From: a virus
Length of the DNA: 64,000 nt
Virus record (IMG/VR): IMGVR_UViG_3300028844_005117
Span: 1-64,000 of that record
Strand: one strand, 5' to 3'
Made by a program: the position numbers and the translations under genes. Numbering within the stretch: position 1 is the stretch's first letter; the number at the start of each line of letters is the position of its first letter. Below, piece by piece: positions 1 to 64,000 of the stretch. The notes under the pieces were generated by a model, which worked only from the letters and a program-made list of their open reading frames with translations, was not told where the DNA came from and did not search any database.

Positions 1-123
1 ATACGCCTTATCTTTTATGGTTTTAATTTCTTCTTTGGTTAAATCATTGTTAACCTCAAGTTCGTTGACCACACATAGATTTGCGTATGCTTGTTTAAGC
101 GAATCTAATGTATTATTAATCAT
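1..123 (-). CDS. hypothetical protein (runs off window start)
   Basis: ATG at 123 overlaps the stop of the upstream ORF; frame open to position 1 (MINNTLDSLKQAY...). Confidence 0.5.
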   Translation of the reverse strand, partial: MINNTLDSLKQAYANLCVVNELEVNNDLTKEEIKTIKDKAY

Positions 124-359
124 TATTTATATATTACCTCAGTTGATAGTGTGGTGATGTGTGTAACACCGTCCATCGAATACCACTTAGTTACTGTTCC
201 AGAAAAATATTGTACATCAGAGATGTCTGTGGTTATTATTGTATCTGGATAGAACACCGTTATTGCTCCTATGACTTCATCTTCTGTGTGAGTTTTTTCC
301 TCGTCCATGATACAACTTGTCATGAATAACCCTAAACTTAATATTAATATCTTTTTCAT
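123..359 (-). CDS. small putative lipoprotein
   Basis: MKK + hydrophobic stretch + lipobox-like FMTSC. Confidence 0.6.
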   Translation of the reverse strand: MKKILILSLGLFMTSCIMDEEKTHTEDEVIGAITVFYPDTIITTDISDVQYFSGTVTKWYSMDGVTHITTLSTEVIYK

Positions 360-392
360 TTTATTATTTTTTATAAAGGTACAAATAATAAT

Positions 393-557
393 TCAATTAT
401 CCAAATTATCTTTATCTTTTTTTATTTCCTTTAAAAGTGATGGTAGTGCTTTTACCATCTTATATAGACCAGCATGTTTTTCTTCTTTTGAAATATGACA
501 TTCACAATTCTCAATTGTTTGTGGACATGTTGGACATTCTTCTACTTCTTTTTTCAT
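393..557 (-). CDS. 54-aa hypothetical protein with CxxC...CxC (not in ORF track)
   Basis: Hand translation MKKEVEECPTCPQTIENCECH...; ATGA overlap with the YopX stop. Confidence 0.55.
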   Translation of the reverse strand: MKKEVEECPTCPQTIENCECHISKEEKHAGLYKMVKALPSLLKEIKKDKDNLDN

Positions 558-1021
558 GATATTACTTTTGTTTTATATTCATCCCATTTCTCTTCAAATG
601 TATGTCCAATTACTTCACTATCGGTATGTCCAATAAATTTGAATCCCCTACCATCGCTATGTAAATTAAGTCCAAGTTGAACAGCTTGGAATCCACCATG
701 AAGCCAAATAACTTCATAATATTTAACTGTTGGGTTTCTGACAACAAGACCATTCTCATCCCATTCACCACCGAAGGTAATAATATCACCCTCGTATATA
801 TCTTTATTATCCTTAGATTGTAATCCAGTCCATTGTTGAAGTATTCCATTCAAATCATCAGTCTCTCCCCAATAGACAACTTTAGTATCCAGCCATTCTT
901 GACCACTACAGAAGTCCCATTTACCATTACCGTATAGATATATCTTAGTATTCTCATTTTCGTAGAAGTGTTTTTTACTTGGTTTATCCCACGCTCTGTA
1001 TTTATGTTCTCTAGTTTCCAT
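554..1021 (-). CDS. YopX family protein
   Basis: REHKYRAWD, QWTGLQSKDNKDIYEGDII and EVIGH motifs. Confidence 0.85.
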   Translation of the reverse strand: METREHKYRAWDKPSKKHFYENENTKIYLYGNGKWDFCSGQEWLDTKVVYWGETDDLNGILQQWTGLQSKDNKDIYEGDIITFGGEWDENGLVVRNPTVKYYEVIWLHGGFQAVQLGLNLHSDGRGFKFIGHTDSEVIGHTFEEKWDEYKTKVIS

Positions 1022-1023
1022 TG

Positions 1024-1359
1024 TTAATGTATTAAAATACTCTCTTTGGTATCGTGATATTTATCAAATCGCTCAACATCGTATTTAACACCGCCATTCC
1101 ACCCGTCTAACGCTTTGTAAGTACCAGCGTTAGGTCCACGCTCATATGTTGTCTGAATTACTGGTGTGTATATCCCACTAGCCTTAGTTGGGAATTGTAG
1201 ACCTCTAATTTCTGCTTCCTCGTCATAGTAGATTTGTTTCTTGGTACCTAATTCGATTTTTCTAATCATAATAGGTTGAACTGAACTATCTCTGAATGTC
1301 ATTACCTCTTGGTCTTGGTCATATTCTGACAATATCTTTATTAAATCTTTAACTTTCAT
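1024..1359 (-). CDS. hypothetical protein
   Basis: MKVKDLIKILSEYDQDQEV start is common in phage small proteins; tightly packed operon. Confidence 0.7.
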   Translation of the reverse strand: MKVKDLIKILSEYDQDQEVMTFRDSSVQPIMIRKIELGTKKQIYYDEEAEIRGLQFPTKASGIYTPVIQTTYERGPNAGTYKALDGWNGGVKYDVERFDKYHDTKESILIH

Positions 1360-1915
1360 AATTATATTTTTCTTTACAAAATTTCTTGAATTTGAATATT
1401 CTATCCCAAAGTGTCATCTTTTTAAAGTCAGTTATTATATAGTTATCAATACTATACATCCCTTTTACAATCTCTTCATTGTGACTCATTTCTTTCTTTG
1501 TTTCACTAAGTTTATGATTAAGGTCTAATATGTCTTTACAGAGTCTTAGACTATGTCCCTTAAAATCTTTTCTAAGTCCAACAATCTCACGACCATGTTC
1601 ACGTGATAATTCGAGATATCGATGGCGTTCGGTCTGTAATTTATCCTCATATTCTTCACAACTTCTCATGTAAGCATAGTTGTCGATTAGGACTGGCATT
1701 CTATCACCACCCATAAGCATCTTATTAGGTTGCTTAAGTGATATTGGAATCCCATTCTTATTTCCAACTTCTTTAAGTAATTGTCTAGCTTGATTCATAT
1801 TCCCACCAACAACAAAGAAGGGTTTATTATAATGTCTAGCACCCTCTTTTAATAGTGTGGTGTGACCAGCACCTCTAGAGGTCTTTAGATATGTGTATAC
1901 GTGTTCTTTTTTCAT
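1349..1915 (-). CDS. small P-loop/terminase-ATPase-like domain plus coiled coil
   Basis: SRGAGHTT (Walker A-like), VVGGNMNQA, VLIDN (Walker B-like). Confidence 0.5.
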   Translation of the reverse strand: MKKEHVYTYLKTSRGAGHTTLLKEGARHYNKPFFVVGGNMNQARQLLKEVGNKNGIPISLKQPNKMLMGGDRMPVLIDNYAYMRSCEEYEDKLQTERHRYLELSREHGREIVGLRKDFKGHSLRLCKDILDLNHKLSETKKEMSHNEEIVKGMYSIDNYIITDFKKMTLWDRIFKFKKFCKEKYNYES

Positions 1916-2076
1916 AATAATTTATTATAATCATCTGCTAAGATAGCAACATAGGTATCACCCCACCATCCAAATGCACATTCATCAAATACCTTCTCCA
2001 TCTTAAATTCCTTAGAGTTGAAGTTATTAATTTTAATGTATGTTGATTCATTAGGGAATCTTACGTGTATCTCCAT
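1912..2076 (-). CDS. 54-aa hypothetical protein (not in ORF track)
   Basis: MEIHVRFPNESTYIK...DDYNKLL; start and stop both overlap neighbouring genes. Confidence 0.6.
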   Translation of the reverse strand: MEIHVRFPNESTYIKINNFNSKEFKMEKVFDECAFGWWGDTYVAILADDYNKLL

Positions 2077-2603
2077 TATCTTCCAATTAAAAGTCTTCTA
2101 CGATTAGTCTTGATACCAATTATTTTAGTTAGTTCCGATAATACTTCCTTATCAATCCCATCAGCAAATTGCTCTGATAACATAGCCGTTAATTCAGCCT
2201 CAGCATCTGTATTAGATACTGTCCAACCATTACGACCAGTACTATTTTCACTGACTTTACGAATGGACCCATCAACACTCGTTAATTTCTTTACATAATC
2301 AGTAACAACTAACATATGACTATGACCAGCGTTACCAACAATCTTTATAATATTCTTATTTGATTCAGTGAATATTACTTTATACCTACTACCAAAAGAA
2401 CCGTTATTATAGTGTTCCAAGGATTCTATAATCTTTTTTATATTTGATGAAATATATAAAAGATTACCACCACCACTATTATATTTCCTATGGATAATAG
2501 CGGATAGTTCATTGATTTTAGTCATCAATGTTTGATTCCATGCAGATTGTGATGGAAAATTACCATTAGGGGGGTTATATGACCAAGTTAAATTACTACG
2601 CAT
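2076..2603 (-). CDS. permuted mini major-capsid-protein homolog
   Basis: WNQTLMTKINELSAIIH and DAEAELTAMLSEQ match the MCP at 36761-38530, but in reversed order. Confidence 0.85.
   Translation of the reverse strand: MRSNLTWSYNPPNGNFPSQSAWNQTLMTKINELSAIIHRKYNSGGGNLLYISSNIKKIIESLEHYNNGSFGSRYKVIFTESNKNIIKIVGNAGHSHMLVVTDYVKKLTSVDGSIRKVSENSTGRNGWTVSNTDAEAELTAMLSEQFADGIDKEVLSELTKIIGIKTNRRRLLIGR
2169..2207 (-). repeat. 39-nt exact inverted copy of MCP sequence 37901-37939
   Basis: Reverse complement gatgctgaggctgaattaacggctatgttatcagagcaa is identical to 37901-37939. Confidence 0.95.
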
Positions 2604-2769
2604 CTCTTAGTTTGTTTAGTAATATATAATTATCGTAAGTAAGTGTCACTTCAACATCCTTAGGTGTACGTCTTGAATGGTGCCACTTGATATCTATTTC
2701 ATCACCATAATATAGAATGTCTTTTAATTTATCCATACATTCACGTTTCACATATATTGTTATCTTCAT
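2596..2769 (-). CDS. 57-aa hypothetical protein (not in ORF track)
   Basis: MKITIYVKRECMDK...; overlaps both neighbouring genes. Confidence 0.6.
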   Translation of the reverse strand: MKITIYVKRECMDKLKDILYYGDEIDIKWHHSRRTPKDVEVTLTYDNYILLNKLRDA

Positions 2770-3149
2770 AATCCTATTAATAAAAGTTTTCGGTTTGTTT
2801 TAATTTCATCCTTAATTTCATCTTTAGTCATTATAGAATTGTACATGAACTCACTAAGTGGAATTGCCCTACCTCTAAAGCTTCTGATGGGGTTAAAATG
2901 TGTTGGGTCGTAGGTTGTTGGTCCGAAGTATAAGGAATCACCTTGTGGGTAAATAACTATCTTACTAAATGGGTTTCCTTCAATGAATTCCCTAATAGAT
3001 TTTCTATAGGTAAGCATCGGATACGTTTTATTGCTTACTTTTCCATTTTCATCACAATCAATATGTGTATATGTTGGCATGTCTACGACCTCAACCAACG
3101 GCATTTGTTCTAATTGTTCACGTGTATAATCTTCCGTTATTTGACTCAT
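2766..3149 (-). CDS. hypothetical protein with MCP C-terminal-like motif
   Basis: GPTTYDPTHFNPIRSFRGR resembles MCP TPTMYNPFNFAPVKGIMTR; ends IKTNRKLLLIGL. Confidence 0.7.
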   Translation of the reverse strand: MSQITEDYTREQLEQMPLVEVVDMPTYTHIDCDENGKVSNKTYPMLTYRKSIREFIEGNPFSKIVIYPQGDSLYFGPTTYDPTHFNPIRSFRGRAIPLSEFMYNSIMTKDEIKDEIKTNRKLLLIGL

Positions 3150-3167
3150 AATTTCTAAATATTAACA

Positions 3168-3246
3168 CAAATATATTATAAAAAACACTACCATGCAATA
3201 ATTTCTCAAAATAGATTGTATATATGAAAAGAATTTACTATATTTG
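3168..3246. promoter_or_regulatory. divergent Bacteroidota-type -7 promoter boxes
   Basis: TATATTTG on minus at 3168-3175 and on plus at 3239-3246 (TAnnTTTG consensus). Confidence 0.6.
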
Positions 3247-3700
3247 CACTGTGAAAATACTGACTAGATTATTTAGGAAAAAGAAAAATCATTATGATTT
3301 CAAATTTATGGAATTCGATGATGGGGATGCTTGTGCTAGTTTCACAACTAAACATGGGTTTGTTTATTTAGTTGAGTTGGATTGGGGTGATGGTGTTTTT
3401 GATGTGGAATTTGGTTTAATTAACGCTAAGATATACAATACAACTAACGCTCACGACCAATACAAGATTTTAAATACAATTAGTGAAGTGGTTAAGGTTT
3501 CGATTAAGCATGCTAAAAAAATGACTGGTGAAGAATTCCATAGTCTTGAATTCAAGAGTAGTAAGATTAGAAATGGTAATGAGGATAATAGTGATAAAAT
3601 CAGAAATAGATTTTTCATTAGATTTATTACCAGAGAATACCCAGATGCAAAGATAAGTCATCGAAAAGATGGGTCTGTCTTAATTAGACTTATTGGTTAA
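3224..3700 (+). CDS. hypothetical protein (true start probably 3251 or later)
   Basis: Long ORF; the promoter box lies inside the annotated 5' end. Confidence 0.7.
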   Translation: MKRIYYICTVKILTRLFRKKKNHYDFKFMEFDDGDACASFTTKHGFVYLVELDWGDGVFDVEFGLINAKIYNTTNAHDQYKILNTISEVVKVSIKHAKKMTGEEFHSLEFKSSKIRNGNEDNSDKIRNRFFIRFITREYPDAKISHRKDGSVLIRLIG

Positions 3701-4072
3701 CCTATCCAAGGCTTCAATTTCCCTTTCAGTTAAGTAATCAAGACCACCACGTTCACTTATTAGGTCTAGACCTTCATTGATTGTCTTAGGCACTCTAGTT
3801 AGATTTAAAAACCTTCTAAAGTTCTTTTGTTCTTCTTCAATAAATTTAGTGTTGAGTAATTTGTTTGTGAATGTTTCTGTTAACTCTATGCAAGCTATCT
3901 CTGTTTCATCACCAACACGCTTTCTTATATCGGCTGTTGTTAATTTAGTTTCTATACATACAATAACATCAGTAATCGATACAATAAGACTACACTCTGA
4001 TTCTAGTGTTTCCATTACAATATCCGAATCATTAATATTACCTGTCCATATAATATACCTAATAATCTCCAT
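3680..4072 (-). CDS. hypothetical protein
   Basis: ORF; C-terminal LDLISERGGLDYLTEREIEALD helical module. Confidence 0.7.
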   Translation of the reverse strand: MEIIRYIIWTGNINDSDIVMETLESECSLIVSITDVIVCIETKLTTADIRKRVGDETEIACIELTETFTNKLLNTKFIEEEQKNFRRFLNLTRVPKTINEGLDLISERGGLDYLTEREIEALDRLTNKSN

Positions 4073-4077
4073 ATTAA

Positions 4078-4920
4078 TTATGGTCTATTTAAAAAATATA
4101 ATTTATCGTATAGGTCTTCTCTATTCATAGCTTTGATTTCAGCATGTATCTTATCTGGATTACTTCTGAATAGATTCTTAAGTCTTTTGATTATTTTAGC
4201 TTCTTCTCTATATTTCTTATCAGCACCCTTAAGTTTAGCCGCTCCCTCTCTATCACCACCTTTAATCATGTCTATTCTTTGGATTGCAATATCTCTTAAT
4301 TTAGAGTCAATCTCAGTTTCATAATCATTAGTATCATGTGTTATCGGAGCACCTAGTTTATCAGCCTTTGCCTTTTTAGCCTCAGCCTTAGCAATTTCTT
4401 CTGGTGTATTTTTATTCTTTTGTATTTCTTCACCTTTGTTATCATCGTAACCAGCATTGTCTTCCATAAAATCTAGTATTGCACTACCCATGAAGAACAT
4501 TATTTTAGTCTTAGCATCTTCTGCTGGGGATTTCCCGATAGTTTTAAAGTTCTTTTCTGGACTATCATATTCTGGGTGTGCCATTCCTCTATTAGCTCTA
4601 ACATAAAATAATCTGACACGACCATTCTTTGTATCTTCATAATCACCAATCTTATTTTGGTAACCAATTCCAGTCTCACCAACTCTAAAGGTTCCATTAT
4701 CGCTAAGTCTACCAACATAAACACCTTCACCATCGTCAGTACCACCGTATGCATTTGGGTTTTGTTCGTAATCTTTTCTAGCTTGTATGATTTGTGCCCT
4801 CATGGTGTTAATCATACCTTGAGTAATATTCTTCTTATAGTTTTTATCCATAACTGGATTACTAGGGGTGTGACTAGCTTCTAATAAGACTCTTAATTTA
4901 TTTATTATGAATGACCTCAT
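4078..4920 (-). CDS. hypothetical late protein, possibly head-internal
   Basis: TATTTATA upstream (4934-4941 on minus); N-terminus MRSFIINKLRVLLEA. Confidence 0.7.
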   Translation of the reverse strand: MRSFIINKLRVLLEASHTPSNPVMDKNYKKNITQGMINTMRAQIIQARKDYEQNPNAYGGTDDGEGVYVGRLSDNGTFRVGETGIGYQNKIGDYEDTKNGRVRLFYVRANRGMAHPEYDSPEKNFKTIGKSPAEDAKTKIMFFMGSAILDFMEDNAGYDDNKGEEIQKNKNTPEEIAKAEAKKAKADKLGAPITHDTNDYETEIDSKLRDIAIQRIDMIKGGDREGAAKLKGADKKYREEAKIIKRLKNLFRSNPDKIHAEIKAMNREDLYDKLYFLNRP

Positions 4921-5003
4921 GGTATCTTTTTTATATAAATATTTGCTAATATCAAATAAATTGCGTATTATTGCATTAATTAATTAATTTAAATAAATTC
5001 AAT

Positions 5004-5180
5004 ATGAAAAAATTTAGTATAATAGTATTAATAATTATAGGACTTATCTTAGCCTTATATGTTGGTGGGTTCCTTGTAGGGATTACTATGATGTTGTTTA
5101 AGATAATGATTGGAGTTCTTGGACTTGGTTTATTCATTGGTGGATTCTACGTTGGTAGATGGACCAAAAAACAACAATAA
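5004..5180 (+). CDS. 58-aa two-helix membrane protein (not in ORF track)
   Basis: MKKFSIIVLIIIGLILALYVGG...; strongly hydrophobic. Confidence 0.65.
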   Translation: MKKFSIIVLIIIGLILALYVGGFLVGITMMLFKIMIGVLGLGLFIGGFYVGRWTKKQQ

Positions 5181-5181
5181 T

Positions 5182-6042
5182 ATGAAAGTAGAAAACTTTA
5201 AATATAATAGTGATAATATTAAAGAAGGTGATTGTTGTCCAGAGTGTAATGCACTTTGGGATGGTGGTGATATCTATGAACATTTTTTAGAAGCCAAGTT
5301 TAATCCCAATCACGAACAACATAATTATTATAAAGATAGAACTATCGATGAGATAAAAGAAACTGCTGGTGGTTATGGTTGGACTGAGGAAACCAAAGTT
5401 AGGTTCGGTAAGGTAATTGGTATGGATTGTTCAATGGACCCCTTAGATGAAAGTGAAGACGGAAAGTATGATGGTGTTTCTTATTGGCAATGTCCAAAGT
5501 GTCAAATAGCTTGGCATAGATTCAAGGGTACTAGAACTGATAGGTTCGTTAAGTCAGCGCAAGCTTCCGTCATTAAGAAACTTAATGAGTTAGAGGAAGA
5601 AAATGATAAGGAATCAAAGATAATCATCTACAATGCAATGCAAACACCAGATGGTACTATCATTGAATCTACGCACAGACATGATTATACAACTCATATA
5701 GATAAAAATGGTGAGACTTATATGGTTGACGGTGGGAATGAATACCTTAAGAGAAGTGTGAATGAGGTTCCAGCTAAGGACTTAACTATGTATCTTGAGG
5801 ATTGGACACCAGAATTCCATGAAAAGGCTAGGAAGGTAGTCAAACGAGGTGGTAGAGGTAAGAGTGGTGACCAACCACTTACTTGGGTTCCAATTTGTGA
5901 AATGAATGATGGTTGGGTAGCCGCAACTATCGATTATAATACTGACCGTGGAGCGGAAAGTCATTGGTTTACCTATTTATTAGTAAAGGAGGTTGAATAC
6001 CGAGAGAAAAATTCTATAACAATTGAAGAACAAGAAGTATAA
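5182..6042 (+). CDS. Zn-ribbon-containing two-domain hypothetical protein
   Basis: CPEC...WQCPKC N-terminal domain; C-terminal domain with ESTHRHDY...MVDGG; ATG at 5182 follows the previous stop. Confidence 0.7.
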   Translation: MKVENFKYNSDNIKEGDCCPECNALWDGGDIYEHFLEAKFNPNHEQHNYYKDRTIDEIKETAGGYGWTEETKVRFGKVIGMDCSMDPLDESEDGKYDGVSYWQCPKCQIAWHRFKGTRTDRFVKSAQASVIKKLNELEEENDKESKIIIYNAMQTPDGTIIESTHRHDYTTHIDKNGETYMVDGGNEYLKRSVNEVPAKDLTMYLEDWTPEFHEKARKVVKRGGRGKSGDQPLTWVPICEMNDGWVAATIDYNTDRGAESHWFTYLLVKEVEYREKNSITIEEQEV

Positions 6043-6075
6043 AGATTTTAATTTTATTTTTTTAATAATATTGAT

Positions 6076-6354
6076 TTGCCTATTAGGTACGTTGATGCAA
6101 TATTTTATTTTATGAGTTTAAGAAATTCTGCAAGATATATGTATGGATTCATTATTGGAATGTGTTTTGAATATATTATAAGGGTTGAGCTATTAATATA
6201 TCCGATAGTGATAATACTATGTATGTTAACTATTATGGTTGTTGATTTAGTTTCAGAACATAGAACTAATACACAATATAACAAATACTATAAGGCTAGG
6301 AATAAACGGTTAAGTGATTATGAAAATTTTCTTAAGTCAGAAAAAGAAGGTTAA
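6076..6354 (+). CDS. small membrane protein
   Basis: Two hydrophobic segments; start probably 6112. Confidence 0.5.
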   Translation: MPIRYVDAIFYFMSLRNSARYMYGFIIGMCFEYIIRVELLIYPIVIILCMLTIMVVDLVSEHRTNTQYNKYYKARNKRLSDYENFLKSEKEG

Positions 6355-6884
6355 CGTTTTTTACGTCTTTTCTTTTTCCATGGATGGTCGGTAACTCTAG
6401 GTTTATTTTGAGCCTCAGTTATTAACTTCTCTTCCGTTTCATAGTGTTCTGTAAGAACTGTTAGGTCTATGGTCCACTCATGTTTAGAACGTTCCTTATA
6501 TACATCAAATTCCTTAGCAACGTGAGTCACAACTTGTTTATGTGACCAACCATTAACCTTTTCAAGGTGTTCAAATGCGATTGCTTGGTTACCCATAGCA
6601 TTAGCCCTACCAATGTGTTTCACAATATGACACTTAGGACACAACGATACAAGCCCATCTAATTTCTGGATATGTGTTTTTTCATTATAATTCCATATCT
6701 CATGACATTCAAGGGCATGTTTATAACCTTGGTCTAGACCACTTTCCTTACAAATCTCACACACATAGTTAGCGTGTTCGTAAGATATCTTTCTAAGTCT
6801 ATCCCATTCCTTTTTTGGTAGAAGACTTCTAACATTGGAGTACCAACAAGTAGACGGAACCAACTCAACACCTAATCTAGCCAT
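6351..6884 (-). CDS. HNH-type endonuclease
   Basis: CEIC...LECHEIW...LCPKCHIVKH. Confidence 0.75.
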   Translation of the reverse strand: MARLGVELVPSTCWYSNVRSLLPKKEWDRLRKISYEHANYVCEICKESGLDQGYKHALECHEIWNYNEKTHIQKLDGLVSLCPKCHIVKHIGRANAMGNQAIAFEHLEKVNGWSHKQVVTHVAKEFDVYKERSKHEWTIDLTVLTEHYETEEKLITEAQNKPRVTDHPWKKKRRKKR

Positions 6885-7345
6885 GATTTAGGGATTAATC
6901 TTACTTTGAAGTACTTCTTGAATTGGTATCTAGGGATAAGTACCCCAGAAGTGTTGCTACCTTCATCACCAGCTTGTTCAGTTATTTTAAAATCATTATC
7001 TCTAATTAATTTCTTTAGGTCACTTGTTGATATGTACCATAGTTCATCAAAGTATTTATAATACATTACAAACCAATCCGCTTCTGTTACATGTATTCCA
7101 GATGGTCCATTTCTAGATTCAATTTCGATAAACATATTTGTTGTGTCAGCATATGGTTTACACGTTACATCAGTCTTTACTTCATATTTGACACCATCTT
7201 TCTTAGGGAAATCAAACGTTAGGTCATGTGTTTTGGTTTTATTATCTTTTAGGAATTTACCACCCATTGATTCCAAATCTTTGATAACAATCTTCTCACC
7301 ATCTTCACCAATAATGATATCCTCTTTAAAGTTATAATTTGCCAT
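6872..7345 (-). CDS. PD-(D/E)XK nuclease-like protein
   Basis: GEDGE...HDL...YEVKTD...FIE, SGIHVTEADW. Confidence 0.65.
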   Translation of the reverse strand: MANYNFKEDIIIGEDGEKIVIKDLESMGGKFLKDNKTKTHDLTFDFPKKDGVKYEVKTDVTCKPYADTTNMFIEIESRNGPSGIHVTEADWFVMYYKYFDELWYISTSDLKKLIRDNDFKITEQAGDEGSNTSGVLIPRYQFKKYFKVRLIPKSWLD

Positions 7346-7382
7346 AGTTAAATATACTACTAAATAAACTAAAAATCAACCA

Positions 7383-7390
7383 TATTTATA
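7383..7390 (+). promoter_or_regulatory. putative late promoter TATTTATA (representative copy)
   Basis: Same motif recurs upstream of many structural genes (see findings). Confidence 0.6.
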
Positions 7391-7403
7391 TAAAAAGAAC
7401 TAG

Positions 7404-7874
7404 ATGCGAATTAGACTAACTGAAAGTCAGTATGACTTAATTAAAATAATCAAAGAGAACTCAGATATATCTGAGAGGATTACTGATGGTATTGATGAGG
7501 TTAAGAAAAAGGCTGATGGTTTATATAGTATTATTACCTTCACAACCATTGCAGAAATTAGAGATGGTGAGACTGACATAAGCGTTATTGAGAAGAGAGT
7601 TGAGACCTTGGCTGATATATTCAGTAAACTAAGTGATAAGGTTTATGTATTCGAACAAAGAAACATGGATGCCGCTGGTAATTGGTTTAATCCTAGGGTA
7701 GAACAAATATGGCACGACATGGATATGGCGTTGTATCGTTTAAGACCCAAGGTTGACGCATTGGAAAATATGGTTAGTATTTTAAAGCCAATATCAAGAG
7801 TTGATGAGTACGGTGAAGGTAGAGAAAAAGACATTCACGGACCATTCGACAATATCACCCCAACAGAAATATAA
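7404..7874 (+). CDS. hypothetical late protein
   Basis: MRIRLTESQY N-terminus; late motif upstream. Confidence 0.7.
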   Translation: MRIRLTESQYDLIKIIKENSDISERITDGIDEVKKKADGLYSIITFTTIAEIRDGETDISVIEKRVETLADIFSKLSDKVYVFEQRNMDAAGNWFNPRVEQIWHDMDMALYRLRPKVDALENMVSILKPISRVDEYGEGREKDIHGPFDNITPTEI

Positions 7875-7947
7875 AAGAAAATTCACTTTTTATTTGTTTT
7901 ATCGGAATTAAATGCTTATATTTGTATTAACCAATTAAATAAACAAC

Positions 7948-8502
7948 ATGAAAAAGTTATTATTTGTATTAGCATTAGCACTTACCTTCACTTCTTGTCA
8001 GAAAGAAGATATCCAACCAAACGTAGAGATTGTTGAGGTTGAAGAAACTGGAATTGACTTATATGGTGAATGGAGATTGTTAGACGGTCAAATGTTTATT
8101 GAAAACATGGATACTGGTGTTAACTCTGTATACGACCACTTTAGTCCAACCAAGCCAACATCAAGTCTTAGATATGAAGGAGCACAATTCGAATTCGAAA
8201 CAATCGAAGCTGGTGTTACTACATGGGAGTTTATTGCAGCACCTAATTTAGGTGCCTATGGTGAATTCATCTTAAATGGTGATACAAACGAACCTTACGG
8301 ATTAAATATCACCAATAGTCATTGGACAGTTATGGAACACGCTACTGGCGCATCACAATTAGGTGGGTCATCTAGACCAATATCAGCTGAGGTTGAGAGT
8401 TATGATGATAATATTGTTGTATTCTTAGTACAAGAAGGTAGCACATCGATTGGTGGTTATAACTGTATGTATTATTCAAAATTAAGGTTTCAAAAACAAT
8501 AA
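7948..8502 (+). CDS. lipoprotein, possibly lipocalin-like beta fold
   Basis: Lipobox LTFTSC; LYGEWRL; TATATTTG box at 7917-7924. Confidence 0.7.
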   Translation: MKKLLFVLALALTFTSCQKEDIQPNVEIVEVEETGIDLYGEWRLLDGQMFIENMDTGVNSVYDHFSPTKPTSSLRYEGAQFEFETIEAGVTTWEFIAAPNLGAYGEFILNGDTNEPYGLNITNSHWTVMEHATGASQLGGSSRPISAEVESYDDNIVVFLVQEGSTSIGGYNCMYYSKLRFQKQ

Positions 8503-8504
8503 GT

Positions 8505-8672
8505 ATGAAATACACTAAAGAACAAAAAGAAAAGGCTGCTTTGAAGGCTGTTGAGATTATGGAAAATGTCAGTATAACATCAACCAAAAGTTCGAGTAGA
8601 CTTCAAAGTAGACTTATTAACGAGTTGTGTCTTCTGTATAAGGAAATTGAATTCCTTAAAGGTATGTTATAA
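8505..8672 (+). CDS. 55-aa hypothetical protein (not in ORF track)
   Basis: MKYTKEQKEKAALKAVEIME...; starts directly after the lipoprotein. Confidence 0.5.
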   Translation: MKYTKEQKEKAALKAVEIMENVSITSTKSSSRLQSRLINELCLLYKEIEFLKGML

Positions 8673-9059
8673 AATTTAAATAATATGAAAGATTTTTGGA
8701 AACCAATAGGAATGTACATAAGTAAATTTGTAAGAAAACCTAAGTACTTAAGAACACCTAAAAAATAGAAATATGAATTTATATAAAATAACATACAACG
8801 GAAATACTCAATACATAGTAGCTAAATCTTATCAAGGTGTTCACGATACATGGCATCTAGTAAAAGACAGATACCAAATAACTAATATTGAATTAGTAGA
8901 AGAAAATATAAAAATTGAGACCACTTAAATTATTTCTACATTTAATGATAATACTTCATTTAATTATGTCGTATCTATCAGTAGTAAACAACGGGAAGCA
9001 TCTATGGCTTTATCTATTCTTTGCTGGGTATTTTATCCTTAGATTACGAAATGTAGAAA

Positions 9060-9323
9060 CTAAGTGATGTGAAGGTGTTTCTTTATAAATGGTAGTACAG
9101 CCTCAGTTTTTAAATAAAAGACACGACAGAGTATCAGAGATAGGGAATACATCGCACTATATCGTTCATTTGGGTTGGATAGTTTATATACCTTCCCATC
9201 TTCCTCAATTTTAATTACTCGTTTAAAATTGCCAGTTGTTGATGGGTATCCATTCTCGTTGACACGCATCCTTATTATTGGAAAACCCTCTTTTAAAAAT
9301 CTAAGTATAATTTCATCATTCAT
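9060..9323 (-). CDS. hypothetical protein
   Basis: ORF overlapping the upstream gene. Confidence 0.6.
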   Translation of the reverse strand: MNDEIILRFLKEGFPIIRMRVNENGYPSTTGNFKRVIKIEEDGKVYKLSNPNERYSAMYSLSLILCRVFYLKTEAVLPFIKKHLHIT

Positions 9324-9633
9324 TTACAATAATATATTCAAAGTCAATATCCTCAGTTAAGGTTTGTTCGTAATCACCACCAATTGATATATTATCCACA
9401 AATTGACGGTACCAATTCTTTTTAATTAATGGAGCGTTATTATCTAACAACCAATTAAAGGTTATTGCGTAAGAATAATCTTCCTCTAAATCAAATGTCC
9501 TTCTAATGAAATCCTCTAAATTTGAATAACCGATTTCAATCGAATCATTATCAATACTATATACACAACCACCCTCTATAGAACAATAGAAATTTTTATT
9601 TAAGAATTTTATTATCATATTTTTCATATACAA
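9316..9633 (-). CDS. hypothetical protein
   Basis: ORF; N-terminus weakly similar to 9060-9323 (IIxFLxxxF). Confidence 0.6.
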   Translation of the reverse strand: MYMKNMIIKFLNKNFYCSIEGGCVYSIDNDSIEIGYSNLEDFIRRTFDLEEDYSYAITFNWLLDNNAPLIKKNWYRQFVDNISIGGDYEQTLTEDIDFEYIIVNE

Positions 9634-9791
9634 TAATAGGATTTTTATTTGTAAAGGTAAAGATTAAAATGAGGTAATCATATGGTCACCAAACTCTTCC
9701 CAATCATCAATTTCATCTTCTGGTTCTTTTAACATAATAACTTTAAAAATAAATACTTGAAACTTTACTAAAAATAACGTATATTTGGGTA

Positions 9792-10115
9792 ATGGATAGT
9801 GAAGATAAATTAAGACGTTGGGTTGAGTATTCATTATGTGAATGGGCATTGGTAATATACCCAAGGTCTGGTTCTAAATCAACAACTTTCAATTCATTTT
9901 GTGAACGACTTAAAGAGTCAATAATAAATGATAATTTATCTAGTAGGGATAAAAATGTCTTAAGTTATATATCCTATAAGGCGAATAGAACGTTTTCTTT
10001 GAATGATAAAGATATTGGTGACATATGTTGTGGGTTCTTTATTAATGATAGATGGAATAGATACCAAAGGGCTATTAGATATATGAAAAAGGTTAACTGG
10101 GAATTAGTAGATTGA
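9792..10115 (+). CDS. hypothetical protein
   Basis: ORF with TATATTTG at 9780-9787. Confidence 0.55.
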   Translation: MDSEDKLRRWVEYSLCEWALVIYPRSGSKSTTFNSFCERLKESIINDNLSSRDKNVLSYISYKANRTFSLNDKDIGDICCGFFINDRWNRYQRAIRYMKKVNWELVD

Positions 10116-10392
10116 TTTAATTTTAATTCTACCAGCCTTGTATTCATATTCCTTCATTTTCAAGTATTCTCTTGCAACACCCCTTACTTTAGATATTGGG
10201 AAGACACCAATAAATGGTTTATGTGCGACCTCAGTTACACGCATGACCGCACCATCACGACTTTTACTTTGACCTTTAACATATTGATAAACTGCTGGAT
10301 GTGAGTCCAGTATCATTATGTTCATAGCTTTCCATATTAATGTTGTATCCGTCATTGAATATTTAATGTATTTATAAATAAACATAGAAATT

Positions 10393-10704
10393 ATGAAAAG
10401 TATAGTGGTGGACGACAAAACAATAAAAACATTCATTAATGAGGGTATCGTAGTATTAGACTTCTGGGCACCTTGGTGTGGTCCATGTAAAACCTTAGGA
10501 CCAATAATTGATTCATTAGCAAAAAATAATGAAGGTGTTAACGTTGGTAAAGTTAATGTTGATGATAGTGGAATTTCAGCGGCAGCTTATGGTATAAGAA
10601 CTATACCAACAATAATTTTCTTTAAAGATGGTGAGGAAAGTACAAGAATAAATGGTGTTCATTCGTTAAGTGCACTACAAAAAATTATTGATGAATTAGT
10701 CTAA
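10393..10704 (+). CDS. trxA: thioredoxin
   Basis: DFWAPWCGPCK active site; GIRTIPT. Confidence 0.95.
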   Translation: MKSIVVDDKTIKTFINEGIVVLDFWAPWCGPCKTLGPIIDSLAKNNEGVNVGKVNVDDSGISAAAYGIRTIPTIIFFKDGEESTRINGVHSLSALQKIIDELV

Positions 10705-10757
10705 CATTTTAGCTTTTTCAATGATTGGGAAATATTTATTATTAAACAATAAAGTTA

Positions 10758-11096
10758 ATGAAAATTAAAATAAACGATAGACAAGGCTTACTGTTAACTA
10801 AGTTTGTGATGAATGAATCAAATGATTATGAATTCATCATAAAGAACGTGGTTGATGACTTAAATCTTAACTATGAACCAACGGTTGGAATGTATCGTGA
10901 GGGTGGTGAATATTTTGAACAACCAATTGTCAAGATTAAAGCTGACAATGAAATGGTTTCACCAGAACATTTATTTTATTATTTAGAATACAAACATAAG
11001 GGTGCTGGGAAGTCATTATTAAAGCAGATTATTTTAGATTGGTTAAATGGTGATATAAAGAATTATAAATTAACGAAAAACGTTGGGCTGAGATAA
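10758..11096 (+). CDS. hypothetical late protein
   Basis: Late motif at 10733-10740; MKIKINDRQ N-terminus. Confidence 0.7.
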   Translation: MKIKINDRQGLLLTKFVMNESNDYEFIIKNVVDDLNLNYEPTVGMYREGGEYFEQPIVKIKADNEMVSPEHLFYYLEYKHKGAGKSLLKQIILDWLNGDIKNYKLTKNVGLR

Positions 11097-11100
11097 TGGA

Positions 11101-11430
11101 TTGGGTATGGGGTTGAAGAATAAAATAAGGAAAGCACTTAGAGAATCTTATGGAGAATTCACGACCAATTTAGAACACGAATATTTAAACGAAGTTACAC
11201 AAGCATTAATAGTAGGTTCAACACATGACAAGGAAGAATGGGCTACTTATAATCAAGTCATTGTAGAGTTAAAACACAACATAAAGGATACTTTAAAAGT
11301 TAGAGAATTATTGTATAGATTAACAAATCGTGAAGACCCAAACAATGCATGCATAGAAGTTATCAAAGAAATTAATGGTAGAACTGATGAACTTGAAAGG
11401 TTATATAATAAGATAAATAATTTTTCATAA
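11101..11430 (+). CDS. hypothetical protein
   Basis: KNKIRKALRES N-terminus; similar to the next gene. Confidence 0.65.
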   Translation: MGMGLKNKIRKALRESYGEFTTNLEHEYLNEVTQALIVGSTHDKEEWATYNQVIVELKHNIKDTLKVRELLYRLTNREDPNNACIEVIKEINGRTDELERLYNKINNFS

Positions 11431-11548
11431 TTATTTTCTGGGCATACATTAAGGAATCAAAGATAACCAAAAATTTAACACATTTTCTAGTCGAAACGGG
11501 TATCTCAATGCTATTTATTGTTATAAAATAAAAGTAAAAAATTGGCAC

Positions 11549-11887
11549 ATGAAAGATACTAATTTTAAAACACAAGCAAGTTTCAGTAATAATAATTCAC
11601 TAGAGAAAATGTATGGGAGATTACTTAGAACCACATTAATTAATATTGATGATGATAATGGGTACAGAGATGAAACATATAGAATAATAATATTTGAATT
11701 ACAAAAAGAACATGACTATAATACCTACGATGAAATCAAATATAGGATAACCGATGGTGAAGATGTTAATGAGGTTTTTTATGACATAATACAACGAGGG
11801 GATTATTCCAGTAGTGTAATATGGCTTATGAAAGAACAAATAGAATGTTATATTGACGAAGATAAATATAAAAGATTTTATCAATAA
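11549..11887 (+). CDS. hypothetical protein (paralog of 11101-11430)
   Basis: Shared EL-x10-ExxYRxTxxEDxN pattern. Confidence 0.65.
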   Translation: MKDTNFKTQASFSNNNSLEKMYGRLLRTTLINIDDDNGYRDETYRIIIFELQKEHDYNTYDEIKYRITDGEDVNEVFYDIIQRGDYSSSVIWLMKEQIECYIDEDKYKRFYQ

Positions 11888-11890
11888 GGA

Positions 11891-11918
11891 AATGTGGCTT
11901 CGGTCACATTTTTTTTTT
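11891..11918 (+). terminator. intrinsic terminator
   Basis: aatgtggc-ttcg-gtcacatt hairpin followed by a T run. Confidence 0.85.
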
Positions 11919-11974
11919 GAAATAATATTGCTTATATCATTTAGTTTTAGTACCTTTGTGGTAAATTAATAGTA

Positions 11975-13402
11975 ATGAGTAAATTAGACGTAACCGAAAG
12001 GTTAGCATTTTTAGCGGAAAAGTTTGATGTGTTTGAAACAGATTCAGATGGTAACGCTAATGATAAACGTAATAGTTTACATGAGGAAGGGTGGGAAAAA
12101 ATAAAAATATATGGTGGTCGTGAAAATCACTTGGTGATTGCTGTAGTATCATCAAAACCAAATAAAAGGGGGTTCCCTATTATTAAAGTTAGTGTAGCAT
12201 ATAATGTATTTACGGCTATGGTTGGTGCTGACCCGACACCGAACAAAATTTGTTTACAATGGATGCTTAATACATTCTGTAGAGATTTAAAGGAGGGGTA
12301 TGATGCTGAGGCAAGACGATTTGTTGAAGAGGACTTACCACAAGCTAATGAATACTTAACACTATTCGAGGCGAATAAAAGAAAGAAGAAGTTTAGGGAG
12401 ATGGCTGAATATAGTCTTAAGGGGTTTAAGGACATCACCAACATAAATGAATATAGAAGTTTAAGTCAATTATTTGATGCGGTAGACCCGTTCATTATAA
12501 GAGACCCAAGCGAGATTGAAAGTATAATGAATAGATATGTAAATATGGGACAAGCAACAATACCGTTTAAAGATAGACGATACACGGTATTTGTTCCTAA
12601 AACATTGGATGCTAATGTTATCTTTGATAGGTTTTCAAGTTGGTGTACAGCTAAGGCTGGTAATGGCATGTTTAAAAATTATACTGAGAATTATAGAAAA
12701 CCCAATGGTGATAAAGCAGATATCTACATTGTCATTGATAATGGGTTCTTTGAAGGGTTAAATGAGAATATTTATCAGTTACACTTTGAAACTAGACAGA
12801 TTAAGGATAGGAGTAATAGTATACATAAGAATACTGATTTATATGATGAAGTCTTAACAAGAAGTGTTGGGTTAACAAACTACTTAGGTAGTGAGTTGAT
12901 GGGGATGGCTAAGGATTTTAAAGACGGTGTTGATAGTAACTATTATATTGATATCTTGACTGAGTTTGGGTTTACTGAATCGTTGTTTGAATTCTTTGAT
13001 GAAGAGACACCGATTATAAAGATTGATTCTGGGACTTCAAATAAGAAGCGTAAGGTACCTAAATTACCAGATGTATCTAGATTTAAAGAATTAGAGATGA
13101 TGGTTATTATGGATTCATCATTATCAGTTTTACATCCATCGATTGGGTCATTGAAAAATTTGATGCTTCTTTCGTTGAATGGGAATAAAATAAAGGAATT
13201 ACCAAGTGAATTAGGGAAACTTAAAAACTTAGAGTTTCTTAACTTAGTTGGGAATCCCATTACGGTTATTCCAGAGTCAATTAAGATGTTAGATAAGTCT
13301 AGAGGTGGGAAACTATATAGACTAGCGATAAATAAAAAAGATATTAGTGAGAACAATTATCAAAAATTAGTGGAACTATTACCAAGTGTAAAGTTTAACT
13401 AA
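11975..13402 (+). CDS. leucine-rich repeat protein with N-terminal WCT-motif domain
   Basis: C-terminal LxxLxLxxNxIxxLP repeats; SSWCTA motif; TACCTTTG box at 11951. Confidence 0.8.
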   Translation: MSKLDVTERLAFLAEKFDVFETDSDGNANDKRNSLHEEGWEKIKIYGGRENHLVIAVVSSKPNKRGFPIIKVSVAYNVFTAMVGADPTPNKICLQWMLNTFCRDLKEGYDAEARRFVEEDLPQANEYLTLFEANKRKKKFREMAEYSLKGFKDITNINEYRSLSQLFDAVDPFIIRDPSEIESIMNRYVNMGQATIPFKDRRYTVFVPKTLDANVIFDRFSSWCTAKAGNGMFKNYTENYRKPNGDKADIYIVIDNGFFEGLNENIYQLHFETRQIKDRSNSIHKNTDLYDEVLTRSVGLTNYLGSELMGMAKDFKDGVDSNYYIDILTEFGFTESLFEFFDEETPIIKIDSGTSNKKRKVPKLPDVSRFKELEMMVIMDSSLSVLHPSIGSLKNLMLLSLNGNKIKELPSELGKLKNLEFLNLVGNPITVIPESIKMLDKSRGGKLYRLAINKKDISENNYQKLVELLPSVKFN

Positions 13403-13420
13403 TAATAATAAAAGATAATT

Positions 13421-13448
13421 AAAGCCTCACAATTGTGGGGCTTTTTTT
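13421..13448 (+). terminator. intrinsic terminator
   Basis: aagcctcac-aatt-gtggggctt followed by a T run. Confidence 0.8.
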
Positions 13449-13496
13449 GTTAATAGACTTCTATTTATGAATAGAGGTTATTAAAAATGTAAAATT

Positions 13497-14066
13497 ATGA
13501 GTGTTATGAAATGGAAAAGAGAAGGTAAAGGTGATTATGCTGGTCCAATTGGTAAGCCAATTGTTGAGTACTTAGAAAAGTTATTTGATGAAGAATTAGA
13601 AAAAGGATTCAGATTAAAGGTAGCTGTTGGTACCGATTCTCAAAAGAAGGGTGGTGGATATAAATTCGCTACAGTAATCCTAATCTCAACAGAAAGAAGT
13701 CTTGGGTTAGATAAGGATGGTACTGAAATTATGAAAGGTGGTGGTGCTATGATTATCGGTGCAACATTCTGGGAAGAAATGAAGGCTAGTACTAGGGCTA
13801 AGAAGCATAGGGAACTTGAGGTTCTTAACCAAAGAATGGTATTAGAAGTAAGTAAGTCTATTGAAGTGGCGTATGAAATTGCACCATTGTTAGATTTGTA
13901 TGGAATCAAGTTAGAGATTCACGCTGACATCAACCCAGACCCAGATAGAGGTGCATCTAACAGTGCTTTAAATGAGGCGGTTGGTTACATCTTAGGTATG
14001 GGTTATGAGTATAAGGTTAAACCAGAAGCATGGGCAGCTTCAAAAGCAGCTGATAATCTTTGCTAA
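13497..14066 (+). CDS. RNase H-like YkuK/DUF458 family protein
   Basis: VGTDSQ, RMVLEVSKSIEVA, EIHADIN, KPEAWAASKAAD. Confidence 0.85.
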   Translation: MSVMKWKREGKGDYAGPIGKPIVEYLEKLFDEELEKGFRLKVAVGTDSQKKGGGYKFATVILISTERSLGLDKDGTEIMKGGGAMIIGATFWEEMKASTRAKKHRELEVLNQRMVLEVSKSIEVAYEIAPLLDLYGIKLEIHADINPDPDRGASNSALNEAVGYILGMGYEYKVKPEAWAASKAADNLC

Positions 14067-14106
14067 CTATTGATTTTTACCCCGTCCTTAGTATATTTAT
14101 TGATGT

Positions 14107-14265
14107 ATGCATAAATTTCAATTAAAGACTAAGGACGGTGAGGTAATTAACAAGGTATATGCAACCTCTATTAATGAGGCACGTAGTATCTTTGCTAAGA
14201 TAAAACACTTACCAATAAGTGATTTAGTTAGACTCTTTAATGTTGTTATTGAGTCCAATACTTAG
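14107..14265 (+). CDS. 52-aa late protein (not in ORF track)
   Basis: MHKFQLKTKDGEVINK...; late motif at 14094-14101. Confidence 0.6.
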   Translation: MHKFQLKTKDGEVINKVYATSINEARSIFAKIKHLPISDLVRLFNVVIESNT

Positions 14266-14367
14266 ATTAGTTAATATTAAAATATAATTTATTTTGTATT
14301 ACTAAGATTTTTGTGGTATTTCAATATATTTATTATTAAAGATAATATTTTTTTAAACTTAATAGGT

Positions 14368-14586
14368 ATGTCAAAAAACACAAAACAAAAAACTGTCTTC
14401 ATTGAAGAAAACAACTTAGTTGATTTAATCGATAACATTATCACTGAGGCTGTTGCTTCTGAAAAGAAAGTATGGATTGCTGAAAACGAAAAGAAATCAG
14501 CACATAAAAACTCTCTTTTAGAATCAAGAGTTGCGAAACTAGAGAAGATGCTTTTGAATGCGAAAGTAACTAAAACAGTTAAGTAA
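14368..14586 (+). CDS. hypothetical late protein
   Basis: MSKNTKQK...; TATTTATT upstream; contains ITEA/LLES. Confidence 0.65.
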   Translation: MSKNTKQKTVFIEENNLVDLIDNIITEAVASEKKVWIAENEKKSAHKNSLLESRVAKLEKMLLNAKVTKTVK

Positions 14587-14610
14587 AAAACTTAAAAAAT
14601 TAAATAAATC

Positions 14611-14644
14611 ATAGCTGGTAACTTAATTGTTACTGGCTATTTTT
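14611..14644 (+). terminator. putative intrinsic terminator
   Basis: atagctggtaac...gttactggctat followed by tttt. Confidence 0.6.
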
Positions 14645-14696
14645 ATTCCCTAAACTTTAGCGTTTACATTGAGATGTACTATAGTATATTTAATCT

Positions 14697-15371
14697 ATGA
14701 TAAAGTTAATTAGAAGTACAACCCCTTTGTCGGTAGATATTTACCACGATGAGTTTATTGCTGCGGCTGAGAAAGCCTTCGACTGTACATCTAACGGAAA
14801 GTCAGAAACATATCCTTGGATGAAACCAGAGATACCTAATGAATTTGGTATTGGAGTCATTGTGGGTTCTAGTGGTTCTGGAAAATCAACATTATTAAAA
14901 GACTTTGGAGAAGAAGAAGAGCCTATTTGGTTCAATAGTAGGGCAATCGTATCACACTTCGAAACACCAGATGACGCAATGAATCGATTAATGGCTGTTG
15001 GTCTCAATACAATACCAGCATGGTACAGACCATTTCAATTCTTATCCAACGGTGAACAATTTAGAGCCGATTTAGCAAGGAAGATAAAGGATGGGGCGGT
15101 AATAGATGAATTTAGTTCAGTGGTTGATAGGAATGTTGCTAAGGCTGCTTCTGTTGCATTGTCACGTTATGTAAAGAAAAATAATATTAAGAATGTGGTC
15201 CTATCCACATGTCATCGAGATATACTTGAATGGATTGAACCAGATTGGGTTATAGATACAGATGTTGGTGAGTTCACTGACGGTTTTTTTTTACCCGACC
15301 AGAAATCAAAATCGACGTACACAGAATTGACAAGTCCCTATGGGGAATGTTTAAAGACCATCATTATTTAA
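14697..15371 (+). CDS. ABC-type ATPase (N-terminal part of a probable frameshift fusion)
   Basis: GSSGSGKST Walker A, LSNGEQFR signature, VIDEF Walker B, TCH switch. Confidence 0.85.
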   Translation: MIKLIRSTTPLSVDIYHDEFIAAAEKAFDCTSNGKSETYPWMKPEIPNEFGIGVIVGSSGSGKSTLLKDFGEEEEPIWFNSRAIVSHFETPDDAMNRLMAVGLNTIPAWYRPFQFLSNGEQFRADLARKIKDGAVIDEFSSVVDRNVAKAASVALSRYVKKNNIKNVVLSTCHRDILEWIEPDWVIDTDVGEFTDGFFLPDQKSKSTYTELTSPYGECLKTIII

Positions 15372-15772
15372 CTGGTGACCTATCTAATGCATCAAGATGT
15401 TATGCTGGGTATTGGGATGGACAATTAGTTGCATTCGGTGCCTCTATGACAATGCCTAATGGTTACATCAAGAATGCTTGGCGTGGTCATAGAACTGTAA
15501 TACTCCCAGATTATCAAGGTATGGGTATTGGTGTAAGGTTTTCAGATGCCATTGCAGAGATTCACCTTAACCAAGGTCATCGATATTTTTCAAGGACTGC
15601 ACACCCCCGCATGGGCTTCTATCGTGAGACCTCACCCTTATGGAAACCAACCTCTAAAAATAGAAAGCTTAGAAAGGATGTTACCCACGAGAATCTCTTT
15701 AATAATCACTATGCAGACAACAAACGAATATGTTTCAGTCACGAATATATAGGAAAAGATTTGCATAAGTGA
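15293..15772 (+). CDS. GNAT/Mom-like acyltransferase (C-terminal part, -1 frame)
   Basis: RPEIKI...FKDHHYL...RTVILPDYQGMGIG acetyl-CoA motif; frame opens at the T9 run upstream of ATG 15347. Confidence 0.8.
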   Translation, partial: TRPEIKIDVHRIDKSLWGMFKDHHYLTGDLSNASRCYAGYWDGQLVAFGASMTMPNGYIKNAWRGHRTVILPDYQGMGIGVRFSDAIAEIHLNQGHRYFSRTAHPRMGFYRETSPLWKPTSKNRKLRKDVTHENLFNNHYADNKRICFSHEYIGKDLHK

Positions 15773-15809
15773 TTTATATTTAGTAACTTGCACCCTTAAA
15801 CTAGAAATT

Positions 15810-16619
15810 ATGAAATACTTAAGTACAATAATGATAATTATGTTAATATTTTCAACCTTTATGATAGGTAAAATATTATATACAAATACTGATATGGATA
15901 AGGATTTGGGTAACAACCTAAATCCAACTAAGAGGTTGGACATTGATAAGTGTGTTGATTCCATTCCAGTACCATTAGGTAGTGTTAATGTTAAACAACG
16001 CATTGATAATAAATTAATTGAAAAGTTTGATGGTACTAATTTTGATTATGTTCATCCGAAGTTTAAAGCATTTAACCCTAATATTGATACTACAACGACA
16101 AGGTTTTTCGTAGGGGTTATGAGTGCGTATAAATTAGATGTAACAGATTATCATAGGCAAATGTATACTGGACAAATATTATTAGAATCTGGCGCAAAAC
16201 AATACTATGATGATGGTAGGTTGGTTGTTAGTTCTGGTGGGGCAATTGGTTTCACACAGATAATCCCATCAACATGTCAATGGATGTTAAAAACATATGC
16301 TGATTCTAACGATATTAATTTAATAAAAACACTAGGTGCAACAGACTTTACATTTGTGTTTGATACAGAACAATCAACATCTACTAAGGTTGCTAAGTGT
16401 AAAGAATGGTTATCTAACCCAGTTAATAATATTATAATGTGGGGATTCCTTACAAGTAAGAGTCTTGAAAAGAAAGGTGATGTTGATACTCAGTTAGTAT
16501 CATATAATATGGGTGATGGTGGATGTAGAATTTATATCCGTGATGGTGGTGTAGTTTGTAATCACCACTATATTACAGGTATTATGAGAAAATTAAATTA
16601 TGCGAAGTCACATTCTTAG
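15810..16619 (+). CDS. membrane-anchored lytic transglycosylase (SLT family)
   Basis: N-terminal TM segment; LLES, GAIGFTQI, SYNMG motifs. Confidence 0.75.
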   Translation: MKYLSTIMIIMLIFSTFMIGKILYTNTDMDKDLGNNLNPTKRLDIDKCVDSIPVPLGSVNVKQRIDNKLIEKFDGTNFDYVHPKFKAFNPNIDTTTTRFFVGVMSAYKLDVTDYHRQMYTGQILLESGAKQYYDDGRLVVSSGGAIGFTQIIPSTCQWMLKTYADSNDINLIKTLGATDFTFVFDTEQSTSTKVAKCKEWLSNPVNNIIMWGFLTSKSLEKKGDVDTQLVSYNMGDGGCRIYIRDGGVVCNHHYITGIMRKLNYAKSHS

Positions 16620-17227
16620 TGACTTCGTTGAATCATCATAAATGAGTCGTTAAGCCTCTTAGCTCCCATCTTAGCCCAGAACGCTCTACTTTCTGGTGTA
16701 GGAGTCACAAGAATTGTTTGAGACGATTCAAACTCTTTAAATATAGCGTGAATAGCTTCTTTGATTATAGTCATATAAAATGTATTATAATCTGGGTGTA
16801 ATTCAACAAATACTAATTCTAATGCTTGATTCATGGAATCATTTACAGCTACAGCTAGTTGTCCAGCATCTCTATCGTTGTATAATAACTTAAACGTAGT
16901 AGTATCTGTAGTTTCGTCAGTTACCCCAAGCTCAACATGTTCTCTGAATAGTCTCTTGATGTTTAATTTAGTAGATTCCTTGATGTGCCATTTTTTCTTA
17001 CCATCTTTTTCCATCTTCTTTAGACGTGTATAATAATCTGGAATCTCAACAAGATGGTCCATAGCAATTTCTTTAGCTAAATTTTTACTATTAACATGCT
17101 CCATTTCAATCTTGGTACCCATATCAAGTTCTTTGGTAACCTTCTGAATAGACACTTTAAATTTGTCTGCGATGTCCTTCTTGGTCATCTTATCAGCCTT
17201 ACCACCCTTTAATTTATCTTTATTCAT
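16616..17227 (-). CDS. DUF5661-like protein with C-terminal GNAT-like module
   Basis: GGKADK...GTKIEMEH...EIAMDHLVEIPDYYTRL; ESRAFWAKMG. Confidence 0.65.
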   Translation of the reverse strand: MNKDKLKGGKADKMTKKDIADKFKVSIQKVTKELDMGTKIEMEHVNSKNLAKEIAMDHLVEIPDYYTRLKKMEKDGKKKWHIKESTKLNIKRLFREHVELGVTDETTDTTTFKLLYNDRDAGQLAVAVNDSMNQALELVFVELHPDYNTFYMTIIKEAIHAIFKEFESSQTILVTPTPESRAFWAKMGAKRLNDSFMMIQRSH

Positions 17228-18048
17228 TACACTTTCTTTTTTCGTATTTTCTTAGGTGTATCCCTAGCTATCATTTTGTTCCACTTATTAACCTTAGTAG
17301 CAACAGGTGTGAAAACATCAGAAATCATCGCTATTGATAATCCTATACCAGTTAACCACCCAACTAGTGGTTTTATAGAGGATAAGTTTTTCATCATATC
17401 CCTTAAACCATTAAAAAAATCCAAAGAACTTATTAATGATGTTGCGAATCCACTTGTAAGAGTTTCAATACTATTTTCTATTGGTTTGATTAACTTTATG
17501 GAGATATAATTAATTAACAATAATAAACCAGCCTTTAATAAGAACCCCCTCCAACCATCTTGACTTAGTAGTTTTTTAATTATATCAGTTACTTTTTTAA
17601 GGACACCTAAGATTTTATCTGCAACCTTAGCAGCCTTACCCTTAATCTTATCTACAATTACCTCAATGGTTGTTGTGAATTTTTGTAATCCAGTCTCAAG
17701 ATTTGTACCCATCAACGAATTACTCACTATCATTGTATTTCTACTTTGGACCATGTCTTTTAATAATACCATTATATCTGGTATTGATTTTACAACCTCA
17801 ACAGTTTTATCATACTTATCTTTTACATAGCTTTTTATTGATGATAACATATCTTCAAAAAGTAATTGTTCTTCAATAATTCTTTTTCTAATTGATAGGT
17901 CTAAGTGTTCATTAAGACTTGTATTAATACCTAATATATGATTAACATGTTCCCAATCATTAATTAATCTTAATGATTCTTCCGACAATAATCGTTTCTT
18001 TTCATTTAAAATTAACTCTTCCCTTAGTAGTGTTTTTACAATAACCAT
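17227..18048 (-). CDS. late protein with hydrophobic helices
   Basis: Late motif at 18052-18059; KTLLREELILNE N-terminus. Confidence 0.65.
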   Translation of the reverse strand: MVIVKTLLREELILNEKKRLLSEESLRLINDWEHVNHILGINTSLNEHLDLSIRKRIIEEQLLFEDMLSSIKSYVKDKYDKTVEVVKSIPDIMVLLKDMVQSRNTMIVSNSLMGTNLETGLQKFTTTIEVIVDKIKGKAAKVADKILGVLKKVTDIIKKLLSQDGWRGFLLKAGLLLLINYISIKLIKPIENSIETLTSGFATSLISSLDFFNGLRDMMKNLSSIKPLVGWLTGIGLSIAMISDVFTPVATKVNKWNKMIARDTPKKIRKKKV

Positions 18049-18062
18049 AATTATAAATACAT

Positions 18063-18090
18063 AAAAAAAGGCGCAAATTGCGCCTTTTCT
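18063..18090. terminator. terminator hairpin downstream of clpC
   Basis: aaaaggcgca-aat-tgcgcctttt flanked by A/T runs. Confidence 0.75.
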
Positions 18091-20523
18091 TTATTTTGTT
18101 TTTGGTTTCTTCTTTTTGATAACCTTTATCACTATCTTCTCGGACTTTTCATCATAATCAATCCTTAGTGTATCACCTTCTGATGCGTTACCAGATAAGA
18201 CTTCATCAGCAATTGGGTCTTCAACATATCGTTGGATTGTTCTAGCTAATGGTCTTGCACCGTACTCTGGGTCATATCCTTTATCTGCTAAGTACTTTAT
18301 AGCATTCTTACCCAATTTAAGTTCAAACCCCATTTCATTTATCCTTCCTTCTAGGTTTTCTAATTCATTATAAATGATTTTGTGAATATCTTCTGAACTA
18401 AGTCCGTTAAATATAACTGTATCATCAATTCTATTAAGGAATTCTGGTTTGAATTTCTTCTTGAGTGCTTTTTCGATAATATTTCTTGCTCGTTCTTCCT
18501 CATTTGCAATCTCTGCACCAGTATTGAACCCTAATCCTGTTCCGAATTGAGATAATTCTTTGACACCAATGTTAGATGTCATGATGATAAGTGTATTTCT
18601 AAAGTTTACCTTCCTACCAAGTCCATCAGTCAAGTGACCTTCATCTAGTAGTTGTAAAAGTAGATTGAATACATCGTCATGTGCTTTCTCAATCTCATCA
18701 AATAAGATAACTGAGTGTGGTTTTCTACGAACCTTTTCAGTCAATTGACCACCTTCTTCGTAACCAACGTAACCTGGCGGTGGACCAATAAGTCTAGACA
18801 CTGAGAACTTCTCCATATATTCAGACATATCCATTCTAAGAAGATTATCTTCATCACCGAATACATGCTCTGCTAGTAATTTAGCTAGGTATGTCTTACC
18901 AACACCTGTAGGTCCAAGGAAAATGAATGAACCAATTGGTTTCTTACGGTCTTTAATTCCGATACGACTTCTCTTGATTGCCTTAACAACTTTATTTACT
19001 GCATCATCTTGTCCAATAACTTTACCAGTTAAGTCTGTATCCAATTCAAGTAACTTCTTACTTTCTTGTGTAGATATCTTAGATAATGGAATACCAGTCA
19101 TCATTGATACAACCTCACTAATCAAGTCCACATCAACAACAGTTTGTTCTTTAGACATACTCTCAATCCAAATATCCTTAGCTTTAGTCAACTCATCGTT
19201 TATTTTACGTTCCTCATCTCTAAGTGCCGCAGCCTTCTCGTATTTCTGTTTAGTAACAACTAACATTTTTTCCTCCTTGATAACATCTATCTTAAGTTCT
19301 AGTTCCTTTATTTCCTCTGGAGTCTCAACATTTACATTTGTTGATGAACCAGCCTCATCCATGATGTCAATTGCCTTGTCTGGCATTGCTCTATCAGAAA
19401 TATATCTATCAGCCATTTTAACACATTCCTCAATAGCTTCATCAGTATAGGTAACCTTGTGGTGTGCCTCGTATCTATCACGAATATTTTTAAGTATTGT
19501 AATTGTTTCCTCTAAACTTGGCTCTTCAATTAATACTTGTTGGAATCTTCTTGTAAGTGCACCATTGTTTGATGCATCTAAAGAACCAGAAGCATTACCA
19601 GCCCCAACAATTGTATGGATTTCATCAATAAATAAAACAACATCTGGGTTCTTCTTTAATTCTTCAAGGATAGCTTTCATTCTTTCCTCAAATTGACCTC
19701 TATATTTTGTACCAGCAACAATAGATGCTAAATCCAATGAATATAATTTCTTATCTAAAAGTGTTATTGGTGCCTTACCATCTTTGATTAGTTGGGCTAA
19801 CCCTTCAACGATGGAAGTTTTACCAACACCTGGCTCACCGATAAGAATCGGATTATTCTTCTTTCTTCTAGATAGTATTTGTGAAACTCTCTTGATTTCT
19901 TTCTCACGTCCAATAACATGGTCAATCTTCCCTTCATCAACAGCCTTGCTGATATCACGACAAAAGTTATCTAAGACTGGTGTTTTAGTAGCACTAATTT
20001 TCCCCTTAGATTTTTTACCACCAGTTCCACCTTCGTTACCAAAATCATATTCATCTTCATTTGTGGAATTATTAATATCTTCTCTCATTTGTTTAATCAT
20101 TTGTTTAAAACTCTTATAATTCACACCCATATTTAATATAATCTTCTTAGTTTGTGTATTATTCTTTAGGATTGCTAACATTAAATGTGTGGTGTCAATC
20201 ATAGTATCATCAACTCCTTCACACTCTTCATCAACAGAATTAAAGATAAGTTTGGTTATTTTACAGAATGGTCTCTTTAACTTCTTAGCATTAACTAATC
20301 TAGGTGTTAAGTCTGATTTGTTTAAGTGGTCATAGACTAAGTCATAGAGTATATTGATATCTACACCTAGGGCTTCTAAAATATCAATACATTTATTGTT
20401 ATTATTTTTTATTATCGAAAGTGTGATGTGTTCTGGTCTAACATTTACATCATCCATATCTTTCGCTATAACCATCGAGTCATTGATGATTCTTTTTACT
20501 TTTGGTATTATTTCTCTCTTCAT
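18091..20523 (-). CDS. clpC: ClpC/ClpB-family AAA+ chaperone with internal in-frame deletion
   Basis: Clp-N domain, GEPGVGKT, FIDEIH, UVR coiled coil, GPTGVGKT, GYVGY, FDEIEKAH; start MKREIIPK at 20523 with TATATTTG upstream. Confidence 0.9.
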   Translation of the reverse strand: MKREIIPKVKRIINDSMVIAKDMDDVNVRPEHITLSIIKNNNNKCIDILEALGVDINILYDLVYDHLNKSDLTPRLVNAKKLKRPFCKITKLIFNSVDEECEGVDDTMIDTTHLMLAILKNNTQTKKIILNMGVNYKSFKQMIKQMREDINNSTNEDEYDFGNEGGTGGKKSKGKISATKTPVLDNFCRDISKAVDEGKIDHVIGREKEIKRVSQILSRRKKNNPILIGEPGVGKTSIVEGLAQLIKDGKAPITLLDKKLYSLDLASIVAGTKYRGQFEERMKAILEELKKNPDVVLFIDEIHTIVGAGNASGSLDASNNGALTRRFQQVLIEEPSLEETITILKNIRDRYEAHHKVTYTDEAIEECVKMADRYISDRAMPDKAIDIMDEAGSSTNVNVETPEEIKELELKIDVIKEEKMLVVTKQKYEKAAALRDEERKINDELTKAKDIWIESMSKEQTVVDVDLISEVVSMMTGIPLSKISTQESKKLLELDTDLTGKVIGQDDAVNKVVKAIKRSRIGIKDRKKPIGSFIFLGPTGVGKTYLAKLLAEHVFGDEDNLLRMDMSEYMEKFSVSRLIGPPPGYVGYEEGGQLTEKVRRKPHSVILFDEIEKAHDDVFNLLLQLLDEGHLTDGLGRKVNFRNTLIIMTSNIGVKELSQFGTGLGFNTGAEIANEEERARNIIEKALKKKFKPEFLNRIDDTVIFNGLSSEDIHKIIYNELENLEGRINEMGFELKLGKNAIKYLADKGYDPEYGARPLARTIQRYVEDPIADEVLSGNASEGDTLRIDYDEKSEKIVIKVIKKKKPKTK

Positions 20524-20529
20524 ATCTTC

Positions 20530-20593
20530 CAAATATACTACAAATTTATTATTAAAACAACCTTGATTTTTAATAATAAATAGCGTATATTTG
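20530..20593. promoter_or_regulatory. divergent Bacteroidota-type promoters (clpC / KTSC-thyA)
   Basis: TATATTTG on minus 20530-20537 and plus 20586-20593. Confidence 0.65.
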
Positions 20594-20633
20594 GAGTATA
20601 ACGAAAATAACAAAAAAGTAAATCTTAAAACAC

Positions 20634-21086
20634 ATGTTAGTAAAAAGAACAGAAAAAGACGGAGTAGTAAATGCACTCTATGATTCAAGCAATATTCTAG
20701 GCTCAAAATGGAATGGAAAAAATTTAACCGTACTCTTTAAGCACGGTGCATCATACACGTATAACGATGTATCTAAAACAGACTATATGAGATTCGAGAC
20801 TGCTGACAGTCAAGGTGTGGTATTAAACGCTAAGATTAAAGCATATAGCTTTACTAAGAATGATGCTGTTGATGGTCAAGAATTAATCAACGAAGTAAAC
20901 CAAGCTAAAGCTGATACCCTTACTAAATTTGAGGAAGGTCTTGTTGATGAGATGAGACTTATTGTTTCTGCTTATGAAACTAGTCCAATATTAACTAAAC
21001 AATCAATCGAAAGACTTGGGGAGATGCTTGTAAAGCATGGTGAGTTAGGTGGAGCCGCATCATTAAAGCTTTGTGCTTGTGATTAA
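20634..21086 (+). CDS. KTSC-domain protein
   Basis: SSNI...LTVLFKHGASYTYNDV...ADSQG. Confidence 0.75.
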   Translation: MLVKRTEKDGVVNALYDSSNILGSKWNGKNLTVLFKHGASYTYNDVSKTDYMRFETADSQGVVLNAKIKAYSFTKNDAVDGQELINEVNQAKADTLTKFEEGLVDEMRLIVSAYETSPILTKQSIERLGEMLVKHGELGGAASLKLCACD

Positions 21087-22095
21087 TGTTGATAAGGGTT
21101 ATACCGACCTTTTGTATAAGATAATTGATAATGGTGTGATTAAAGAAAATAGAACTGGTACTCCTACTATTTCTATTTTCTCACACACACTTGAGATTGA
21201 TATGTCTGATGGTTTTCCTCTTCTTACAACTAAGAAGATGTTTTCAAAGGGTATTATCCATGAACTACTTTGGTTCTTAAACGGTGACACCAACGTAAAA
21301 TACCTTGTTGATAATGGAGTTAATATTTGGACACCAGATGCATATAAAAAATTCGAGCGGTTAGATTGGTATGATACTGGCTTCGATGAGATGTCAAAGG
21401 ATAAGTATTCAGAAAAGATTAAGTCAGATAAAGACTTTGCCGATAAATGGGGTGAGTTAGGTCCTATTTATGGTCACCAATGGAGAAAGTGGAATGGTAA
21501 TGTAGACCAAATTAAAGATGTAATTGATAAGCTGAGGTTTAATCCAGACTCTCGTAGAATTATGGTTAGTGCTTGGAACGTTAGTGATTTAGATAAAATG
21601 ACACTACCACCTTGTCATTGGTCCTTCGAGTTATATACTGAGGAATTGACTGATGAAGAAAGGATAGAATGGCTTAATACTCATAACGTATTTGTTTCTA
21701 AAAGTCAAAGTAACGAAGATGGTACCCTAACAGAAAGTGGTAAGAAACAACTAGATAAAATAATCCCAAAGCGTAAACTTTCACTTAAGTGGCACCAACG
21801 TTCGGTGGATACATTCTTAGGACTTCCATTTAACATAGCTAGTTATGCATTGTTGTTAGAGATGTTTGCACAACAATGTAATATGGTTCCAGATAAGTTA
21901 ATCGGTGACCTCACCAACGTACATATCTATACGAATCATCTAGAACAATCTTTAGAACAAATTGGTCGAATACCAATGAAGTTATGTAAACTTAAATTGA
22001 AAAAAGCTGATGATATCTTTTCGTATACGTTTGATGATGTTCAGTTTCTTGATTATGAGTCACATCCACCCATAAAGGGTAAGATATCCGTTTAA
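21073..22095 (+). CDS. thyA: thymidylate synthase
   Basis: RTGT, FPLLTTKK, ELLWFL, LPPCH, QRSVDTFLGLPFNIASY, HIY. Confidence 0.97.
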   Translation: MLVINVDKGYTDLLYKIIDNGVIKENRTGTPTISIFSHTLEIDMSDGFPLLTTKKMFSKGIIHELLWFLNGDTNVKYLVDNGVNIWTPDAYKKFERLDWYDTGFDEMSKDKYSEKIKSDKDFADKWGELGPIYGHQWRKWNGNVDQIKDVIDKLRFNPDSRRIMVSAWNVSDLDKMTLPPCHWSFELYTEELTDEERIEWLNTHNVFVSKSQSNEDGTLTESGKKQLDKIIPKRKLSLKWHQRSVDTFLGLPFNIASYALLLEMFAQQCNMVPDKLIGDLTNVHIYTNHLEQSLEQIGRIPMKLCKLKLKKADDIFSYTFDDVQFLDYESHPPIKGKISV

Positions 22096-22179
22096 AATGT
22101 AACTAAAGTACCCATGTGGTGCTTTTTTTATTATCTAGAGATATTTATATTTATAAAGTAGAATTTTAATAAAATAGAT

Positions 22180-22431
22180 ATGCCATTACACAACGGAATT
22201 AATTCAATTATCCATTTATCATCAAGTGCAGATACTAGCGGTTACACATATACACAAGTTTATGCTGGTGCTGGTGCATCTCCCGTAATTAACGGGGTAA
22301 CAGTGGTTATGGCTGCTGGGTCAACAATAGATGTGGTAGTAAATACAATAAGTTCAACTGCCAATGTATATGTTATTGGTGATGCTGCTAGTACTACGGA
22401 CCCAGGTGGAACTGCTGGTATAATTTTATAA
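22180..22431 (+). CDS. small late, probably virion, protein
   Basis: Late motif at 22142; G/A/T/V-rich sequence. Confidence 0.6.
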   Translation: MPLHNGINSIIHLSSSADTSGYTYTQVYAGAGASPVINGVTVVMAAGSTIDVVVNTISSTANVYVIGDAASTTDPGGTAGIIL

Positions 22432-22474
22432 CTTTACAGAAATCACTAATATTTATATAAAAAGATTAATAAAC

Positions 22475-23260
22475 ATGAAAAACTCAAATATAAGACCAGT
22501 TGGATTAAAAGGACAGGAGAACATCAGTAGAATGAAAGACTTGATGGATATAACACCAATCAAAGAAAGTGTAAATAGGTCTGTTGTAGAAATATCCAAA
22601 ATGGGACCAGATGGTAAAGCTTACGCTATCGTTAAAGAAAACAGTGAGTATTACATCAAGGTTAGTGATAAGACTGAAAACTTAGTAACTGAGGATTTCA
22701 ATTACATGGGTGGTCTTATGAACAAAAAGAGTGAGGCTTATCCTTCATATGCTAAGGCAACTAAACATTTAAACCTTAAATTCATGTCATTGGCTGAATC
22801 ATTAGGTACTGAGAAAGTATTCAACATACTTAGAAATGATAACCTATTAAACGAGGGAACAGACATCAACGGTGGTGACGCTAAGGTTGATAAAAAGACT
22901 TCTGGTGATAACCTTGCAACTGGTGATAACATCGGAGAAGATGATTTCGAGAAAGCTAAGGCTGATGGAACAAAAGATGGTAACACTGGTACACACGCTG
23001 AAAAGCATGTAATGGAAGAAGTTGAATTAACAGAGGACGAAACATACATCGATGAGATGATTGACCCAAGTAAAGTAGTAGAGGAAGAAGAAATTACTGA
23101 ATCTAAAACAAACAAAGGTATTAGTATTGCTGAATCAATGGAAAAAATTGATGGTATTATTGATTCCGTTACACCAAGTGATAAGGTTAATGAAATCCTT
23201 GAAGGACTTACTGAAAGTGAGACTCTTAGATTAGCAGAACTTTTAAAAAAAAAAGCATAA
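22475..23260 (+). CDS. head-associated acidic protein (N-terminal part of a probable -1 frameshift fusion)
   Basis: Late motif at 22450; ends CTT TTA AAA AAA AAA GCA TAA. Confidence 0.8.
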   Translation: MKNSNIRPVGLKGQENISRMKDLMDITPIKESVNRSVVEISKMGPDGKAYAIVKENSEYYIKVSDKTENLVTEDFNYMGGLMNKKSEAYPSYAKATKHLNLKFMSLAESLGTEKVFNILRNDNLLNEGTDINGGDAKVDKKTSGDNLATGDNIGEDDFEKAKADGTKDGNTGTHAEKHVMEEVELTEDETYIDEMIDPSKVVEEEEITESKTNKGISIAESMEKIDGIIDSVTPSDKVNEILEGLTESETLRLAELLKKKA

Positions 23261-24882
23261 GTGAAAATTCTATAGAACTAAAAACTTTAGGTGAATCAGA
23301 AGAAGCATGGAAATCTGGTGATGGAGTTGAATTTCTAGATAATTTAGTATTTGTTCGAGTTGTTACTGATAATAAAGTTGTTGGTAAGGAAAGAATGTTG
23401 ACACCTAACCCAGATTTGGGAAATTTTAATTTTGAGTTAATTAAAAAATTAAATGGTGGTAAGTCTTGGTTAATGACTGATTCTTATGGTAACAAATATG
23501 TAATCTCAACAAACGAATTAAATAAAAGAGGTGGTAGTCTAGGTAATAAATGGAATGATTCTGGGATTTCATCAATTGGTGAAGCATCACAAAAAAACAT
23601 AACTGAGGCTAATACTATTGTTTGGTCTAAAAGTGAATTAACAAAAATGGTTTACCAAGATGGTAAGCCATATTTCAGTAAACCTAAGGTGTTCGCTTCA
23701 ATTGAAGATTTAACAACTGATATAAACCATTATAAAAATAATGATATTTATAAGGATTATAAATTAATCATAAATGAGACTCATTCTGATGGGATGTCTA
23801 CTGGTCTATTTGCAGACGAGGAAGATGGTTATAACATAGATACAAAAAATTTAGAGGAAACAAAATACGTGTTGAAGGGCAGTGCCCCTTCAACCGATTC
23901 TTCTATGGAAGATGAAATGCCTTTACCAGATGATGCAGAAATGGAAGACCCGTTAGCTGGATTAGATGATATGGATGCTGAGGGTGGTGATAAACCATTT
24001 GATGATGAACCATTCGATGCTGAGGTTGAGGCTGATGAAGATACAGACCCAGAAAAATACATACAACAACTTTCTGGAAAATTAGGACAATCACTAAGAC
24101 AATATACCGAAGATGAAGGTCAACCAGACTTTGACCTTGAGAAATTTGCAGTTAATTCTGTATTATCCGCTACACATACAGGTGAGATGGACAAAGAAGA
24201 CCAACGAGATATTATTAACAAGGTTAAAGATTCTGGGAATGAGGACCCAGAAGACATGCCTGTAGATGGTGAAGAAGATATTGAAGAACCAATAGATAAT
24301 GAGGTAGAGAATGAAGACAACTTCGACTTTGGTGAGGAACCAGTAGAAGAAGCAGACTCTAGATTTGGTAAAGATGAACGTTGGGGTTCTGGTGATAAAC
24401 GTTGGGGAGATGATGACCGTTGGGGTGCTGGTTTGCAAGAGTCAGAAAAAAATCGTACCTTTGTAGATAAAGACAAAATTATGGAAGCTGCTGAACCATT
24501 GGTGGAACCTGTTACTAAACCAACAGTAAAACCAGAGAGAAAAAGAGAAATTGATAGACCATTCTTACCAAAGAGAAAAGATAAGGTTAAAGTACCACCT
24601 AAGGCTGGAGAAATGATGCATGAAGAAGGTGATTCAGAAGGAATCGAATTCAACGGGAGTGTGGTTGATGTTAATACTATTAACATTGAAGGTGTTAAGG
24701 TTAATGATTATCCAGACTTTGTAGATGCATTTATAGCTTCTGCATCATATGTAAATGGTAAACCTTTAACTGATGATGAGTTAGTTAACTTTCAAGGTGA
24801 AAATGATATGTTAGTAAATGATATAATTTTTGACAAACAGCTTTATGCGTCTTATGATGAAGACGGAGGTAAATACGAATAA
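23254..24882 (+). CDS. acidic head-associated protein (-1 frame continuation)
   Basis: Frame is open from 23230, about 55 codons before the first ATG (23395). Confidence 0.75.
   Translation, partial: SISENSIELKTLGESEEAWKSGDGVEFLDNLVFVRVVTDNKVVGKERMLTPNPDLGNFNFELIKKLNGGKSWLMTDSYGNKYVISTNELNKRGGSLGNKWNDSGISSIGEASQKNITEANTIVWSKSELTKMVYQDGKPYFSKPKVFASIEDLTTDINHYKNNDIYKDYKLIINETHSDGMSTGLFADEEDGYNIDTKNLEETKYVLKGSAPSTDSSMEDEMPLPDDAEMEDPLAGLDDMDAEGGDKPFDDEPFDAEVEADEDTDPEKYIQQLSGKLGQSLRQYTEDEGQPDFDLEKFAVNSVLSATHTGEMDKEDQRDIINKVKDSGNEDPEDMPVDGEEDIEEPIDNEVENEDNFDFGEEPVEEADSRFGKDERWGSGDKRWGDDDRWGAGLQESEKNRTFVDKDKIMEAAEPLVEPVTKPTVKPERKREIDRPFLPKRKDKVKVPPKAGEMMHEEGDSEGIEFNGSVVDVNTINIEGVKVNDYPDFVDAFIASASYVNGKPLTDDELVNFQGENDMLVNDIIFDKQLYASYDEDGGKYE
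24373..24432 (+). repeat. three DxRWG coding repeats
   Basis: cgttgggg three times; DERWGSGDKRWGDDDRWGAG. Confidence 0.8.
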
Positions 24883-24884
24883 TA

Positions 24885-25313
24885 ATGGAAGAATTATACT
24901 TGATATATATTCATGTGATTGGGAGTGATAGAAAGGGTGTTGCACTCTATGAGTTTATCTTTTCAGATACAAAAGAAAATGTTGATGGTGATGGTTGGGA
25001 TTCAATCCCAGCTGGTGGTAATCCAAACCCTCCATTTGAAGAATTGGTAAAGAAAGTTGGTGTATTGGTATCACCAGATAAACAATTTAATGTCATACAA
25101 GATAATGATTCATTTTCAGTATGGGATGCAGTAGATGGGGTAATTGGATTAGCTTGGGAGAATATGGATGGTTATGAAGTATACCCAGAATCAAGATTAC
25201 ACTTTCACTTCGGTGAAGAAATAAAAGATGTAGAGTCAAAGCTTTACGAACATGACCTAATATTAGATTACAAGAAAGAATTGAGCAATGGACAGAAAGA
25301 AGAAGATAACTAA
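24885..25313 (+). CDS. hypothetical protein (head module)
   Basis: ORF; DAVDGVIGLAWE motif. Confidence 0.75.
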   Translation: MEELYLIYIHVIGSDRKGVALYEFIFSDTKENVDGDGWDSIPAGGNPNPPFEELVKKVGVLVSPDKQFNVIQDNDSFSVWDAVDGVIGLAWENMDGYEVYPESRLHFHFGEEIKDVESKLYEHDLILDYKKELSNGQKEEDN

Positions 25314-25881
25314 AGGGTTAAAGACCATAAATGAAGGAGGACCTATTGATGCTAAGGAATTAGAAGCAAATATCGATAATTTAGTTGATATCGCTGGGAA
25401 TAGTTTAGGTATTGACGAGCCAGAAGCTAAAAGTTTTGTTGCTGGTATTGTTGGTGAGGGTGATGGTGTTGTAAGTAGAGGTATTGAACACGGAATGAAC
25501 CCAGAGGTTCAAGCTGATGAATACGAAGATTATAGAGCTCTTATGAACCAATTAGCATCTGATGAAGGTGAAACACCAATAGATGAGGGTAATGACCCAG
25601 TAAAACTTAAGAACGATGTTGCTAGGGTTTTAGGAAAATTAGATATGTCGTCTATTCAACCATACTTAGTAAAGATAGATAATCCAACAGAACAAGCAGA
25701 AATGATTGGGCAATTTGCTGAAAAAATTGGGGTACCAAGAGCAAAACTTACAGCAATAATTGCACAACTTAAAATTACATCAAAAGCAGAACAAAATGGT
25801 GCACCTCAAAATACCGCAAATGAAAATATAAAGACTAATAAGAACGTTATAAGAACAGTTAAAGTAAAAGATATTAAGTAA
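25288..25881 (+). CDS. hypothetical protein (head module)
   Basis: ORF translationally coupled to its neighbours. Confidence 0.7.
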   Translation: MDRKKKITKGLKTINEGGPIDAKELEANIDNLVDIAGNSLGIDEPEAKSFVAGIVGEGDGVVSRGIEHGMNPEVQADEYEDYRALMNQLASDEGETPIDEGNDPVKLKNDVARVLGKLDMSSIQPYLVKIDNPTEQAEMIGQFAEKIGVPRAKLTAIIAQLKITSKAEQNGAPQNTANENIKTNKNVIRTVKVKDIK

Positions 25882-27092
25882 TGGATTATAGAAAACTAGC
25901 AAAGAAGTCTTTAGATGAGGCAAGGAAACCTAAGCAACCAATGAATGAGAACATTAGGTATGCTGAGGGTCATAGTGAAAGAATGGACCCACAACTTGAA
26001 AGAGAGTTAAAGGAAAGAAAACATTCATTAGGTGACCACCCAATATTTCCAGAGAGTGATGAAATGACTTTCGAACAAAAGATTGTTGGTGAGAGATTCG
26101 AAGATGTAATGAAGAATTACAAAGAGAAATTTGAGGTTAGTGAAATAGATAACCAAGCAGTTATGCATGACCAATTACCAATGGTTAGTGATTGTGTTGA
26201 GATTGAGAGTAAGCATAAGAAAGAACTTGAAGACCTAGCTGTTCAAATGATTAGAGATGAATACAATATATCTGAGGATGTTTGTGAGATTACAGCTGAA
26301 TTGACTTCTACTATAGATATGGAAGGTACTAAGCGTGAGAAGTCACCAGTAGCTGTAGATTTAGAATTTGATAACCATGCTCAAATAAAAGAAGCTAACG
26401 CTGGGGTATATAAAAGAAGATTCCTTAATGCTATGACACAAGGGGCGGCTAAGAAGTCAAGTCACATGTTCCATATGGTTAAGAAAGAATTATTAGATAT
26501 AGACCCAACACTTAGCACTAAGTATGCTAAACTTATAGCAGCCGCTGATTACTGTTATTTTGTTATCCCAAATATGGACCAACAAGTTAATGGTGGTGTT
26601 GTTAGTGTTACCCTTCCAACAGAAGAAAACCCTAAGTGTCAAATACACGCACAAGGTATGGTATTCCCAGTACTTGTACATGAGTTGGTTAAGGGTGTTA
26701 TGGAAATCCTTTCAGCACATGGTTTACCAGAAGAGGAAAAGATGGCTGAATACGTAATTGGTAAGGCTGACTTCTTAGCAGCTGAACCATGGGATATGAG
26801 ATTAGGACCAGCATTGTGGGAACGATTTACAAAACTATTTGAAGGTGAAGATTTTAAATATAAACATAATGTTTATTCTGAATTAGCTTCATTACCAATT
26901 GAAGAGTTTAATCATAATATGAGAGAAATCATGGCTGGGACTAGTGAAGGTAAAGAAATCATTTCAAGATTAGTTGAAGAAACGAAGAGTAGAATTAAGG
27001 ATGATGAATACCGAGACGAGATTGGGGATGACGACTCCAACGGATTCTCACTAAATGACTTAGACGATATCGACATAAACGACTTATTGTAA
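25881..27092 (+). CDS. hypothetical head-module protein
   Basis: 403-aa ORF; FPVLVHELVKGVME and EPWDMRLGP motifs. Confidence 0.8.
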   Translation: MDYRKLAKKSLDEARKPKQPMNENIRYAEGHSERMDPQLERELKERKHSLGDHPIFPESDEMTFEQKIVGERFEDVMKNYKEKFEVSEIDNQAVMHDQLPMVSDCVEIESKHKKELEDLAVQMIRDEYNISEDVCEITAELTSTIDMEGTKREKSPVAVDLEFDNHAQIKEANAGVYKRRFLNAMTQGAAKKSSHMFHMVKKELLDIDPTLSTKYAKLIAAADYCYFVIPNMDQQVNGGVVSVTLPTEENPKCQIHAQGMVFPVLVHELVKGVMEILSAHGLPEEEKMAEYVIGKADFLAAEPWDMRLGPALWERFTKLFEGEDFKYKHNVYSELASLPIEEFNHNMREIMAGTSEGKEIISRLVEETKSRIKDDEYRDEIGDDDSNGFSLNDLDDIDINDLL

Positions 27093-27095
27093 AAG

Positions 27096-27121
27096 AAAGC
27101 CTCACCTAGTGAGGCTTTTTT
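27096..27121 (+). terminator. intrinsic terminator
   Basis: aaagcctcac-cta-gtgaggcttt followed by a T run. Confidence 0.85.
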
Positions 27122-27175
27122 GTTTTAGTATATATTTTTTTTATTTTCGTATTATATTTATCAAAACTAAAATAT

Positions 27176-28081
27176 ATGGTAAGTATTGATATTACAAAGG
27201 AATACATTAAATGTGTTAATAACCCTCAATATTCTATTGAGAATTATTTTAAGATTTGGAATAACGTGGTAGGTGATTATGTACCGTTTAAGTTGTTATC
27301 AAATCAAAAACTAGTTATAGACGGTTACGAAACAAATAAACTAAATATAGTTAAGAAATATAGACAAGCTGGTATATCATCTATAAGTGAGGCTTATTTG
27401 TCACATAAGGTGGCTTTCAGTGACCCAGACAACCCAGAATTGGTTATGGTGGTATCAAATAAGTTAGATTTGGGTAAACATATGTTAGCTAAGATGAAGA
27501 ACTTTTTATTAACTTTACCTAGATGGGTTTGGGGTTCAGAATACTATGGTTCAGAAGAAAATGAAAGTAAGTCAATTTTTATAGTAGACAATCAAGTAGA
27601 AGCTGTATTACCAAATGGTTCTATGATTAAGGTCACCTCATCCAGACCAGATGCATTCAGAGGGTGGGCACCAACATATATATTAATGGATGAGGCAGCA
27701 TTTATTGATAAGAACGATGAGTTATTTATGGCTACTTATGCTTCACTAGCTGTTGGTTGTAGGTTGATTATGGTTTCAACCCCTAATGGTATGGATGGAT
27801 TATTCCATAAAACTTTCATGGGTGTTGTTTGCGGTCAAAATAATTTCAATTTAATTGAATTGAACTGGTGGGATGATGAACGATTCAATAAAGACCTTAA
27901 ATGGGTTATTGAAATAGATGGTAAAATAATCGACACCTTAATTGGGGTTTTACCAGAATATTATGATAAAGTAATACTTGCTGGTTATAAACCAACAAAT
28001 GAATGGTATGAAAAAATGCGAATAATGCTTAATTATAACGAAAAACAACTCCAACAAGAGATGGGTGGGTTTGTGATTTAG
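27176..28081 (+). CDS. terminase large subunit paralog, ATPase domain only
   Basis: KYRQAGIS, LMDEAAF, STPNG; colinear with the N-terminal half of TerL; no nuclease domain. Confidence 0.85.
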   Translation: MVSIDITKEYIKCVNNPQYSIENYFKIWNNVVGDYVPFKLLSNQKLVIDGYETNKLNIVKKYRQAGISSISEAYLSHKVAFSDPDNPELVMVVSNKLDLGKHMLAKMKNFLLTLPRWVWGSEYYGSEENESKSIFIVDNQVEAVLPNGSMIKVTSSRPDAFRGWAPTYILMDEAAFIDKNDELFMATYASLAVGCRLIMVSTPNGMDGLFHKTFMGVVCGQNNFNLIELNWWDDERFNKDLKWVIEIDGKIIDTLIGVLPEYYDKVILAGYKPTNEWYEKMRIMLNYNEKQLQQEMGGFVI

Positions 28082-28092
28082 AGCTATTTGGG

Positions 28093-28132
28093 CTTGTTAA
28101 CATATTTATAATAAAAAGAATATGTTAACAAG
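28093..28132 (+). promoter_or_regulatory. 14-bp hairpin overlapping the late motif and sequestering the terL ATG
   Basis: cttgttaacatatt / aatatgttaacaag perfect inverted repeat; TATTTATA at 28103-28110. Confidence 0.75.
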
Positions 28133-29936
28133 AGCCGAAATATATAGTGAGTATGCCAATTGTTTGAAGGACCCAATCTATGCTATCGAAAACTTTTTAG
28201 AAACTTTCGATAAGACACAGGAAGGGTATGTACCATTCAAATTATTCCCAAGGCAAAGGCAGATTGTTAACGCTTATGAGAAACATAGATATAATTTAGT
28301 TACCAAGCCAAGGCAAGCTGGTATATCTACCACTACACAAGCTTATATGGCGGTTAAAGCTGGTTTTGCTGATAAGGATAACCCAGAGGTTATACTTGTA
28401 ATTGCAAATAAGCTTAAATTATCACAAAAATTTTTAAAGGGTATTAAGGATTATCTAAAGCAATTACCAAGATGGATATGGGGTTCTGATTATTATGGTA
28501 CTGAAGAAAACGAAAGAAAATCAATCTTCGTTGTTGATTCTAAGATAGAAATCGAATTACCTAATGGTTCACAAGTTATTGCCGTTGCGACATCGGAAGA
28601 TGCACTTCGTGGATATACACCAACATATCTTGTATTTGATGAGGCAGCCTTCATTGATAATGGTGACGCTGTATATGCAGCTGCCATGTCATCAATATCT
28701 ACTGGTGGTAATGTGATTCTAATTTCCACACCAAACGGTATGGACCCACTTTACTATAAAACATACGAACAATCTAAATCTGGTGATAATAATTACCATA
28801 TTGTTGAAATGCGTTGGTTTGAAGACCCACGATACAATAAAGACCTTAGATGGTACAAGAAAGTTGAGGGTGATGATAATGATGATATTGTAGAGAAGGA
28901 AGTTGAGTTTAATCTTGAATCTTATCTTAAGAGAATTGAAGATGATTGGAAACCAACATCAACATGGTATGAGAACATGTGTATGGCACTTAATAATAAT
29001 TCTAGAAAGATTGCACAGGAGTTAGATGTATCATTCTTAGGTTCTGGTGGTAACGTTATTGAAGATGAGACCATTGAAATGCACGATAAGAAAAATGTTC
29101 GTGACCCTAAATTCGTTGAGGGTGTTGAACAAGAGTTTTGGATATGGGAAGAACCTATAGTGGACCATAAATATATTATGGGTGTCGATGTATCAAGAGG
29201 TGATGGTGAAGATAGTTCAACAATAGTTATCATTGATTTTACAACCATGGAACAAGTAATGGAGTATCAAGGTAAAGTACAACCAGATATACTAGCTCAA
29301 TATGTATATGATTACGGTAATATGTACAACGCATACACTGTTGTCGATATTACAGGTGGTATGGGTGTCTCAACGGTACTTAAGTTGATTGAATTGGATT
29401 ATAGTAAGAAACTATTACATCATGATAAACAAGCAATGGGTAAGGTTTTAGCTAACCAATCTAGATTAGGTTTGGTTAAGGAGAATGAAAAGGTGCCAGG
29501 TTTCAACGCCAATGGAGTTCGTCTTCCAATGATTTCAAACATGGAAAAGGTATTAAGAGAGAACTTCGTTAAGATTAGGTCAAGAAGAATGGTTTCAGAA
29601 ATGAAAACATTTATATATAAGAATGGTAGACCAGACCACATGGATGGTTACCACGATGACCTTCTTATGTCATTGGGTATGGCTATGTGGGTTCTTGAAT
29701 ATTCATTTAAAAACCTTAAGAAAGCTACGGCTCAAAATAAAGCGATACTTAACAGTTGGACCACTGGTGGTCAGAATGTTGAGGAAATCAATAATAAAAG
29801 TTACGATGGTGGATTTGTATCTAAGGATAACAAGGGTAAGAAAACTGCTCCTAGACCAAGATTTAATCCTAACGTATCAAACAACATGCAAGACCCTAAC
29901 GGGGACTACATGTGGTTATTTAGTGGAACAAAATAA
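28122..29936 (+). CDS. terL: terminase large subunit (T4 gp17-like)
   Basis: KPRQAGIST, VFDEAAF, STPNG; nuclease motifs GVDVSRG and HDDLLM. Confidence 0.95.
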   Translation: MLTRAEIYSEYANCLKDPIYAIENFLETFDKTQEGYVPFKLFPRQRQIVNAYEKHRYNLVTKPRQAGISTTTQAYMAVKAGFADKDNPEVILVIANKLKLSQKFLKGIKDYLKQLPRWIWGSDYYGTEENERKSIFVVDSKIEIELPNGSQVIAVATSEDALRGYTPTYLVFDEAAFIDNGDAVYAAAMSSISTGGNVILISTPNGMDPLYYKTYEQSKSGDNNYHIVEMRWFEDPRYNKDLRWYKKVEGDDNDDIVEKEVEFNLESYLKRIEDDWKPTSTWYENMCMALNNNSRKIAQELDVSFLGSGGNVIEDETIEMHDKKNVRDPKFVEGVEQEFWIWEEPIVDHKYIMGVDVSRGDGEDSSTIVIIDFTTMEQVMEYQGKVQPDILAQYVYDYGNMYNAYTVVDITGGMGVSTVLKLIELDYSKKLLHHDKQAMGKVLANQSRLGLVKENEKVPGFNANGVRLPMISNMEKVLRENFVKIRSRRMVSEMKTFIYKNGRPDHMDGYHDDLLMSLGMAMWVLEYSFKNLKKATAQNKAILNSWTTGGQNVEEINNKSYDGGFVSKDNKGKKTAPRPRFNPNVSNNMQDPNGDYMWLFSGTK

Positions 29937-29938
29937 TT

Positions 29939-30184
29939 ATGGCTTTATTTAAGAAAAAGGTATTTACTAGAAGGAATGGGAATCAAAAAGGTGGTGAGCT
30001 TTATAAATGGTCACCTATCCCAACAACTAAAATAGCAAAGGGTGGTAATGCGAACGCATTCTTTTGTACAGCAACACCTCGTTCACAAGGTGAGGATTGG
30101 AAGGTTACATATGTTTACCAAGTTGTACTTGATGATGGTATTGAACATAGAATTGCATATGTCGAATGTGATTATGTGATATAA
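29939..30184 (+). CDS. hypothetical protein
   Basis: ORF between terL and portal. Confidence 0.6.
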   Translation: MALFKKKVFTRRNGNQKGGELYKWSPIPTTKIAKGGNANAFFCTATPRSQGEDWKVTYVYQVVLDDGIEHRIAYVECDYVI

Positions 30185-30230
30185 GTATTTATTTATAATA
30201 AAAATACAGTATAATTAATAAAAAAGTAAT

Positions 30231-32276
30231 ATGGCTAAGAAGAATTTGACGGTCTTTCAGAGAATGAATAATATGTTTGGACCAGATGGTGTAAATGTAC
30301 CTAAGGAAAAAACAAACAGATATTCAATTGGTAACGGTGAGTTGTTAAAAACTACTGATAAAGCTGAATATGAAACTCAGAAATTACAAGCACAACAAAA
30401 TAAATATGTTGGTGGGTTATGGAAAAAGGTTGATGGTGAATTATTCCAACAATCAATTCATTATGAAACAACACGTATTGGTTCATATTCCGATTTCGAG
30501 AATATGGAGTTCTATCCAGAAATTGCAGCTGCTCTAGATATCATGATGGAAGAGGCAACTACAGTTAATGATAAAGGTGAGGTACTTAATATTTATTCTG
30601 ATTCAAAGAGAGTTAAGAAGATACTTAAAGACCTATTCAACAATAGACTTGATTTACATACAACGCTTCCTATGTGGACTAGAAACACATGTAAGTATGG
30701 TGATGACTTTGTATATCTTAATATAGATGATAAGGCTGGAATTATTGGGGTGAGACAAATGCCTAACTTCGAAATGGAAAGAAGAGAGGGGAATATGTAT
30801 GATGCTATTTCAAGAAGTACGGATGATAGTGATGATGGTAAAGTGAAGTTCTTTTGGAAGGGTAGAGATATTGAATTCTCATCATGGCAAATGGCACACT
30901 TCCGTTTATTAGGAGATGATAGAAGATTACCTTATGGTACATCGGTACTTGAAAAGGCTAGAAGAATTTGGAAACAACTTCTTTTATCTGAGGATGCTAT
31001 GCTTATCTATAGAGTAACAAGAGCACCAGAGAGAAGAGTATATAAGATTTATGTTGGTAACATCGATGATGAAGATGTAGGACCATACGTAGATGAGATT
31101 GCAAATAGATTTAAACGTATGCCAGTTATTGACCCACAAACAGGTCAAATTGATTTAAAATATAATCAAATGGCGAATGACCAAGATTTCTTTATTCCTG
31201 TTAGGGATGAGAGCGCACCTAATCCAATTGATACACTTGCGGGTGCACAGAACTTAGACCAAATTGCAGATATTGAATATCTTCAAAGAAAATTGTTTAC
31301 AGCACTTAGAGTACCTAAATCATTCTTAGGATTTGAAGATGCTGTTGGTGAAGGAAAGAACCTTGCCTTGCAAGATATTAGATTCTCAAGAACAATCAAC
31401 AGAATTCAACAAGCGATGATTCAAGAGTTAAATAAGATAGCAATTGTTCACTTATATATTCTAGGATTTGAGGAAGAGTTAGATAACTTTACACTTACAC
31501 TTAATAACCCATCAGTACAAGCTGAGATGCTTAAGGTTGAACACTTACAATCTAAGATGACACTTTACAAGGATGCAGTTAATGATGCTGGTAATGGGTT
31601 CGGTGCTATGAGTATGACTAAAGCTAAGAGAGAAATTCTTGGATGGTCAGATGATGAAATCAAACAAGACCTTCTTGAACAAAGAATGGAGAAAGCGGCT
31701 GCTGCTGAACTTGAGAACACTTCTAACGTAATCAAGAACACTGGTATGTTTGATAAGGTAGATAGAATTTATGGTGATATCGAACTTGCTAAACAAGGTG
31801 GTGCACCAGAAGGTGAAGAAGGTGGTGACGCAGAAGGTGGTGGTCCAGCTGGTGGAGGTGGAGGCTTCGGAGGTGGAGGCTTCGGAGAAGAAGACTTAGG
31901 ATTAGACGCAGAAGGTGGTGAAGACTTTGGTGGTGAAGATGCTGGTGGTGAAATTGATTTTGGTGAAGAAGATGCTGGTGCGGATGCTGGTGGTGAAGAC
32001 ATGGGTGCTGAGACTACTGAGGAATCAATCAAGCAAGCTGAAAATTTACTTACAGAGCAAAAAGCTTTACTTAAAGGTAAGAGTATACTTAGAACAAATA
32101 AACATAATAAAACTTATTTAGATAGGTTAAGTGAATCAATTAAGAAGGATGATTCCCCAAATATTATTAGAGAAAAGATATACGATAAGAACTTGAAAAT
32201 AAATGAAGATGTTGACAATATGATTGGTGATATCAATAAAATGATTGATGAGTTGGATGACACTATAGGAGAATAA
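30231..32276 (+). CDS. portal protein (T4 gp20-like)
   Basis: YGTSVLEKARR, EDAMLIYRVTRAPERRVYKI, DIEYLQRKLFTALRVPKS; acidic Gly-rich C-terminal tail. Confidence 0.93.
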   Translation: MAKKNLTVFQRMNNMFGPDGVNVPKEKTNRYSIGNGELLKTTDKAEYETQKLQAQQNKYVGGLWKKVDGELFQQSIHYETTRIGSYSDFENMEFYPEIAAALDIMMEEATTVNDKGEVLNIYSDSKRVKKILKDLFNNRLDLHTTLPMWTRNTCKYGDDFVYLNIDDKAGIIGVRQMPNFEMERREGNMYDAISRSTDDSDDGKVKFFWKGRDIEFSSWQMAHFRLLGDDRRLPYGTSVLEKARRIWKQLLLSEDAMLIYRVTRAPERRVYKIYVGNIDDEDVGPYVDEIANRFKRMPVIDPQTGQIDLKYNQMANDQDFFIPVRDESAPNPIDTLAGAQNLDQIADIEYLQRKLFTALRVPKSFLGFEDAVGEGKNLALQDIRFSRTINRIQQAMIQELNKIAIVHLYILGFEEELDNFTLTLNNPSVQAEMLKVEHLQSKMTLYKDAVNDAGNGFGAMSMTKAKREILGWSDDEIKQDLLEQRMEKAAAAELENTSNVIKNTGMFDKVDRIYGDIELAKQGGAPEGEEGGDAEGGGPAGGGGGFGGGGFGEEDLGLDAEGGEDFGGEDAGGEIDFGEEDAGADAGGEDMGAETTEESIKQAENLLTEQKALLKGKSILRTNKHNKTYLDRLSESIKKDDSPNIIREKIYDKNLKINEDVDNMIGDINKMIDELDDTIGE

Positions 32277-32322
32277 CGGTTTTTCTGTCACCAAACACAT
32301 ATTTATAATTAAAATACAACAC

Positions 32323-33099
32323 ATGCAAAACTTCGGTAAAATAAAAAATGCATTTAATGAAATCTTAGCTGAATTCATAGTGGATAAGAATGCAGAAAAG
32401 AAATCAATCGTTAAAAGATTTATTAAGGGTATGAGTGAGAGTAAAATACTCAAGACTCAATTTTTAATTTATAATAATATCGAAAATAGAGTTGATGAGA
32501 ATGAGTTCTCTGCTAATCTATTTATAACTGAGAATATCAATATATTAAATGAATTCTCAAAAGAAGAGATTGACGCAGAAAATACCAAGTTGATTAATAT
32601 GTCTCAAATGGTATCTGAAAGATTAGATTCAGAATATCCAAACAACGATTTACACGAAGCTATCTCAAAATTAATATTCACTGAACCAACACCATCTACT
32701 GTTAAAGAAATAACTAGTAGTAGATTATCTATTGTTAAGTATATCAATGAAAATGAAGAGAAGGTAATTGTAGAATCCGCTGAGGTAATCCCTAATAGTC
32801 TTTTAGTTAATTTATCAGTTGATAAGTTCAATGAAAAATATGCTGACTTAACCGAAGGTGAGCATAAGGTATTGAATGTTATCTTAGATAACAATAATGA
32901 TGAAGCTAGGAAAGAAGTTTATACTGAAACATTGAAGGGTTGTATTTCATTAATTAATGAGAAATTAAAAGTATCTACAGATAAAGAAAAATTATTAGAT
33001 GTGAAAGATAAATTACTTAATGGTTCATTTGTGTCTGAAACGTTTGTTGATGATATTAGTAAGCTTTTAGATTTAAATAGAGCGTTAGGAGAAAACTAA
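32323..33099 (+). CDS. hypothetical head-module protein
   Basis: Late motif at 32300; FNEKY motif. Confidence 0.75.
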   Translation: MQNFGKIKNAFNEILAEFIVDKNAEKKSIVKRFIKGMSESKILKTQFLIYNNIENRVDENEFSANLFITENINILNEFSKEEIDAENTKLINMSQMVSERLDSEYPNNDLHEAISKLIFTEPTPSTVKEITSSRLSIVKYINENEEKVIVESAEVIPNSLLVNLSVDKFNEKYADLTEGEHKVLNVILDNNNDEARKEVYTETLKGCISLINEKLKVSTDKEKLLDVKDKLLNGSFVSETFVDDISKLLDLNRALGEN

Positions 33100-33108
33100 T
33101 ATAATATT

Positions 33109-33408
33109 ATGGAATTAGAATCATTAGTCCAAATATTTGGAGGGGCTGGGGCAACATTCTATGTTATGTGGTTATGGCTTAAAAGTATTCAAGATGAAAA
33201 AAAGGTATTAGCTGAAAAGTTGGAAGAAGAACAACTGGCAAGAGTAAATGAATTGAGGGAGATGTTACCATTATTATCGGATGCATCCAAGGGTTTACAA
33301 AAAGTACTCAAATCAAAGTCAGAAGATAATAACCAATTTATTAGTGTAATAAAGTCTCACATAGATGATAAAGTAATTGAAATAACAGAAAAATGCAAAA
33401 GGAAATAA
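33109..33408 (+). CDS. single-TM coiled-coil protein, possibly holin-like
   Basis: N-terminal hydrophobic helix followed by coiled coil. Confidence 0.55.
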   Translation: MELESLVQIFGGAGATFYVMWLWLKSIQDEKKVLAEKLEEEQLARVNELREMLPLLSDASKGLQKVLKSKSEDNNQFISVIKSHIDDKVIEITEKCKRK

Positions 33409-33797
33409 CCAACAATCTACAACTTACCATTGCTAAATTGGAATTGAAACAATTGGAATTCATTGATAAGGTTTCAAAGAAACACAATGATTATGTTATA
33501 CGTTGTATAACGGACCCAATTAAAAAGACATTTATAGCTGTTAATGGTGATTGGAAAAAAGTCACTGGTTATGGTGAGGATTTTTGTGTTGGTAAGGAGT
33601 GGAGTGAATTCATTCCAGATGAACATGCTGAGGTTGTAATTTCAGAAGCTAGTAGTATTTTAGATGAAGAAGGTGGTTTTGATTCTTTTGTGTGTGATAT
33701 TGTCAGTGTAACTGGTGAATTAATCAGTGTAGATTGGAAGGCTAAGTTCTATCCAGAAATCAATTCAGTTGTATCTATTGGTAGGGTTAAAAAATAA
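33393..33797 (+). CDS. PAS-domain protein
   Basis: FIAVNGDWKKVTGY...GKEWSEFIPDEH...GELISVDW PAS pattern. Confidence 0.7.
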   Translation: MQKEITNNLQLTIAKLELKQLEFIDKVSKKHNDYVIRCITDPIKKTFIAVNGDWKKVTGYGEDFCVGKEWSEFIPDEHAEVVISEASSILDEEGGFDSFVCDIVSVTGELISVDWKAKFYPEINSVVSIGRVKK

Positions 33798-33846
33798 ATT
33801 TGACTTATCCAAATATTTTCCTTATACTTAAGAGAAAATACCAGGT

Positions 33847-34290
33847 ATGATAAAAAAAGGAAAAGAAATTAAAATGGGAAAGACTTATAAAGATTATAAA
33901 GTTGTTTCGGGAACAGTAGATTCCAAAAACCCAACAAGTGTTTACATTAACATCTCAGCATGGGGTGAACCAATCAACGAAGAAACAGAACATTATGTAA
34001 GTGTTATTAGTGGATTGAAGAAAAGAGTCAAGCAATATGTTTATGATTCAATACCAATGACGTATAACCCACATAGAACTATTATAGATTTAGATATGCG
34101 TGAATCTGGAGTTGGTTACGGTAAAAGAAGTTACATGAGTTGTGAGGTTACATTATATCAAAACGTAAGGAATGGGAAGATATTAATGTCAAATGACCTT
34201 AAGAGGTCCATGACTCAATTGACCGATAATCTAATAGAAGATGTATTTGATAAAGACGAACACTTTAAATTTTATAAGAAGAAGAACTAA
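33847..34290 (+). CDS. hypothetical protein
   Basis: GTVDSKNP...IIDLDMRESG...KRSYMSCEVTLY. Confidence 0.75.
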   Translation: MIKKGKEIKMGKTYKDYKVVSGTVDSKNPTSVYINISAWGEPINEETEHYVSVISGLKKRVKQYVYDSIPMTYNPHRTIIDLDMRESGVGYGKRSYMSCEVTLYQNVRNGKILMSNDLKRSMTQLTDNLIEDVFDKDEHFKFYKKKN

Positions 34291-34298
34291 ATAATAAG

Positions 34299-34328
34299 AA
34301 ACCGAATCCACTAAGATTCGGTTTTTTT
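34299..34328 (+). terminator. intrinsic terminator
   Basis: aaaccgaatc-cactaa-gattcggttt followed by a T run. Confidence 0.85.
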
Positions 34329-34366
34329 ATTTCCCTTGATGTATTTATAATTAAAATCTATAGATT

Positions 34367-35080
34367 ATGTCAAACAGGTTAAATGAAGATATTAAATTAC
34401 TAAAGGCTGGTGATGTCGGGTTTGGGTTCATGATTGAACACGATGCTGGATTCATCGACCCTAACGATTCACGAAATGAAAAGTTCGTAAATGAGGTTAA
34501 GAAATTAGCTTCTGGGGAGATTGCAATGATAGAGCCATTAGTAGTTACTGTAGTATTACAGAAATGGGGTGTTAAGAATAGGAATGGTAGAATATACCCA
34601 GAGAGAATACTTAAGGCTCAAGCTGAGGCATACAATGAATTAATCAAGAACAAATCTGCATTAGGTGAATTAGACCACCCAGAGTCATCCATTATAGCTG
34701 GTGACAGAGTATCTCACAACATAACTAGAATATGGTGGGAAGGAAGAACTCTAATGGGAGAGATGCAAATCAATACAACATTAGGATTTATCAATATGGG
34801 TATCTGCTCTACCAAGGGTGATGAGGTTGCTAACATGCTTAGACATGGTTGGAGAATCGGAGTATCATCTAGAGGTGTAGGTACACTTGAAGAAGATTAT
34901 GAAGGAAATGCAATCGTTCAAGATGATTTTGAATTGATTGGTTGGGATGTTGTTACAGCACCATCAACTCCAGGTTCATGGATATTTGGAAACAAAAAAG
35001 ATGCGGCTCCTTTCATGGAATCAAAAATAAGGGAAGACAAGTCTTTAGATGATGACTTAGATAAATTCTTATTGGGTTAA
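34367..35080 (+). CDS. prohead core protease (T4 gp21-like)
   Basis: NRNGRIYP, ALGELDHP, GVSSRGVG, DVVTAPSTPG. Confidence 0.93.
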   Translation: MSNRLNEDIKLLKAGDVGFGFMIEHDAGFIDPNDSRNEKFVNEVKKLASGEIAMIEPLVVTVVLQKWGVKNRNGRIYPERILKAQAEAYNELIKNKSALGELDHPESSIIAGDRVSHNITRIWWEGRTLMGEMQINTTLGFINMGICSTKGDEVANMLRHGWRIGVSSRGVGTLEEDYEGNAIVQDDFELIGWDVVTAPSTPGSWIFGNKKDAAPFMESKIREDKSLDDDLDKFLLG

Positions 35081-35203
35081 AAAAAATCACATTATTTTAC
35101 TGTAAACTTGGTTTTATGGAAAATAGAATATATTTATTATCAAATGCCCTTTATTGGGTATAACTAAAAAAGAATAAAACTTTTAAAATAAAACAAAAAC
35201 AAA

Positions 35204-36733
35204 ATGGCTAAAAAGAATAAATCAATTATTGATGAAGCGGTACTGGATGCGAAAAGAATCCAAGAAACTTTAAATGCCAACACAAAAGAAATACTTCGTT
35301 CGATTGCGAAAGAAGAAATTGATGACCTAGTGAAAGAATCTCTTAACGAGTTTGATGAAGAAGATGTTGAAGAACCAATAGATGCAGATGCTGTAGATGG
35401 TGGAGAAGTAGACGTAGATGCTGAGGCACCTATGGATGTTGATTCAGTTGATGTAGATGGAGCTGATATTGAAGGTGAATTAGAAATTGGAGAACCCGAA
35501 GAAGGTGACTTAGAAATAGGTGACGAAGAATTAGGAATGGACGCTGAGGTGTCGATGGGTGACGAGATGGATATGACAGCCGCATCAGATGATGACGTTA
35601 TCGCAGTTTACAAGAAGTTGACTGGTGATGATGAAATCCAAATCGTAAGTAATGAAGCTGGAGATATCGAGTTAACTGTTAATGAACCAGGTGAGTTTGT
35701 AATTAAAACTGGTGAAGATAACGGTGGTGTTGAAGCGGAACCAGAAATGGGACTAGAACCAGAAATGGAATTAGAACCAGAAATGGATGCAGAACCAGAA
35801 ATGGGAATGGACGCAGAAGTGGGTGCAGAACCAGAAATGGATGCAGAACCAGAAGCTGACTCAGAATATGAACTTACCGCTGGTGAGGATTCAGAAGAAG
35901 AGGAAGAAGAGGAAACTTACGAAGAAAGTTACGATGTGAATGAATCACAAGTTGTATACGAAATAGCAATAGATGAAATGGAAAACATAGAAAGTGTTAG
36001 CGCACCTGTCGGAAATGAAAATGAAGACAATTGGGCTGGTGATAATCTTGAAGGTGGTTTTGACGATAATGGTCAAAACGGAACTGGTGATGCTCACGGA
36101 GAACACATAATGGAAGATGAAAACGTAAATGAAGATGAAACTGTAACGGAAGAAGAAACTGTAACAGAAGAAACTATCGAAGAAGCTATCCCTAAGGGAC
36201 AAGGTGAAGCACATAGAGTGCCAGCTAAAGCTGACATCGGACAACCAGTAGCACCAGGTGCGAAGGGAGTTACAGGTGTAAAAGGTGGTGCAAATGAATC
36301 TAAATTCGTTTCTAAAGAAGATTACGATAAACTACTTAAGGAAGCTAAAGCACTTAAAGGTAGAGCTACACAAATGGCTGAAACTTTACAAGAGCAAAGA
36401 AGAATGTTAGGACAAGTTGTTGTATTCAATACTAATCTTACAAATGTAACTAGATTATTTACTGAGCATTCTACAACTAAAGATGAAAAGAGAAACATTA
36501 TCGAAAGATTCGATGAAGAAGTATCAAGCATTCAAGAGTCAAAAAGACTATTCAAGTCTATTGAAAAGGAATTAGGTAATAAACAACCAATGAACGAATC
36601 AATAGAAGGGAAAATTTCCAAGGAAGCATCAAGTAGTACTTCAAAATTAAATGAAAGTACTGCATATGTAGACAAGGACACTAAAAGAATAATGGACCTT
36701 ATTTCTCGTGTAGAGAACAAGGACAAATATTAA
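35204..36733 (+). CDS. prohead scaffolding/core protein
   Basis: Lies between protease and MCP; very acidic; C-terminal coiled coil. Confidence 0.75.
   Translation: MAKKNKSIIDEAVLDAKRIQETLNANTKEILRSIAKEEIDDLVKESLNEFDEEDVEEPIDADAVDGGEVDVDAEAPMDVDSVDVDGADIEGELEIGEPEEGDLEIGDEELGMDAEVSMGDEMDMTAASDDDVIAVYKKLTGDDEIQIVSNEAGDIELTVNEPGEFVIKTGEDNGGVEAEPEMGLEPEMELEPEMDAEPEMGMDAEVGAEPEMDAEPEADSEYELTAGEDSEEEEEEETYEESYDVNESQVVYEIAIDEMENIESVSAPVGNENEDNWAGDNLEGGFDDNGQNGTGDAHGEHIMEDENVNEDETVTEEETVTEETIEEAIPKGQGEAHRVPAKADIGQPVAPGAKGVTGVKGGANESKFVSKEDYDKLLKEAKALKGRATQMAETLQEQRRMLGQVVVFNTNLTNVTRLFTEHSTTKDEKRNIIERFDEEVSSIQESKRLFKSIEKELGNKQPMNESIEGKISKEASSSTSKLNESTAYVDKDTKRIMDLISRVENKDKY
35738..35857 (+). repeat. 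EPEM coding tandem repeats (about 18-nt units)
   Basis: gaaccagaaatgg repeated. Confidence 0.85.
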
Positions 36734-36760
36734 AAATAAAATAAACAAAAATAAAATAAA

Positions 36761-38530
36761 ATGTCAAATTCACAATTATTAAATTCTGGGCAAATTGGAA
36801 ACATCGGATTAAACCACATGAAGGCTATCCGTCAACAAACCCAACAAAAGTGGAACTCTTTAGGATTCTTAGAAGGTCTTAAAGGTCATGTTAAGGAGAA
36901 CATCGCTCAGTTATATGAGAACGAAGCTTCTTACCTATTAAACGAAGCTACTTCTGCGGCTGATTCATCTGGTTCTTTCGAGACAGTTGTATTCCCAATC
37001 GTAAGAAGAGTATTCTCTAAGTTGTTAGCAAACGATATCGTTTCTGTACAAGCAATGAACATGCCTATCGGTAAATTGTTCTTCTTCGTACCTCAAACGT
37101 CTTCAAGAGTTGATTCAACTGGTGCGGCTGGTAACGTACATTCTGATGCAGTATTCTCTGCACATACAGGAATGGGTGACCAACTTCCAGATTGCGTTAA
37201 CGCTTTATGTACTGTAACTCAGTATGAAGCTAAGAACTTATACGATATCTATTATAATGATGGATTATTCGATAACTCTAAAGGAACTGCTACTATTACT
37301 ATAATGGATGCTATTCCTGTAGCAATGGACTCAAACGGAGAATTCTCTGAAAACGGTTCACCAGCTGCATCTACTGATGGTTCATACAGAAATGTTATGT
37401 TAAGAATCTCTGGATTCTCTTCAACTAATAAAGGTAGATTAACTGGACCAGATGGTAATGAAATGGACACGGAAGGATTCCTTGCGTCTCTTAAAGTTAC
37501 TTCTGCATTGCCACTTACTGACCCAGATGGTAACGTTATCGTTCCAGCTGCTGGTGAGGTACCATTTAGATTAGTTACTCAAAAGTATGGTAAAGGAATC
37601 GTTACTTATGACGATATCTGTGACGCTGCTGGTGAGTTATATATAGAATTAGATATGAGTCACCCAGTTGCACAAGGTGGTACTGCTACATTCGACGGTT
37701 ACGTTGGGTCTACAGCATCTACTTATGCTTCTACAGCGTTTGACGCTTCATGGGCAACTTATGCTAGTCTTGAATTAGAAACAGAAATGGGAGAGGTATC
37801 TTTCAAACTTGATGAAGTTGTTGTTTCAGTTGAAGAAAGAAAATTAAGAGCTACATGGTCTCCAGAATTAGCGCAAGATGTTAGTGCATTCCACAACATT
37901 GATGCTGAGGCTGAATTAACGGCTATGTTATCAGAGCAAGTTGCTGCTGAGATTGATAGAGAAATCTTGAGAGACCTTAGAAAAGCTGCTGCTTGGACTC
38001 TTAGATGGGATTATAATGGATGGAGAAAGACTTCTCAAGCGTCTAACGCTTACACACAGAAGGATTGGAACCAAACTTTAATCACTAAAGTTAACCAATT
38101 ATCAGCGCAAATTCACAAAGCGACATTAAGAGGTGGTGCAAACTACATCGTTGTTTCTTCTGAAATCTCTGCTGTATTCAATGATTTGGAGTACTTCCAC
38201 GTAAGTGATGCTTCTCCAGAGCAAGACCAATATAACATGGGTATCGAAAGAATCGGTTCTCTTGGTGGTAGATTCCAAGTATACGCTGACCCGTATTCTC
38301 CATGGTACTCTATGATTATCGGTCATAAAGGAAAGTCACTTCTTGACACAGGGTATATCTATGCTCCATATGTGCCATTACAATTGACACCTACAATGTA
38401 TAACCCGTTCAACTTCGCTCCAGTGAAGGGTATTATGACTCGTTATGCTAAGAAAGTGGTAAACAACAGATTCTACGGACACGTAAGATGTGATGGTGTT
38501 CCTCACTTTAACATTGATGAATTAAGATAG
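36761..38530 (+). CDS. major capsid protein (T4 gp23-like)
   Basis: VSVQAMNMPIG, RKLRATWSPELAQD, DAEAEL, YAPYVPL, GIMTRYA; probable LNE/A maturation site. Confidence 0.96.
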   Translation: MSNSQLLNSGQIGNIGLNHMKAIRQQTQQKWNSLGFLEGLKGHVKENIAQLYENEASYLLNEATSAADSSGSFETVVFPIVRRVFSKLLANDIVSVQAMNMPIGKLFFFVPQTSSRVDSTGAAGNVHSDAVFSAHTGMGDQLPDCVNALCTVTQYEAKNLYDIYYNDGLFDNSKGTATITIMDAIPVAMDSNGEFSENGSPAASTDGSYRNVMLRISGFSSTNKGRLTGPDGNEMDTEGFLASLKVTSALPLTDPDGNVIVPAAGEVPFRLVTQKYGKGIVTYDDICDAAGELYIELDMSHPVAQGGTATFDGYVGSTASTYASTAFDASWATYASLELETEMGEVSFKLDEVVVSVEERKLRATWSPELAQDVSAFHNIDAEAELTAMLSEQVAAEIDREILRDLRKAAAWTLRWDYNGWRKTSQASNAYTQKDWNQTLITKVNQLSAQIHKATLRGGANYIVVSSEISAVFNDLEYFHVSDASPEQDQYNMGIERIGSLGGRFQVYADPYSPWYSMIIGHKGKSLLDTGYIYAPYVPLQLTPTMYNPFNFAPVKGIMTRYAKKVVNNRFYGHVRCDGVPHFNIDELR

Positions 38531-38557
38531 TAGTATCTTATATAAAATATAACACTA

Positions 38558-38585
38558 AAGCCTTAACGAAAGTTAGGGCTTTTTT
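38558..38585 (+). terminator. intrinsic terminator after MCP
   Basis: agccttaac-gaaa-gttagggct followed by a T run. Confidence 0.85.
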
Positions 38586-38592
38586 GTGTTTA

Positions 38593-38886
38593 TTACATTC
38601 CTACATCACTAGGTGATATATAAGGGTGTCTTAGAGGCATTTCATAGTTCTCACCAGCTTGAACACATAGTCCAGCAATCTTTCTAAGGTATTCCATTGC
38701 ACCCTCATGTGGTTCAGAACCGTGATACCAAGCCTTTCTAGCTAAGTCAAGGTTATATTGAATAGCAGATAATGTATCTCCAACATGGAGTTCCTTAATC
38801 ATATCTGGACGGTCATCTCTTAAAGTCATTTCGTTCTGAAAATCTCTTTCAGTATCGATTACTTCATATACTTCACTTCTATCCAT
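38593..38886 (-). CDS. hypothetical protein
   Basis: ORF; LRKIAGLCVQAGE. Confidence 0.7.
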   Translation of the reverse strand: MDRSEVYEVIDTERDFQNEMTLRDDRPDMIKELHVGDTLSAIQYNLDLARKAWYHGSEPHEGAMEYLRKIAGLCVQAGENYEMPLRHPYISPSDVGM

Positions 38887-39110
38887 TATGCTTGTTTAAC
38901 TAATTTGTATTTAGCGTAATGAATCTTATCACCAAATTTATTTACTCCTTCTACAACCTCAGTAGTAATCTCATGTCCATCTTTCTTCAATGAGAAGATG
39001 GTTGCAGCCAATCTAGTATTACCTAATTCATTGATTGCATACCATGGAGAAATTGTTCTTCCATTCTGCATTGAATCTAATACTCTTTGCTTGTGTGTTA
39101 CTTTTGCCAT
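38886..39110 (-). CDS. small winged helix-turn-helix protein
   Basis: ISPWYAINELGNTRLAATIFSLKKDGHEI; TATATTTG at 39142-39149. Confidence 0.7.
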   Translation of the reverse strand: MAKVTHKQRVLDSMQNGRTISPWYAINELGNTRLAATIFSLKKDGHEITTEVVEGVNKFGDKIHYAKYKLVKQA

Positions 39111-39176
39111 AATTTTAATTGTTAATTAATTATTTAGATTACAAATATACGAAATACTTTTTAATAAAACAAATAA

Positions 39177-39311
39177 TTATTTATCTTTTTTTAATGAATT
39201 TATAAATGCTCTAATTTCTGCACCTAATGACATATCGTTAGGGTTTTTATCAGCTAAGGCTTTGATTGCTGAAATACATTCGTTAACAATAAATGATTCT
39301 TTAGTTTTCAT
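39177..39311 (-). CDS. 44-aa protein with PNDxxLGxxIR motif (not in ORF track)
   Basis: Hand translation MKTKESFIVNEC...NPNDMSLGAEIR. Confidence 0.55.
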   Translation of the reverse strand: MKTKESFIVNECISAIKALADKNPNDMSLGAEIRAFINSLKKDK

Positions 39312-39340
39312 AATATTCAATTTTATATAAATATACAAAT

Positions 39341-39372
39341 AAAAAACGGGAAATGCAATGCAAATCCCGTTT
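39341..39372 (-). terminator. putative terminator
   Basis: aaacggga...tcccgttt with a 5' A run (T run on minus strand). Confidence 0.6.
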
Positions 39373-39403
39373 AATTATAGTTAACTCTTTAGTTTAGTTT
39401 TTA

Positions 39404-40399
39404 TTAAGCTCTAGTTCCACAAGATGGACAGAACTTAAAATTTGGTTTTTGTTTATTACCGCACTTGGTACAGTATCTTTTGACTTGTACGTCATTAACC
39501 GTATTAACCTTTTGTGATAGTGGTAACATCTTATACTTAATGGTATGGAACGGAGAACTTTCCCAGTTCATATATACCGTTTCAAGTGTTTGGTCAGAAC
39601 TAGAACCCATCTCAACTCTACCAGTCTCAATTGACTTCTTAGACCTTTTAGATTTTAAACGTTTCTTAAGTTGTGAACGACCACTTTCTTTTTGGTCTCT
39701 AGTAGAAGTCTTAACTTCCCTAAGTGGACTATTAAGTATTTCTCTACTATATTCTTGGTCCATCCAATCCAAAGTAACTTCACCGTTGGTGGTTGTTGTA
39801 TTAGAGATTGAAGTTAAACCAAGTGTACCATCATTAATAGCACCCATTAATGGTACATCAGTAGCGTGATAATTTGTGTTGATGTTGTCAGCACTTAAAT
39901 TGAATGTACTACGCTTAGTACCAGTATTTTCTCTTATATTCGGACCACCAAATGTATTGGTAAGAGTATGTGGATAATTATACCAAGTAGTAGTATTACC
40001 ACCACCTAAAAAGGTTGATGTGTGGGTGATACTAAGTTCTTTATAGAACTCCACATTAAAATCTCCATTGTCTTCAATTGCTTTTCTCGTCTCAGACGTG
40101 TTTGCAACCTCGTACGTGTCGAATTTAAACTTTCTTGCTACATCGATGTATCTATCAAGAAAAACTCGCTGTGCTGGCTTTAAAACAAGCCCACCTTGTG
40201 CGATTGGTTTTCCGTTTAGGGAAATCTTTGCTAAGATTGTGTCTTTAGTTGGATTAAATAGTTCGATTTGGAACTCTTGCCCTTTTGTTAGATAGTAAGT
40301 TGGGACTTCTGAATTCTTACCATAAACTTTCATCCTACTTTTGTTGATAGCTAGATTAGCTGTGGGCGTAGGTATCCCTTGTTTTGTTTGTTTGTACAT
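39404..40399 (-). CDS. hypothetical protein with C-terminal zinc ribbon
   Basis: EFQIELFNP...RVFLDRY; IETGRVEMG; CTKCG...CPSCG. Confidence 0.8.
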   Translation of the reverse strand: MYKQTKQGIPTPTANLAINKSRMKVYGKNSEVPTYYLTKGQEFQIELFNPTKDTILAKISLNGKPIAQGGLVLKPAQRVFLDRYIDVARKFKFDTYEVANTSETRKAIEDNGDFNVEFYKELSITHTSTFLGGGNTTTWYNYPHTLTNTFGGPNIRENTGTKRSTFNLSADNINTNYHATDVPLMGAINDGTLGLTSISNTTTTNGEVTLDWMDQEYSREILNSPLREVKTSTRDQKESGRSQLKKRLKSKRSKKSIETGRVEMGSSSDQTLETVYMNWESSPFHTIKYKMLPLSQKVNTVNDVQVKRYCTKCGNKQKPNFKFCPSCGTRA

Positions 40400-40560
40400 A
40401 ATTTACTTTTTAATATATGTTATTATCGTACCAATCTTTTTACTTCCTAAAAAGTTCTAAAGCCAAATGAATGACTCAAGACTAATACTAGAGTTAACTT
40501 GCACTAATATACTACAACACTTAAATAAGTCAAGTAAAAAATTAAATTATTTTTGGGTGA

Positions 40561-40803
40561 TTACATGTAAGCCCCGTCTGGTGTGTTATTCGGACCATCA
40601 AGATTTCTACCTTTTTTTCTTAGACCATCTTGAAAGACTTTAATTAATTGTGGTGGCATTTCTTCTTTACCACCTAAGTCGTAATCGATTAAGTCACATA
40701 ACATACCTAATACCTCATGTTCAGTAAATGTAACTGGTGATGGAAGACTCTCATTTAGGAGTCTTTTATTTGCTACTTCTATTAATCTTTTTTTTGTGCT
40801 CAT
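40561..40803 (-). CDS. hypothetical late protein
   Basis: ANKRLLNES N-terminal motif. Confidence 0.6.
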   Translation of the reverse strand: MSTKKRLIEVANKRLLNESLPSPVTFTEHEVLGMLCDLIDYDLGGKEEMPPQLIKVFQDGLRKKGRNLDGPNNTPDGAYM

Positions 40804-40804
40804 A

Positions 40805-42205
40805 TTATTGTGAAATTCTTAAATTACTTTCACTTACAATGTCGAATGAAATAGTATCCTTAATGGTTGTTACTTCATTGTTTGATGATACCTTAACGTC
40901 TAAGTAATATGTGTTAGGGATAAGACTCTCAGTGTGTAGTAAGAAGTAATTAGCATTGTTTGACATCTCCACATCTTGGAAGTCAATTACTGTTAATTCA
41001 TTTCTACCTTCTTTAACATAAAGTCTGTATTGCATACCGTTTACCAATTCTGTTTGGTTGGTTGTGTATGGGATTCTAGCTGATACATTTACACGTCTAA
41101 TATCACCCCTTTTGATTCTCTCATCTCTTCTGATACCAGATACGTTGAAAGCGTACTTCTTAGGTGAATTATTGTTATCACCAATATTGTAATATTCATT
41201 ACCATCAACCAAAGGAATATCTAGTATAATATCTGGTCTAGTAACACCATTGATGGTGATATTACTCCATACGTCAGTGAATATACCACAGTCAGTAGTA
41301 GCACTAGATGAAGGGATGATTGCATCAATACAATAAACACCCTTTGTTACATGTGTTACATTGGTAATACTTGAATATACAACATCATTATCATCCTTAA
41401 TCTGTACAGTTGGTAGAGAATCAAGGTTAGTTGGTTCACCTCCTATATTCACATATAAATAAAGTTTATTATTCTTATCTAAATAAAAGTTTGACCTATC
41501 ATCATTAATATGACAATCGTATACAGTTTCTACATATGGTTCATAGAATGTTTGCGTGTGTCTTGTAAAGAACCCAACATATTGTGGGTTTACAGTATCA
41601 GTAACCTCGAATGGTCTAGAATATGCAATACCTAATCCGTAATTTGTATCACCCGTTAAGTATCCGTTTACGATATCAGAAATATCTAAACTAATATTTT
41701 CATTACCCTTATCAAAGTGTATTGTTGCTAATGCTGTTGTACTACCAGTATATGTACCATTACCACCAGACCAAGGTACTAATGATTGTGCCTCAGTCCA
41801 ATTAGATGGTGCTGAACTAGTAGATGAACCACCACCTATGAAGTTACAGTCACCATAATCATAACCACATCCTTCATCCCAAGTTTGGTCCATTGAGAAT
41901 AAAATAAGGTCAAATGAACAACTTCTATCTTTACCATCACATGTTGTACTACCTAAAAGTTCTAAGTCAAAGGCACCAGTGTTGGTTAAATTAAGTGTGT
42001 GTTTAAGTTTTGTGATGTCAGCGTATGTACCACCAGTATATAAAGTTTTTAGGGTAGTTTCATCGAAATAGAATAAAAATCTACTGTACTGATTAGCAGC
42101 ACCAGTCCCACCGTAAAATAATTCAGTTACAGGGTTTAGTCCAGTATTAGTTAAACTGTTATATACTATTGTATTGTTTTTATCAAAATAAGTGCGTACT
42201 ACCAT
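40805..42205 (-). CDS. virion structural protein (beta-rich)
   Basis: Late motif at 42219-42226; T/N/D-rich; next to the baseplate spike gene. Confidence 0.6.
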   Translation of the reverse strand: MVVRTYFDKNNTIVYNSLTNTGLNPVTELFYGGTGAANQYSRFLFYFDETTLKTLYTGGTYADITKLKHTLNLTNTGAFDLELLGSTTCDGKDRSCSFDLILFSMDQTWDEGCGYDYGDCNFIGGGSSTSSAPSNWTEAQSLVPWSGGNGTYTGSTTALATIHFDKGNENISLDISDIVNGYLTGDTNYGLGIAYSRPFEVTDTVNPQYVGFFTRHTQTFYEPYVETVYDCHINDDRSNFYLDKNNKLYLYVNIGGEPTNLDSLPTVQIKDDNDVVYSSITNVTHVTKGVYCIDAIIPSSSATTDCGIFTDVWSNITINGVTRPDIILDIPLVDGNEYYNIGDNNNSPKKYAFNVSGIRRDERIKRGDIRRVNVSARIPYTTNQTELVNGMQYRLYVKEGRNELTVIDFQDVEMSNNANYFLLHTESLIPNTYYLDVKVSSNNEVTTIKDTISFDIVSESNLRISQ

Positions 42206-42236
42206 CTTCTTCTTTTATTATAAATACCTATAAATG

Positions 42237-43232
42237 TTAGTTAATACGTATGTTTTTAGATAATATTTGAGCTAAATCATACTCATTCATATTTTGAATT
42301 GCAACAGCAGCGTCAGATTGACCTTCGGAGTGTGCTGGTAGACCTGGGTACTTATGGTTATGATTACCAACAGCAACTTTAACCAATTCAAGAAATTCAA
42401 GAAGTTTATCACCGAATACCAATGGGTGTGCTTCCTCTAAAATCCTTTGCATTTCTTTATCACTAATCAAGTTATCTTGGTTGGTTAAATTGAATCTAGG
42501 TTCACCCTCTTTATGTGTTAATAAGTTTATCTTGTTTGATACTACATTAGTTATCGTACCAAATTCTTTAGAGTCATTTTCATCCTCTGGAACATTTATT
42601 TGAGCATTATATTTAACTTGGATAAATCCTTGAGTTCTTGAATTAAACTTATAATTTAATTTATTATCAAATTCATCATCACTACGACTATTATTAGCGT
42701 TATCTTCTGGGAATACAAATTTACCAGCCCTAATAAGAACTTCATCATCTTTAAGGATTAAATCTGAATTCTTTCTTCCTTGAATAGCTATGTCTGCCTT
42801 ATCTGGATAACCACCCTTAATTTTTCTCCTTTGTGTTGGTGCTGGTCCTAATTTCCTTGAACCGAATGAAAAGGCATTCCAAGCTTCTAATTGATGGTCT
42901 GCATCATACAAGTCTTGTGGTTGACTCACAATTGGTCCCATATACATAGTGTCTATGGTTTTATCATCACTATTAAAACTAAATAATAGAACTGCTTCTT
43001 CAAGTTTTGGTACGATATTAAGGTGTTTAGGTAACATTGGAAAAGCAATAATAGTTTTGTTAGTATTGTCATCATTATCATCCTTATCGGTTCCTTGAAT
43101 CCTAACTTGTATTCTACCAGCATCATCTTTATCCACTATAGAGGTTACAATACCCCTTCTAATTAGAGGTATCCCATTTGGACCTTGGTAAGCATTACCA
43201 CCACTACGTGTATATTTTCCGTTAAAATACAT
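42237..43232 (-). CDS. baseplate hub/central spike protein (gp5/gpV OB-fold-like)
   Basis: GIVTSIVD...GRIQVRI...VPKLEEAV N-terminal OB pattern; C-terminal NHNH. Confidence 0.7.
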   Translation of the reverse strand: MYFNGKYTRSGGNAYQGPNGIPLIRRGIVTSIVDKDDAGRIQVRIQGTDKDDNDDNTNKTIIAFPMLPKHLNIVPKLEEAVLLFSFNSDDKTIDTMYMGPIVSQPQDLYDADHQLEAWNAFSFGSRKLGPAPTQRRKIKGGYPDKADIAIQGRKNSDLILKDDEVLIRAGKFVFPEDNANNSRSDDEFDNKLNYKFNSRTQGFIQVKYNAQINVPEDENDSKEFGTITNVVSNKINLLTHKEGEPRFNLTNQDNLISDKEMQRILEEAHPLVFGDKLLEFLELVKVAVGNHNHKYPGLPAHSEGQSDAAVAIQNMNEYDLAQILSKNIRIN

Positions 43233-43453
43233 TATACCTCACCTTTTAATCTCTTAACAATTATTGCATTATCCTCATTGAATCTAGATTCAATATCTTC
43301 CAACTTAGCAAAATCTTTCTTCATCTTAACTTTAAGTGCTTCAATTGTATCATAATCCTTAACTAAACTTAGTTTAAGATTTTCATGTTCTACCTGTAAT
43401 TGTTTAATTTCAAGTAATATTTCGTTGTTTGACTTTTCTTCTAATCTACTCAT
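43232..43453 (-). CDS. small coiled-coil protein
   Basis: ORF coupled within the operon. Confidence 0.65.
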   Translation of the reverse strand: MSRLEEKSNNEILLEIKQLQVEHENLKLSLVKDYDTIEALKVKMKKDFAKLEDIESRFNEDNAIIVKRLKGEV

Positions 43454-43457
43454 AACA

Positions 43458-43904
43458 TTATCTAATTATTCCGTTCGCCTCTTTATAGTTGGTTGTATAA
43501 CCTTGTATTATTACTGGGGCACCGTAGTTACCAGCACCAACACCAGTTAATGAAATACCAGGTGGTACCACAATATCAACCTTAGCCTCAGTTTGTATCG
43601 AACTAACCATTTCCTCACACATAATAGTAATTAAACCTTCCATTGGGTTCTCACCATCACCCCAAATATCACCACTCGGTGCTCCAGCCTCTGATTGTCT
43701 AGATATAACCCTAGAAGCAATCTGTTTAGAGCTCATACCAGTTCTCATACTCCCACCAATCATAATCAATGGTGGTGGTAATGGAGTTACTGGTTCTTGC
43801 GGCATAGTAAATGCTGCAAGTATTATCTGAATAATACTATTAATAGACCCCATGTCAACCGATGATTTTGGTCCAGCTTTCTGTGTACTTTTTTTATTAC
43901 TCAT
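43458..43904 (-). CDS. putative baseplate/structural protein
   Basis: PPPL, VVPPGI...GAGNYGAPV; operon context. Confidence 0.55.
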   Translation of the reverse strand: MSNKKSTQKAGPKSSVDMGSINSIIQIILAAFTMPQEPVTPLPPPLIMIGGSMRTGMSSKQIASRVISRQSEAGAPSGDIWGDGENPMEGLITIMCEEMVSSIQTEAKVDIVVPPGISLTGVGAGNYGAPVIIQGYTTNYKEANGIIR

Positions 43905-45334
43905 TATAATCCTTGTATCATTCTTATCACTTCTTGTGGAACACCCACAAGACTTAGTATTTGAGCCACTTTAGCCTTCCCCTTTTCTTTTTGTATTTCA
44001 CCTTGTGAAACCCCAACTAAAATCGTTATTTCTTTTAAAGCTTTGGTTAATAATATCTCAACAATTTCATTTCTAATTGTATCTGCAACTACCTTAATAA
44101 GATTTTTATTTTGCTTCATGAAATCAATAGCATTTGTATAGGTTTCATTTGGACCATAAACTATCTTATAATTTATTAAAAATATACTAATAATTTTAGG
44201 TGAAAGAATGAAGCTAACAATACTAGTTATTAGGTTCTCGATTAGATTCTCAATAAAATTTAATTCAAGTGTATGGGTATCTTTACTACTACTTGCTTGA
44301 CCACCTATCTCACTAGATGCATTACTGATAGCATTATCAATAGCTACCTTTTGTTCTTGACTTGTTGTTGCACCACTAATTTCATTATTTATATTAACAA
44401 TCGTATTTGGTGATATGCTAACGGGTAATCTACCACATGATTCAATAACCTTAATACCCTTCTGCCTAAGAGTTGCAGACTCTTCTTGTGTTGCAATCTC
44501 TTCGTTAGTAAAGGTAAAGAAAGAGTCATCAATCACATCATCGTCATCAGCATTTATAATAGACTTGATAATGTCTTTGATTTGTTCTTCTTTAGTTAAT
44601 TGTTTTGTAGTCTTATTAAGTTGGACTGATATACTACCAAATATAGCATCTAAAATACCATTTAATAAATTCTTAGCATCAAATAAATCAATAGAATCAA
44701 TGAAAGTATTGTTAAACTCAGTTAACTTCTTATTATCAAAATCACTATTGGCGTTAAATGTAAGTGTATTGTTGGGTGTTGGGTCCACATTTACCGAATC
44801 AAATCTTATATCAAAGATGGATGGTGAATTTCCCCAAGTTTCTGGAACACCTTCATTTTGTATTGTACCATATAAAAATGTATTATAATCGGTACTATTT
44901 GTTAATGGGTTTGCTGTTGTATCTGTGTATATAAAGGCACCCTCAGTTGTAGTTGGATTGGTTTTTAGTACATCAAAAAAATCAATTTTATTAACCTCAG
45001 TGACAATACCTACACCACTAGATTTTATATACGCTGGGATAGATGGGTCAACACCACAATTAACCAATTCCTTAAGGGATTGTTTCATTACGGTTTTAAT
45101 TTTTTCCTCCATCTCATCTAGATTAAAGGATAGGGTATCAACAATAACTTCACGCAAGTCTTCAAGACCAATTAATGACTTTAATAGGTCAACTAAGAAT
45201 GCAACGCTATCCCCATCATTATTTATTGATGGGAAAGATGATGTAAGTGAATTTAAATCTGGTAACCCTTCACTCAATACTCTTGCAGCGGCAATGTTAC
45301 CAAATACATCACTTTTTTGGTCAATTATCCCCAT
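43904..45334 (-). CDS. putative structural protein
   Basis: 476-aa ORF in a late operon. Confidence 0.6.
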   Translation of the reverse strand: MGIIDQKSDVFGNIAAARVLSEGLPDLNSLTSSFPSINNDGDSVAFLVDLLKSLIGLEDLREVIVDTLSFNLDEMEEKIKTVMKQSLKELVNCGVDPSIPAYIKSSGVGIVTEVNKIDFFDVLKTNPTTTEGAFIYTDTTANPLTNSTDYNTFLYGTIQNEGVPETWGNSPSIFDIRFDSVNVDPTPNNTLTFNANSDFDNKKLTEFNNTFIDSIDLFDAKNLLNGILDAIFGSISVQLNKTTKQLTKEEQIKDIIKSIINADDDDVIDDSFFTFTNEEIATQEESATLRQKGIKVIESCGRLPVSISPNTIVNINNEISGATTSQEQKVAIDNAISNASSEIGGQASSSKDTHTLELNFIENLIENLITSIVSFILSPKIISIFLINYKIVYGPNETYTNAIDFMKQNKNLIKVVADTIRNEIVEILLTKALKEITILVGVSQGEIQKEKGKAKVAQILSLVGVPQEVIRMIQGL

Positions 45335-45339
45335 AAGTA

Positions 45340-45735
45340 TTAGTTTTTATCTTGCTCGTTATTATCTTGTATATCTTGGTCTTTATTAAGCATTTCTCTA
45401 ATACTCTTGAAGTCTTCTAAATTAGCTTTACCTTCCGACCTTTCGTCAACAGCCTTGTCTACATTACCACTATGCTTAATGATATCACTTTGAAGTTTAG
45501 CAACCTCTAGTTTAATCTTGATAGCAGAATCTTTAACCTTCTGTGCATCAGTTTTACTCTTAGCTATCTTTGAAGCGTCTTCTACGTCCTCTGGGGTAGT
45601 AGATGCATCGATAACATTAATAGTCTTCTGTGCGTCAGTTATTTGTGAACACGCATCATTATATACCTCTTGCATTAGACCTTCTAATGAAGTGGAGTTG
45701 TTAACTTTAACTTGTTGTTTCTTTTTTCTTGGCAA
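45340..45735 (-). CDS. helical hypothetical protein (TTG start)
   Basis: ORF; late-type motif about 70 nt upstream. Confidence 0.65.
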   Translation of the reverse strand: MPRKKKQQVKVNNSTSLEGLMQEVYNDACSQITDAQKTINVIDASTTPEDVEDASKIAKSKTDAQKVKDSAIKIKLEVAKLQSDIIKHSGNVDKAVDERSEGKANLEDFKSIREMLNKDQDIQDNNEQDKN

Positions 45736-45810
45736 AATTTATAGTTTTTAATAATTATTAGTTTTATTGAGGTTTCCCTCATAGACATAATATTCCTTTA
45801 TTAATAAATA

Positions 45811-46596
45811 TCAACCATATGGGTTTTCCTCAAACCCGTCTTCAAGACCATCAAATTTTAATATATCATAGAGTATTCTATATCTTTTCATAGACACTCT
45901 AATATCCTTAGTTGATAGTCTAGAACAGTTCCTCATGGTTTCGAGCCATTGGTTTTTATTGTATTTAGCACCACCCTTCATATCATCGAAAACGGTTTCC
46001 CATTGTTCTAAGATATCAATTAGACAATAACCGACCTTTATCTCATTGTCAGTTAATTTTTTCTTGTCTGGATTAGTGTCCAACATTTCGGCTTCAACCT
46101 CAATGATGATTTTATTAATAAAATCCTTCATATTAAGACCGTTACCGTCTAGTGAATAACTTAAATTACCATTTGATTCTAACCTTTCGTAGTTCTCATC
46201 GAAGGACGCAAATTGTTTTAAATTTCTATCGTCTTTCTGGAGTATTCCTATCAAATAATTTTTAACTATAGTACCGTAGTACGAGTAAGCTTTCTTTCCC
46301 TTTGACGGCTCAAATTTAGCCGCCTTGGTTATTAGAAATGAAATTGTATCAGTATGTGATTCCTCAAAGCTGATACCCTTTCTATGTAAACCATAAGTTC
46401 TGATAATCGACTCAACCATTTTATTGATTGGATGATACAGAAACTTATTATAAATCATGTTTCTCTCTATTTGGTCGTCAGATTCTAAAAATCTAACTAC
46501 CGCTTCTTCTTGCTCTGGACCGAAATACAAATCATTTTTCCTTTTCCTACCCCTTTTTTTAGGTTCAGAATTGGGTTTGTTTTCAGCTTTTCCCAT
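45811..46596 (-). CDS. phage sigma factor (T4 gp55-like late sigma candidate)
   Basis: KFEPSKGKKAYSYYGTIVKN resembles sigma region 2.3-2.4; no clear region 4. Confidence 0.65.
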   Translation of the reverse strand: MGKAENKPNSEPKKRGRKRKNDLYFGPEQEEAVVRFLESDDQIERNMIYNKFLYHPINKMVESIIRTYGLHRKGISFEESHTDTISFLITKAAKFEPSKGKKAYSYYGTIVKNYLIGILQKDDRNLKQFASFDENYERLESNGNLSYSLDGNGLNMKDFINKIIIEVEAEMLDTNPDKKKLTDNEIKVGYCLIDILEQWETVFDDMKGGAKYNKNQWLETMRNCSRLSTKDIRVSMKRYRILYDILKFDGLEDGFEENPYG

Positions 46597-47493
46597 TTAG
46601 TTAGTTTCTTCGTAATCTACAACTCTATCTTGTTCAAAATAGTATTCTTTCTTAGCTTGTGATAACCACCACTTACTTTCTACTGGGTCTAACTCAGCTT
46701 TGTAAGAATGGAATAAGGAACCAACTCTTTGATTAAGGTGTTTATATCCAAATTTAGGAATAACAAATATCTTATTATCTTTGAATGTCATTCTAAGTAA
46801 GAACTCATAAATGAATGTAAGTTTTATATTTGATTTAAGACCACCGAAGTCTTCGAATAATGATTTTTTAATTACTGAACCATCAATGTTGAAGTTCTGA
46901 TATGTAAGTAATGCTCCATTATCAAGGATACCCATTTCTTCTGAGAAACTTTGAGCCCATACAGCCTCGTTGGTAAGTCCAATGAATTGAGTTTGCTCAT
47001 TTACATCCACAATTAATGGTAAGAACATATCCACATCTGAATGTGCTGCTCTATATTCCACAACATTCTTAAACCAAATTTTAGCGTATTCATCATCTAA
47101 TTCTAAGATGGATACCCACTCAGTTTTAGCAACTTCAACCCCTAAGTTAATTTGAGATGAGAAATCAGTCTTACCATCGTTTTCAACAATAGTAACAATA
47201 CTCTTAATCGCACCAAAATCATACTTACTTAACTCTTTAAATACATCACTACCTTTAGGTACAATGATTAAAACTGCATCTGGTTTAGTCATTTGGTCTT
47301 CAATACTCTTTACTGCGTTAGCAAATAAAGTTCTCGTATCATCAGTTAATTCGTGAACTGGTAATAATACTGAAATATCTGTTTTGACTGTTTTCTTTTT
47401 AACTGCTACTTTTTTGGTTGCTGTCTTCTTGGTTGTAGTCTTCTTAGCTGTAGCCTTCTTAGCTGTAGCCTTTTTGTTTGTTTTCTTTTCCAT
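46597..47493 (-). CDS. GT2-family glycosyltransferase with Lys/Ala/Thr-rich N-terminal tail
   Basis: ISVLLPVH, SILELDD; N-terminal KKATA repeats. Confidence 0.8.
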   Translation of the reverse strand: MEKKTNKKATAKKATAKKTTTKKTATKKVAVKKKTVKTDISVLLPVHELTDDTRTLFANAVKSIEDQMTKPDAVLIIVPKGSDVFKELSKYDFGAIKSIVTIVENDGKTDFSSQINLGVEVAKTEWVSILELDDEYAKIWFKNVVEYRAAHSDVDMFLPLIVDVNEQTQFIGLTNEAVWAQSFSEEMGILDNGALLTYQNFNIDGSVIKKSLFEDFGGLKSNIKLTFIYEFLLRMTFKDNKIFVIPKFGYKHLNQRVGSLFHSYKAELDPVESKWWLSQAKKEYYFEQDRVVDYEETN

Positions 47494-47495
47494 AA

Positions 47496-48620
47496 TTATG
47501 CTTTTGTTTCTACGTTAGTTTCTTTAGGTACCATAGCAACCACTTCTTCTCTTCTTGAAGCAACAATGTTTCCATAAGTTTCCTCAATAGCTTTTCTTTG
47601 CTTTTCTAATGTGTAAGTCCCTCTAGTTTCTGCCATACCATCTAATAAACCTTGTGGTACTGAATCTTCAAACCAAACCTTCATATATGTTCCAATTAAT
47701 TCTGGAATATTAAGTGTTGTGTTTGTCCAAACACCATTATTTTTAAGTGTAGTTTCACCCTTATCTGATGTTTCTTCCATCCATTCTGGAATCATGTTAG
47801 GAATCTTACCAATTACTGGTGTGTTACACTCCATAGCCTCAATTGGGAATGTTCCGAACCCAGATGGGTCATCAATCCATACTGCTAAACAAGAGTTGGT
47901 TAATTCGTTTGCAAATGCTTCTTTTGGAAGACCTCTAAGTTCCTTGAATGTTACAAACTTGTAAATTGGATATTGAAGGTAGAATGATTTTGCTATTTTT
48001 TGTGCATCACCGTGATTTCTTGTTAAGATTGTCACGATAGGTTCTTTTGGTTTATCATTCATTTTGAACGAGTCAGAAATCCCAACAGGTACAATATGTG
48101 ATTTCATACCAGGAAACAGGCTATTAATATAATCAGCTTGTTTATGTGATGTTGTAATTACATCACTAAAACCATAATCCATATGCCATCTCTTTCCAAT
48201 TGGTAATAACTCTAACAAGTAATCATATGATTGTGAAAAAACAATCTTCTTACATGGGAAAGCCTTAACTTGGTCCATTACATTAGAGAATACCTCTGGG
48301 ATTATAATATAATCTGTTGGTGATACGTTTAGTTGTTGTGCCTCAATTGAAACGTGAGGTAGATTTGCATATTCCTCACCTAACCAATCTGAGATACCCA
48401 TACCTTCTTCGTTTCCACGTACTCGATAATTATTTTTCTCATGCATGATATATGCCTTATAACCTAATTCATTTAACACTTTAACGTGCTCATAAATGTT
48501 AGCAACACTAGCTACTGGGTTACCCAATGTATCTAATGTAAAAAAGTAAAATGAGAAATCTTTGCTATCTATTTTTGCAAGGAGTTCTGCTACTTGTGTT
48601 TCTGGTGTTTTATTTTCCAT
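47496..48620 (-). CDS. GT-B (GT4-like) glycosyltransferase
   Basis: GFGTFPIEAMECNTPVIG motif. Confidence 0.75.
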   Translation of the reverse strand: MENKTPETQVAELLAKIDSKDFSFYFFTLDTLGNPVASVANIYEHVKVLNELGYKAYIMHEKNNYRVRGNEEGMGISDWLGEEYANLPHVSIEAQQLNVSPTDYIIIPEVFSNVMDQVKAFPCKKIVFSQSYDYLLELLPIGKRWHMDYGFSDVITTSHKQADYINSLFPGMKSHIVPVGISDSFKMNDKPKEPIVTILTRNHGDAQKIAKSFYLQYPIYKFVTFKELRGLPKEAFANELTNSCLAVWIDDPSGFGTFPIEAMECNTPVIGKIPNMIPEWMEETSDKGETTLKNNGVWTNTTLNIPELIGTYMKVWFEDSVPQGLLDGMAETRGTYTLEKQRKAIEETYGNIVASRREEVVAMVPKETNVETKA

Positions 48621-48638
48621 TTTTTTTATTTTTTATTT

Positions 48639-49004
48639 TTATTCTTCATCAATTTCTGTTAATACCCCAAATCCAAGTAACGTATTAAACGCTATTTTAA
48701 ATGGAATTGTGGTACTCGCTAATGCTCTTTCAAAACCTAACGTCTCATCAATTTCTTCATTATATGTTAGTAAAACCTCTAAACACATTCTTAGGACATC
48801 ATACTTTGGTCCATCAATAACTTGTGTTTTTTCATATTCTCTAGTCATCACACTTGTTGAAGTTGATTTCTGACCACCAGCATCATTAGTGGTAATTTTT
48901 TCAGTTTCCGTTTCAGTAGCCATATCGTTATCACTACCGTTGGATACTATATTGGTGTATTTTTCTAAATCGATGATATAATTCTTATCACCTAAACTTA
49001 TCAT
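48639..49004 (-). CDS. hypothetical protein
   Basis: Start MISLG; PFKIAFNTL. Confidence 0.7.
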   Translation of the reverse strand: MISLGDKNYIIDLEKYTNIVSNGSDNDMATETETEKITTNDAGGQKSTSTSVMTREYEKTQVIDGPKYDVLRMCLEVLLTYNEEIDETLGFERALASTTIPFKIAFNTLLGFGVLTEIDEE

Positions 49005-49011
49005 ACCCTCA

Positions 49012-49650
49012 TTATAACTCTTCATAGTCAGCTGTTTTGGTTCCGAAGATAGTCTCTCTAAGTTTCTCATCATTCATGAATTCCATAAGGTCATCAATTT
49101 CAAAGTCTGCTTTAACATCTTTATTATATGGTGAGTTAACCTTAACCGATATCTTACCAGAAGGTTTCGCTTCAAGAGCTACTGGACATGCAGTGATTAA
49201 TACATCAAGACCATCCCATTTGTCAGCATAAGCTGTTACAAATCTAAAATTACTCGCTTTACAATGAGTCTTAGATAAGAAAAAGAATGTTGCTGGGATA
49301 CTACCAGCCGCTTCACGACTAACAATCTCAAACTCATGCTCTTCTTCATCCTTCATCTCCATAAGGAATTGATTAAGGTGGGTCATCATGTTAGGGTGTT
49401 GTTGGTCGCCTTGACCAAAGACCTCTAGAGGTGCCTCTAAATAAAGAAACTTTTTTAGTTCACGCTCATCTTCGAAATTAACCAATTCGTGATTCATAAG
49501 ATTAAAATCTGTGATTGGGTATTTCGTAAGGTCAAATTCTATTGGTTTACCTTCTTCGTCACGTCCTGTATCATGATACTTTTCGTACGTATAGGCAAAT
49601 TGTCCAATATAGTCCCTTAGGACTTCGTTAAGTGTTATTCCAATTTTCAT
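49012..49650 (-). CDS. 5'(3')-deoxyribonucleotidase-like HAD protein, degenerate
   Basis: MKIGITLNEVLRD...PYN; DxD replaced by TxN. Confidence 0.65.
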   Translation of the reverse strand: MKIGITLNEVLRDYIGQFAYTYEKYHDTGRDEEGKPIEFDLTKYPITDFNLMNHELVNFEDERELKKFLYLEAPLEVFGQGDQQHPNMMTHLNQFLMEMKDEEEHEFEIVSREAAGSIPATFFFLSKTHCKASNFRFVTAYADKWDGLDVLITACPVALEAKPSGKISVKVNSPYNKDVKADFEIDDLMEFMNDEKLRETIFGTKTADYEEL

Positions 49651-49686
49651 ATGTTAATTATATTAATAATAGTCTGTAAGTAAACC

Positions 49687-50492
49687 TTACCATCTAAAAT
49701 TCTTTCTAAACCAGATAGTGAGTTTTCTAAGGAATTTAGGTTTTTTCTTTTTATTCTTTTTTATTGTGGTTGCAATGTTTACTCTTTCTATAACCTTATC
49801 AAAGTCTACATTAGAATAGTCACGACCATTGAGACTTGTTGGTTTATAGTTGTTAAGTATTTTAGAAATCAATGGGTTTCTAACAATCTCATCTTCACTG
49901 AATTCAATATACCCAATTTGTTCTATATTTTTATGCTTCTTAATACCATCATATAAACCACTATCTTTATAATTCTTGTATCTATCAGATTGGTCAAGGT
50001 CACCAGATATGATGAACTTTGAATTGTAACCAATTCTAGTAAGGAGTGTTTTCATTTGATGTGGGGACATGTTTTGCGCTTCTTCCATTACAAGTATGGT
50101 ATTATCAATACTCTTACCTCTAATGAAACCCAAGGCACCAACAGATATAACACCGTCTTTTTCTAATCCAAGTCGATTCTTAATACCCATGATTTTATCT
50201 ACGATATCTAAAGAAGGACCAACGAATGGGTCTAACTTTTCACGAAGGTCACCAGGCATGAAACCATATTTTTCCTCAGCCTCAACAGCTGGGTTTCAAT
50301 TGCTCTAGCAATCGCAACATAACTCTTTCCAACACCAGCTGGTCCAATTGCAAATATAATTTCTTTTTCAGTGATTAACCTAGAGAAATCTTTTTGTTTA
50401 TGATTCTTACATTTAAGTCTGTGTCTTGTTGGGGTTTCCTTTGATACACTTTCCTCATTAGCTTGTTTTGTAGGCGTTTTCTTCTTCCTCAT
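49687..50492 (-). pseudogene. phoH: PhoH-family ATPase interrupted by a short frameshifting deletion
   Basis: GPAGVGKS in one frame; PAVE...GFMPGD, RGKS, EEAQN, GDLDQSD, IVRNPL in another; junction near 50294. Confidence 0.85.
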
Positions 50493-50493
50493 A

Positions 50494-51480
50494 TTATCTA
50501 CCCTTTTTTCTTTCTTTATTCTTGTATCGTTCATCAAGTTCATCTTCTCTGAATTGTTCAATAAGACTAACTCCATCCTTTAATACCTCACTCTTAAATT
50601 TGATAACATAATAACCATCAAATTCAATCAACTTATCAAATCCTGTAATCTTATATTCAAAATCATGTAAGTCCATAACACCTATCGTATTATATGAAAC
50701 AAAATCGACTGTTGAAATGTCTAAGAAATCAGCAACTCTAGGATTCTTCATCGCTTTCTTTACCTCAGATATAAAAAGTTTAGATTTTCTATCATCTGGG
50801 TTGGCGTATTTAGATACGTAAAACTCTAGTAATTTTTCAGTTTCAGAAATGGTTCTAACATTCATCTTTTTAGTAAACATTTCAAGTTCAAACTTAGCTC
50901 TAAATTCTCTAGTACAAGAAATCATTCTTTCTGTTTTATTACTTGATTCATAACCAGCACGACTTATCTCTCCTATAGTTGCTTGCCCCTCTTGTTTACC
51001 TGTATCTGGGTTTTCTGTTATTTGTATTGTCTTTTCAATTTCTTCACGTGAAAGTTCTTTAATATCAAAATCTAATGAGTCAGTCATAACCGAATCATTA
51101 TTAACAACTATTTCTAACTCGTAATCATCATATTCATCAATCTTTATCTTAGCCATCCCAGCTTTCTTTCGACTACCAACAGTTTCAACAATTGGGGTTC
51201 CATCATCTTCATATCCAATGACGTTGATTCTTTTCTCATTTTCAAATTTTTCAGTCTCATCTAAAACCTTATACATTCTCCATCTAAGGTCTCTAACTTC
51301 TTGGTTTATTTCACCTCTAGACAATGCATCGGCAAGTGTTCCTTGGTTATGTCTTCGTTCTTTAGAAGACCCACCACCAGACTCACTATCACCACCTTGT
51401 GATAACATGTTCTCTTCAACGTTACCTGTTGCTAATGCAACAGCAGTAAGTTGTTTCTTTATCCATTTACCCAATCCCAT
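50494..51480 (-). CDS. hypothetical protein
   Basis: GEINQEVRDLRWRMYKV; start MGLGKW. Confidence 0.75.
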   Translation of the reverse strand: MGLGKWIKKQLTAVALATGNVEENMLSQGGDSESGGGSSKERRHNQGTLADALSRGEINQEVRDLRWRMYKVLDETEKFENEKRINVIGYEDDGTPIVETVGSRKKAGMAKIKIDEYDDYELEIVVNNDSVMTDSLDFDIKELSREEIEKTIQITENPDTGKQEGQATIGEISRAGYESSNKTERMISCTREFRAKFELEMFTKKMNVRTISETEKLLEFYVSKYANPDDRKSKLFISEVKKAMKNPRVADFLDISTVDFVSYNTIGVMDLHDFEYKITGFDKLIEFDGYYVIKFKSEVLKDGVSLIEQFREDELDERYKNKERKKGR

Positions 51481-52477
51481 ATCTCTCAAAAATTTTACAA
51501 ATTCGTTTAGATGACATACCGTCACCATAAGGTGATTCACTTGTTACGTCATAATTATTTATGTGTTTATCAAACAACCCTTTTAAGTCTTTTGGTTCCT
51601 CAACCATGAAACTAGTAAGACCAACTGATTCTGGTCGTTCGGTTACCTTTCGACAAACCAATGCCTTCTTATTAAAGAATGAACATTCTTCTTGGATACC
51701 ACCACTATCTGTAATAACCAATCTACACTTAACTAATGTTTTAATTAACTCATCGTGAGTCATTGGTTCAACAACCTTAACCCAACTACTTAATTTTTTC
51801 CTGTGTTTTTGAACATTAGGATTCGGATGTAATGGTAAAATAAACTCTAAGTGTGGGTGTACCGCAGCAATATCATTTAATTCGTTAAACCATTCACCCA
51901 TTTGCTTATGATTCTCCCTTCTATGCATTGTAATTAAGACCTTATTGGTGTATTCACAATCTTTTTTATATGGTAAAAGATTATCTAGTACCGTATTCCC
52001 AACAACTTGTATCTTAGAACCACTAATATTTTCGTTGCGTAGATTTTTAAGATTTAACTTAGTTGGGCAAAGATGTAAATCAGCAATTGTTGAAACAATC
52101 ATTCTATTATTCTCTTCTGGAAATGGGTTCTCGACATCACCAGTTCTAAGTCCAGCTTCTAAGTGAACTACCTTAATCTTTCTATGCATTGCAGCTATGG
52201 CTAAACCAACAACTGATGTGGTATCACCTTGTACTAGTATATGTGTAATACCCTCAAAACATTCATCTGGAATACTTAAACAATTTTTCATTACTGAATC
52301 TAATCGATTACCATCATAATCAACCATGGTCAAATTAAAGTCAGCATCCTTAGGTGCAATGTCTTTGTGTTGACCAGTGAACAGAGTTTTAAAGGTCATG
52401 TTTGACCTAGTCATCTCATCAATTAATGGTTTAACTTTAATATATTCTGGTCTAGTCCCGTATGTTATTAATATCAT
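51467..52477 (-). CDS. wecB: UDP-N-acetylglucosamine 2-epimerase
   Basis: GTRPE, QGDT, HLEAGLR, PFPEE, HRREN, TDSGGIQEE, PYGDG. Confidence 0.95.
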   Translation of the reverse strand: MILITYGTRPEYIKVKPLIDEMTRSNMTFKTLFTGQHKDIAPKDADFNLTMVDYDGNRLDSVMKNCLSIPDECFEGITHILVQGDTTSVVGLAIAAMHRKIKVVHLEAGLRTGDVENPFPEENNRMIVSTIADLHLCPTKLNLKNLRNENISGSKIQVVGNTVLDNLLPYKKDCEYTNKVLITMHRRENHKQMGEWFNELNDIAAVHPHLEFILPLHPNPNVQKHRKKLSSWVKVVEPMTHDELIKTLVKCRLVITDSGGIQEECSFFNKKALVCRKVTERPESVGLTSFMVEEPKDLKGLFDKHINNYDVTSESPYGDGMSSKRICKIFERYGIG

Positions 52478-53229
52478 ATAAAATCACCTATTTTATTTAC
52501 TCCCTTATGTTGTACAATTATAGTTGCACAATCGTTGGCAAATTCAATTGCTTTGGTTATATCACCACATTCTAAATACTTAACAACCAATGTAGCCATG
52601 AACGTATCCCCAGCACCAGTCATATCTTTGATATCAACCTTTTCTACTGGATAAATAATCCCTTCGTAATTACAACCTTTACTTCCGATGGTAACAATTA
52701 AATTGTGGTTAAATTTACTCATATCAACATGAGCTTTTACATTGTTATCATATTCTAATTTGTTAATCTTAATTATCTTTGCATTTAAGCAATAATCACC
52801 TAGAATTTTCTTGGTATCAATGAAGACGTTCTTATGATTATTACATAACCATTTAATTTCTTCAACCCCAATAAAACCCTTACAATAATCTGAAATTATT
52901 ATAACATCATAATCTTGAAGTCTTATAGACATTAAATCCTTAAGTTTATCAACACTTGATTTGTCTGAATCGACTCTAACTAACATCTGATTAGTCTTCT
53001 CATCAACATATCTAGTCTTGGTTATTAATTCTTTATTGGTGATGATGTCAACATTCTCATGAATTGACTTAACATTATCAAAAACATTCATAGCCATTCC
53101 ACCATTTTCAATTGTTTTTGTTGGGATTAGTACTGGTACTGGTGCATCTGGACACAGTCTATCACATCTACCATAAATGTAAATGTCACGACAACTATCA
53201 CCAATAATTAAAACCCTACCCATTACCAA
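52474..53229 (-). CDS. PfkB-family sugar kinase (HldE/RfaE kinase-like)
   Basis: RLCPDAPVPV, SDYCKG, DMTGAGDTF. Confidence 0.85.
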   Translation of the reverse strand: MVMGRVLIIGDSCRDIYIYGRCDRLCPDAPVPVLIPTKTIENGGMAMNVFDNVKSIHENVDIITNKELITKTRYVDEKTNQMLVRVDSDKSSVDKLKDLMSIRLQDYDVIIISDYCKGFIGVEEIKWLCNNHKNVFIDTKKILGDYCLNAKIIKINKLEYDNNVKAHVDMSKFNHNLIVTIGSKGCNYEGIIYPVEKVDIKDMTGAGDTFMATLVVKYLECGDITKAIEFANDCATIIVQHKGVNKIGDFI

Positions 53230-53627
53230 CTAACTTCCCAATCTTTAAAATCAGCTGCAAGACAATCAATTTTATAATCTTTACGACCACCAGCTGCTTC
53301 TTGAATTTTATTCTTAGCGACATTACGAATACCGTTTAATCCGTGTGTTAATTCTAAGTCATTACCATCCTTTATACCCTTACGGTAGTTAGATTCATTA
53401 TGCCAGATGTGTAAGTTCATTTGAGATAGGACCACAATTGCTCTTATAATCTCAGCAGTCATCTTCCCTTCATTTTCATCTAAGTGAAGTTGAATATCAT
53501 GTACGATATCATTAATCTCATCTGCATATTCTTCTTTATGGTCTGTTATGAATACCTCTTTAAGTTGAGTTATTGATAATCTATCTACTAATTCAGATAG
53601 TGTTGGTAAATATTTTCTTTGTTTCAT
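53223..53627 (-). CDS. helical protein typical of glycan clusters
   Basis: LSELVDRLSI...IWHNE...NGIRN. Confidence 0.65.
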   Translation of the reverse strand: MKQRKYLPTLSELVDRLSITQLKEVFITDHKEEYADEINDIVHDIQLHLDENEGKMTAEIIRAIVVLSQMNLHIWHNESNYRKGIKDGNDLELTHGLNGIRNVAKNKIQEAAGGRKDYKIDCLAADFKDWEVSW

Positions 53628-53628
53628 A

Positions 53629-54294
53629 TTAATTTACTTTATATATTAATTCGGAGCATGACGTTAGTCTACCACCCCAGTTTGCCTTATTTAAAATCTT
53701 AACATCCATCTTAGTTAAATTAAAGTTGGTTGTTAGGTATGTGTGCCACTCCGCACCAGTCTTAACGTTACAGTGGACATGTCGTTCCTCTGGTTTCGTA
53801 TATAACCAATTAGCCGCAGATGCAATTATACATGTATCTGACTTAGAGTGTTTAATTAGATTACTCATGAATACATCAAAACTACTAGGTTCAATGTGTT
53901 CAAAGTGTTCAAATGAACAGATTAAATCGAATATAATTCTCTCACCATTCTCATCAACCAATTCATAATCAACATCCGTTCTTAATATGAAGTGATTATC
54001 TAAGTCGAGGAATGGACTATTAACAGTTTCCTTATTCCCATCTAGTGTTACAATAACCAAATCTGGATTTAGTTTTAATAACCAATGTCTTAAATGACCA
54101 GCCCCCGAACCAACATCTAGAACATACTTCACATCTTTGAAGTTGTCTAATATATCCTTAGACAAATTTTCAAACATATTATGTAATGCGTCACAAGTTG
54201 GACCTTCGAAATGAAGACCGTCATGGTGTTGGTAACCAGCTACAGTTTCTGAGGCATCAATCCCAACGTTTTCAGTATTTGTTTGTTTAATCAT
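53629..54294 (-). CDS. class I SAM-dependent methyltransferase
   Basis: VLDVGSGAG; FEHFEHI. Confidence 0.85.
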   Translation of the reverse strand: MIKQTNTENVGIDASETVAGYQHHDGLHFEGPTCDALHNMFENLSKDILDNFKDVKYVLDVGSGAGHLRHWLLKLNPDLVIVTLDGNKETVNSPFLDLDNHFILRTDVDYELVDENGERIIFDLICSFEHFEHIEPSSFDVFMSNLIKHSKSDTCIIASAANWLYTKPEERHVHCNVKTGAEWHTYLTTNFNLTKMDVKILNKANWGGRLTSCSELIYKVN

Positions 54295-55192
54295 TTTCTA
54301 CTCTATCTTTATAATAATTTATTGTTGTTGATAACGCTTCATCCATTGGTGTGAACTTAAAGTCTGGTAATAAATTAAACATCTCTGTCGTATCTAATCG
54401 TTTAGACCTCACCCCAACATATTTACTGGTATCGTAAAAAATATCATCTGAATTATAGTCAACTGCGTTACAAATGCTTTGAGCGTATTCCCTTATGGTA
54501 TATTCAACCCCAGTACCTAAATTTAAGATTTTATTCTCTAAGTGTAAAGTGTAAAACATAATATTTATCGCATCGTTAACGTAAACCAACTCACGCTTTT
54601 GATAACCATCACCCCAAAGTTCAACATCGGTTCCATGATTCTTACCAGAATAAATCTTCTTGATTAAATCAAATATGAAGTGGGAATCATCTAACTCAAA
54701 GTCAGTACCGTATAGTGTTGATGGAACGTAATACATATACTTCAATCCATATTGTTCAGCATACGACTTAAGACCAACTAAAAGCATTCTCTTGGTCATC
54801 GCATACGTATAAAGTCCAGTATCTGGCTCACCCTTCAAATAATTTTCCTCACTCATGAGGGTATCTGGTGAGTATGAACAACTAGTTCCCATAGCAATCA
54901 TCTTTGCTTGTGGTTGATGGTCACTCCAATACTTAAGGATGTTAGCGTTTATCCTCTCATTAACTTCATATTGCTCCGCTTTATGGTATAAACACCAATC
55001 ACCAGCCTTAGTATGTGCCGCTAAATGGAAGATATAATCAAATTTGACATCATTATAAACATGTAAGTTCTTATCATCCATAAGGTTCGCCACCTTGGTG
55101 TTAGATATTAATACTTCCCAACCTAACTCATCTAATTTCTTCTTTAGGTGTCTACCTAGAAACCCACTTATACCTGTTACTAATACTTTCAT
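54287..55192 (-). CDS. NAD-dependent epimerase/reductase (GDP-fucose synthase-like)
   Basis: TGISGFLG, GTSCSY, YAMTK, WGDG. Confidence 0.85.
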   Translation of the reverse strand: MKVLVTGISGFLGRHLKKKLDELGWEVLISNTKVANLMDDKNLHVYNDVKFDYIFHLAAHTKAGDWCLYHKAEQYEVNERINANILKYWSDHQPQAKMIAMGTSCSYSPDTLMSEENYLKGEPDTGLYTYAMTKRMLLVGLKSYAEQYGLKYMYYVPSTLYGTDFELDDSHFIFDLIKKIYSGKNHGTDVELWGDGYQKRELVYVNDAINIMFYTLHLENKILNLGTGVEYTIREYAQSICNAVDYNSDDIFYDTSKYVGVRSKRLDTTEMFNLLPDFKFTPMDEALSTTINYYKDRVEND

Positions 55193-56130
55193 TATAGATT
55201 AGTAAAGTTTCTGTTGTTATACTTAATAATCATCTTATAAGCCTTAATAAGCTCCACTACACCACTATCTATTGTATGTGTAGGTCTCCACCCATAATTC
55301 TCTAATTTATCATTAGAGACGATGTAATTCCTATTATCAAAGTCTGATGAAAAGTCATTTTCCACAATAACTAGACTTGGTATGTGTTCTTTAATCTTCT
55401 CACCTAATTCCATCTTAGATAGGTTAGCGGTTGAAAGACCTACGTTGAAGACATCATTATTTAATCTTTGATAATTCTCAATCCCGAAAAGGAATGTCTT
55501 AGCGATATCCTTAACATGGATATAGTTTCTCTTGAAATGAGATTGGAATAGAACTAGATAACCATCAACAACTGATTTGTAAACAAAGTCATTAACAAGA
55601 AGGTCAGTTCTCATTCTAGGTGATGCACCGAATACAGTTGCCAATCTAAAGCAGATACCATTACCACTATTCATGATGTAGTCCTCAGCATCACATTTAG
55701 TCTTAGCATAGTGTGAAAGTGGGTTGAATGGGCTATCCTCTGTGATAATATCTTCCGAACTACCATACTGACTATTCGTGTTAGGCATTAGTAGTTTTTG
55801 AGTTTCACTCATATTATCAACAATTACCTTAACGTGACCAAAATTTAACTTTGTTGCCAATTCCTTATTAGCATCACATGCTGGTGCACCAACAATTGCC
55901 GCCAATGGAATTATGATATCATAATTGGGAACAATACTAGTTAGATATTCAAAATCTGTTGCATCCTTGAGGATGAAATCAAAATTTTCATTTGAACAAA
56001 GATGTAGTAATGATGTTTGTCTGAGTGTTAGGTTATCTAAAACGTCTACCGCATAACCCTTATTTAATAATAATTCTGTTAATGTGGAACCTAAATATCC
56101 AGCCCCACCCGTGATTAAAACTTTTTTCAT
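55192..56130 (-). CDS. NAD-dependent epimerase/dehydratase
   Basis: TGGAGYLG, YAKTK, RLATVFG. Confidence 0.9.
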   Translation of the reverse strand: MKKVLITGGAGYLGSTLTELLLNKGYAVDVLDNLTLRQTSLLHLCSNENFDFILKDATDFEYLTSIVPNYDIIIPLAAIVGAPACDANKELATKLNFGHVKVIVDNMSETQKLLMPNTNSQYGSSEDIITEDSPFNPLSHYAKTKCDAEDYIMNSGNGICFRLATVFGASPRMRTDLLVNDFVYKSVVDGYLVLFQSHFKRNYIHVKDIAKTFLFGIENYQRLNNDVFNVGLSTANLSKMELGEKIKEHIPSLVIVENDFSSDFDNRNYIVSNDKLENYGWRPTHTIDSGVVELIKAYKMIIKYNNRNFTNL

Positions 56131-56136
56131 TTGTAA

Positions 56137-56832
56137 TTATTTTATTTTCTTTAGAATGAACCCAATATCATTGGTATCTAATGGGTTATATGTGTGTCTA
56201 GGTGATGCGTTAAAGTCGAATCCGATATCTTCAAGACCACATTCTTTAAAGGTCTTTAACCACCATTCATTAGACTTAATACATTGATGGTTCTTACCTT
56301 CAACCAAATTAATCAGACAGATAAAGACACCATCATCATTAAGATGTTTCTTAATGTTATTCAAAACACTAGGTATATCTTCTGGTTTCGGGTGCTCTAA
56401 AACATCCCAAGCGGTGATAACATCAAACGTTTGTTCACCAGTATCGTTAAACATTTGGAATGGTTTTGTGATGTCTGCTTTAAAGAGACACTTATCCTTA
56501 AGATTCAACCAATTATCATGAATGTCCTCAGTAAGTTTACTGGTATCACCAATATACCTAGGTTGTGGTTTTATTCTATTTTTCGATATTTGTATCATCT
56601 TAGATAAATCACTACCTTCAACCCCAACAGCAACATTACCCATATTATAGACATCAACTACTGATTGACCACCAGCACAACCTAAATCCATATAGGAAAA
56701 GTCTTCTTTGTTGGTGATTCGTTTTAGTTCCTCTAAGTATACTGGGTTAGAGTGATTATTTTGTGCAGCCCCTTGTATTGGATTTTCAAAGTCTGGTCCA
56801 ACAGCATTCGGGTGATTAGTTTCTATTCTCAT
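56137..56832 (-). CDS. class I SAM-dependent methyltransferase
   Basis: MDLGCAGG; FDVITAWDVLEH. Confidence 0.85.
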   Translation of the reverse strand: MRIETNHPNAVGPDFENPIQGAAQNNHSNPVYLEELKRITNKEDFSYMDLGCAGGQSVVDVYNMGNVAVGVEGSDLSKMIQISKNRIKPQPRYIGDTSKLTEDIHDNWLNLKDKCLFKADITKPFQMFNDTGEQTFDVITAWDVLEHPKPEDIPSVLNNIKKHLNDDGVFICLINLVEGKNHQCIKSNEWWLKTFKECGLEDIGFDFNASPRHTYNPLDTNDIGFILKKIK

Positions 56833-58061
56833 GCATCAACATTTTCAACTATCTCGACTTCTGGAAATGGTATAATGAATTTAACACCACCTTCAATCAG
56901 TTCCTTATTTCTTTCTATAATCTCATCAACAAAGTTGTGTGCCAATAAAAGATAATAGTCTGGTACATCATCAGCACTCTCACGAACTATAGGTATGTGA
57001 GTGTTTGGTAGATAAAGCCCAATCTTAAGGTCATTAACCTCAACACACTTATCAATGAGTGTATTATCAATATTGAAGTAATTTAAAAGCGTATTACCCT
57101 TTGCTGGTGCCCCGTATGCATATATCTTAGCATCTGGGTTCTCTTCTTTGATTTTAACTAACATGTCTCGCAAGTCATTTCGCTTATCCTCAACAGTCTT
57201 CGCAAAATCTAAGAACACATCCTTAGTGTATTTCATATCCAACTTTTTAAGGTCAGTATACCTTTGATATTTCTTAGTATAGATAAATGGTGCCTTAGCA
57301 TGTGATACCTTCGCAATAACGCTACCACTATGGATTTCACTATAGTAAGCATCGAATATTTCAAGACCATATGGTTCTAAAAGTTTCCCTAGACTCCTAA
57401 GTGTGTAATAACACAAGTGCTCATGGTAAATACCATCAAAGTTTAACTTTTCAACCATCGTACCAGCATACATAAATTGAACAACAAATACACCGTCATC
57501 CATAAGAGCTTTCTTGATTCCTCTAATAACACTATGTAATTCCTCTAAATGAAAGAATACACCAGATGCATTGATTAATTTAACCTTACCCTCAAGTTCA
57601 TGTTTGGTGATTACTTCTTCATTGAAAAAATCGTTGATTGTTGAGATACCAGCATCCTTCGATAACTGTGCAATGTTGTCAGCTGATTCTACATTTAAAA
57701 CATTATACATACCAGCCCTAGTATATTCTACTAATTGGGTTCCATCATTCCCACCAATATCTAAGATAAGGTCTTTAGGACCCAAATTAAATTGGTCTCG
57801 ATTCTCAACTGCCAACTCAAAGAAGTGTTTCTTAAGAGTTTTGGTTGTTGACGATACGTACGTATGATTTTTAAACATTACTTCTTTAGGTACGGTGTAG
57901 TTTAATTGTAGTAATTCACAATTATTACAATGTACTAAGTGTAATGGGTATTTTTCTTCTTTTCCTAATCTATCTTCGGTTAGAAAATCATTACACCAAG
58001 GATGTTCTCCTAGGTCTAATATGCTACTATAATTTTCACTTTTACAAGATTTACATTTCAT
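56829..58061 (-). CDS. NDP-sugar C-methyltransferase
   Basis: N-terminal CxxC...CxxC, DIGGNDG, IYHEH, YGAPAKGNTLL. Confidence 0.9.
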   Translation of the reverse strand: MKCKSCKSENYSSILDLGEHPWCNDFLTEDRLGKEEKYPLHLVHCNNCELLQLNYTVPKEVMFKNHTYVSSTTKTLKKHFFELAVENRDQFNLGPKDLILDIGGNDGTQLVEYTRAGMYNVLNVESADNIAQLSKDAGISTINDFFNEEVITKHELEGKVKLINASGVFFHLEELHSVIRGIKKALMDDGVFVVQFMYAGTMVEKLNFDGIYHEHLCYYTLRSLGKLLEPYGLEIFDAYYSEIHSGSVIAKVSHAKAPFIYTKKYQRYTDLKKLDMKYTKDVFLDFAKTVEDKRNDLRDMLVKIKEENPDAKIYAYGAPAKGNTLLNYFNIDNTLIDKCVEVNDLKIGLYLPNTHIPIVRESADDVPDYYLLLAHNFVDEIIERNKELIEGGVKFIIPFPEVEIVENVDA

Positions 58062-58070
58062 GGTTTAAAG

Positions 58071-59009
58071 TTAACCATTTTTTATAATATTGTAAAGGTT
58101 TTGTGTTGAGTAATTTAAAGATTTTTTATAAGCTGATTCAATGATTGGTGTGTAGTCATCCCAATTGTTTAAGATATCTTTTATTTTACCTTCTAACTCA
58201 GTATTAGAATCGAAATATATAAAGTCCTCACCAGCGGTGTAGTATTCCTCTACTAGGTTCCATGGGTCTCTTTGAATTAGATTAAGTGTTCTAGACATTG
58301 CAGCTTCATTGAATCTAGATTTAAATTGAGGTGCTATCCCTAAATCATCAATGTGTTTAAAGGCTTCATTCTTAGACCAATCTTTTCGACTTTTAATATT
58401 ATTAATATCTTTGGTACCTCTAATTGGGAATGTATTGTAACATATGGAAATCTTACACTCAGAAATCAAATTTAATTTTTCCTCGTTGGTTAGATTTAGA
58501 TTTGTCGCATATTTACCTATTGTTTGTTTAGTTAATGGATTAATTCCAGTCGTCATCGACATGTATCTATAATTAAATTTAGATAGGGTTTCAAGGCATT
58601 GTATATATGTTGGACCATGTATCCCACCGTGATAACATACATCATACTTTTTCTCGGTATTTTTAGGTATATCAATTTCATTAAATGGATAACAGATAGT
58701 TTTATATTTATGAACACCTTTAACCTCATTCAACCATCTATTAGTATATGGACAAATACCATAAATTTCATCAAATTTATTATCTAAATCCATATTCTGT
58801 TTACTACAAAATTCAGTTGGCATTGTTACATTTAGATATACTTTTCTTTTGTAGTCTTTAATTTGATTAAAAGTATTATTATTAATTAAATTATTATAAC
58901 CATATAATAAAACATTTTCCCCATCATCCTCATCAGATAATTCATCCAATCTAAAGAAATGGGTATTAGTCCCGTTAATTTCAAGTGATAAATCCTTTAA
59001 GACTCTCAT
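58071..59009 (-). CDS. putative GT-B glycosyltransferase
   Basis: KKYDVCY...KSRFNEAAM...EDFIYF; cluster context. Confidence 0.65.
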   Translation of the reverse strand: MRVLKDLSLEINGTNTHFFRLDELSDEDDGENVLLYGYNNLINNNTFNQIKDYKRKVYLNVTMPTEFCSKQNMDLDNKFDEIYGICPYTNRWLNEVKGVHKYKTICYPFNEIDIPKNTEKKYDVCYHGGIHGPTYIQCLETLSKFNYRYMSMTTGINPLTKQTIGKYATNLNLTNEEKLNLISECKISICYNTFPIRGTKDINNIKSRKDWSKNEAFKHIDDLGIAPQFKSRFNEAAMSRTLNLIQRDPWNLVEEYYTAGEDFIYFDSNTELEGKIKDILNNWDDYTPIIESAYKKSLNYSTQNLYNIIKNG

Positions 59010-59743
59010 ATATACCCTCTTTTTTTTATGTCGATATTATATTCATCTAATAATGGTAGTAATTCTTTAGGGTATTCTGATTTATTCCATTTACCTTTAA
59101 TTATTGCGGTTGCAATGTATGGAAATACATCAGTATCATAATGATACATCCCACGCTTTGCTTCACCACTATAGTATGATAAACCAATCATATTTAATTC
59201 TCTACACAAATCATTTCCAGCCACTTCAAAATGACCGTGTTGTGCACCACCAGCCCCTATGTGTAAGTCTGGTCCAATCTCATGTATTTTTTTAATACTA
59301 TCAGTCCTCCAAATTGCTGCTGTTTGACTATAAAAATGGGGTTGTTTATGAGTTAGGAAGTATAATTCATTATTAAATTTATCGTTGGTGAAGTTTGGTC
59401 CTCTAGCTAATCTAATAAATGAGAATTCTGGGTTCTCTTCCAGTATTGATAAATAATCATTTATCTTGTCAACATTAACATTATCGTATAGTATATAATC
59501 TTCATTCAAATATAATATAAACTTCTCTGAAACTTCTTCAATACATTGTAAGTATTGTGTTCTGAACATATCATTACTATTATATATAATAGGTGTGTAT
59601 TTAGAATCTAAACCATCACTATTATCAGTGAATATATATAGTTTATTGTTTGGGTAATATTTTTCTAACTGAATTAGAAATAAATCTAAAACATCTCTAG
59701 ACGATGAGTGTGTGTTAACAACAATTGCGTAATTAGTATTCAT
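59006..59743 (-). CDS. putative GT-A glycosyltransferase-like protein
   Basis: LYLNEDY, AAIW, AIIKGKW; cluster context. Confidence 0.55.
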   Translation of the reverse strand: MNTNYAIVVNTHSSSRDVLDLFLIQLEKYYPNNKLYIFTDNSDGLDSKYTPIIYNSNDMFRTQYLQCIEEVSEKFILYLNEDYILYDNVNVDKINDYLSILEENPEFSFIRLARGPNFTNDKFNNELYFLTHKQPHFYSQTAAIWRTDSIKKIHEIGPDLHIGAGGAQHGHFEVAGNDLCRELNMIGLSYYSGEAKRGMYHYDTDVFPYIATAIIKGKWNKSEYPKELLPLLDEYNIDIKKRGYI

Positions 59744-60299
59744 AATTAAAGTATTCTATATCTTCTTTGAAGATGTTTCTAACCAATTCAATGGTCTCCT
59801 TATCGTAATATTCTTTATAATCCCCTCTATCACTCTTTTTATGGTGTGGTATATTATTAATCTGTATTCCGACTTTATTACCAATTGTTTTAACCTCAGT
59901 GTTATAATCCTCAAATCTAGCAATATAGTCAACTAATAATTCTCCATTATCGTCAGTAATCCAAGATTTCTGTGATTTAATTAATATATCATACCATTGA
60001 TTATCCCTATTACAAAAACCAACCACGAATTCTTTAAATGAATTTGGAATCGTTTTCTTAAGGTGTTGATTCTCTGATTCTGAACCAAATTTATAATAAT
60101 GATAAATCGAAACCAACCTATCCCATGGATTTCTAACAAAGGTAAACTTTAAATAATCATCCCAAACGTCTGAATAACTTTCCTTGGCAACAACTCCATT
60201 TAAATGTTGAACTCCCTTCATCCCTAATACGGTTTCAATTGAACTACCACCAGTCTTAGGTATGTGAATTATTATTGTTTTTAGTTTATGAGAAATCAT
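59733..60299 (-). CDS. sulfotransferase family 2 protein
   Basis: IHIPKTGGSSI (5'-PSB) and FVRNPWDRLVS (3'-PB). Confidence 0.9.
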   Translation of the reverse strand: MISHKLKTIIIHIPKTGGSSIETVLGMKGVQHLNGVVAKESYSDVWDDYLKFTFVRNPWDRLVSIYHYYKFGSESENQHLKKTIPNSFKEFVVGFCNRDNQWYDILIKSQKSWITDDNGELLVDYIARFEDYNTEVKTIGNKVGIQINNIPHHKKSDRGDYKEYYDKETIELVRNIFKEDIEYFNYEY

Positions 60300-60946
60300 A
60301 TTTTATCATATTTTTTAAATACAGTAAACTCAGTTAAGTCTCTATAACCGTTATCTTCACCTAAATCTGGAACATGCTCTGGATAGTTCTGCATTAGGGA
60401 TAGACCGTGAGCAGCTTCTTGTGGTGTCATGTACATATTCCACCCAAGCATTTTAATATCATCTTCATGGTATAATTTCTCACTTCTACCTTCATATCTA
60501 GCAGTCTTAAACCACTCAACAGCATCAGCATCATTAGTTAAGATTACCCCACCCTTCCCAATCTTGAGGTGTTTCTTGATATGAAATGATAAACACATGA
60601 AAGTGTCTTTAATATACATGTCACTAGTGAAGCGTTTAGCCGCATCATAAATTGGATACGGAGCTAATTGATAAATCCCCCTCCAATTATTGGTTTTGAA
60701 TGATGTATCAAATACTAAATTATGTCCAGAGTGAATCACCGATTGTGGAACCGATAAATATGTCTTACTAGGTATGATAACATCTTTGTTATTACCTAAG
60801 TGTTTTTGATACATTAAACACAAGAATAATGCATTGGTACAGCTATCAACAGATACTGCATATTTAGCTCCTGTGTATTCAGCAACTGATTCTTCAAACA
60901 TCTTTACGATATTATAAGGGTTGTGTTTCTTTCTATCAAATCCCAT
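60296..60946 (-). CDS. short DegT/DnrJ-family PLP aminotransferase
   Basis: VDSCTNAL, DAA, SFHIKK...GKGG. Confidence 0.8.
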   Translation of the reverse strand: MGFDRKKHNPYNIVKMFEESVAEYTGAKYAVSVDSCTNALFLCLMYQKHLGNNKDVIIPSKTYLSVPQSVIHSGHNLVFDTSFKTNNWRGIYQLAPYPIYDAAKRFTSDMYIKDTFMCLSFHIKKHLKIGKGGVILTNDADAVEWFKTARYEGRSEKLYHEDDIKMLGWNMYMTPQEAAHGLSLMQNYPEHVPDLGEDNGYRDLTEFTVFKKYDKI

Positions 60947-61739
60947 GTGGTGTAAATTTAGCTTTTGTTGGAAGTAAGAATTTCATAAATTCCACCTCAT
61001 CTTTAGTTCTTTTTTTGGTATATGTTCTAGTGTCTACATCAAAGTAAGATAATTCATCATCTAGATTAAATTTGTCAACACTATCAACAATTTTAATGGT
61101 TGAGTGTGCATCGAAGTCAAATAAGTGTTCAACCATCTTATCCATTTTCTCATCTATTGTTACATGATTGAACTGAGGTCCTACTTTATCAGTTATATCC
61201 TTTGCTGGTGTCCCAGCATATACATGATTATATTCCATATCTTTAGTTATAACAGAACCAACCAATGCCATTGCTTTATCAGCAATAGTAACTGGTGAAA
61301 CAATGCAGTGCCCAACCAACCAAACATCGTTGCCGATATTTAATTCATCATTGGACATGAATCGATTACCTTCAAGCATATCACCATAAAGGATGTGTGA
61401 CCATAATTGAGAATTAGCTCCAATACCAACATTATTACCTATTGTTGTACCACCAATACAATCCATTATTGTAAATTGACCAACCCAGCAGTTATGACCC
61501 ATCTTAAATGGTTTGTAACCGTGTATATTACAATGATGGTGTATCTTACTATAATCACCTATTTCTACATCATCACAGATGATTTCAACGTTATGACCAA
61601 TGTAAACATTATCCCCAAGAACTACTCTCTTAGCAGCACCATCAATACCCCTAATCTTCGCTGATGGGTCAATAAATGTACCCTCACCAATAATTAATTC
61701 CTCAACATGAATGTTTCCATTATTCATTACCATATACAA
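60936..61739 (-). CDS. hexapeptide-repeat acyltransferase
   Basis: IGxx left-handed beta-helix repeats; GSVITKD...YAGTPAK. Confidence 0.85.
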   Translation of the reverse strand: MYMVMNNGNIHVEELIIGEGTFIDPSAKIRGIDGAAKRVVLGDNVYIGHNVEIICDDVEIGDYSKIHHHCNIHGYKPFKMGHNCWVGQFTIMDCIGGTTIGNNVGIGANSQLWSHILYGDMLEGNRFMSNDELNIGNDVWLVGHCIVSPVTIADKAMALVGSVITKDMEYNHVYAGTPAKDITDKVGPQFNHVTIDEKMDKMVEHLFDFDAHSTIKIVDSVDKFNLDDELSYFDVDTRTYTKKRTKDEVEFMKFLLPTKAKFTPHGI

Positions 61740-62518
61740 TTCTTATTTAAGTAATTTCTACCTTGTTTTAACCAATATTCAGATAGGTAAGCTCTACTAC
61801 CTTTCCAACCTTCCATCTTCATTAATGGATTTAATGTACTTCCAATGTCTATATATGTGTTTGTATCGTTCGCCTCATATAGTTGGTGAATGATGACGTT
61901 ACTAAGACTACCACAAGATACTAGAAATACATGATTCTCAATACCTTCCTTTTCAATATAATCCTTTAATACATCCACTAAAAAGTAATCGTTTATAAAA
62001 CAATTGGACCCGACTCTAAAACTCTTCTTAACGTCGAATGGTAATTCATTTAATTTTGCAATTTCATTAACAACCATTATAATTTCTTTATCCTTGAATA
62101 ACGGTACAATTTCATCCATGAATTTCTCATAGTTACCATTATTCCATAGATTTGCCCATGTAAGACTTTCATCCGTATTATCAGTACCATGCAAATCTAA
62201 CTGCCAATTAAAATCTGTATCACCAACACAGCATCTACAGCTAATACCCTTGTAGTAATTATCCTTTTTAAATTGTAGGGAATCTATTAATTTTTGTCTG
62301 TTGAATTGGTGTTCCTCTGGGATGAATTTTTTTTGTTCTTCTTTATTATACCATCCACTACGTTGGACACCATCTAATGACCAAAAGTTTTCAGCTAATT
62401 CAACTGGTCTGTTTTGTAATGTATGTAATTCACCATCAGAAAATCTAGCAAAGGCAAAATTCTCACCCTTAACTAATTTATCTTTTAATTTATTAAAATC
62501 CTCTTTAAAATCTTTCAT
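61727..62518 (-). CDS. GT-D fold (DUF1792-like) glycosyltransferase
   Basis: FARFSDGE...YIDIGS. Confidence 0.7.
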   Translation of the reverse strand: MKDFKEDFNKLKDKLVKGENFAFARFSDGELHTLQNRPVELAENFWSLDGVQRSGWYNKEEQKKFIPEEHQFNRQKLIDSLQFKKDNYYKGISCRCCVGDTDFNWQLDLHGTDNTDESLTWANLWNNGNYEKFMDEIVPLFKDKEIIMVVNEIAKLNELPFDVKKSFRVGSNCFINDYFLVDVLKDYIEKEGIENHVFLVSCGSLSNVIIHQLYEANDTNTYIDIGSTLNPLMKMEGWKGSRAYLSEYWLKQGRNYLNKNCIW

Positions 62519-63234
62519 TACTTTGCATTTATTATCTTAAATCCATTTCCAATTAAATGTTTATAATATTTATTCATCAACTCAATATTAGCTGGAATCA
62601 ATGATAAACCATTTTTCTCAGTTCCCATTTCCCAACCCTTAAGGCTACTCCACATCTCCTTTGCATGTTCTGGGTGTGGTGGGACATATGTGTTAATACC
62701 TAAGTATTTTTGAAGCATATAAGAAAAATGCATATCTTCCCCAACAACATTAAAACCTTCTGGTGGTAATTCTCTAAACATAGTTGAGAGCCATTCTCGT
62801 TTGAAAAACCAAGCGTGTCCAACTATATCAACTTGGACTGGTTTGTTGTTGGGGTTAGCCCATCCAAATCTAGTGTTTGGTAAATAACCATTTTCAGAGT
62901 TATAAACTAACCCAATACCACCTAATAAACCTTCATGACTTTTCATCGTATTGAGGCAGTTTTCAAACCACATAGGACCTGGTATTGTATCATCATCAAA
63001 TACACAAATATACTCAGTTTTAGCATTTAAAGCATATGCGAATCTAGCCCATACACCAAAGTTTTTATTTGATGAAGCTGTAGTCAATTTCGATGTTAAT
63101 TCTGGGTCAAATCCCTCAGAACTATTTTGCCAAAGCATTATCTCAGCTGGCTCCACCGTTTGATTTTGAATCGCCTCTACTTGTTCTTTAAGAAATTGTG
63201 GTCTTTTATAACCATTTAAAATTGCTGTAATCAT
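62518..63234 (-). CDS. GT2-family glycosyltransferase
   Basis: ILNGYKRP, VFDDD, GED. Confidence 0.8.
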   Translation of the reverse strand: MITAILNGYKRPQFLKEQVEAIQNQTVEPAEIMLWQNSSEGFDPELTSKLTTASSNKNFGVWARFAYALNAKTEYICVFDDDTIPGPMWFENCLNTMKSHEGLLGGIGLVYNSENGYLPNTRFGWANPNNKPVQVDIVGHAWFFKREWLSTMFRELPPEGFNVVGEDMHFSYMLQKYLGINTYVPPHPEHAKEMWSSLKGWEMGTEKNGLSLIPANIELMNKYYKHLIGNGFKIINAK

Positions 63235-64000
63235 TGTACGATTTCTTTATACTCTTCTATTATTTCTTGAGCAACATTATCTGCTCTAAATTTATCAATA
63301 TCATCTGGTACTTGATGTAATTCCTTACCTTTGATGTGTCCAGAAGAATCTACATCATAAATCCACCCAGCTTTACCACATAACCAACCTTCGATAGTTG
63401 TTCTACCTAATAGAATTCCAGCAGTTTCATCACACTTCTGTACAAATTTTTCTACAGACCCACTTGGTCCATGATAAGTAACATGGTCATTATCACCAAT
63501 TAAATCAGAAGCTAACACACCATTTTCCTTCCCAACAATCCAAAGTTCTTTTCCGTCAGCCTTAGTTGTTGATATTAAATCTCTAAGAGTTTCTTCACGT
63601 AAGTAATCTAAGGTTCCAACAAATAAAACAATTGGTTTCTCATTCTTACTTTCAACAACTTTAAAACGCTTATAGTCAATTGGGTTGTAAACCACATCAA
63701 TCATATCCTCAGCAATCTCGAAGCGTTCCATTAAAAAGTCTTTAATTTCTGGTCTAATTGCTATGTATTTTTTAATTTGCGGGTTAATAATTGGATGTTC
63801 AAGGTCAATAACCTCAGAATGTATTGAACAAATAGTATCTGTGTCTGGGTATAACTTTAATAAATGTTCAGTAATTGGTTTATGATTTAAATGTAATACA
63901 TCAAATTGAACATCTTGAATCTTGTATAGGTGATTCTTTACTGATTTAACTTGACCGTTAGGTGTGTTAAGTACCCATTCACCATCACCTAATTTGTAGC
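63231..64000 (-). CDS. GT-B glycosyltransferase (5' end outside window)
   Basis: LFVGT, GRTTIEGWLCG; frame open to the window end. Confidence 0.75.
   Translation of the reverse strand, partial: YKLGDGEWVLNTPNGQVKSVKNHLYKIQDVQFDVLHLNHKPITEHLLKLYPDTDTICSIHSEVIDLEHPIINPQIKKYIAIRPEIKDFLMERFEIAEDMIDVVYNPIDYKRFKVVESKNEKPIVLFVGTLDYLREETLRDLISTTKADGKELWIVGKENGVLASDLIGDNDHVTYHGPSGSVEKFVQKCDETAGILLGRTTIEGWLCGKAGWIYDVDSSGHIKGKELHQVPDDIDKFRADNVAQEIIEEYKEIVQ

Follow-up and report, generated by a model that had tools for sequence, protein, structure and literature searches.

Gene content and organization of the row

The window (the whole stretch of 64,000 nt analysed here, positions 1 to 64,000 of IMG/VR record IMGVR_UViG_3300028844_005117) carries a row of coupled minus-strand ORFs that extends from 3149 to 1024 and beyond. 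According to the ORF list, the first gene of the row encodes a 127-aa protein (2766..3149, minus strand). It is followed on the same strand by a 57-aa micro-ORF (2596..2769), the gene of a 175-aa protein derived from the major capsid protein (MCP) (2076..2603; detected by Pfam, BLASTP and hhalign, and called mini-MCP), a 54-aa micro-ORF (1912..2076), and the gene of a 188-aa protein (1349..1915), for which we have an ORF, a protein family and a structural model. The next gene of the row encodes a 111-aa protein (ORF; 1024..1359, minus strand) and lies beyond the operon as originally delimited; after it comes a YopX-family gene (554..1021, minus strand; ORF and family match).

Stops and starts of neighbouring genes overlap or abut throughout, with ATGA and TAATG junctions and overlaps of 8 and 11 nt, which bears out the original prediction of a translationally coupled minus-strand row. 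The 57-aa micro-ORF overlaps its neighbours by 4 and 8 nt, and the 54-aa micro-ORF is joined to its neighbours by TAATG and ATGA junctions. Both had been noted as unannotated micro-ORFs; each is indeed open, occupies exactly the space left by the genes on either side and is a candidate coding frame, but no homologues and no other coding evidence were found for them. No similarity between the two micro-ORFs was found when it was sought, and the idea of a duplicated two-gene module was dropped because they are not paralogs.

Searches of Pfam, PHROGs, NCBIfam and PADLOC returned nothing of weight for the 127-, 57-, 54- and 111-aa proteins, and neither an Rfam nor a tRNA scan found anything in the window. 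Elsewhere in the window there is a ClpB-like gene (18091-20706). The row is 33 kb away from the head genes and on the opposite strand; it is a set of small accessory genes of a marine T4-like phage (probably a jumbo phage), not a head-gene module.

Promoter signals and hints of expression

The motif TATATTTG (TAnnTTTG; 3168..3175, minus strand) precedes the start codon of the leading gene by 18 nt and is a candidate host-type -7 promoter box. A second motif, TATTTATA, is found at most 80 nt upstream of 13 out of 103 crude ORF calls, at 11-17 nt from the start in 10 of these 13 (including TerL and the prohead protease), and 33 nt before the portal start. This motif, common before head genes, was not found ahead of the row led by the 127-aa gene. 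The motif TATAAATA shows no overall enrichment (20 matches vs 14.0 +/- 3.6 expected). Any promoter reading of the row is a candidate one that depends on short AT-rich motifs. The only hint that the row is expressed comes from three short contigs of RNA libraries (which may hold DNA) that match the region. Cover of the region by RNA and DNA contigs is partial, and short matches (33-41 nt, 3-6 mismatches) to long foreign contigs were excluded.

The 175-aa protein as an old copy of part of the MCP

The MCP is encoded at 36761-38530 of the window (589 aa, gp23-type) and matches T4 gp23 and gp24 with E-values of 5e-27 and 4e-8, respectively. The Pfam family Gp23 (PF07068) matches the 175-aa protein with 25.2 bits (cut-off 24.4, E 1.3e-5), and BLASTP against the window MCP aligns aa 5-104 with MCP 414-533 (32%, E 8e-14) and aa 131-160 with MCP 379-408 (70%). 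Using hhalign and a 16-sequence MCP alignment, we obtained a probability of 98.85% (E 4.2e-17) for a colinear match of aa 4-166 to MCP 413-582, relative to which the 175-aa protein has two loop deletions plus an added C-terminal tail. Its MCP-like domain (aa 4-111; 2271..2594, minus strand; BLASTP and alignment) retains the conserved MCP block WNQTLMTKIN.

By the T4 gp23/gp24 structures, we take MCP 413-582 to be mostly the axial domain and the last strands of the peripheral domain. The 175-aa protein spans only this part, not a complete HK97-type subunit (N-arm, E-loop, P and A domains), and judged from these alignments it is a capsid-protein derivative, not a capsid subunit. The T4 vertex protein gp24 and gp23 paralogs (PDB 1YUE, 5VF3, 7VS5) resemble it in their gp23-family origin; gp24, however, has its gene in the head module and forms a complete HK97-fold subunit, whereas the 175-aa protein corresponds to MCP 413-582, is the product of an accessory gene and bears an unrelated tail.

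Identity of the 175-aa protein to MCPs is 32.6-38.3% across all 34 MCPs compared (37.9% to the MCP of the phage itself), and a tree places the fragment on a long branch outside all MCPs. With an identity of about 33-38% to each sampled MCP, that of the phage itself among them, the protein is an old copy of the final third of an MCP and was not recently self-derived. One relative of it was found (P0003; 170 aa, 72% identical), to which its first 111 aa are identical at 103 positions (93%). The chance of a 175-codon open frame in DNA of 33% G+C is about 1e-6, as estimated from base composition. In GenBank phages, tblastn with the 175-aa protein matched only two MCP genes; its profile matched no PDB chain at E <= 1, and its ESM Atlas model (pLDDT 0.37) gave no usable feature match.

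Stand-alone ORFs of 161-169 aa that start at the same MCP boundary are also found in other IMG/VR phages (L004:1843-2328 and L051:2953-3462), where they lie among replication or small genes. These mini-MCPs lack the C-terminal tail of the 175-aa protein and are 30% identical to the 175-aa protein, no closer than MCPs are; Pfam Gp23 had no match in the L051 record.

A variable linker, an MCP-gene patch and a second allele

The domain of the 175-aa protein is followed by an allele-specific variable linker (about aa 112-162; 2119..2268, minus strand), which differs from that of P0003 and has its joint at 2118/2269 in run X4. Within the linker, a 68-nt patch (2140..2207, minus strand) that encodes DAEAELTAMLSEQ... 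is 90% identical (39 nt of it perfectly) to the resident MCP gene. The patch and the matching MCP-gene stretch (37901..37968, plus strand) form inverted repeat I1, the longest and best in the window, and the patch is likely the result of a recent gene conversion from the resident MCP gene with 37901-37968 as the donor. The fragments of this row had been called self-derived; this holds for the patch only, while the rest of the 175-aa protein shows the same 32.6-38.3% identity to all 34 MCPs.

A second allele was found in another marine sample (run X4) as one 848-nt contig. It matches 1630-2118 with 0 differences, carries 135 other letters in place of 2119-2268, and shows 11 differences between 2269 and 2492. 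The eight differences listed are all nonsynonymous and reproduce P0003; 11 out of 11 nonsynonymous differences compared with neutrality give P = 0.086, which is not significant alone. Both alleles are intact (175 and 170 aa), and the X4 allele may have been imported by recombination. We rejected a diversity-generating retroelement as the source of the variable region, because the changes are not confined to adenines and no reverse-transcriptase gene was noticed among the window proteins scanned against Pfam (part of the window). Rapid nonsynonymous change of an MCP-derived gene would be compatible with an arms-race role, without showing one.

The 175-aa protein could also be an inter-phage weapon, in which an early capsid fragment acts as a dominant-negative subunit that poisons capsomer assembly of co-infecting relatives, the phage's own MCP having diverged to escape. 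The retained MCP blocks, the fast-changing protein sequence, the accessory (and probably early) gene and the repeated origin of similar stand-alone fragments in other T4-like phages would all suit it. A fresh patch copied from the phage's own MCP is the opposite of self-avoidance, however, and the 127-aa protein and the tail that it shares with the 175-aa protein are left unexplained, so we consider this very unlikely.

The 127-aa protein and a shared C-terminal tail

In the 127-aa protein, aa 1-106 form a conserved domain, from which a short variable linker with an indel leads to a conserved C-terminal tail. The protein matches 0 Pfam families; its relatives are P0004 (96%) and P0005 (64%), and a scan of IMG/VR for others returned none. 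Conservation in the family alignment is 64% over the full length, with the sole indel just ahead of the tail. The original prediction had counted two MCP-fragment proteins in the row, of which the 175-aa protein is one by its Gp23 (25.2 bits) and hhalign (98.85%) matches, but the MCP likeness of the 127-aa protein appears marginal: BLASTP against the MCP gave a single match of 29 residues (E 0.002), the comparison with the MCP profile by hhalign yielded a probability of 1.5% (E 0.033), and the Smith-Waterman score against the MCP was reached by 28 of 2000 shuffles (164 of 2000 for P0005). The best match fell on the same C-terminal stretch (about 533-561 of the phage's own MCP) in all six MCPs tried.

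The tail of the 127-aa protein, IKTNRKLLLIGL (2769..2804, minus strand), is common to the 175-aa protein, whose own copy, IKTNRRRLLIGR (2079..2114, minus strand), is identical in P0003. The 12-residue consensus of the two is IKTNR[RK]xLLIG[RL], and P0005 has TNRKLLLIGL. Seven of the nine identical tail residues are encoded by different codons in the 127- and 175-aa genes. Only two of the 653 ORFs (>=25 aa) in the 72.7-kb record bear the tail. Relatives with 64-72% identity overall retain it unchanged or nearly so, and the second allele does not differ at all in the DNA below 2118, which holds the tail of the 175-aa gene. According to hhalign, the tail alone aligns between the 127-aa family and P0003 (13 columns, E 0.0017), and in both the 127- and the 175-aa families the sole indel or unalignable stretch is found just ahead of it. 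Readthrough or frameshift beyond the tail would add only 1-4 extra codons.

Both proteins share one layout, with a domain, a variable linker and a short conserved tail that is common to different domains. The back-translated tail pattern had 0 matches in IMG/VR, and the record covers only about 20% of the genome, so that the reading of this tail as a shared tag depends on two proteins.

The tail also bears on two other explanations. If the 175-aa gene were evolutionary debris, that is, an old partial MCP-gene duplication in a hyperplastic region whose frame stays open only for downstream translational coupling, relaxed constraint would fit the listed allele substitutions, all of them nonsynonymous (P = 0.086), as well as the linker that takes foreign sequence and the lack of a confident predicted fold. 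Debris would not be expected to keep an intact frame at 33-38% identity to MCPs, two intact alleles of similar length (175 and 170 aa), an N-terminal 111 aa that is 93% conserved, a tail preserved across two genes with different codons, and a 127-aa family 64% conserved over its full length; we find this explanation quite improbable.

Alternatively, the basic/hydrophobic tail could dock inside an HK97-fold shell or on a scaffold, with the proteins being packaged or tuning head assembly. C-terminal docking has precedents in the cargo-loading peptides of encapsulins and the C-terminus of the P22 scaffolding protein; the LLIG of the tail presumably bears a loose resemblance to encapsulin loading peptides, and the domain of the 175-aa protein is capsid-derived. 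Yet T4-type phages are known to target head cargo by N-terminal, not C-terminal, peptides, and the row, which lies 33 kb from the head genes and is transcribed in the opposite direction, lacks the motif found upstream of those genes, which makes a role in the head rather unlikely.

The 188-aa protein and the terminase paralog

The 188-aa protein had been described as a compressed echo of the terminase ATPase. The quoted motifs are present, with SRGAGHTT, VVGGNMNQA and VLIDN in the 188-aa protein and PRQAGISTT, VIAN and VFDE in TerL (28122-29936), but the echo did not withstand comparison: BLASTP to TerL gave E-values of 0.05-0.09, and hhalign with the 81-sequence family gave a probability of 0.44% (E 0.13). 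No pair between the 188-aa protein and TerL or the TerL-like ORF was found by all-against-all BLASTP, and Pfam had no match to the 188-aa protein.

The protein begins with an alpha/beta domain of about 80 aa (R14-x-x-G17-H-T-T ... P74-x-x-I-D78-N), continues as a long helix (79-165) and ends in a conserved MxLWDRxF motif. In the motif R-x-x-G-H-T-T, the H is found in 60 out of 80. Using the 81-sequence alignment, we obtained an AF2 model with a pLDDT of 91.9, for which an earlier model from a 4-sequence alignment (pLDDT 63) was set aside. In the model the motif comes after a helix, not a strand, and there are three strands only, unlike the Walker A/ASCE arrangement. A Foldseek comparison with PDB structures gave 0 matches at E <= 0.001 (best 0.24), and no terminase was among the 50 matches listed.

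The best structural neighbours of the N-terminal domain are small uncharacterised BFVD proteins (about 100-130 aa), such as those of Pseudomonas phage VSW-3, Acinetobacter phage Aristophanes and Escherichia phage RB43 (best E 5.9e-3, none <= 0.001; TM by target up to 0.61), compared with which the 188-aa protein has an extra helix of about 85 residues and the conserved C-terminal motif. Clusters of viral proteins of 106-124 aa in the ESM Atlas also resemble this domain. The 188-aa family comprises 125 representative clusters (proteins of 97-232 aa). IMG/VR scans for relatives returned none, tblastn against GenBank phages with the 188-aa protein and family member P0053 gave no match. For the row, a metagenome scan with alignment A1 yielded no more than two contigs, one of 2.2 kb that is identical and one of 1.07 kb that lacks upstream context. 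The genes of the row, although proposed as one cassette, are not co-conserved as a unit, because the 188-aa family is far broader than the one or two relatives of the 175- and 127-aa proteins.

Sequence, profile and fold, together with membership in a broad independent family, rule out the 188-aa protein as a terminase-derived protein; the terminase part of the original prediction thus fails on the grounds for refutation given with it, the lack of a terminase-like fold and of co-conservation. The protein belongs to a widely distributed family of small phage proteins and, on the model, has a degenerate nucleotide-loop-like motif on a predicted three-stranded alpha/beta domain, followed by a predicted coiled coil. 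The terminase-mimic lead on this protein is thereby removed, and the real terminase paralog of the window is ORF 27176-28081 (301 aa), which ends 41 nt before terL. By BLASTP, this ORF is 43% identical over 300 aa to TerL 2-301 (E 1e-98) and retains the Walker-type motifs; being a TerL ATPase-domain homologue that has no nuclease domain and adjoins terL, it belongs with the 'truncated large terminase' or vs.8-like proteins. It resembles T4 vs.8, described as a stand-alone TerL-ATPase-like protein by Evans et al. 2026 (PMC13601566), and the 188-aa protein shows no relation to ORF 27176-28081. According to Evans et al., co-expression of T4 vs.8 and EcAvs2, a terminase sensor, is toxic; vs.8 therefore activates the sensor and is not a blocker, so a plain look-alike of a trigger is not obviously protective.

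These results bear directly on the original prediction as a whole, in which self-derived mimics (MCP fragments and the terminase-ATPase echo) form a counter-defence cassette; they would saturate or block immune sensors, Avs and the like. An MCP-derived protein is truly present; the blocks best conserved among MCPs survive in it (WNQTLMTKIN and, via the patch, DAEAELTAMLSEQ), and it changes rapidly at the protein level between strains. The MCP is also an established trigger of several sensors, as reported for Avs7 and Dsr1 (bioRxiv 10.64898/2026.01.04.697583) and for CapRel (PMC13728456). However, the 188-aa protein resembles terminases neither in sequence or profile nor in fold and belongs to a broad independent family, the bulk of the 175-aa fragment is not self-derived, and the terminase look-alike T4 vs.8 activates EcAvs2 (PMC13601566, as above). 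PADLOC had no match of weight for the proteins of the row, and a literature search for a capsid-protein decoy found none. We consider the mimic cassette unlikely.

A possible function of the 127- and 175-aa proteins

Our best reading, to which we give a probability of about 0.4, is that the 127- and 175-aa proteins are a pair of tail-tethered binding modules among accessory genes; for these we infer docking by the tail, a bait role and early expression, while their layout, homology, conservation pattern and polymorphism are shown by the comparisons above. The shared tail would dock both proteins on one common receptor, where each domain would carry or hold its client. For the MCP-derived domain, the client would be a recogniser of that part of the capsid, which may be a host factor or sensor, a chaperone, or the MCP itself. 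The linker of the 175-aa protein tolerates replacement and, in this strain, holds the MCP-gene conversion patch.

This layout is like that of SspB-type adaptors of AAA+ proteases, which have a substrate-binding domain, a flexible linker and a short C-terminal docking peptide; in the 127- and 175-aa proteins the C-terminal peptide is likewise short and basic/hydrophobic, and the linker is variable. Here two different domains share one tail, and one of the domains is a copy of part of the phage's own capsid protein. There is no sequence relation to SspB.

A more specific form of the tail-tethered reading would be that T4-like environmental phages have repeatedly made the last third of the capsid protein into a free 'bait', which is coupled here through a linker to a portable docking tail. 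A capsid recogniser (e.g. an immune sensor) would be caught early and passed to a receptor such as an unfoldase or protease, which would make this a bait-and-dispose counter-defence and not a passive decoy. We regard this extended scenario as improbable.

Capsid and terminase proteins are known as main triggers of bacterial immune sensors (PMC13601566; bioRxiv 10.64898/2026.01.04.697583). An intact, fast-changing capsid-derived protein with a docking-type tail is a candidate for a phage answer to such sensors beyond point mutation; the 175-aa protein could equally be an unrecognised head-assembly helper.

Genomic setting of the gene row

The full record is 72,682 bp long and about 20% complete (CheckV); the window covers its first 64 kb and has a G+C content of about 33%. 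Comparison of 8 kb against GenBank gave two weak matches and no close phage. Head and packaging genes in the window are of T4 type, including the large terminase TerL (28122-29936; Terminase_6N), the portal (30231-32276; Portal_T4, E = 6.5e-77), the prohead protease (34367-35080) and the gp23-type major capsid protein MCP (36761-38530; Pfam Gp23, E = 7.4e-71), which matches solved T4 gp23 chains with E about 1e-27. Acidic tandem repeats (15-nt GGE/GAD-type units, 31811-32027) are present towards the C-terminus of the portal ORF. The MCP gene is immediately preceded by a 509-aa ORF without a Pfam match, possibly for a scaffold-like protein, in which there are seven acidic 18-nt EPEM-type units (35719-35884). 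The window also encodes a ClpB/ClpA-like double AAA+ protein (18091-20706, minus strand, 871 aa; Clp_N, AAA, AAA_2 and ClpB_D2-small domains) whose N-terminal ~165 residues match no family, a 475-aa phage protein (11975-13402, plus strand) with C-terminal leucine-rich repeats (LRR_8, E = 1.2e-8), and small lipoprotein-like ORFs at 123-359 and 7948-8502.

The original prediction described a row of five minus-strand ORFs, and all five are borne out: 127 aa (3149-2766), 57 aa (2769-2596), 175 aa (2603-2076), 54 aa (2076-1912) and 188 aa (1915-1349). On the same strand the row goes on with a 111-aa ORF (1359-1024), a YopX-family gene (1021-554; Pfam E = 2.8e-12) and more small genes up to the contig end, every junction being an overlap or an abutment. 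Marine metagenomes contain DNA with this stretch. Three short contigs from RNA libraries fall on 1247-1534, 1281-1488 and 2988-3154 with 0-1 differences; these are only a hint of expression, because such libraries may hold DNA.

A capsid-derived protein

The 175-aa protein scores 25.2 bits with Pfam Gp23 (cut-off 24.4) and matches PHROG 138 ('major head protein') with E = 6.8e-4. BLASTP aligns it to the MCP of the same phage in two pieces, aa 5-104 to MCP 414-533 (32% identity) and aa 131-160 to MCP 379-408 (70%), in an order swapped relative to the MCP. Its sole relative of similar length in a collection of 5.8 billion proteins is P0003 (170 aa, 72% identity; the search returned two matches among 50 candidates, one being the 175-aa protein itself). 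The swapped order is resolved by P0003, which follows the C-terminus of the MCP colinearly, and positions 4-166 of a profile of the two proteins align to MCP 413-582 with 98.85% probability (E = 4.2e-17). The 175-aa gene thus derives from a capsid gene. Of the two MCP fragments originally proposed in the row, this one stands; the 127-aa protein is only marginal (BLASTP against the MCP, E = 0.002; hhalign, 1.5%). The MCP match score was reached by 28 of 2000 shuffles of the 127-aa protein and 164 of 2000 shuffles of its relative P0005, again marginal, and in six of six MCPs the best local match of the 127-aa protein overlaps the same C-terminal stretch (about 533-561 in the MCP of this phage), at which most MCPs have PTxYNPxxFxP.

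The conserved part of the 175-aa protein shares 32.6-38.3% identity with 34 MCPs (the window's own and those of related IMG/VR contigs), and in a tree of 37 sequences (39 were entered; two were dropped since the region was too short) it lies outside all MCPs on a long branch. The gene is therefore an old derivative and did not arise by recent copying of the resident MCP gene, to whose product the conserved part is 37.9% identical. 'Self-derived', as the row had been called, applies only to one patch: 2140-2207 is 90% identical to 37901-37968 over 68 nt (39 nt perfect), and no other inverted repeat of the window equals this pair in length or quality. The patch, which encodes the 70% piece and is placed in the region preceding the C-terminal tail, is a recent gene-conversion patch, and its likely source in the resident MCP is the helix that is most conserved.

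Of the matches in IMG/VR loci retrieved by MCP-like patterns, 60 fall in full-length frames, another 14 are truncated where the locus stops, and five belong to short frames. These five represent two distinct genes, a 161-aa ORF between SSB-like and UvsX-like genes (L004:1843-2328) and a 169-aa ORF within a run of small genes (L051:2953-3462). Both share with the 175-aa protein the MCP boundary at which they start and the loop that is shortened (from the tree alignment for L003/L004, by eye for L051). They have the common ending ...I[LV]NY[EQ]; neither has the window's tail, and the L003/L004 fragment shares 46-47% identity with MCPs, against 30% with the 175-aa protein. It therefore seems that this part of the MCP was copied into a free-standing gene on more than one occasion.

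A shared tail and a variable linker

Both the 127- and the 175-aa proteins end in IKTNR[RK]xLLIG[RL], a tail found in no further ORF of the record (653 ORFs of at least 25 aa); its back-translation has no other occurrence in IMG/VR. Seven of the nine identical tail residues are encoded by different codons in the two genes, so that the likeness reflects selection on the peptide and is no DNA repeat. The tail is unaltered in P0003 and is kept as TNRKLLLIGL in P0005 (64% identity to the 127-aa protein); when the 127-aa family and P0003 are compared by profile, the tail alone aligns (13 columns, E = 0.0017). Because the tail is kept and the sole indel or unalignable stretch sits directly before it in both families, the layout of both proteins is a conserved domain, a variable linker and a conserved tail. 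A small lipoprotein-like ORF at L051:1309-1596 has a signal peptide that starts MRKLLLIGLFGLLLSC, its first residues recalling the window's tail (RKLLLIGL); the likeness is probably a coincidence of the basic-then-leucine pattern.

Contigs of four runs from another study were aligned to 1000-3300. An 848-nt DNA contig from one marine run is identical to the window over 1630-2118, has 135 other letters in place of 2119-2268 and differs at 11 positions from 2269-2492. The eight listed of these 11 differences all alter the residue and agree exactly with P0003 (K57D, E60K, H64F, F70I, S72G, T101S), with which the contig may share source data. Eleven nonsynonymous changes out of 11 are not significant alone (P = 0.086); set against no change at ~95 synonymous sites of the identical flank, they mark the 175-aa gene as a local hot spot, at which either selection favours change or sequence has been imported. 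The break at 2118 is one residue ahead of the invariant G163-R175 end, which holds the 12-residue tail. That such a diverged capsid fragment is evolutionary debris we consider very unlikely; both alleles keep the open frame and the tail.

The terminase resemblance

The 188-aa protein had been taken for an echo of the terminase. The motif likeness is present, but homology is not: BLASTP against TerL gives E = 0.05-0.09, hhalign of its family against TerL gives 0.44% probability, and the loop motif is degenerate, with neither the Walker lysine nor the strand before it. Exhaustive profile searching yielded 125 representative clusters (E <= 0.001), all of 97-232 aa and mostly matching the first ~100 positions. 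In an alignment of 81 sequences (the 188-aa protein, its relative P0012 and the best 79 of the 125 clusters), R14 and G17 are found in 80 of 80, T19 in 76 of 80, H18 in 60 of 80, P74 in 78 of 81, D78 in 80 of 81 and N79 in 56 of 81, and five of these sequences have weak matches to Pfam AAA_14 (best E = 4e-4). AlphaFold2 with this alignment (pLDDT 91.9) predicts a helix, a loop and a helix, then three strands with helices, and one helix at 79-165. Foldseek of this model (1349-1915) against PDB gave nothing at E <= 0.001 (best 0.24, methyltransferases and SRP GTPases), with no terminase among the 50 matches listed; BFVD gave uncharacterised phage proteins as its top matches (99-178 aa; best E = 5.9e-3), and the ESM Atlas result agrees. 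The protein is therefore a member of a widespread family, and its sequence and predicted fold refute the original idea as far as the terminase is concerned.

Among the ORFs of the record, all-against-all BLASTP gave three paralog pairs: the MCP and the 175-aa fragment, TerL and 27176-28081, and a weak pair, 53629-54294 and 56137-56832 (minus strand; 24% identity over 72 aa, E = 5e-4). The ORF at 27176-28081 (plus strand, 301 aa), directly upstream of terL, shares 43% identity with residues 2-301 of TerL, retains the RQAGIS, MDEAAF and STPNG motifs and has no nuclease domain. It is a protein of the 'truncated large terminase' or T4 vs.8 kind, a TerL ATPase-domain paralog that stands alone and keeps the Walker-type motifs. 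Evans et al. (PMC13601566) report that T4 vs.8 is toxic together with the terminase sensor EcAvs2, which it thus activates, and treat truncated large terminases as possible anti-defence factors that a sensor has learnt to detect, which speaks against a simple reading of look-alikes as blockers. A narrow full-text literature search, without subscription journals, found no capsid-protein decoy or truncated MCP accessory gene of this kind, and none is mentioned in the consulted parts of a November 2026 overview of phage countermeasures (PMC13728456). A counter-defence cassette of capsid and terminase mimics directed at sensors such as Avs, as first proposed, now seems decidedly unlikely; a host sensor is still among the candidate partners of the MCP-derived domain.

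Upstream motifs and timing

Of 103 crude ORF calls, 13 have the octamer TATTTATA in the 80 nt ahead of their start. It stands 33 nt before the portal start and, in 10 of the 13, on the coding strand 11-17 nt before the start codon: 4920 (minus), 7404, 10393, 22475, 28122 (TerL), 32323, 34367 (prohead protease) and 42205 (minus), and 70973 (minus) and 71037 of the record. The TerL copy, at 28103-28110, falls between the truncated paralog and terL; none lies within 80 nt upstream of 27176-28081. The window as a whole shows no enrichment of the octamer (20 matches; 14.0 +/- 3.6 expected), which we regard as a candidate late-gene control motif. It was not found before the row, where TATATTTG, a candidate host-type promoter box, instead sits 18 nt upstream of the first start codon and fits TAnnTTTG, the box of Bacteroidota housekeeping promoters. 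We infer from these motifs that the row is separate from head-gene regulation and probably early. A role in head assembly or as head cargo, for which there is a loose likeness of the tail to encapsulin cargo-loading peptides, appears unlikely.

Possible function

The layout of the 127- and 175-aa proteins is firmly established; as to function, they are best read as tail-tethered binding modules. The conserved tail would dock both on one receptor and the variable linker would serve as a tether, a role that would let it accept replacement, even by a patch of the MCP gene. The domain would hold a client; for the MCP-derived domain this would be a partner able to recognise the corresponding capsid-protein segment, such as a host sensor, a chaperone or the MCP itself. 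A poison against competitor phages is the least probable use of such a domain. C-terminal peptides with a basic-then-hydrophobic pattern, such as the SspB tail and the MuA end, dock on or are recognised by AAA+ systems, and the tail shared by the two proteins resembles them in this pattern. Accessory paralogs of capsid genes are known from the hyperplastic regions of T4-type phages; here such a paralog comes with a portable tail.

Follow-up and report, generated by a model that had tools for sequence, protein, structure and literature searches.

Introduction

Capsid and terminase proteins are among the main triggers of bacterial innate immunity, which raises the question of how phages shield them. 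Capsid-sensing defence systems include CmdTAC as well as Lit, which acts with the Gol peptide. Further host sensors of the capsid protein are Avs7 and Dsr1 (PMC13581612) and CapRel (PMC13728456). For the terminase, PMC13601566 describes T4 vs.8 as an ATPase-only paralogue of the large terminase with unknown function; vs.8 is toxic with EcAvs2, and terminase ATPase domains alone activate both EcAvs2 and Upx.

Here we analyse a small gene, ORF175, from a window of 64,000 nucleotides, by which we mean the whole stretch of DNA under analysis. The window is part of a 72.7-kb record that is estimated to be only about 20% complete, and the phage is therefore probably a jumbo phage. We are confident that ORF175 is a real member of a protein family with the fold of the capsid A-domain. 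What such a protein might do, and which of several readings best fits its position, its natural alleles and its C-terminal tail, is considered below.

ORF175 is a permuted piece of the resident capsid protein

ORF175 begins with an ATG start codon and encodes 175 aa. [quoted passage not shown] The features that relate the two genes are as follows.

2076-2603, minus strand: ORF175, a stand-alone, permuted capsid A-domain protein (open reading frame, BLASTP to the MCP, Pfam Gp23, family membership)
2292-2591, minus strand: A-domain core, ORF175 residues 5-104, corresponding to MCP 414-533 (BLASTP, 32% identity, E 8e-14)
2124-2213, minus strand: spine-helix block, ORF175 residues 131-160, corresponding to MCP 379-408 (BLASTP, 70% identity, E 1e-9)
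36761-38530, plus strand: gp23-type MCP, 589 aa (Pfam Gp23, E 7.4e-71)

A 509-aa ORF at 35204 was tried as the capsid protein and rejected in favour of 36761-38530 on the basis of the Pfam Gp23 match. In an all-against-all BLASTP comparison of the 330 ORFs of the 72.7-kb record, ORF175 and the MCP form one of three paralogous pairs. Identical residues occupy 39 of 122 columns in the A-domain alignment and 21 of 30 in the helix alignment, and the spine helix, which lies ahead of the A-domain in the MCP, lies behind it in ORF175. The same swap is seen with the Gp23 profile (PF07068), where ORF175 residues 24-65 correspond to profile positions 222-263 and residues 131-160 to positions 167-196; the overall match to this profile is marginal, as its 25.2 bits barely exceed the 24.4 required (E 1.3e-5). 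The initial annotation had described two MCP-like blocks in permuted order, and both BLASTP and the Gp23 profile bear this out. Its first block, given as residues 5-78, does match the MCP, but was drawn too short because the BLASTP block reaches residue 104. It was also right that the rest of the HK97 fold is missing, only profile positions 167-196 and 222-263 being matched, and that the gene is far from the head module (34 kb in the annotation, 34.2 kb as measured between the two genes). About 130 of the 589 MCP residues are represented in ORF175, and neither the Gp23 profile nor BLASTP finds the N-arm, the E-loop or most of the P-domain anywhere in it; at 175 aa versus 589, ORF175 does not contain a complete HK97 fold in canonical order.

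Structure prediction is consistent with these alignments. With a 23-row alignment, AlphaFold2 models residues 21-100 of ORF175 with pLDDT values of 86-95 and the remainder poorly. T4 gp23 chains, the comparison to which the initial annotation had pointed, lead the Foldseek matches to this model (best E 1.1e-3, probability 1.00). The model of a relative, P0007, is better (pTM 0.68) and gives 16 Foldseek matches at E <= 1e-3 (best 1.1e-5, probability 1.00); those listed are all HK97-fold capsid proteins, again with T4 gp23 chains on top. As modelled, the structurally matched part of ORF175 is the axial (A) domain. The ESM Atlas gave no usable match for ORF175, and the Atlas model of the protein is poor.

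A family of mini A-domain proteins in uncultured phages

ORF175 belongs to a large, unnamed family of mini-domain proteins found in uncultured, mostly marine, T4-like phages. A HMMER scan of 1.84 billion representatives returned 259 matches at E <= 1e-3, 26 at E <= 1e-10 and one at E <= 1e-30. We sorted 150 listed representatives of the 259 by a combination of rules and sequence inspection. About 110 of these are proteins of no more than 230 aa (90-230 aa) with the same capsid A-domain core, a few of which could be capsid fragments at contig ends; about 12 are capsid proteins or fragments thereof, 18 are 231-400 aa in length and seven are longer non-capsid proteins.

The small proteins share a core near the N-terminus, W-D-Y ... 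D-W-N-Q-T-L-x-T-K-I-N-Q-x-S-A-x-I-H-K ... G-G-A, that is also the best-conserved stretch in capsid proteins, and its residues are almost invariant although the sequences are only about 30% identical. Among the matches listed, a G-x-I-x-I-x-N-Y strand like the C-terminal strand of the capsid protein closes about 60 of the sequences, and a basic-Leu tail closes about 22. When compared with a profile built from 112 small members, ORF175 gives 1.3e-37, a value that is partly circular because ORF175 was itself in the profile; it carries the core within the N-terminal 80-110 residues, as is characteristic of the family, and the alignments support its membership independently. In the subfamily with the tail, 10 of 23 members match Pfam Gp23 at E <= 0.01.

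Close relatives were few among the matches listed, and more may exist. A word-indexed search returned a single match, P0003, an intact protein of 170 aa that is 72% identical to ORF175 and lies on an 821-base contig. A scan of IMG/VR by two-sequence alignment found no close relative, and a single metagenome scan found one locus, L085. When ORF175, P0007 and P0021 were compared by tblastn with 50,697 phage records, which represent cultured phages, no family member was matched; the matches were annotated capsid genes and one unannotated record. In the available portions of the literature on phage capsids and capsid-sensing defence, we found no phage-encoded capsid-fragment protein. Separation from the head genes is seen elsewhere in the family, in that a 299-kb record judged 91% complete has its mini at 94.5 kb and its MCP at 292-294 kb. 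At another locus, L005, the mini lies among genes that by eye resemble dihydrofolate reductase, thymidylate synthase and GIY-YIG genes.

The permuted order is a trait of part of one subfamily. The arrangement that the initial annotation had described in ORF175 recurs in the alignment of the tail subfamily (A2), where the helix follows the domain in 5 of 23 members: ORF175, P0007, P0008, P0009 and P0033. P0007 reads, in order, spine-helix end, W-D-Y strand, A-domain, capsid C-terminal strand (N-N-R-F-F-G-V-I-K-V-D-G, an element that is degenerate in ORF175), spine helix and tail. This order fits a circular permutation, since tandem duplication of the C-terminal half of a capsid gene, followed by trimming, would give it. 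Larger shuffled capsid-like proteins exist as well; one of them, P0013 (497 aa), has in this order an N-arm, an A-domain, a strand and helix, and a Y-D-P-x-x-F block. Even without a decoy role, the family would provide a natural example of an independently folding HK97-type domain in circularly permuted form.

An old core and a probably more recent helix block

Six inverted repeats are reported in the window, and the longest of them has one arm in ORF175 and the other in the capsid gene.

2140-2207, minus strand: inverted-repeat arm, 68 nt, 90% identity, with a 39-nt exact run at 2169-2207 (repeat search)
37901-37968, plus strand: partner arm inside the capsid gene (repeat search)

In the helix block, 17 of the 20 residues that are identical to those of the capsid protein also have the same codon; in the A-domain block this holds for 14 of 37 (Fisher p 8e-4). 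The low fraction in the A-domain block indicates that this part diverged long ago. As a baseline, the identical-codon fraction is 0.50-0.63 in capsid genes of 61-78% amino-acid identity. The 39-mer has a median best match of 33/39 in other capsid genes (81 sources, being 80 loci and the window's own record); it is therefore well conserved in the capsid genes of other phages, and the probability of chance is nearer to 1e-3 than to the 2.6e-5 given by codon usage alone. Gene conversion from the capsid gene into the helix block is likely on this sequence comparison, though not proven, at roughly p 1e-3.

The same region varies in nature. Sequencing runs that contain this stretch are labelled 'marine metagenome', and one of them, X4, from another marine study, yields an 848-base DNA contig (depth 3.8) with a second allele.

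2119-2268, minus strand: variable cassette, residues 112-162 (linker and spine-helix copy), replaced by 135 bases in the second allele

The X4 contig matches 1630-2118 with zero differences over 489 bases, then carries 135 other bases in place of 2119-2268, and continues over 2269-2492 with 11 differences. A contig from run X3 ends at 2118. The eight of the 11 differences that were listed give K57D, E60K, H64F, F70I, S72G and T101S, and none is synonymous. These six substitutions are exactly those of P0003, a protein that diverges over the cassette residues, has a degenerate helix block and retains an identical tail. Should P0003 be the product of the X4 contig, no more than one of these 11 differences can be synonymous. 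With 45 synonymous and 177 nonsynonymous sites, our own arithmetic rejects strong purifying selection (P about 0.01 at dN/dS 0.3) and does not reject neutrality (P about 0.3 at dN/dS = 1). ORF127, the first gene of the operon, has no comparable pattern across its two homologues, and divergence between alleles that is concentrated on ORF175 suits a gene involved in conflict.

We also considered a target of a diversity-generating retroelement and set it aside: the 72.7-kb record, about 20% complete, has no RVT_1 match. The alleles differ by 15 nt in length, and the changes involve all four bases.

The operon and its promoter

ORF175 lies in a run of small accessory-type genes on the minus strand.

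3168-3198, minus strand: host-type promoter-like site, TTG, 20 nt, TATATTTG (sequence, octamer)
2766-3149, minus strand: ORF127, first gene of the run, with a tail and a short block like MCP 533-561
2596-2769, minus strand: ORF57, which overlaps both neighbours and has a C-terminal hydrophobic-basic stretch

The promoter-like site comprises a TAnnTTTG box at 3168-3175 and a TTG at 3196-3198 separated by a 20-nt spacer, and the start codon of the first gene follows about 20 nt later. It matches the Bacteroidota promoter consensus. The initial annotation had placed a host-type TAnnTTTG box at the head of the operon; the box is indeed present, but with 100 octamers found in the window versus 91 expected there is no enrichment, so this is a positional match only. 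Its companion claim, that the operon has no late motif, holds: the motif T-A-T-T-T-A-T-A-W-W-A-A, which precedes the ATG of head genes by about 20-26 nt, is enriched in the window (30 found versus 15.7 expected, with none of 100 shuffles reaching 30) and is absent from the minus strand over 350-4929. A gp23 MCP gene would be expressed late within the head module, whereas ORF175 is 34 kb away from that module and has no late motif. A sigma-70 and terminator scan of 1-5200 gave chance-level results only. Contigs from two metatranscriptome libraries that match exactly or with one difference cover 2181-2457, 2988-3154 and 1281-1488, which are parts of ORF175, ORF127 and ORF188, at a depth of about 2 where DNA carry-over is possible. 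Taking its timing from promoter motifs only, ORF175 is probably an early gene.

A portable basic-Leu tail

2079-2120, minus strand: C-terminal tail of ORF175, residues 162-175, with the basic-Leu motif at its end; the same in both alleles

The tail follows the pattern N-R-x-L-L-L/I-I/T-G/R. All 23 members of alignment A2, ORF175 included, retain the motif, which is always within about six residues of an end. Among the ORFs of the record, only ORF175 and ORF127 have near-identical tails. The short MCP-like block of ORF127 matches MCP 533-561 at 10 of 29 residues (BLASTP, pairwise E 0.002), and both this block and the ORF127 tail are invariant across two homologues. The C-terminal stretch of ORF57 has a short likeness to a motif that other family members carry at the N-terminus. 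Synteny is seen in the metagenome contig L085, which has homologues of ORF54 and ORF188; its mini carries an N-terminal I-L-L-R-R-Y-R-K as well as the tail, an unrelated 93-aa ORF carries the tail at its end with no overlapping gene behind it, and an 84-aa ORF starts L-L-L-R-R-R. A regular-expression scan for C-terminal tails gave 13 matches among 5372 ORFs from the 81 sources (80 loci and the window's record), two of which, ORF127 and the 93-aa ORF of L085, are convincing by eye; the expression missed ORF175 itself.

Two other accounts of the tail were rejected. It is not a by-product of the ribosome site of the next gene, as carriers differ in how far the next ATG lies from the tail. Nor is a structural clasp with the N-terminal motif supported, as both ends of the P0007 model are low-confidence coil, and the termini of the ORF175 model are the same. 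Since no following gene overlaps one of the carriers in L085, the tail is a protein-level motif, and we read it as a putative portable terminal tag. A predicted complex of ORF175 with ORF127 (score 0.00, mark 0.32) counts neither for nor against contact between the two proteins. By the tag rules of ClpX and FtsH, the strictly terminal position would suit a degron equally well.

The tail also resembles a chaperone site. As set out in PMC2717214, DnaK prefers a heptamer with Leu, Ile or Met at its centre, a hydrophobic core and basic flanks, and the tail has the sequence pattern of a DnaK client under these rules. The DnaK model substrate NRLLLTG shares with the tails of ORF127, ORF175 and their relatives an Asn/basic start, a Leu-rich core, Ile/Thr and then Gly/Arg, but the likeness covers seven residues only, and the tail is strictly terminal, which hints at a tag that needs a free end, e.g. 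a degron.

Links to the terminase ATPase

Three family members, P0088, P0097 and P0121 (449-460 aa), have the mini A-domain fused to the ATPase half of a terminase. Along a stretch of about 200 residues, this half shows 24-25% identity to the window's large terminase (TerL) and to a 301-aa ATPase-only terminase paralogue that the window also encodes (E 3e-13 and 8e-13). At L005, three ORFs lie within 5 kb of one another, namely the mini, an ORF of 98 aa that contains a piece like the spine helix, and an ORF of 187 aa; the last of these is terminase-ATPase-like as judged by eye from Walker-like motifs. In the window itself, ORF188 (1349-1915) was tried as a terminase-ATPase fragment and rejected, with BLASTP giving E 0.09 at Walker A and hhalign a probability of 0.4% (E 0.15).

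Possible roles of ORF175

The reading that we favour, tentatively and at rather close to an even chance, is that ORF175 is a capsid mimic that takes part in conflict. It would be made ahead of the capsid protein, would mimic the most conserved capsid surface, and would engage a partner that the capsid protein would otherwise encounter. This partner would most likely be a host sensor of the capsid protein, and less likely the capsid protein of a rival phage. The tail, acting as a terminal tag, might hand the mimic to a protease or chaperone and so limit its lifetime or location. The idea of a decoy is plausible; a decoy aimed specifically at a host sensor is a narrower claim that we regard as possible but somewhat unlikely. 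Terminase ATPase domains alone activate sensors, so a fragment that fits a sensor may trigger it rather than block it. PADLOC gave no match for ORF175.

More doubtful still is a generalization in which ORF175 would represent a class of early 'trigger mimics', widespread in marine T4-like phages and consisting of cut-down copies of the proteins most often sensed by bacterial immunity, the capsid A-domain and the terminase ATPase half. Such copies, sometimes fused, would be kept in step with the resident genes through gene conversion; they would make capsid and terminase sensors ineffective ahead of the genuine proteins, and their removal would be timed by the terminal tag. The family of stand-alone capsid-domain copies offers a concrete candidate for the means by which phages protect trigger proteins that they cannot change.

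A quite different role would be that of a helper in capsid folding or assembly, in which the mini-domain binds nascent or misfolded MCP by contacts of like with like and the tail recruits DnaK or a phage ClpB-like unfoldase; for comparison, T4 gp31 adapts GroEL for gp23. The window does encode a candidate partner.

18091-20706: ClpB-like two-ring AAA+ protein, 871 aa (TIGR03346, 800.8 bits, short of the equivalog cut-off of 1232)

ClpP was not found in the partial 72.7-kb record. The close resemblance of the tail to NRLLLTG fits the DnaK preference (PMC2717214), and a helix held identical to that of the resident MCP through gene conversion would suit a role directed at the phage's own capsid. 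However, a housekeeping function would not be expected to show change concentrated within the gene itself when closely related alleles are compared, and DnaK sites need not be terminal, yet the motif is always near an end. We consider a helper improbable.

Conflict with other phages, rather than with the host, is a further option to which we assign a low probability. The mini would co-assemble with the MCP of a co-infecting relative and spoil its capsomers, and where it is fused to a terminase ATPase half, that half would disrupt packaging by the rival's motor. The centre of an HK97-type capsomer is lined by A-domains; the fusions to a terminase ATPase half exist, and the turnover of alleles suits conflict. 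Against this, the helix block stays identical to that of the resident capsid gene, so that the phage would poison capsids of its own if the protein were still present at late times. Moreover, most contacts within a capsomer are made by the E-loop, the P-domain and the N-arm, the parts that the mini does not have.

It is very unlikely that ORF175 is a component of the virion or procapsid, for instance an internal protein, a vertex protein or a decoration protein directed there by its tail. Its origin from the capsid protein would agree with such a role, and T4 internal proteins do use a terminal targeting peptide, but the operon has no late motif while the head genes have one, the gene is 34 kb from the head module (about 100 kb in another phage), and its neighbours are small accessory-type genes. 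Finally, a decaying, functionless partial duplication of the capsid gene, compatible as relaxed constraint may be with at most 1 of 11 changes between alleles being synonymous and with the degenerate helix block of the nearest relative P0003, is scarcely tenable and largely refuted by intact homologues of similar size in 259 cluster representatives and in the 72%-identical P0003, by core residues that are nearly invariant at about 30% sequence identity, by conservation of the tail and both flanks, and by the conserved gene neighbourhood in L085. Intact homologues, whose absence the initial annotation had named as one refutation of its reading, clearly exist.

Comparison with known systems

The T4 gp23/gp24 family (PF07068) resembles ORF175 in the spine helix and, for the A-domain core, in both sequence and predicted fold. 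ORF175 differs in its permuted order and in having no N-arm or E-loop and almost no P-domain, as well as in its distance from the head module, the absence of the late motif and the added terminal tag.

As described in PMC13601566, T4 vs.8 is like ORF175 in being a truncated paralogue of a core virion-assembly protein that is encoded outside the structural module. Unlike ORF175, it is derived from the terminase rather than the capsid protein, and it acts as a trigger rather than a blocker; the two are likened by description. The mini family would provide a first possible partner for the unexplained terminase paralogues of the vs.8 type.

CapRel, Avs7 and Dsr1 differ from ORF175 in being host sensors and not phage proteins, and a phage-encoded capsid-fragment inhibitor of these systems is not described in the available portions of the literature searched. 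What these sensors do show is that the capsid protein is a common immune trigger, and one that a mimic could intercept.

Permuted capsid proteins and gene boundaries

ORF57 (2596-2769, -), the neighbour that overlaps ORF175, the permuted capsid A-domain gene, carries a Y-I-L-L-N-K-L-R stretch in its last 10 residues, immediately ahead of the ORF175 start. This stretch is similar to I-L-L-R-N-R-K, which in other family members is an N-terminal motif on the mini A-domain protein itself. The arrangement may reflect a shifted gene boundary. Two larger capsid-like cluster representatives, P0013 (497 aa) and P0122 (548 aa), have a shuffled block order, running from N-arm to A-domain, then strand and spine helix, then a Y-D-P-x-x-F block, and P0004 (324 aa) contains a tandem pair of mini A-domains within a single protein.

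Two IMG/VR contigs, L050 and L051, come from close relatives of this phage, with capsid proteins that share 95% and 90% identity with the window's MCP; both contigs are too short to extend to the mini gene. In a further locus, L005, two ORFs lie near a mini A-domain gene:

8536-8832, 98 aa, a spine-helix-like piece only (Gp23 profile positions 171-196, E 0.005)
9637-10200, 187 aa, terminase-ATPase-like

The 187-aa ORF looks terminase-ATPase-like from its sequence, read by eye, with Asp-Asn replacing the Walker B Asp-Glu.

Head region and other genes

The following genes of the window were annotated:

11975-13402 (+), 475-aa protein whose residues 361-453 form leucine-rich repeats
18091-20706 (-), 871-aa ClpB-like two-ring AAA+ protein (Clp_N, AAA, AAA_lid_9, AAA_2, D2-small)
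21073-22095 (+), thymidylate synthase (E 1.9e-93)
35204-36733 (+), acidic 509-aa protein
56829-58061 (-), three-domain C-methyltransferase

The acidic protein, encoded between the prohead protease and capsid genes, is probably the scaffold; its ORF has no match in Pfam and contains seven tandem repeat units of 18 nt (35719-35884). A late-promoter-like motif, TATTTATAWWAA, is found 5' of the head genes and also precedes 4920 (-) and 7404 (+), with 30 sites in the window, a two-fold enrichment over shuffles. The ClpB-like protein scores 800.8 bits against TIGR03346, below the equivalog cut-off, and a search for ClpP in the partial 72.7-kb record did not find it.

A terminase ATPase paralogue

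Two terminase genes are adjacent in the window:

27176-28081 (+), 301 aa, large-terminase paralogue with the ATPase part only, immediately 5' of TerL
28122-29936, full TerL

The two proteins are 43% identical across 300 residues. A 2026 paper (PMC13601566) reports that T4 vs.8, an ATPase-only paralogue of the T4 large terminase, is toxic in combination with the EcAvs2 defence system. The 301-aa protein is comparable to T4 vs.8 in kind, as an ATPase-only paralogue.
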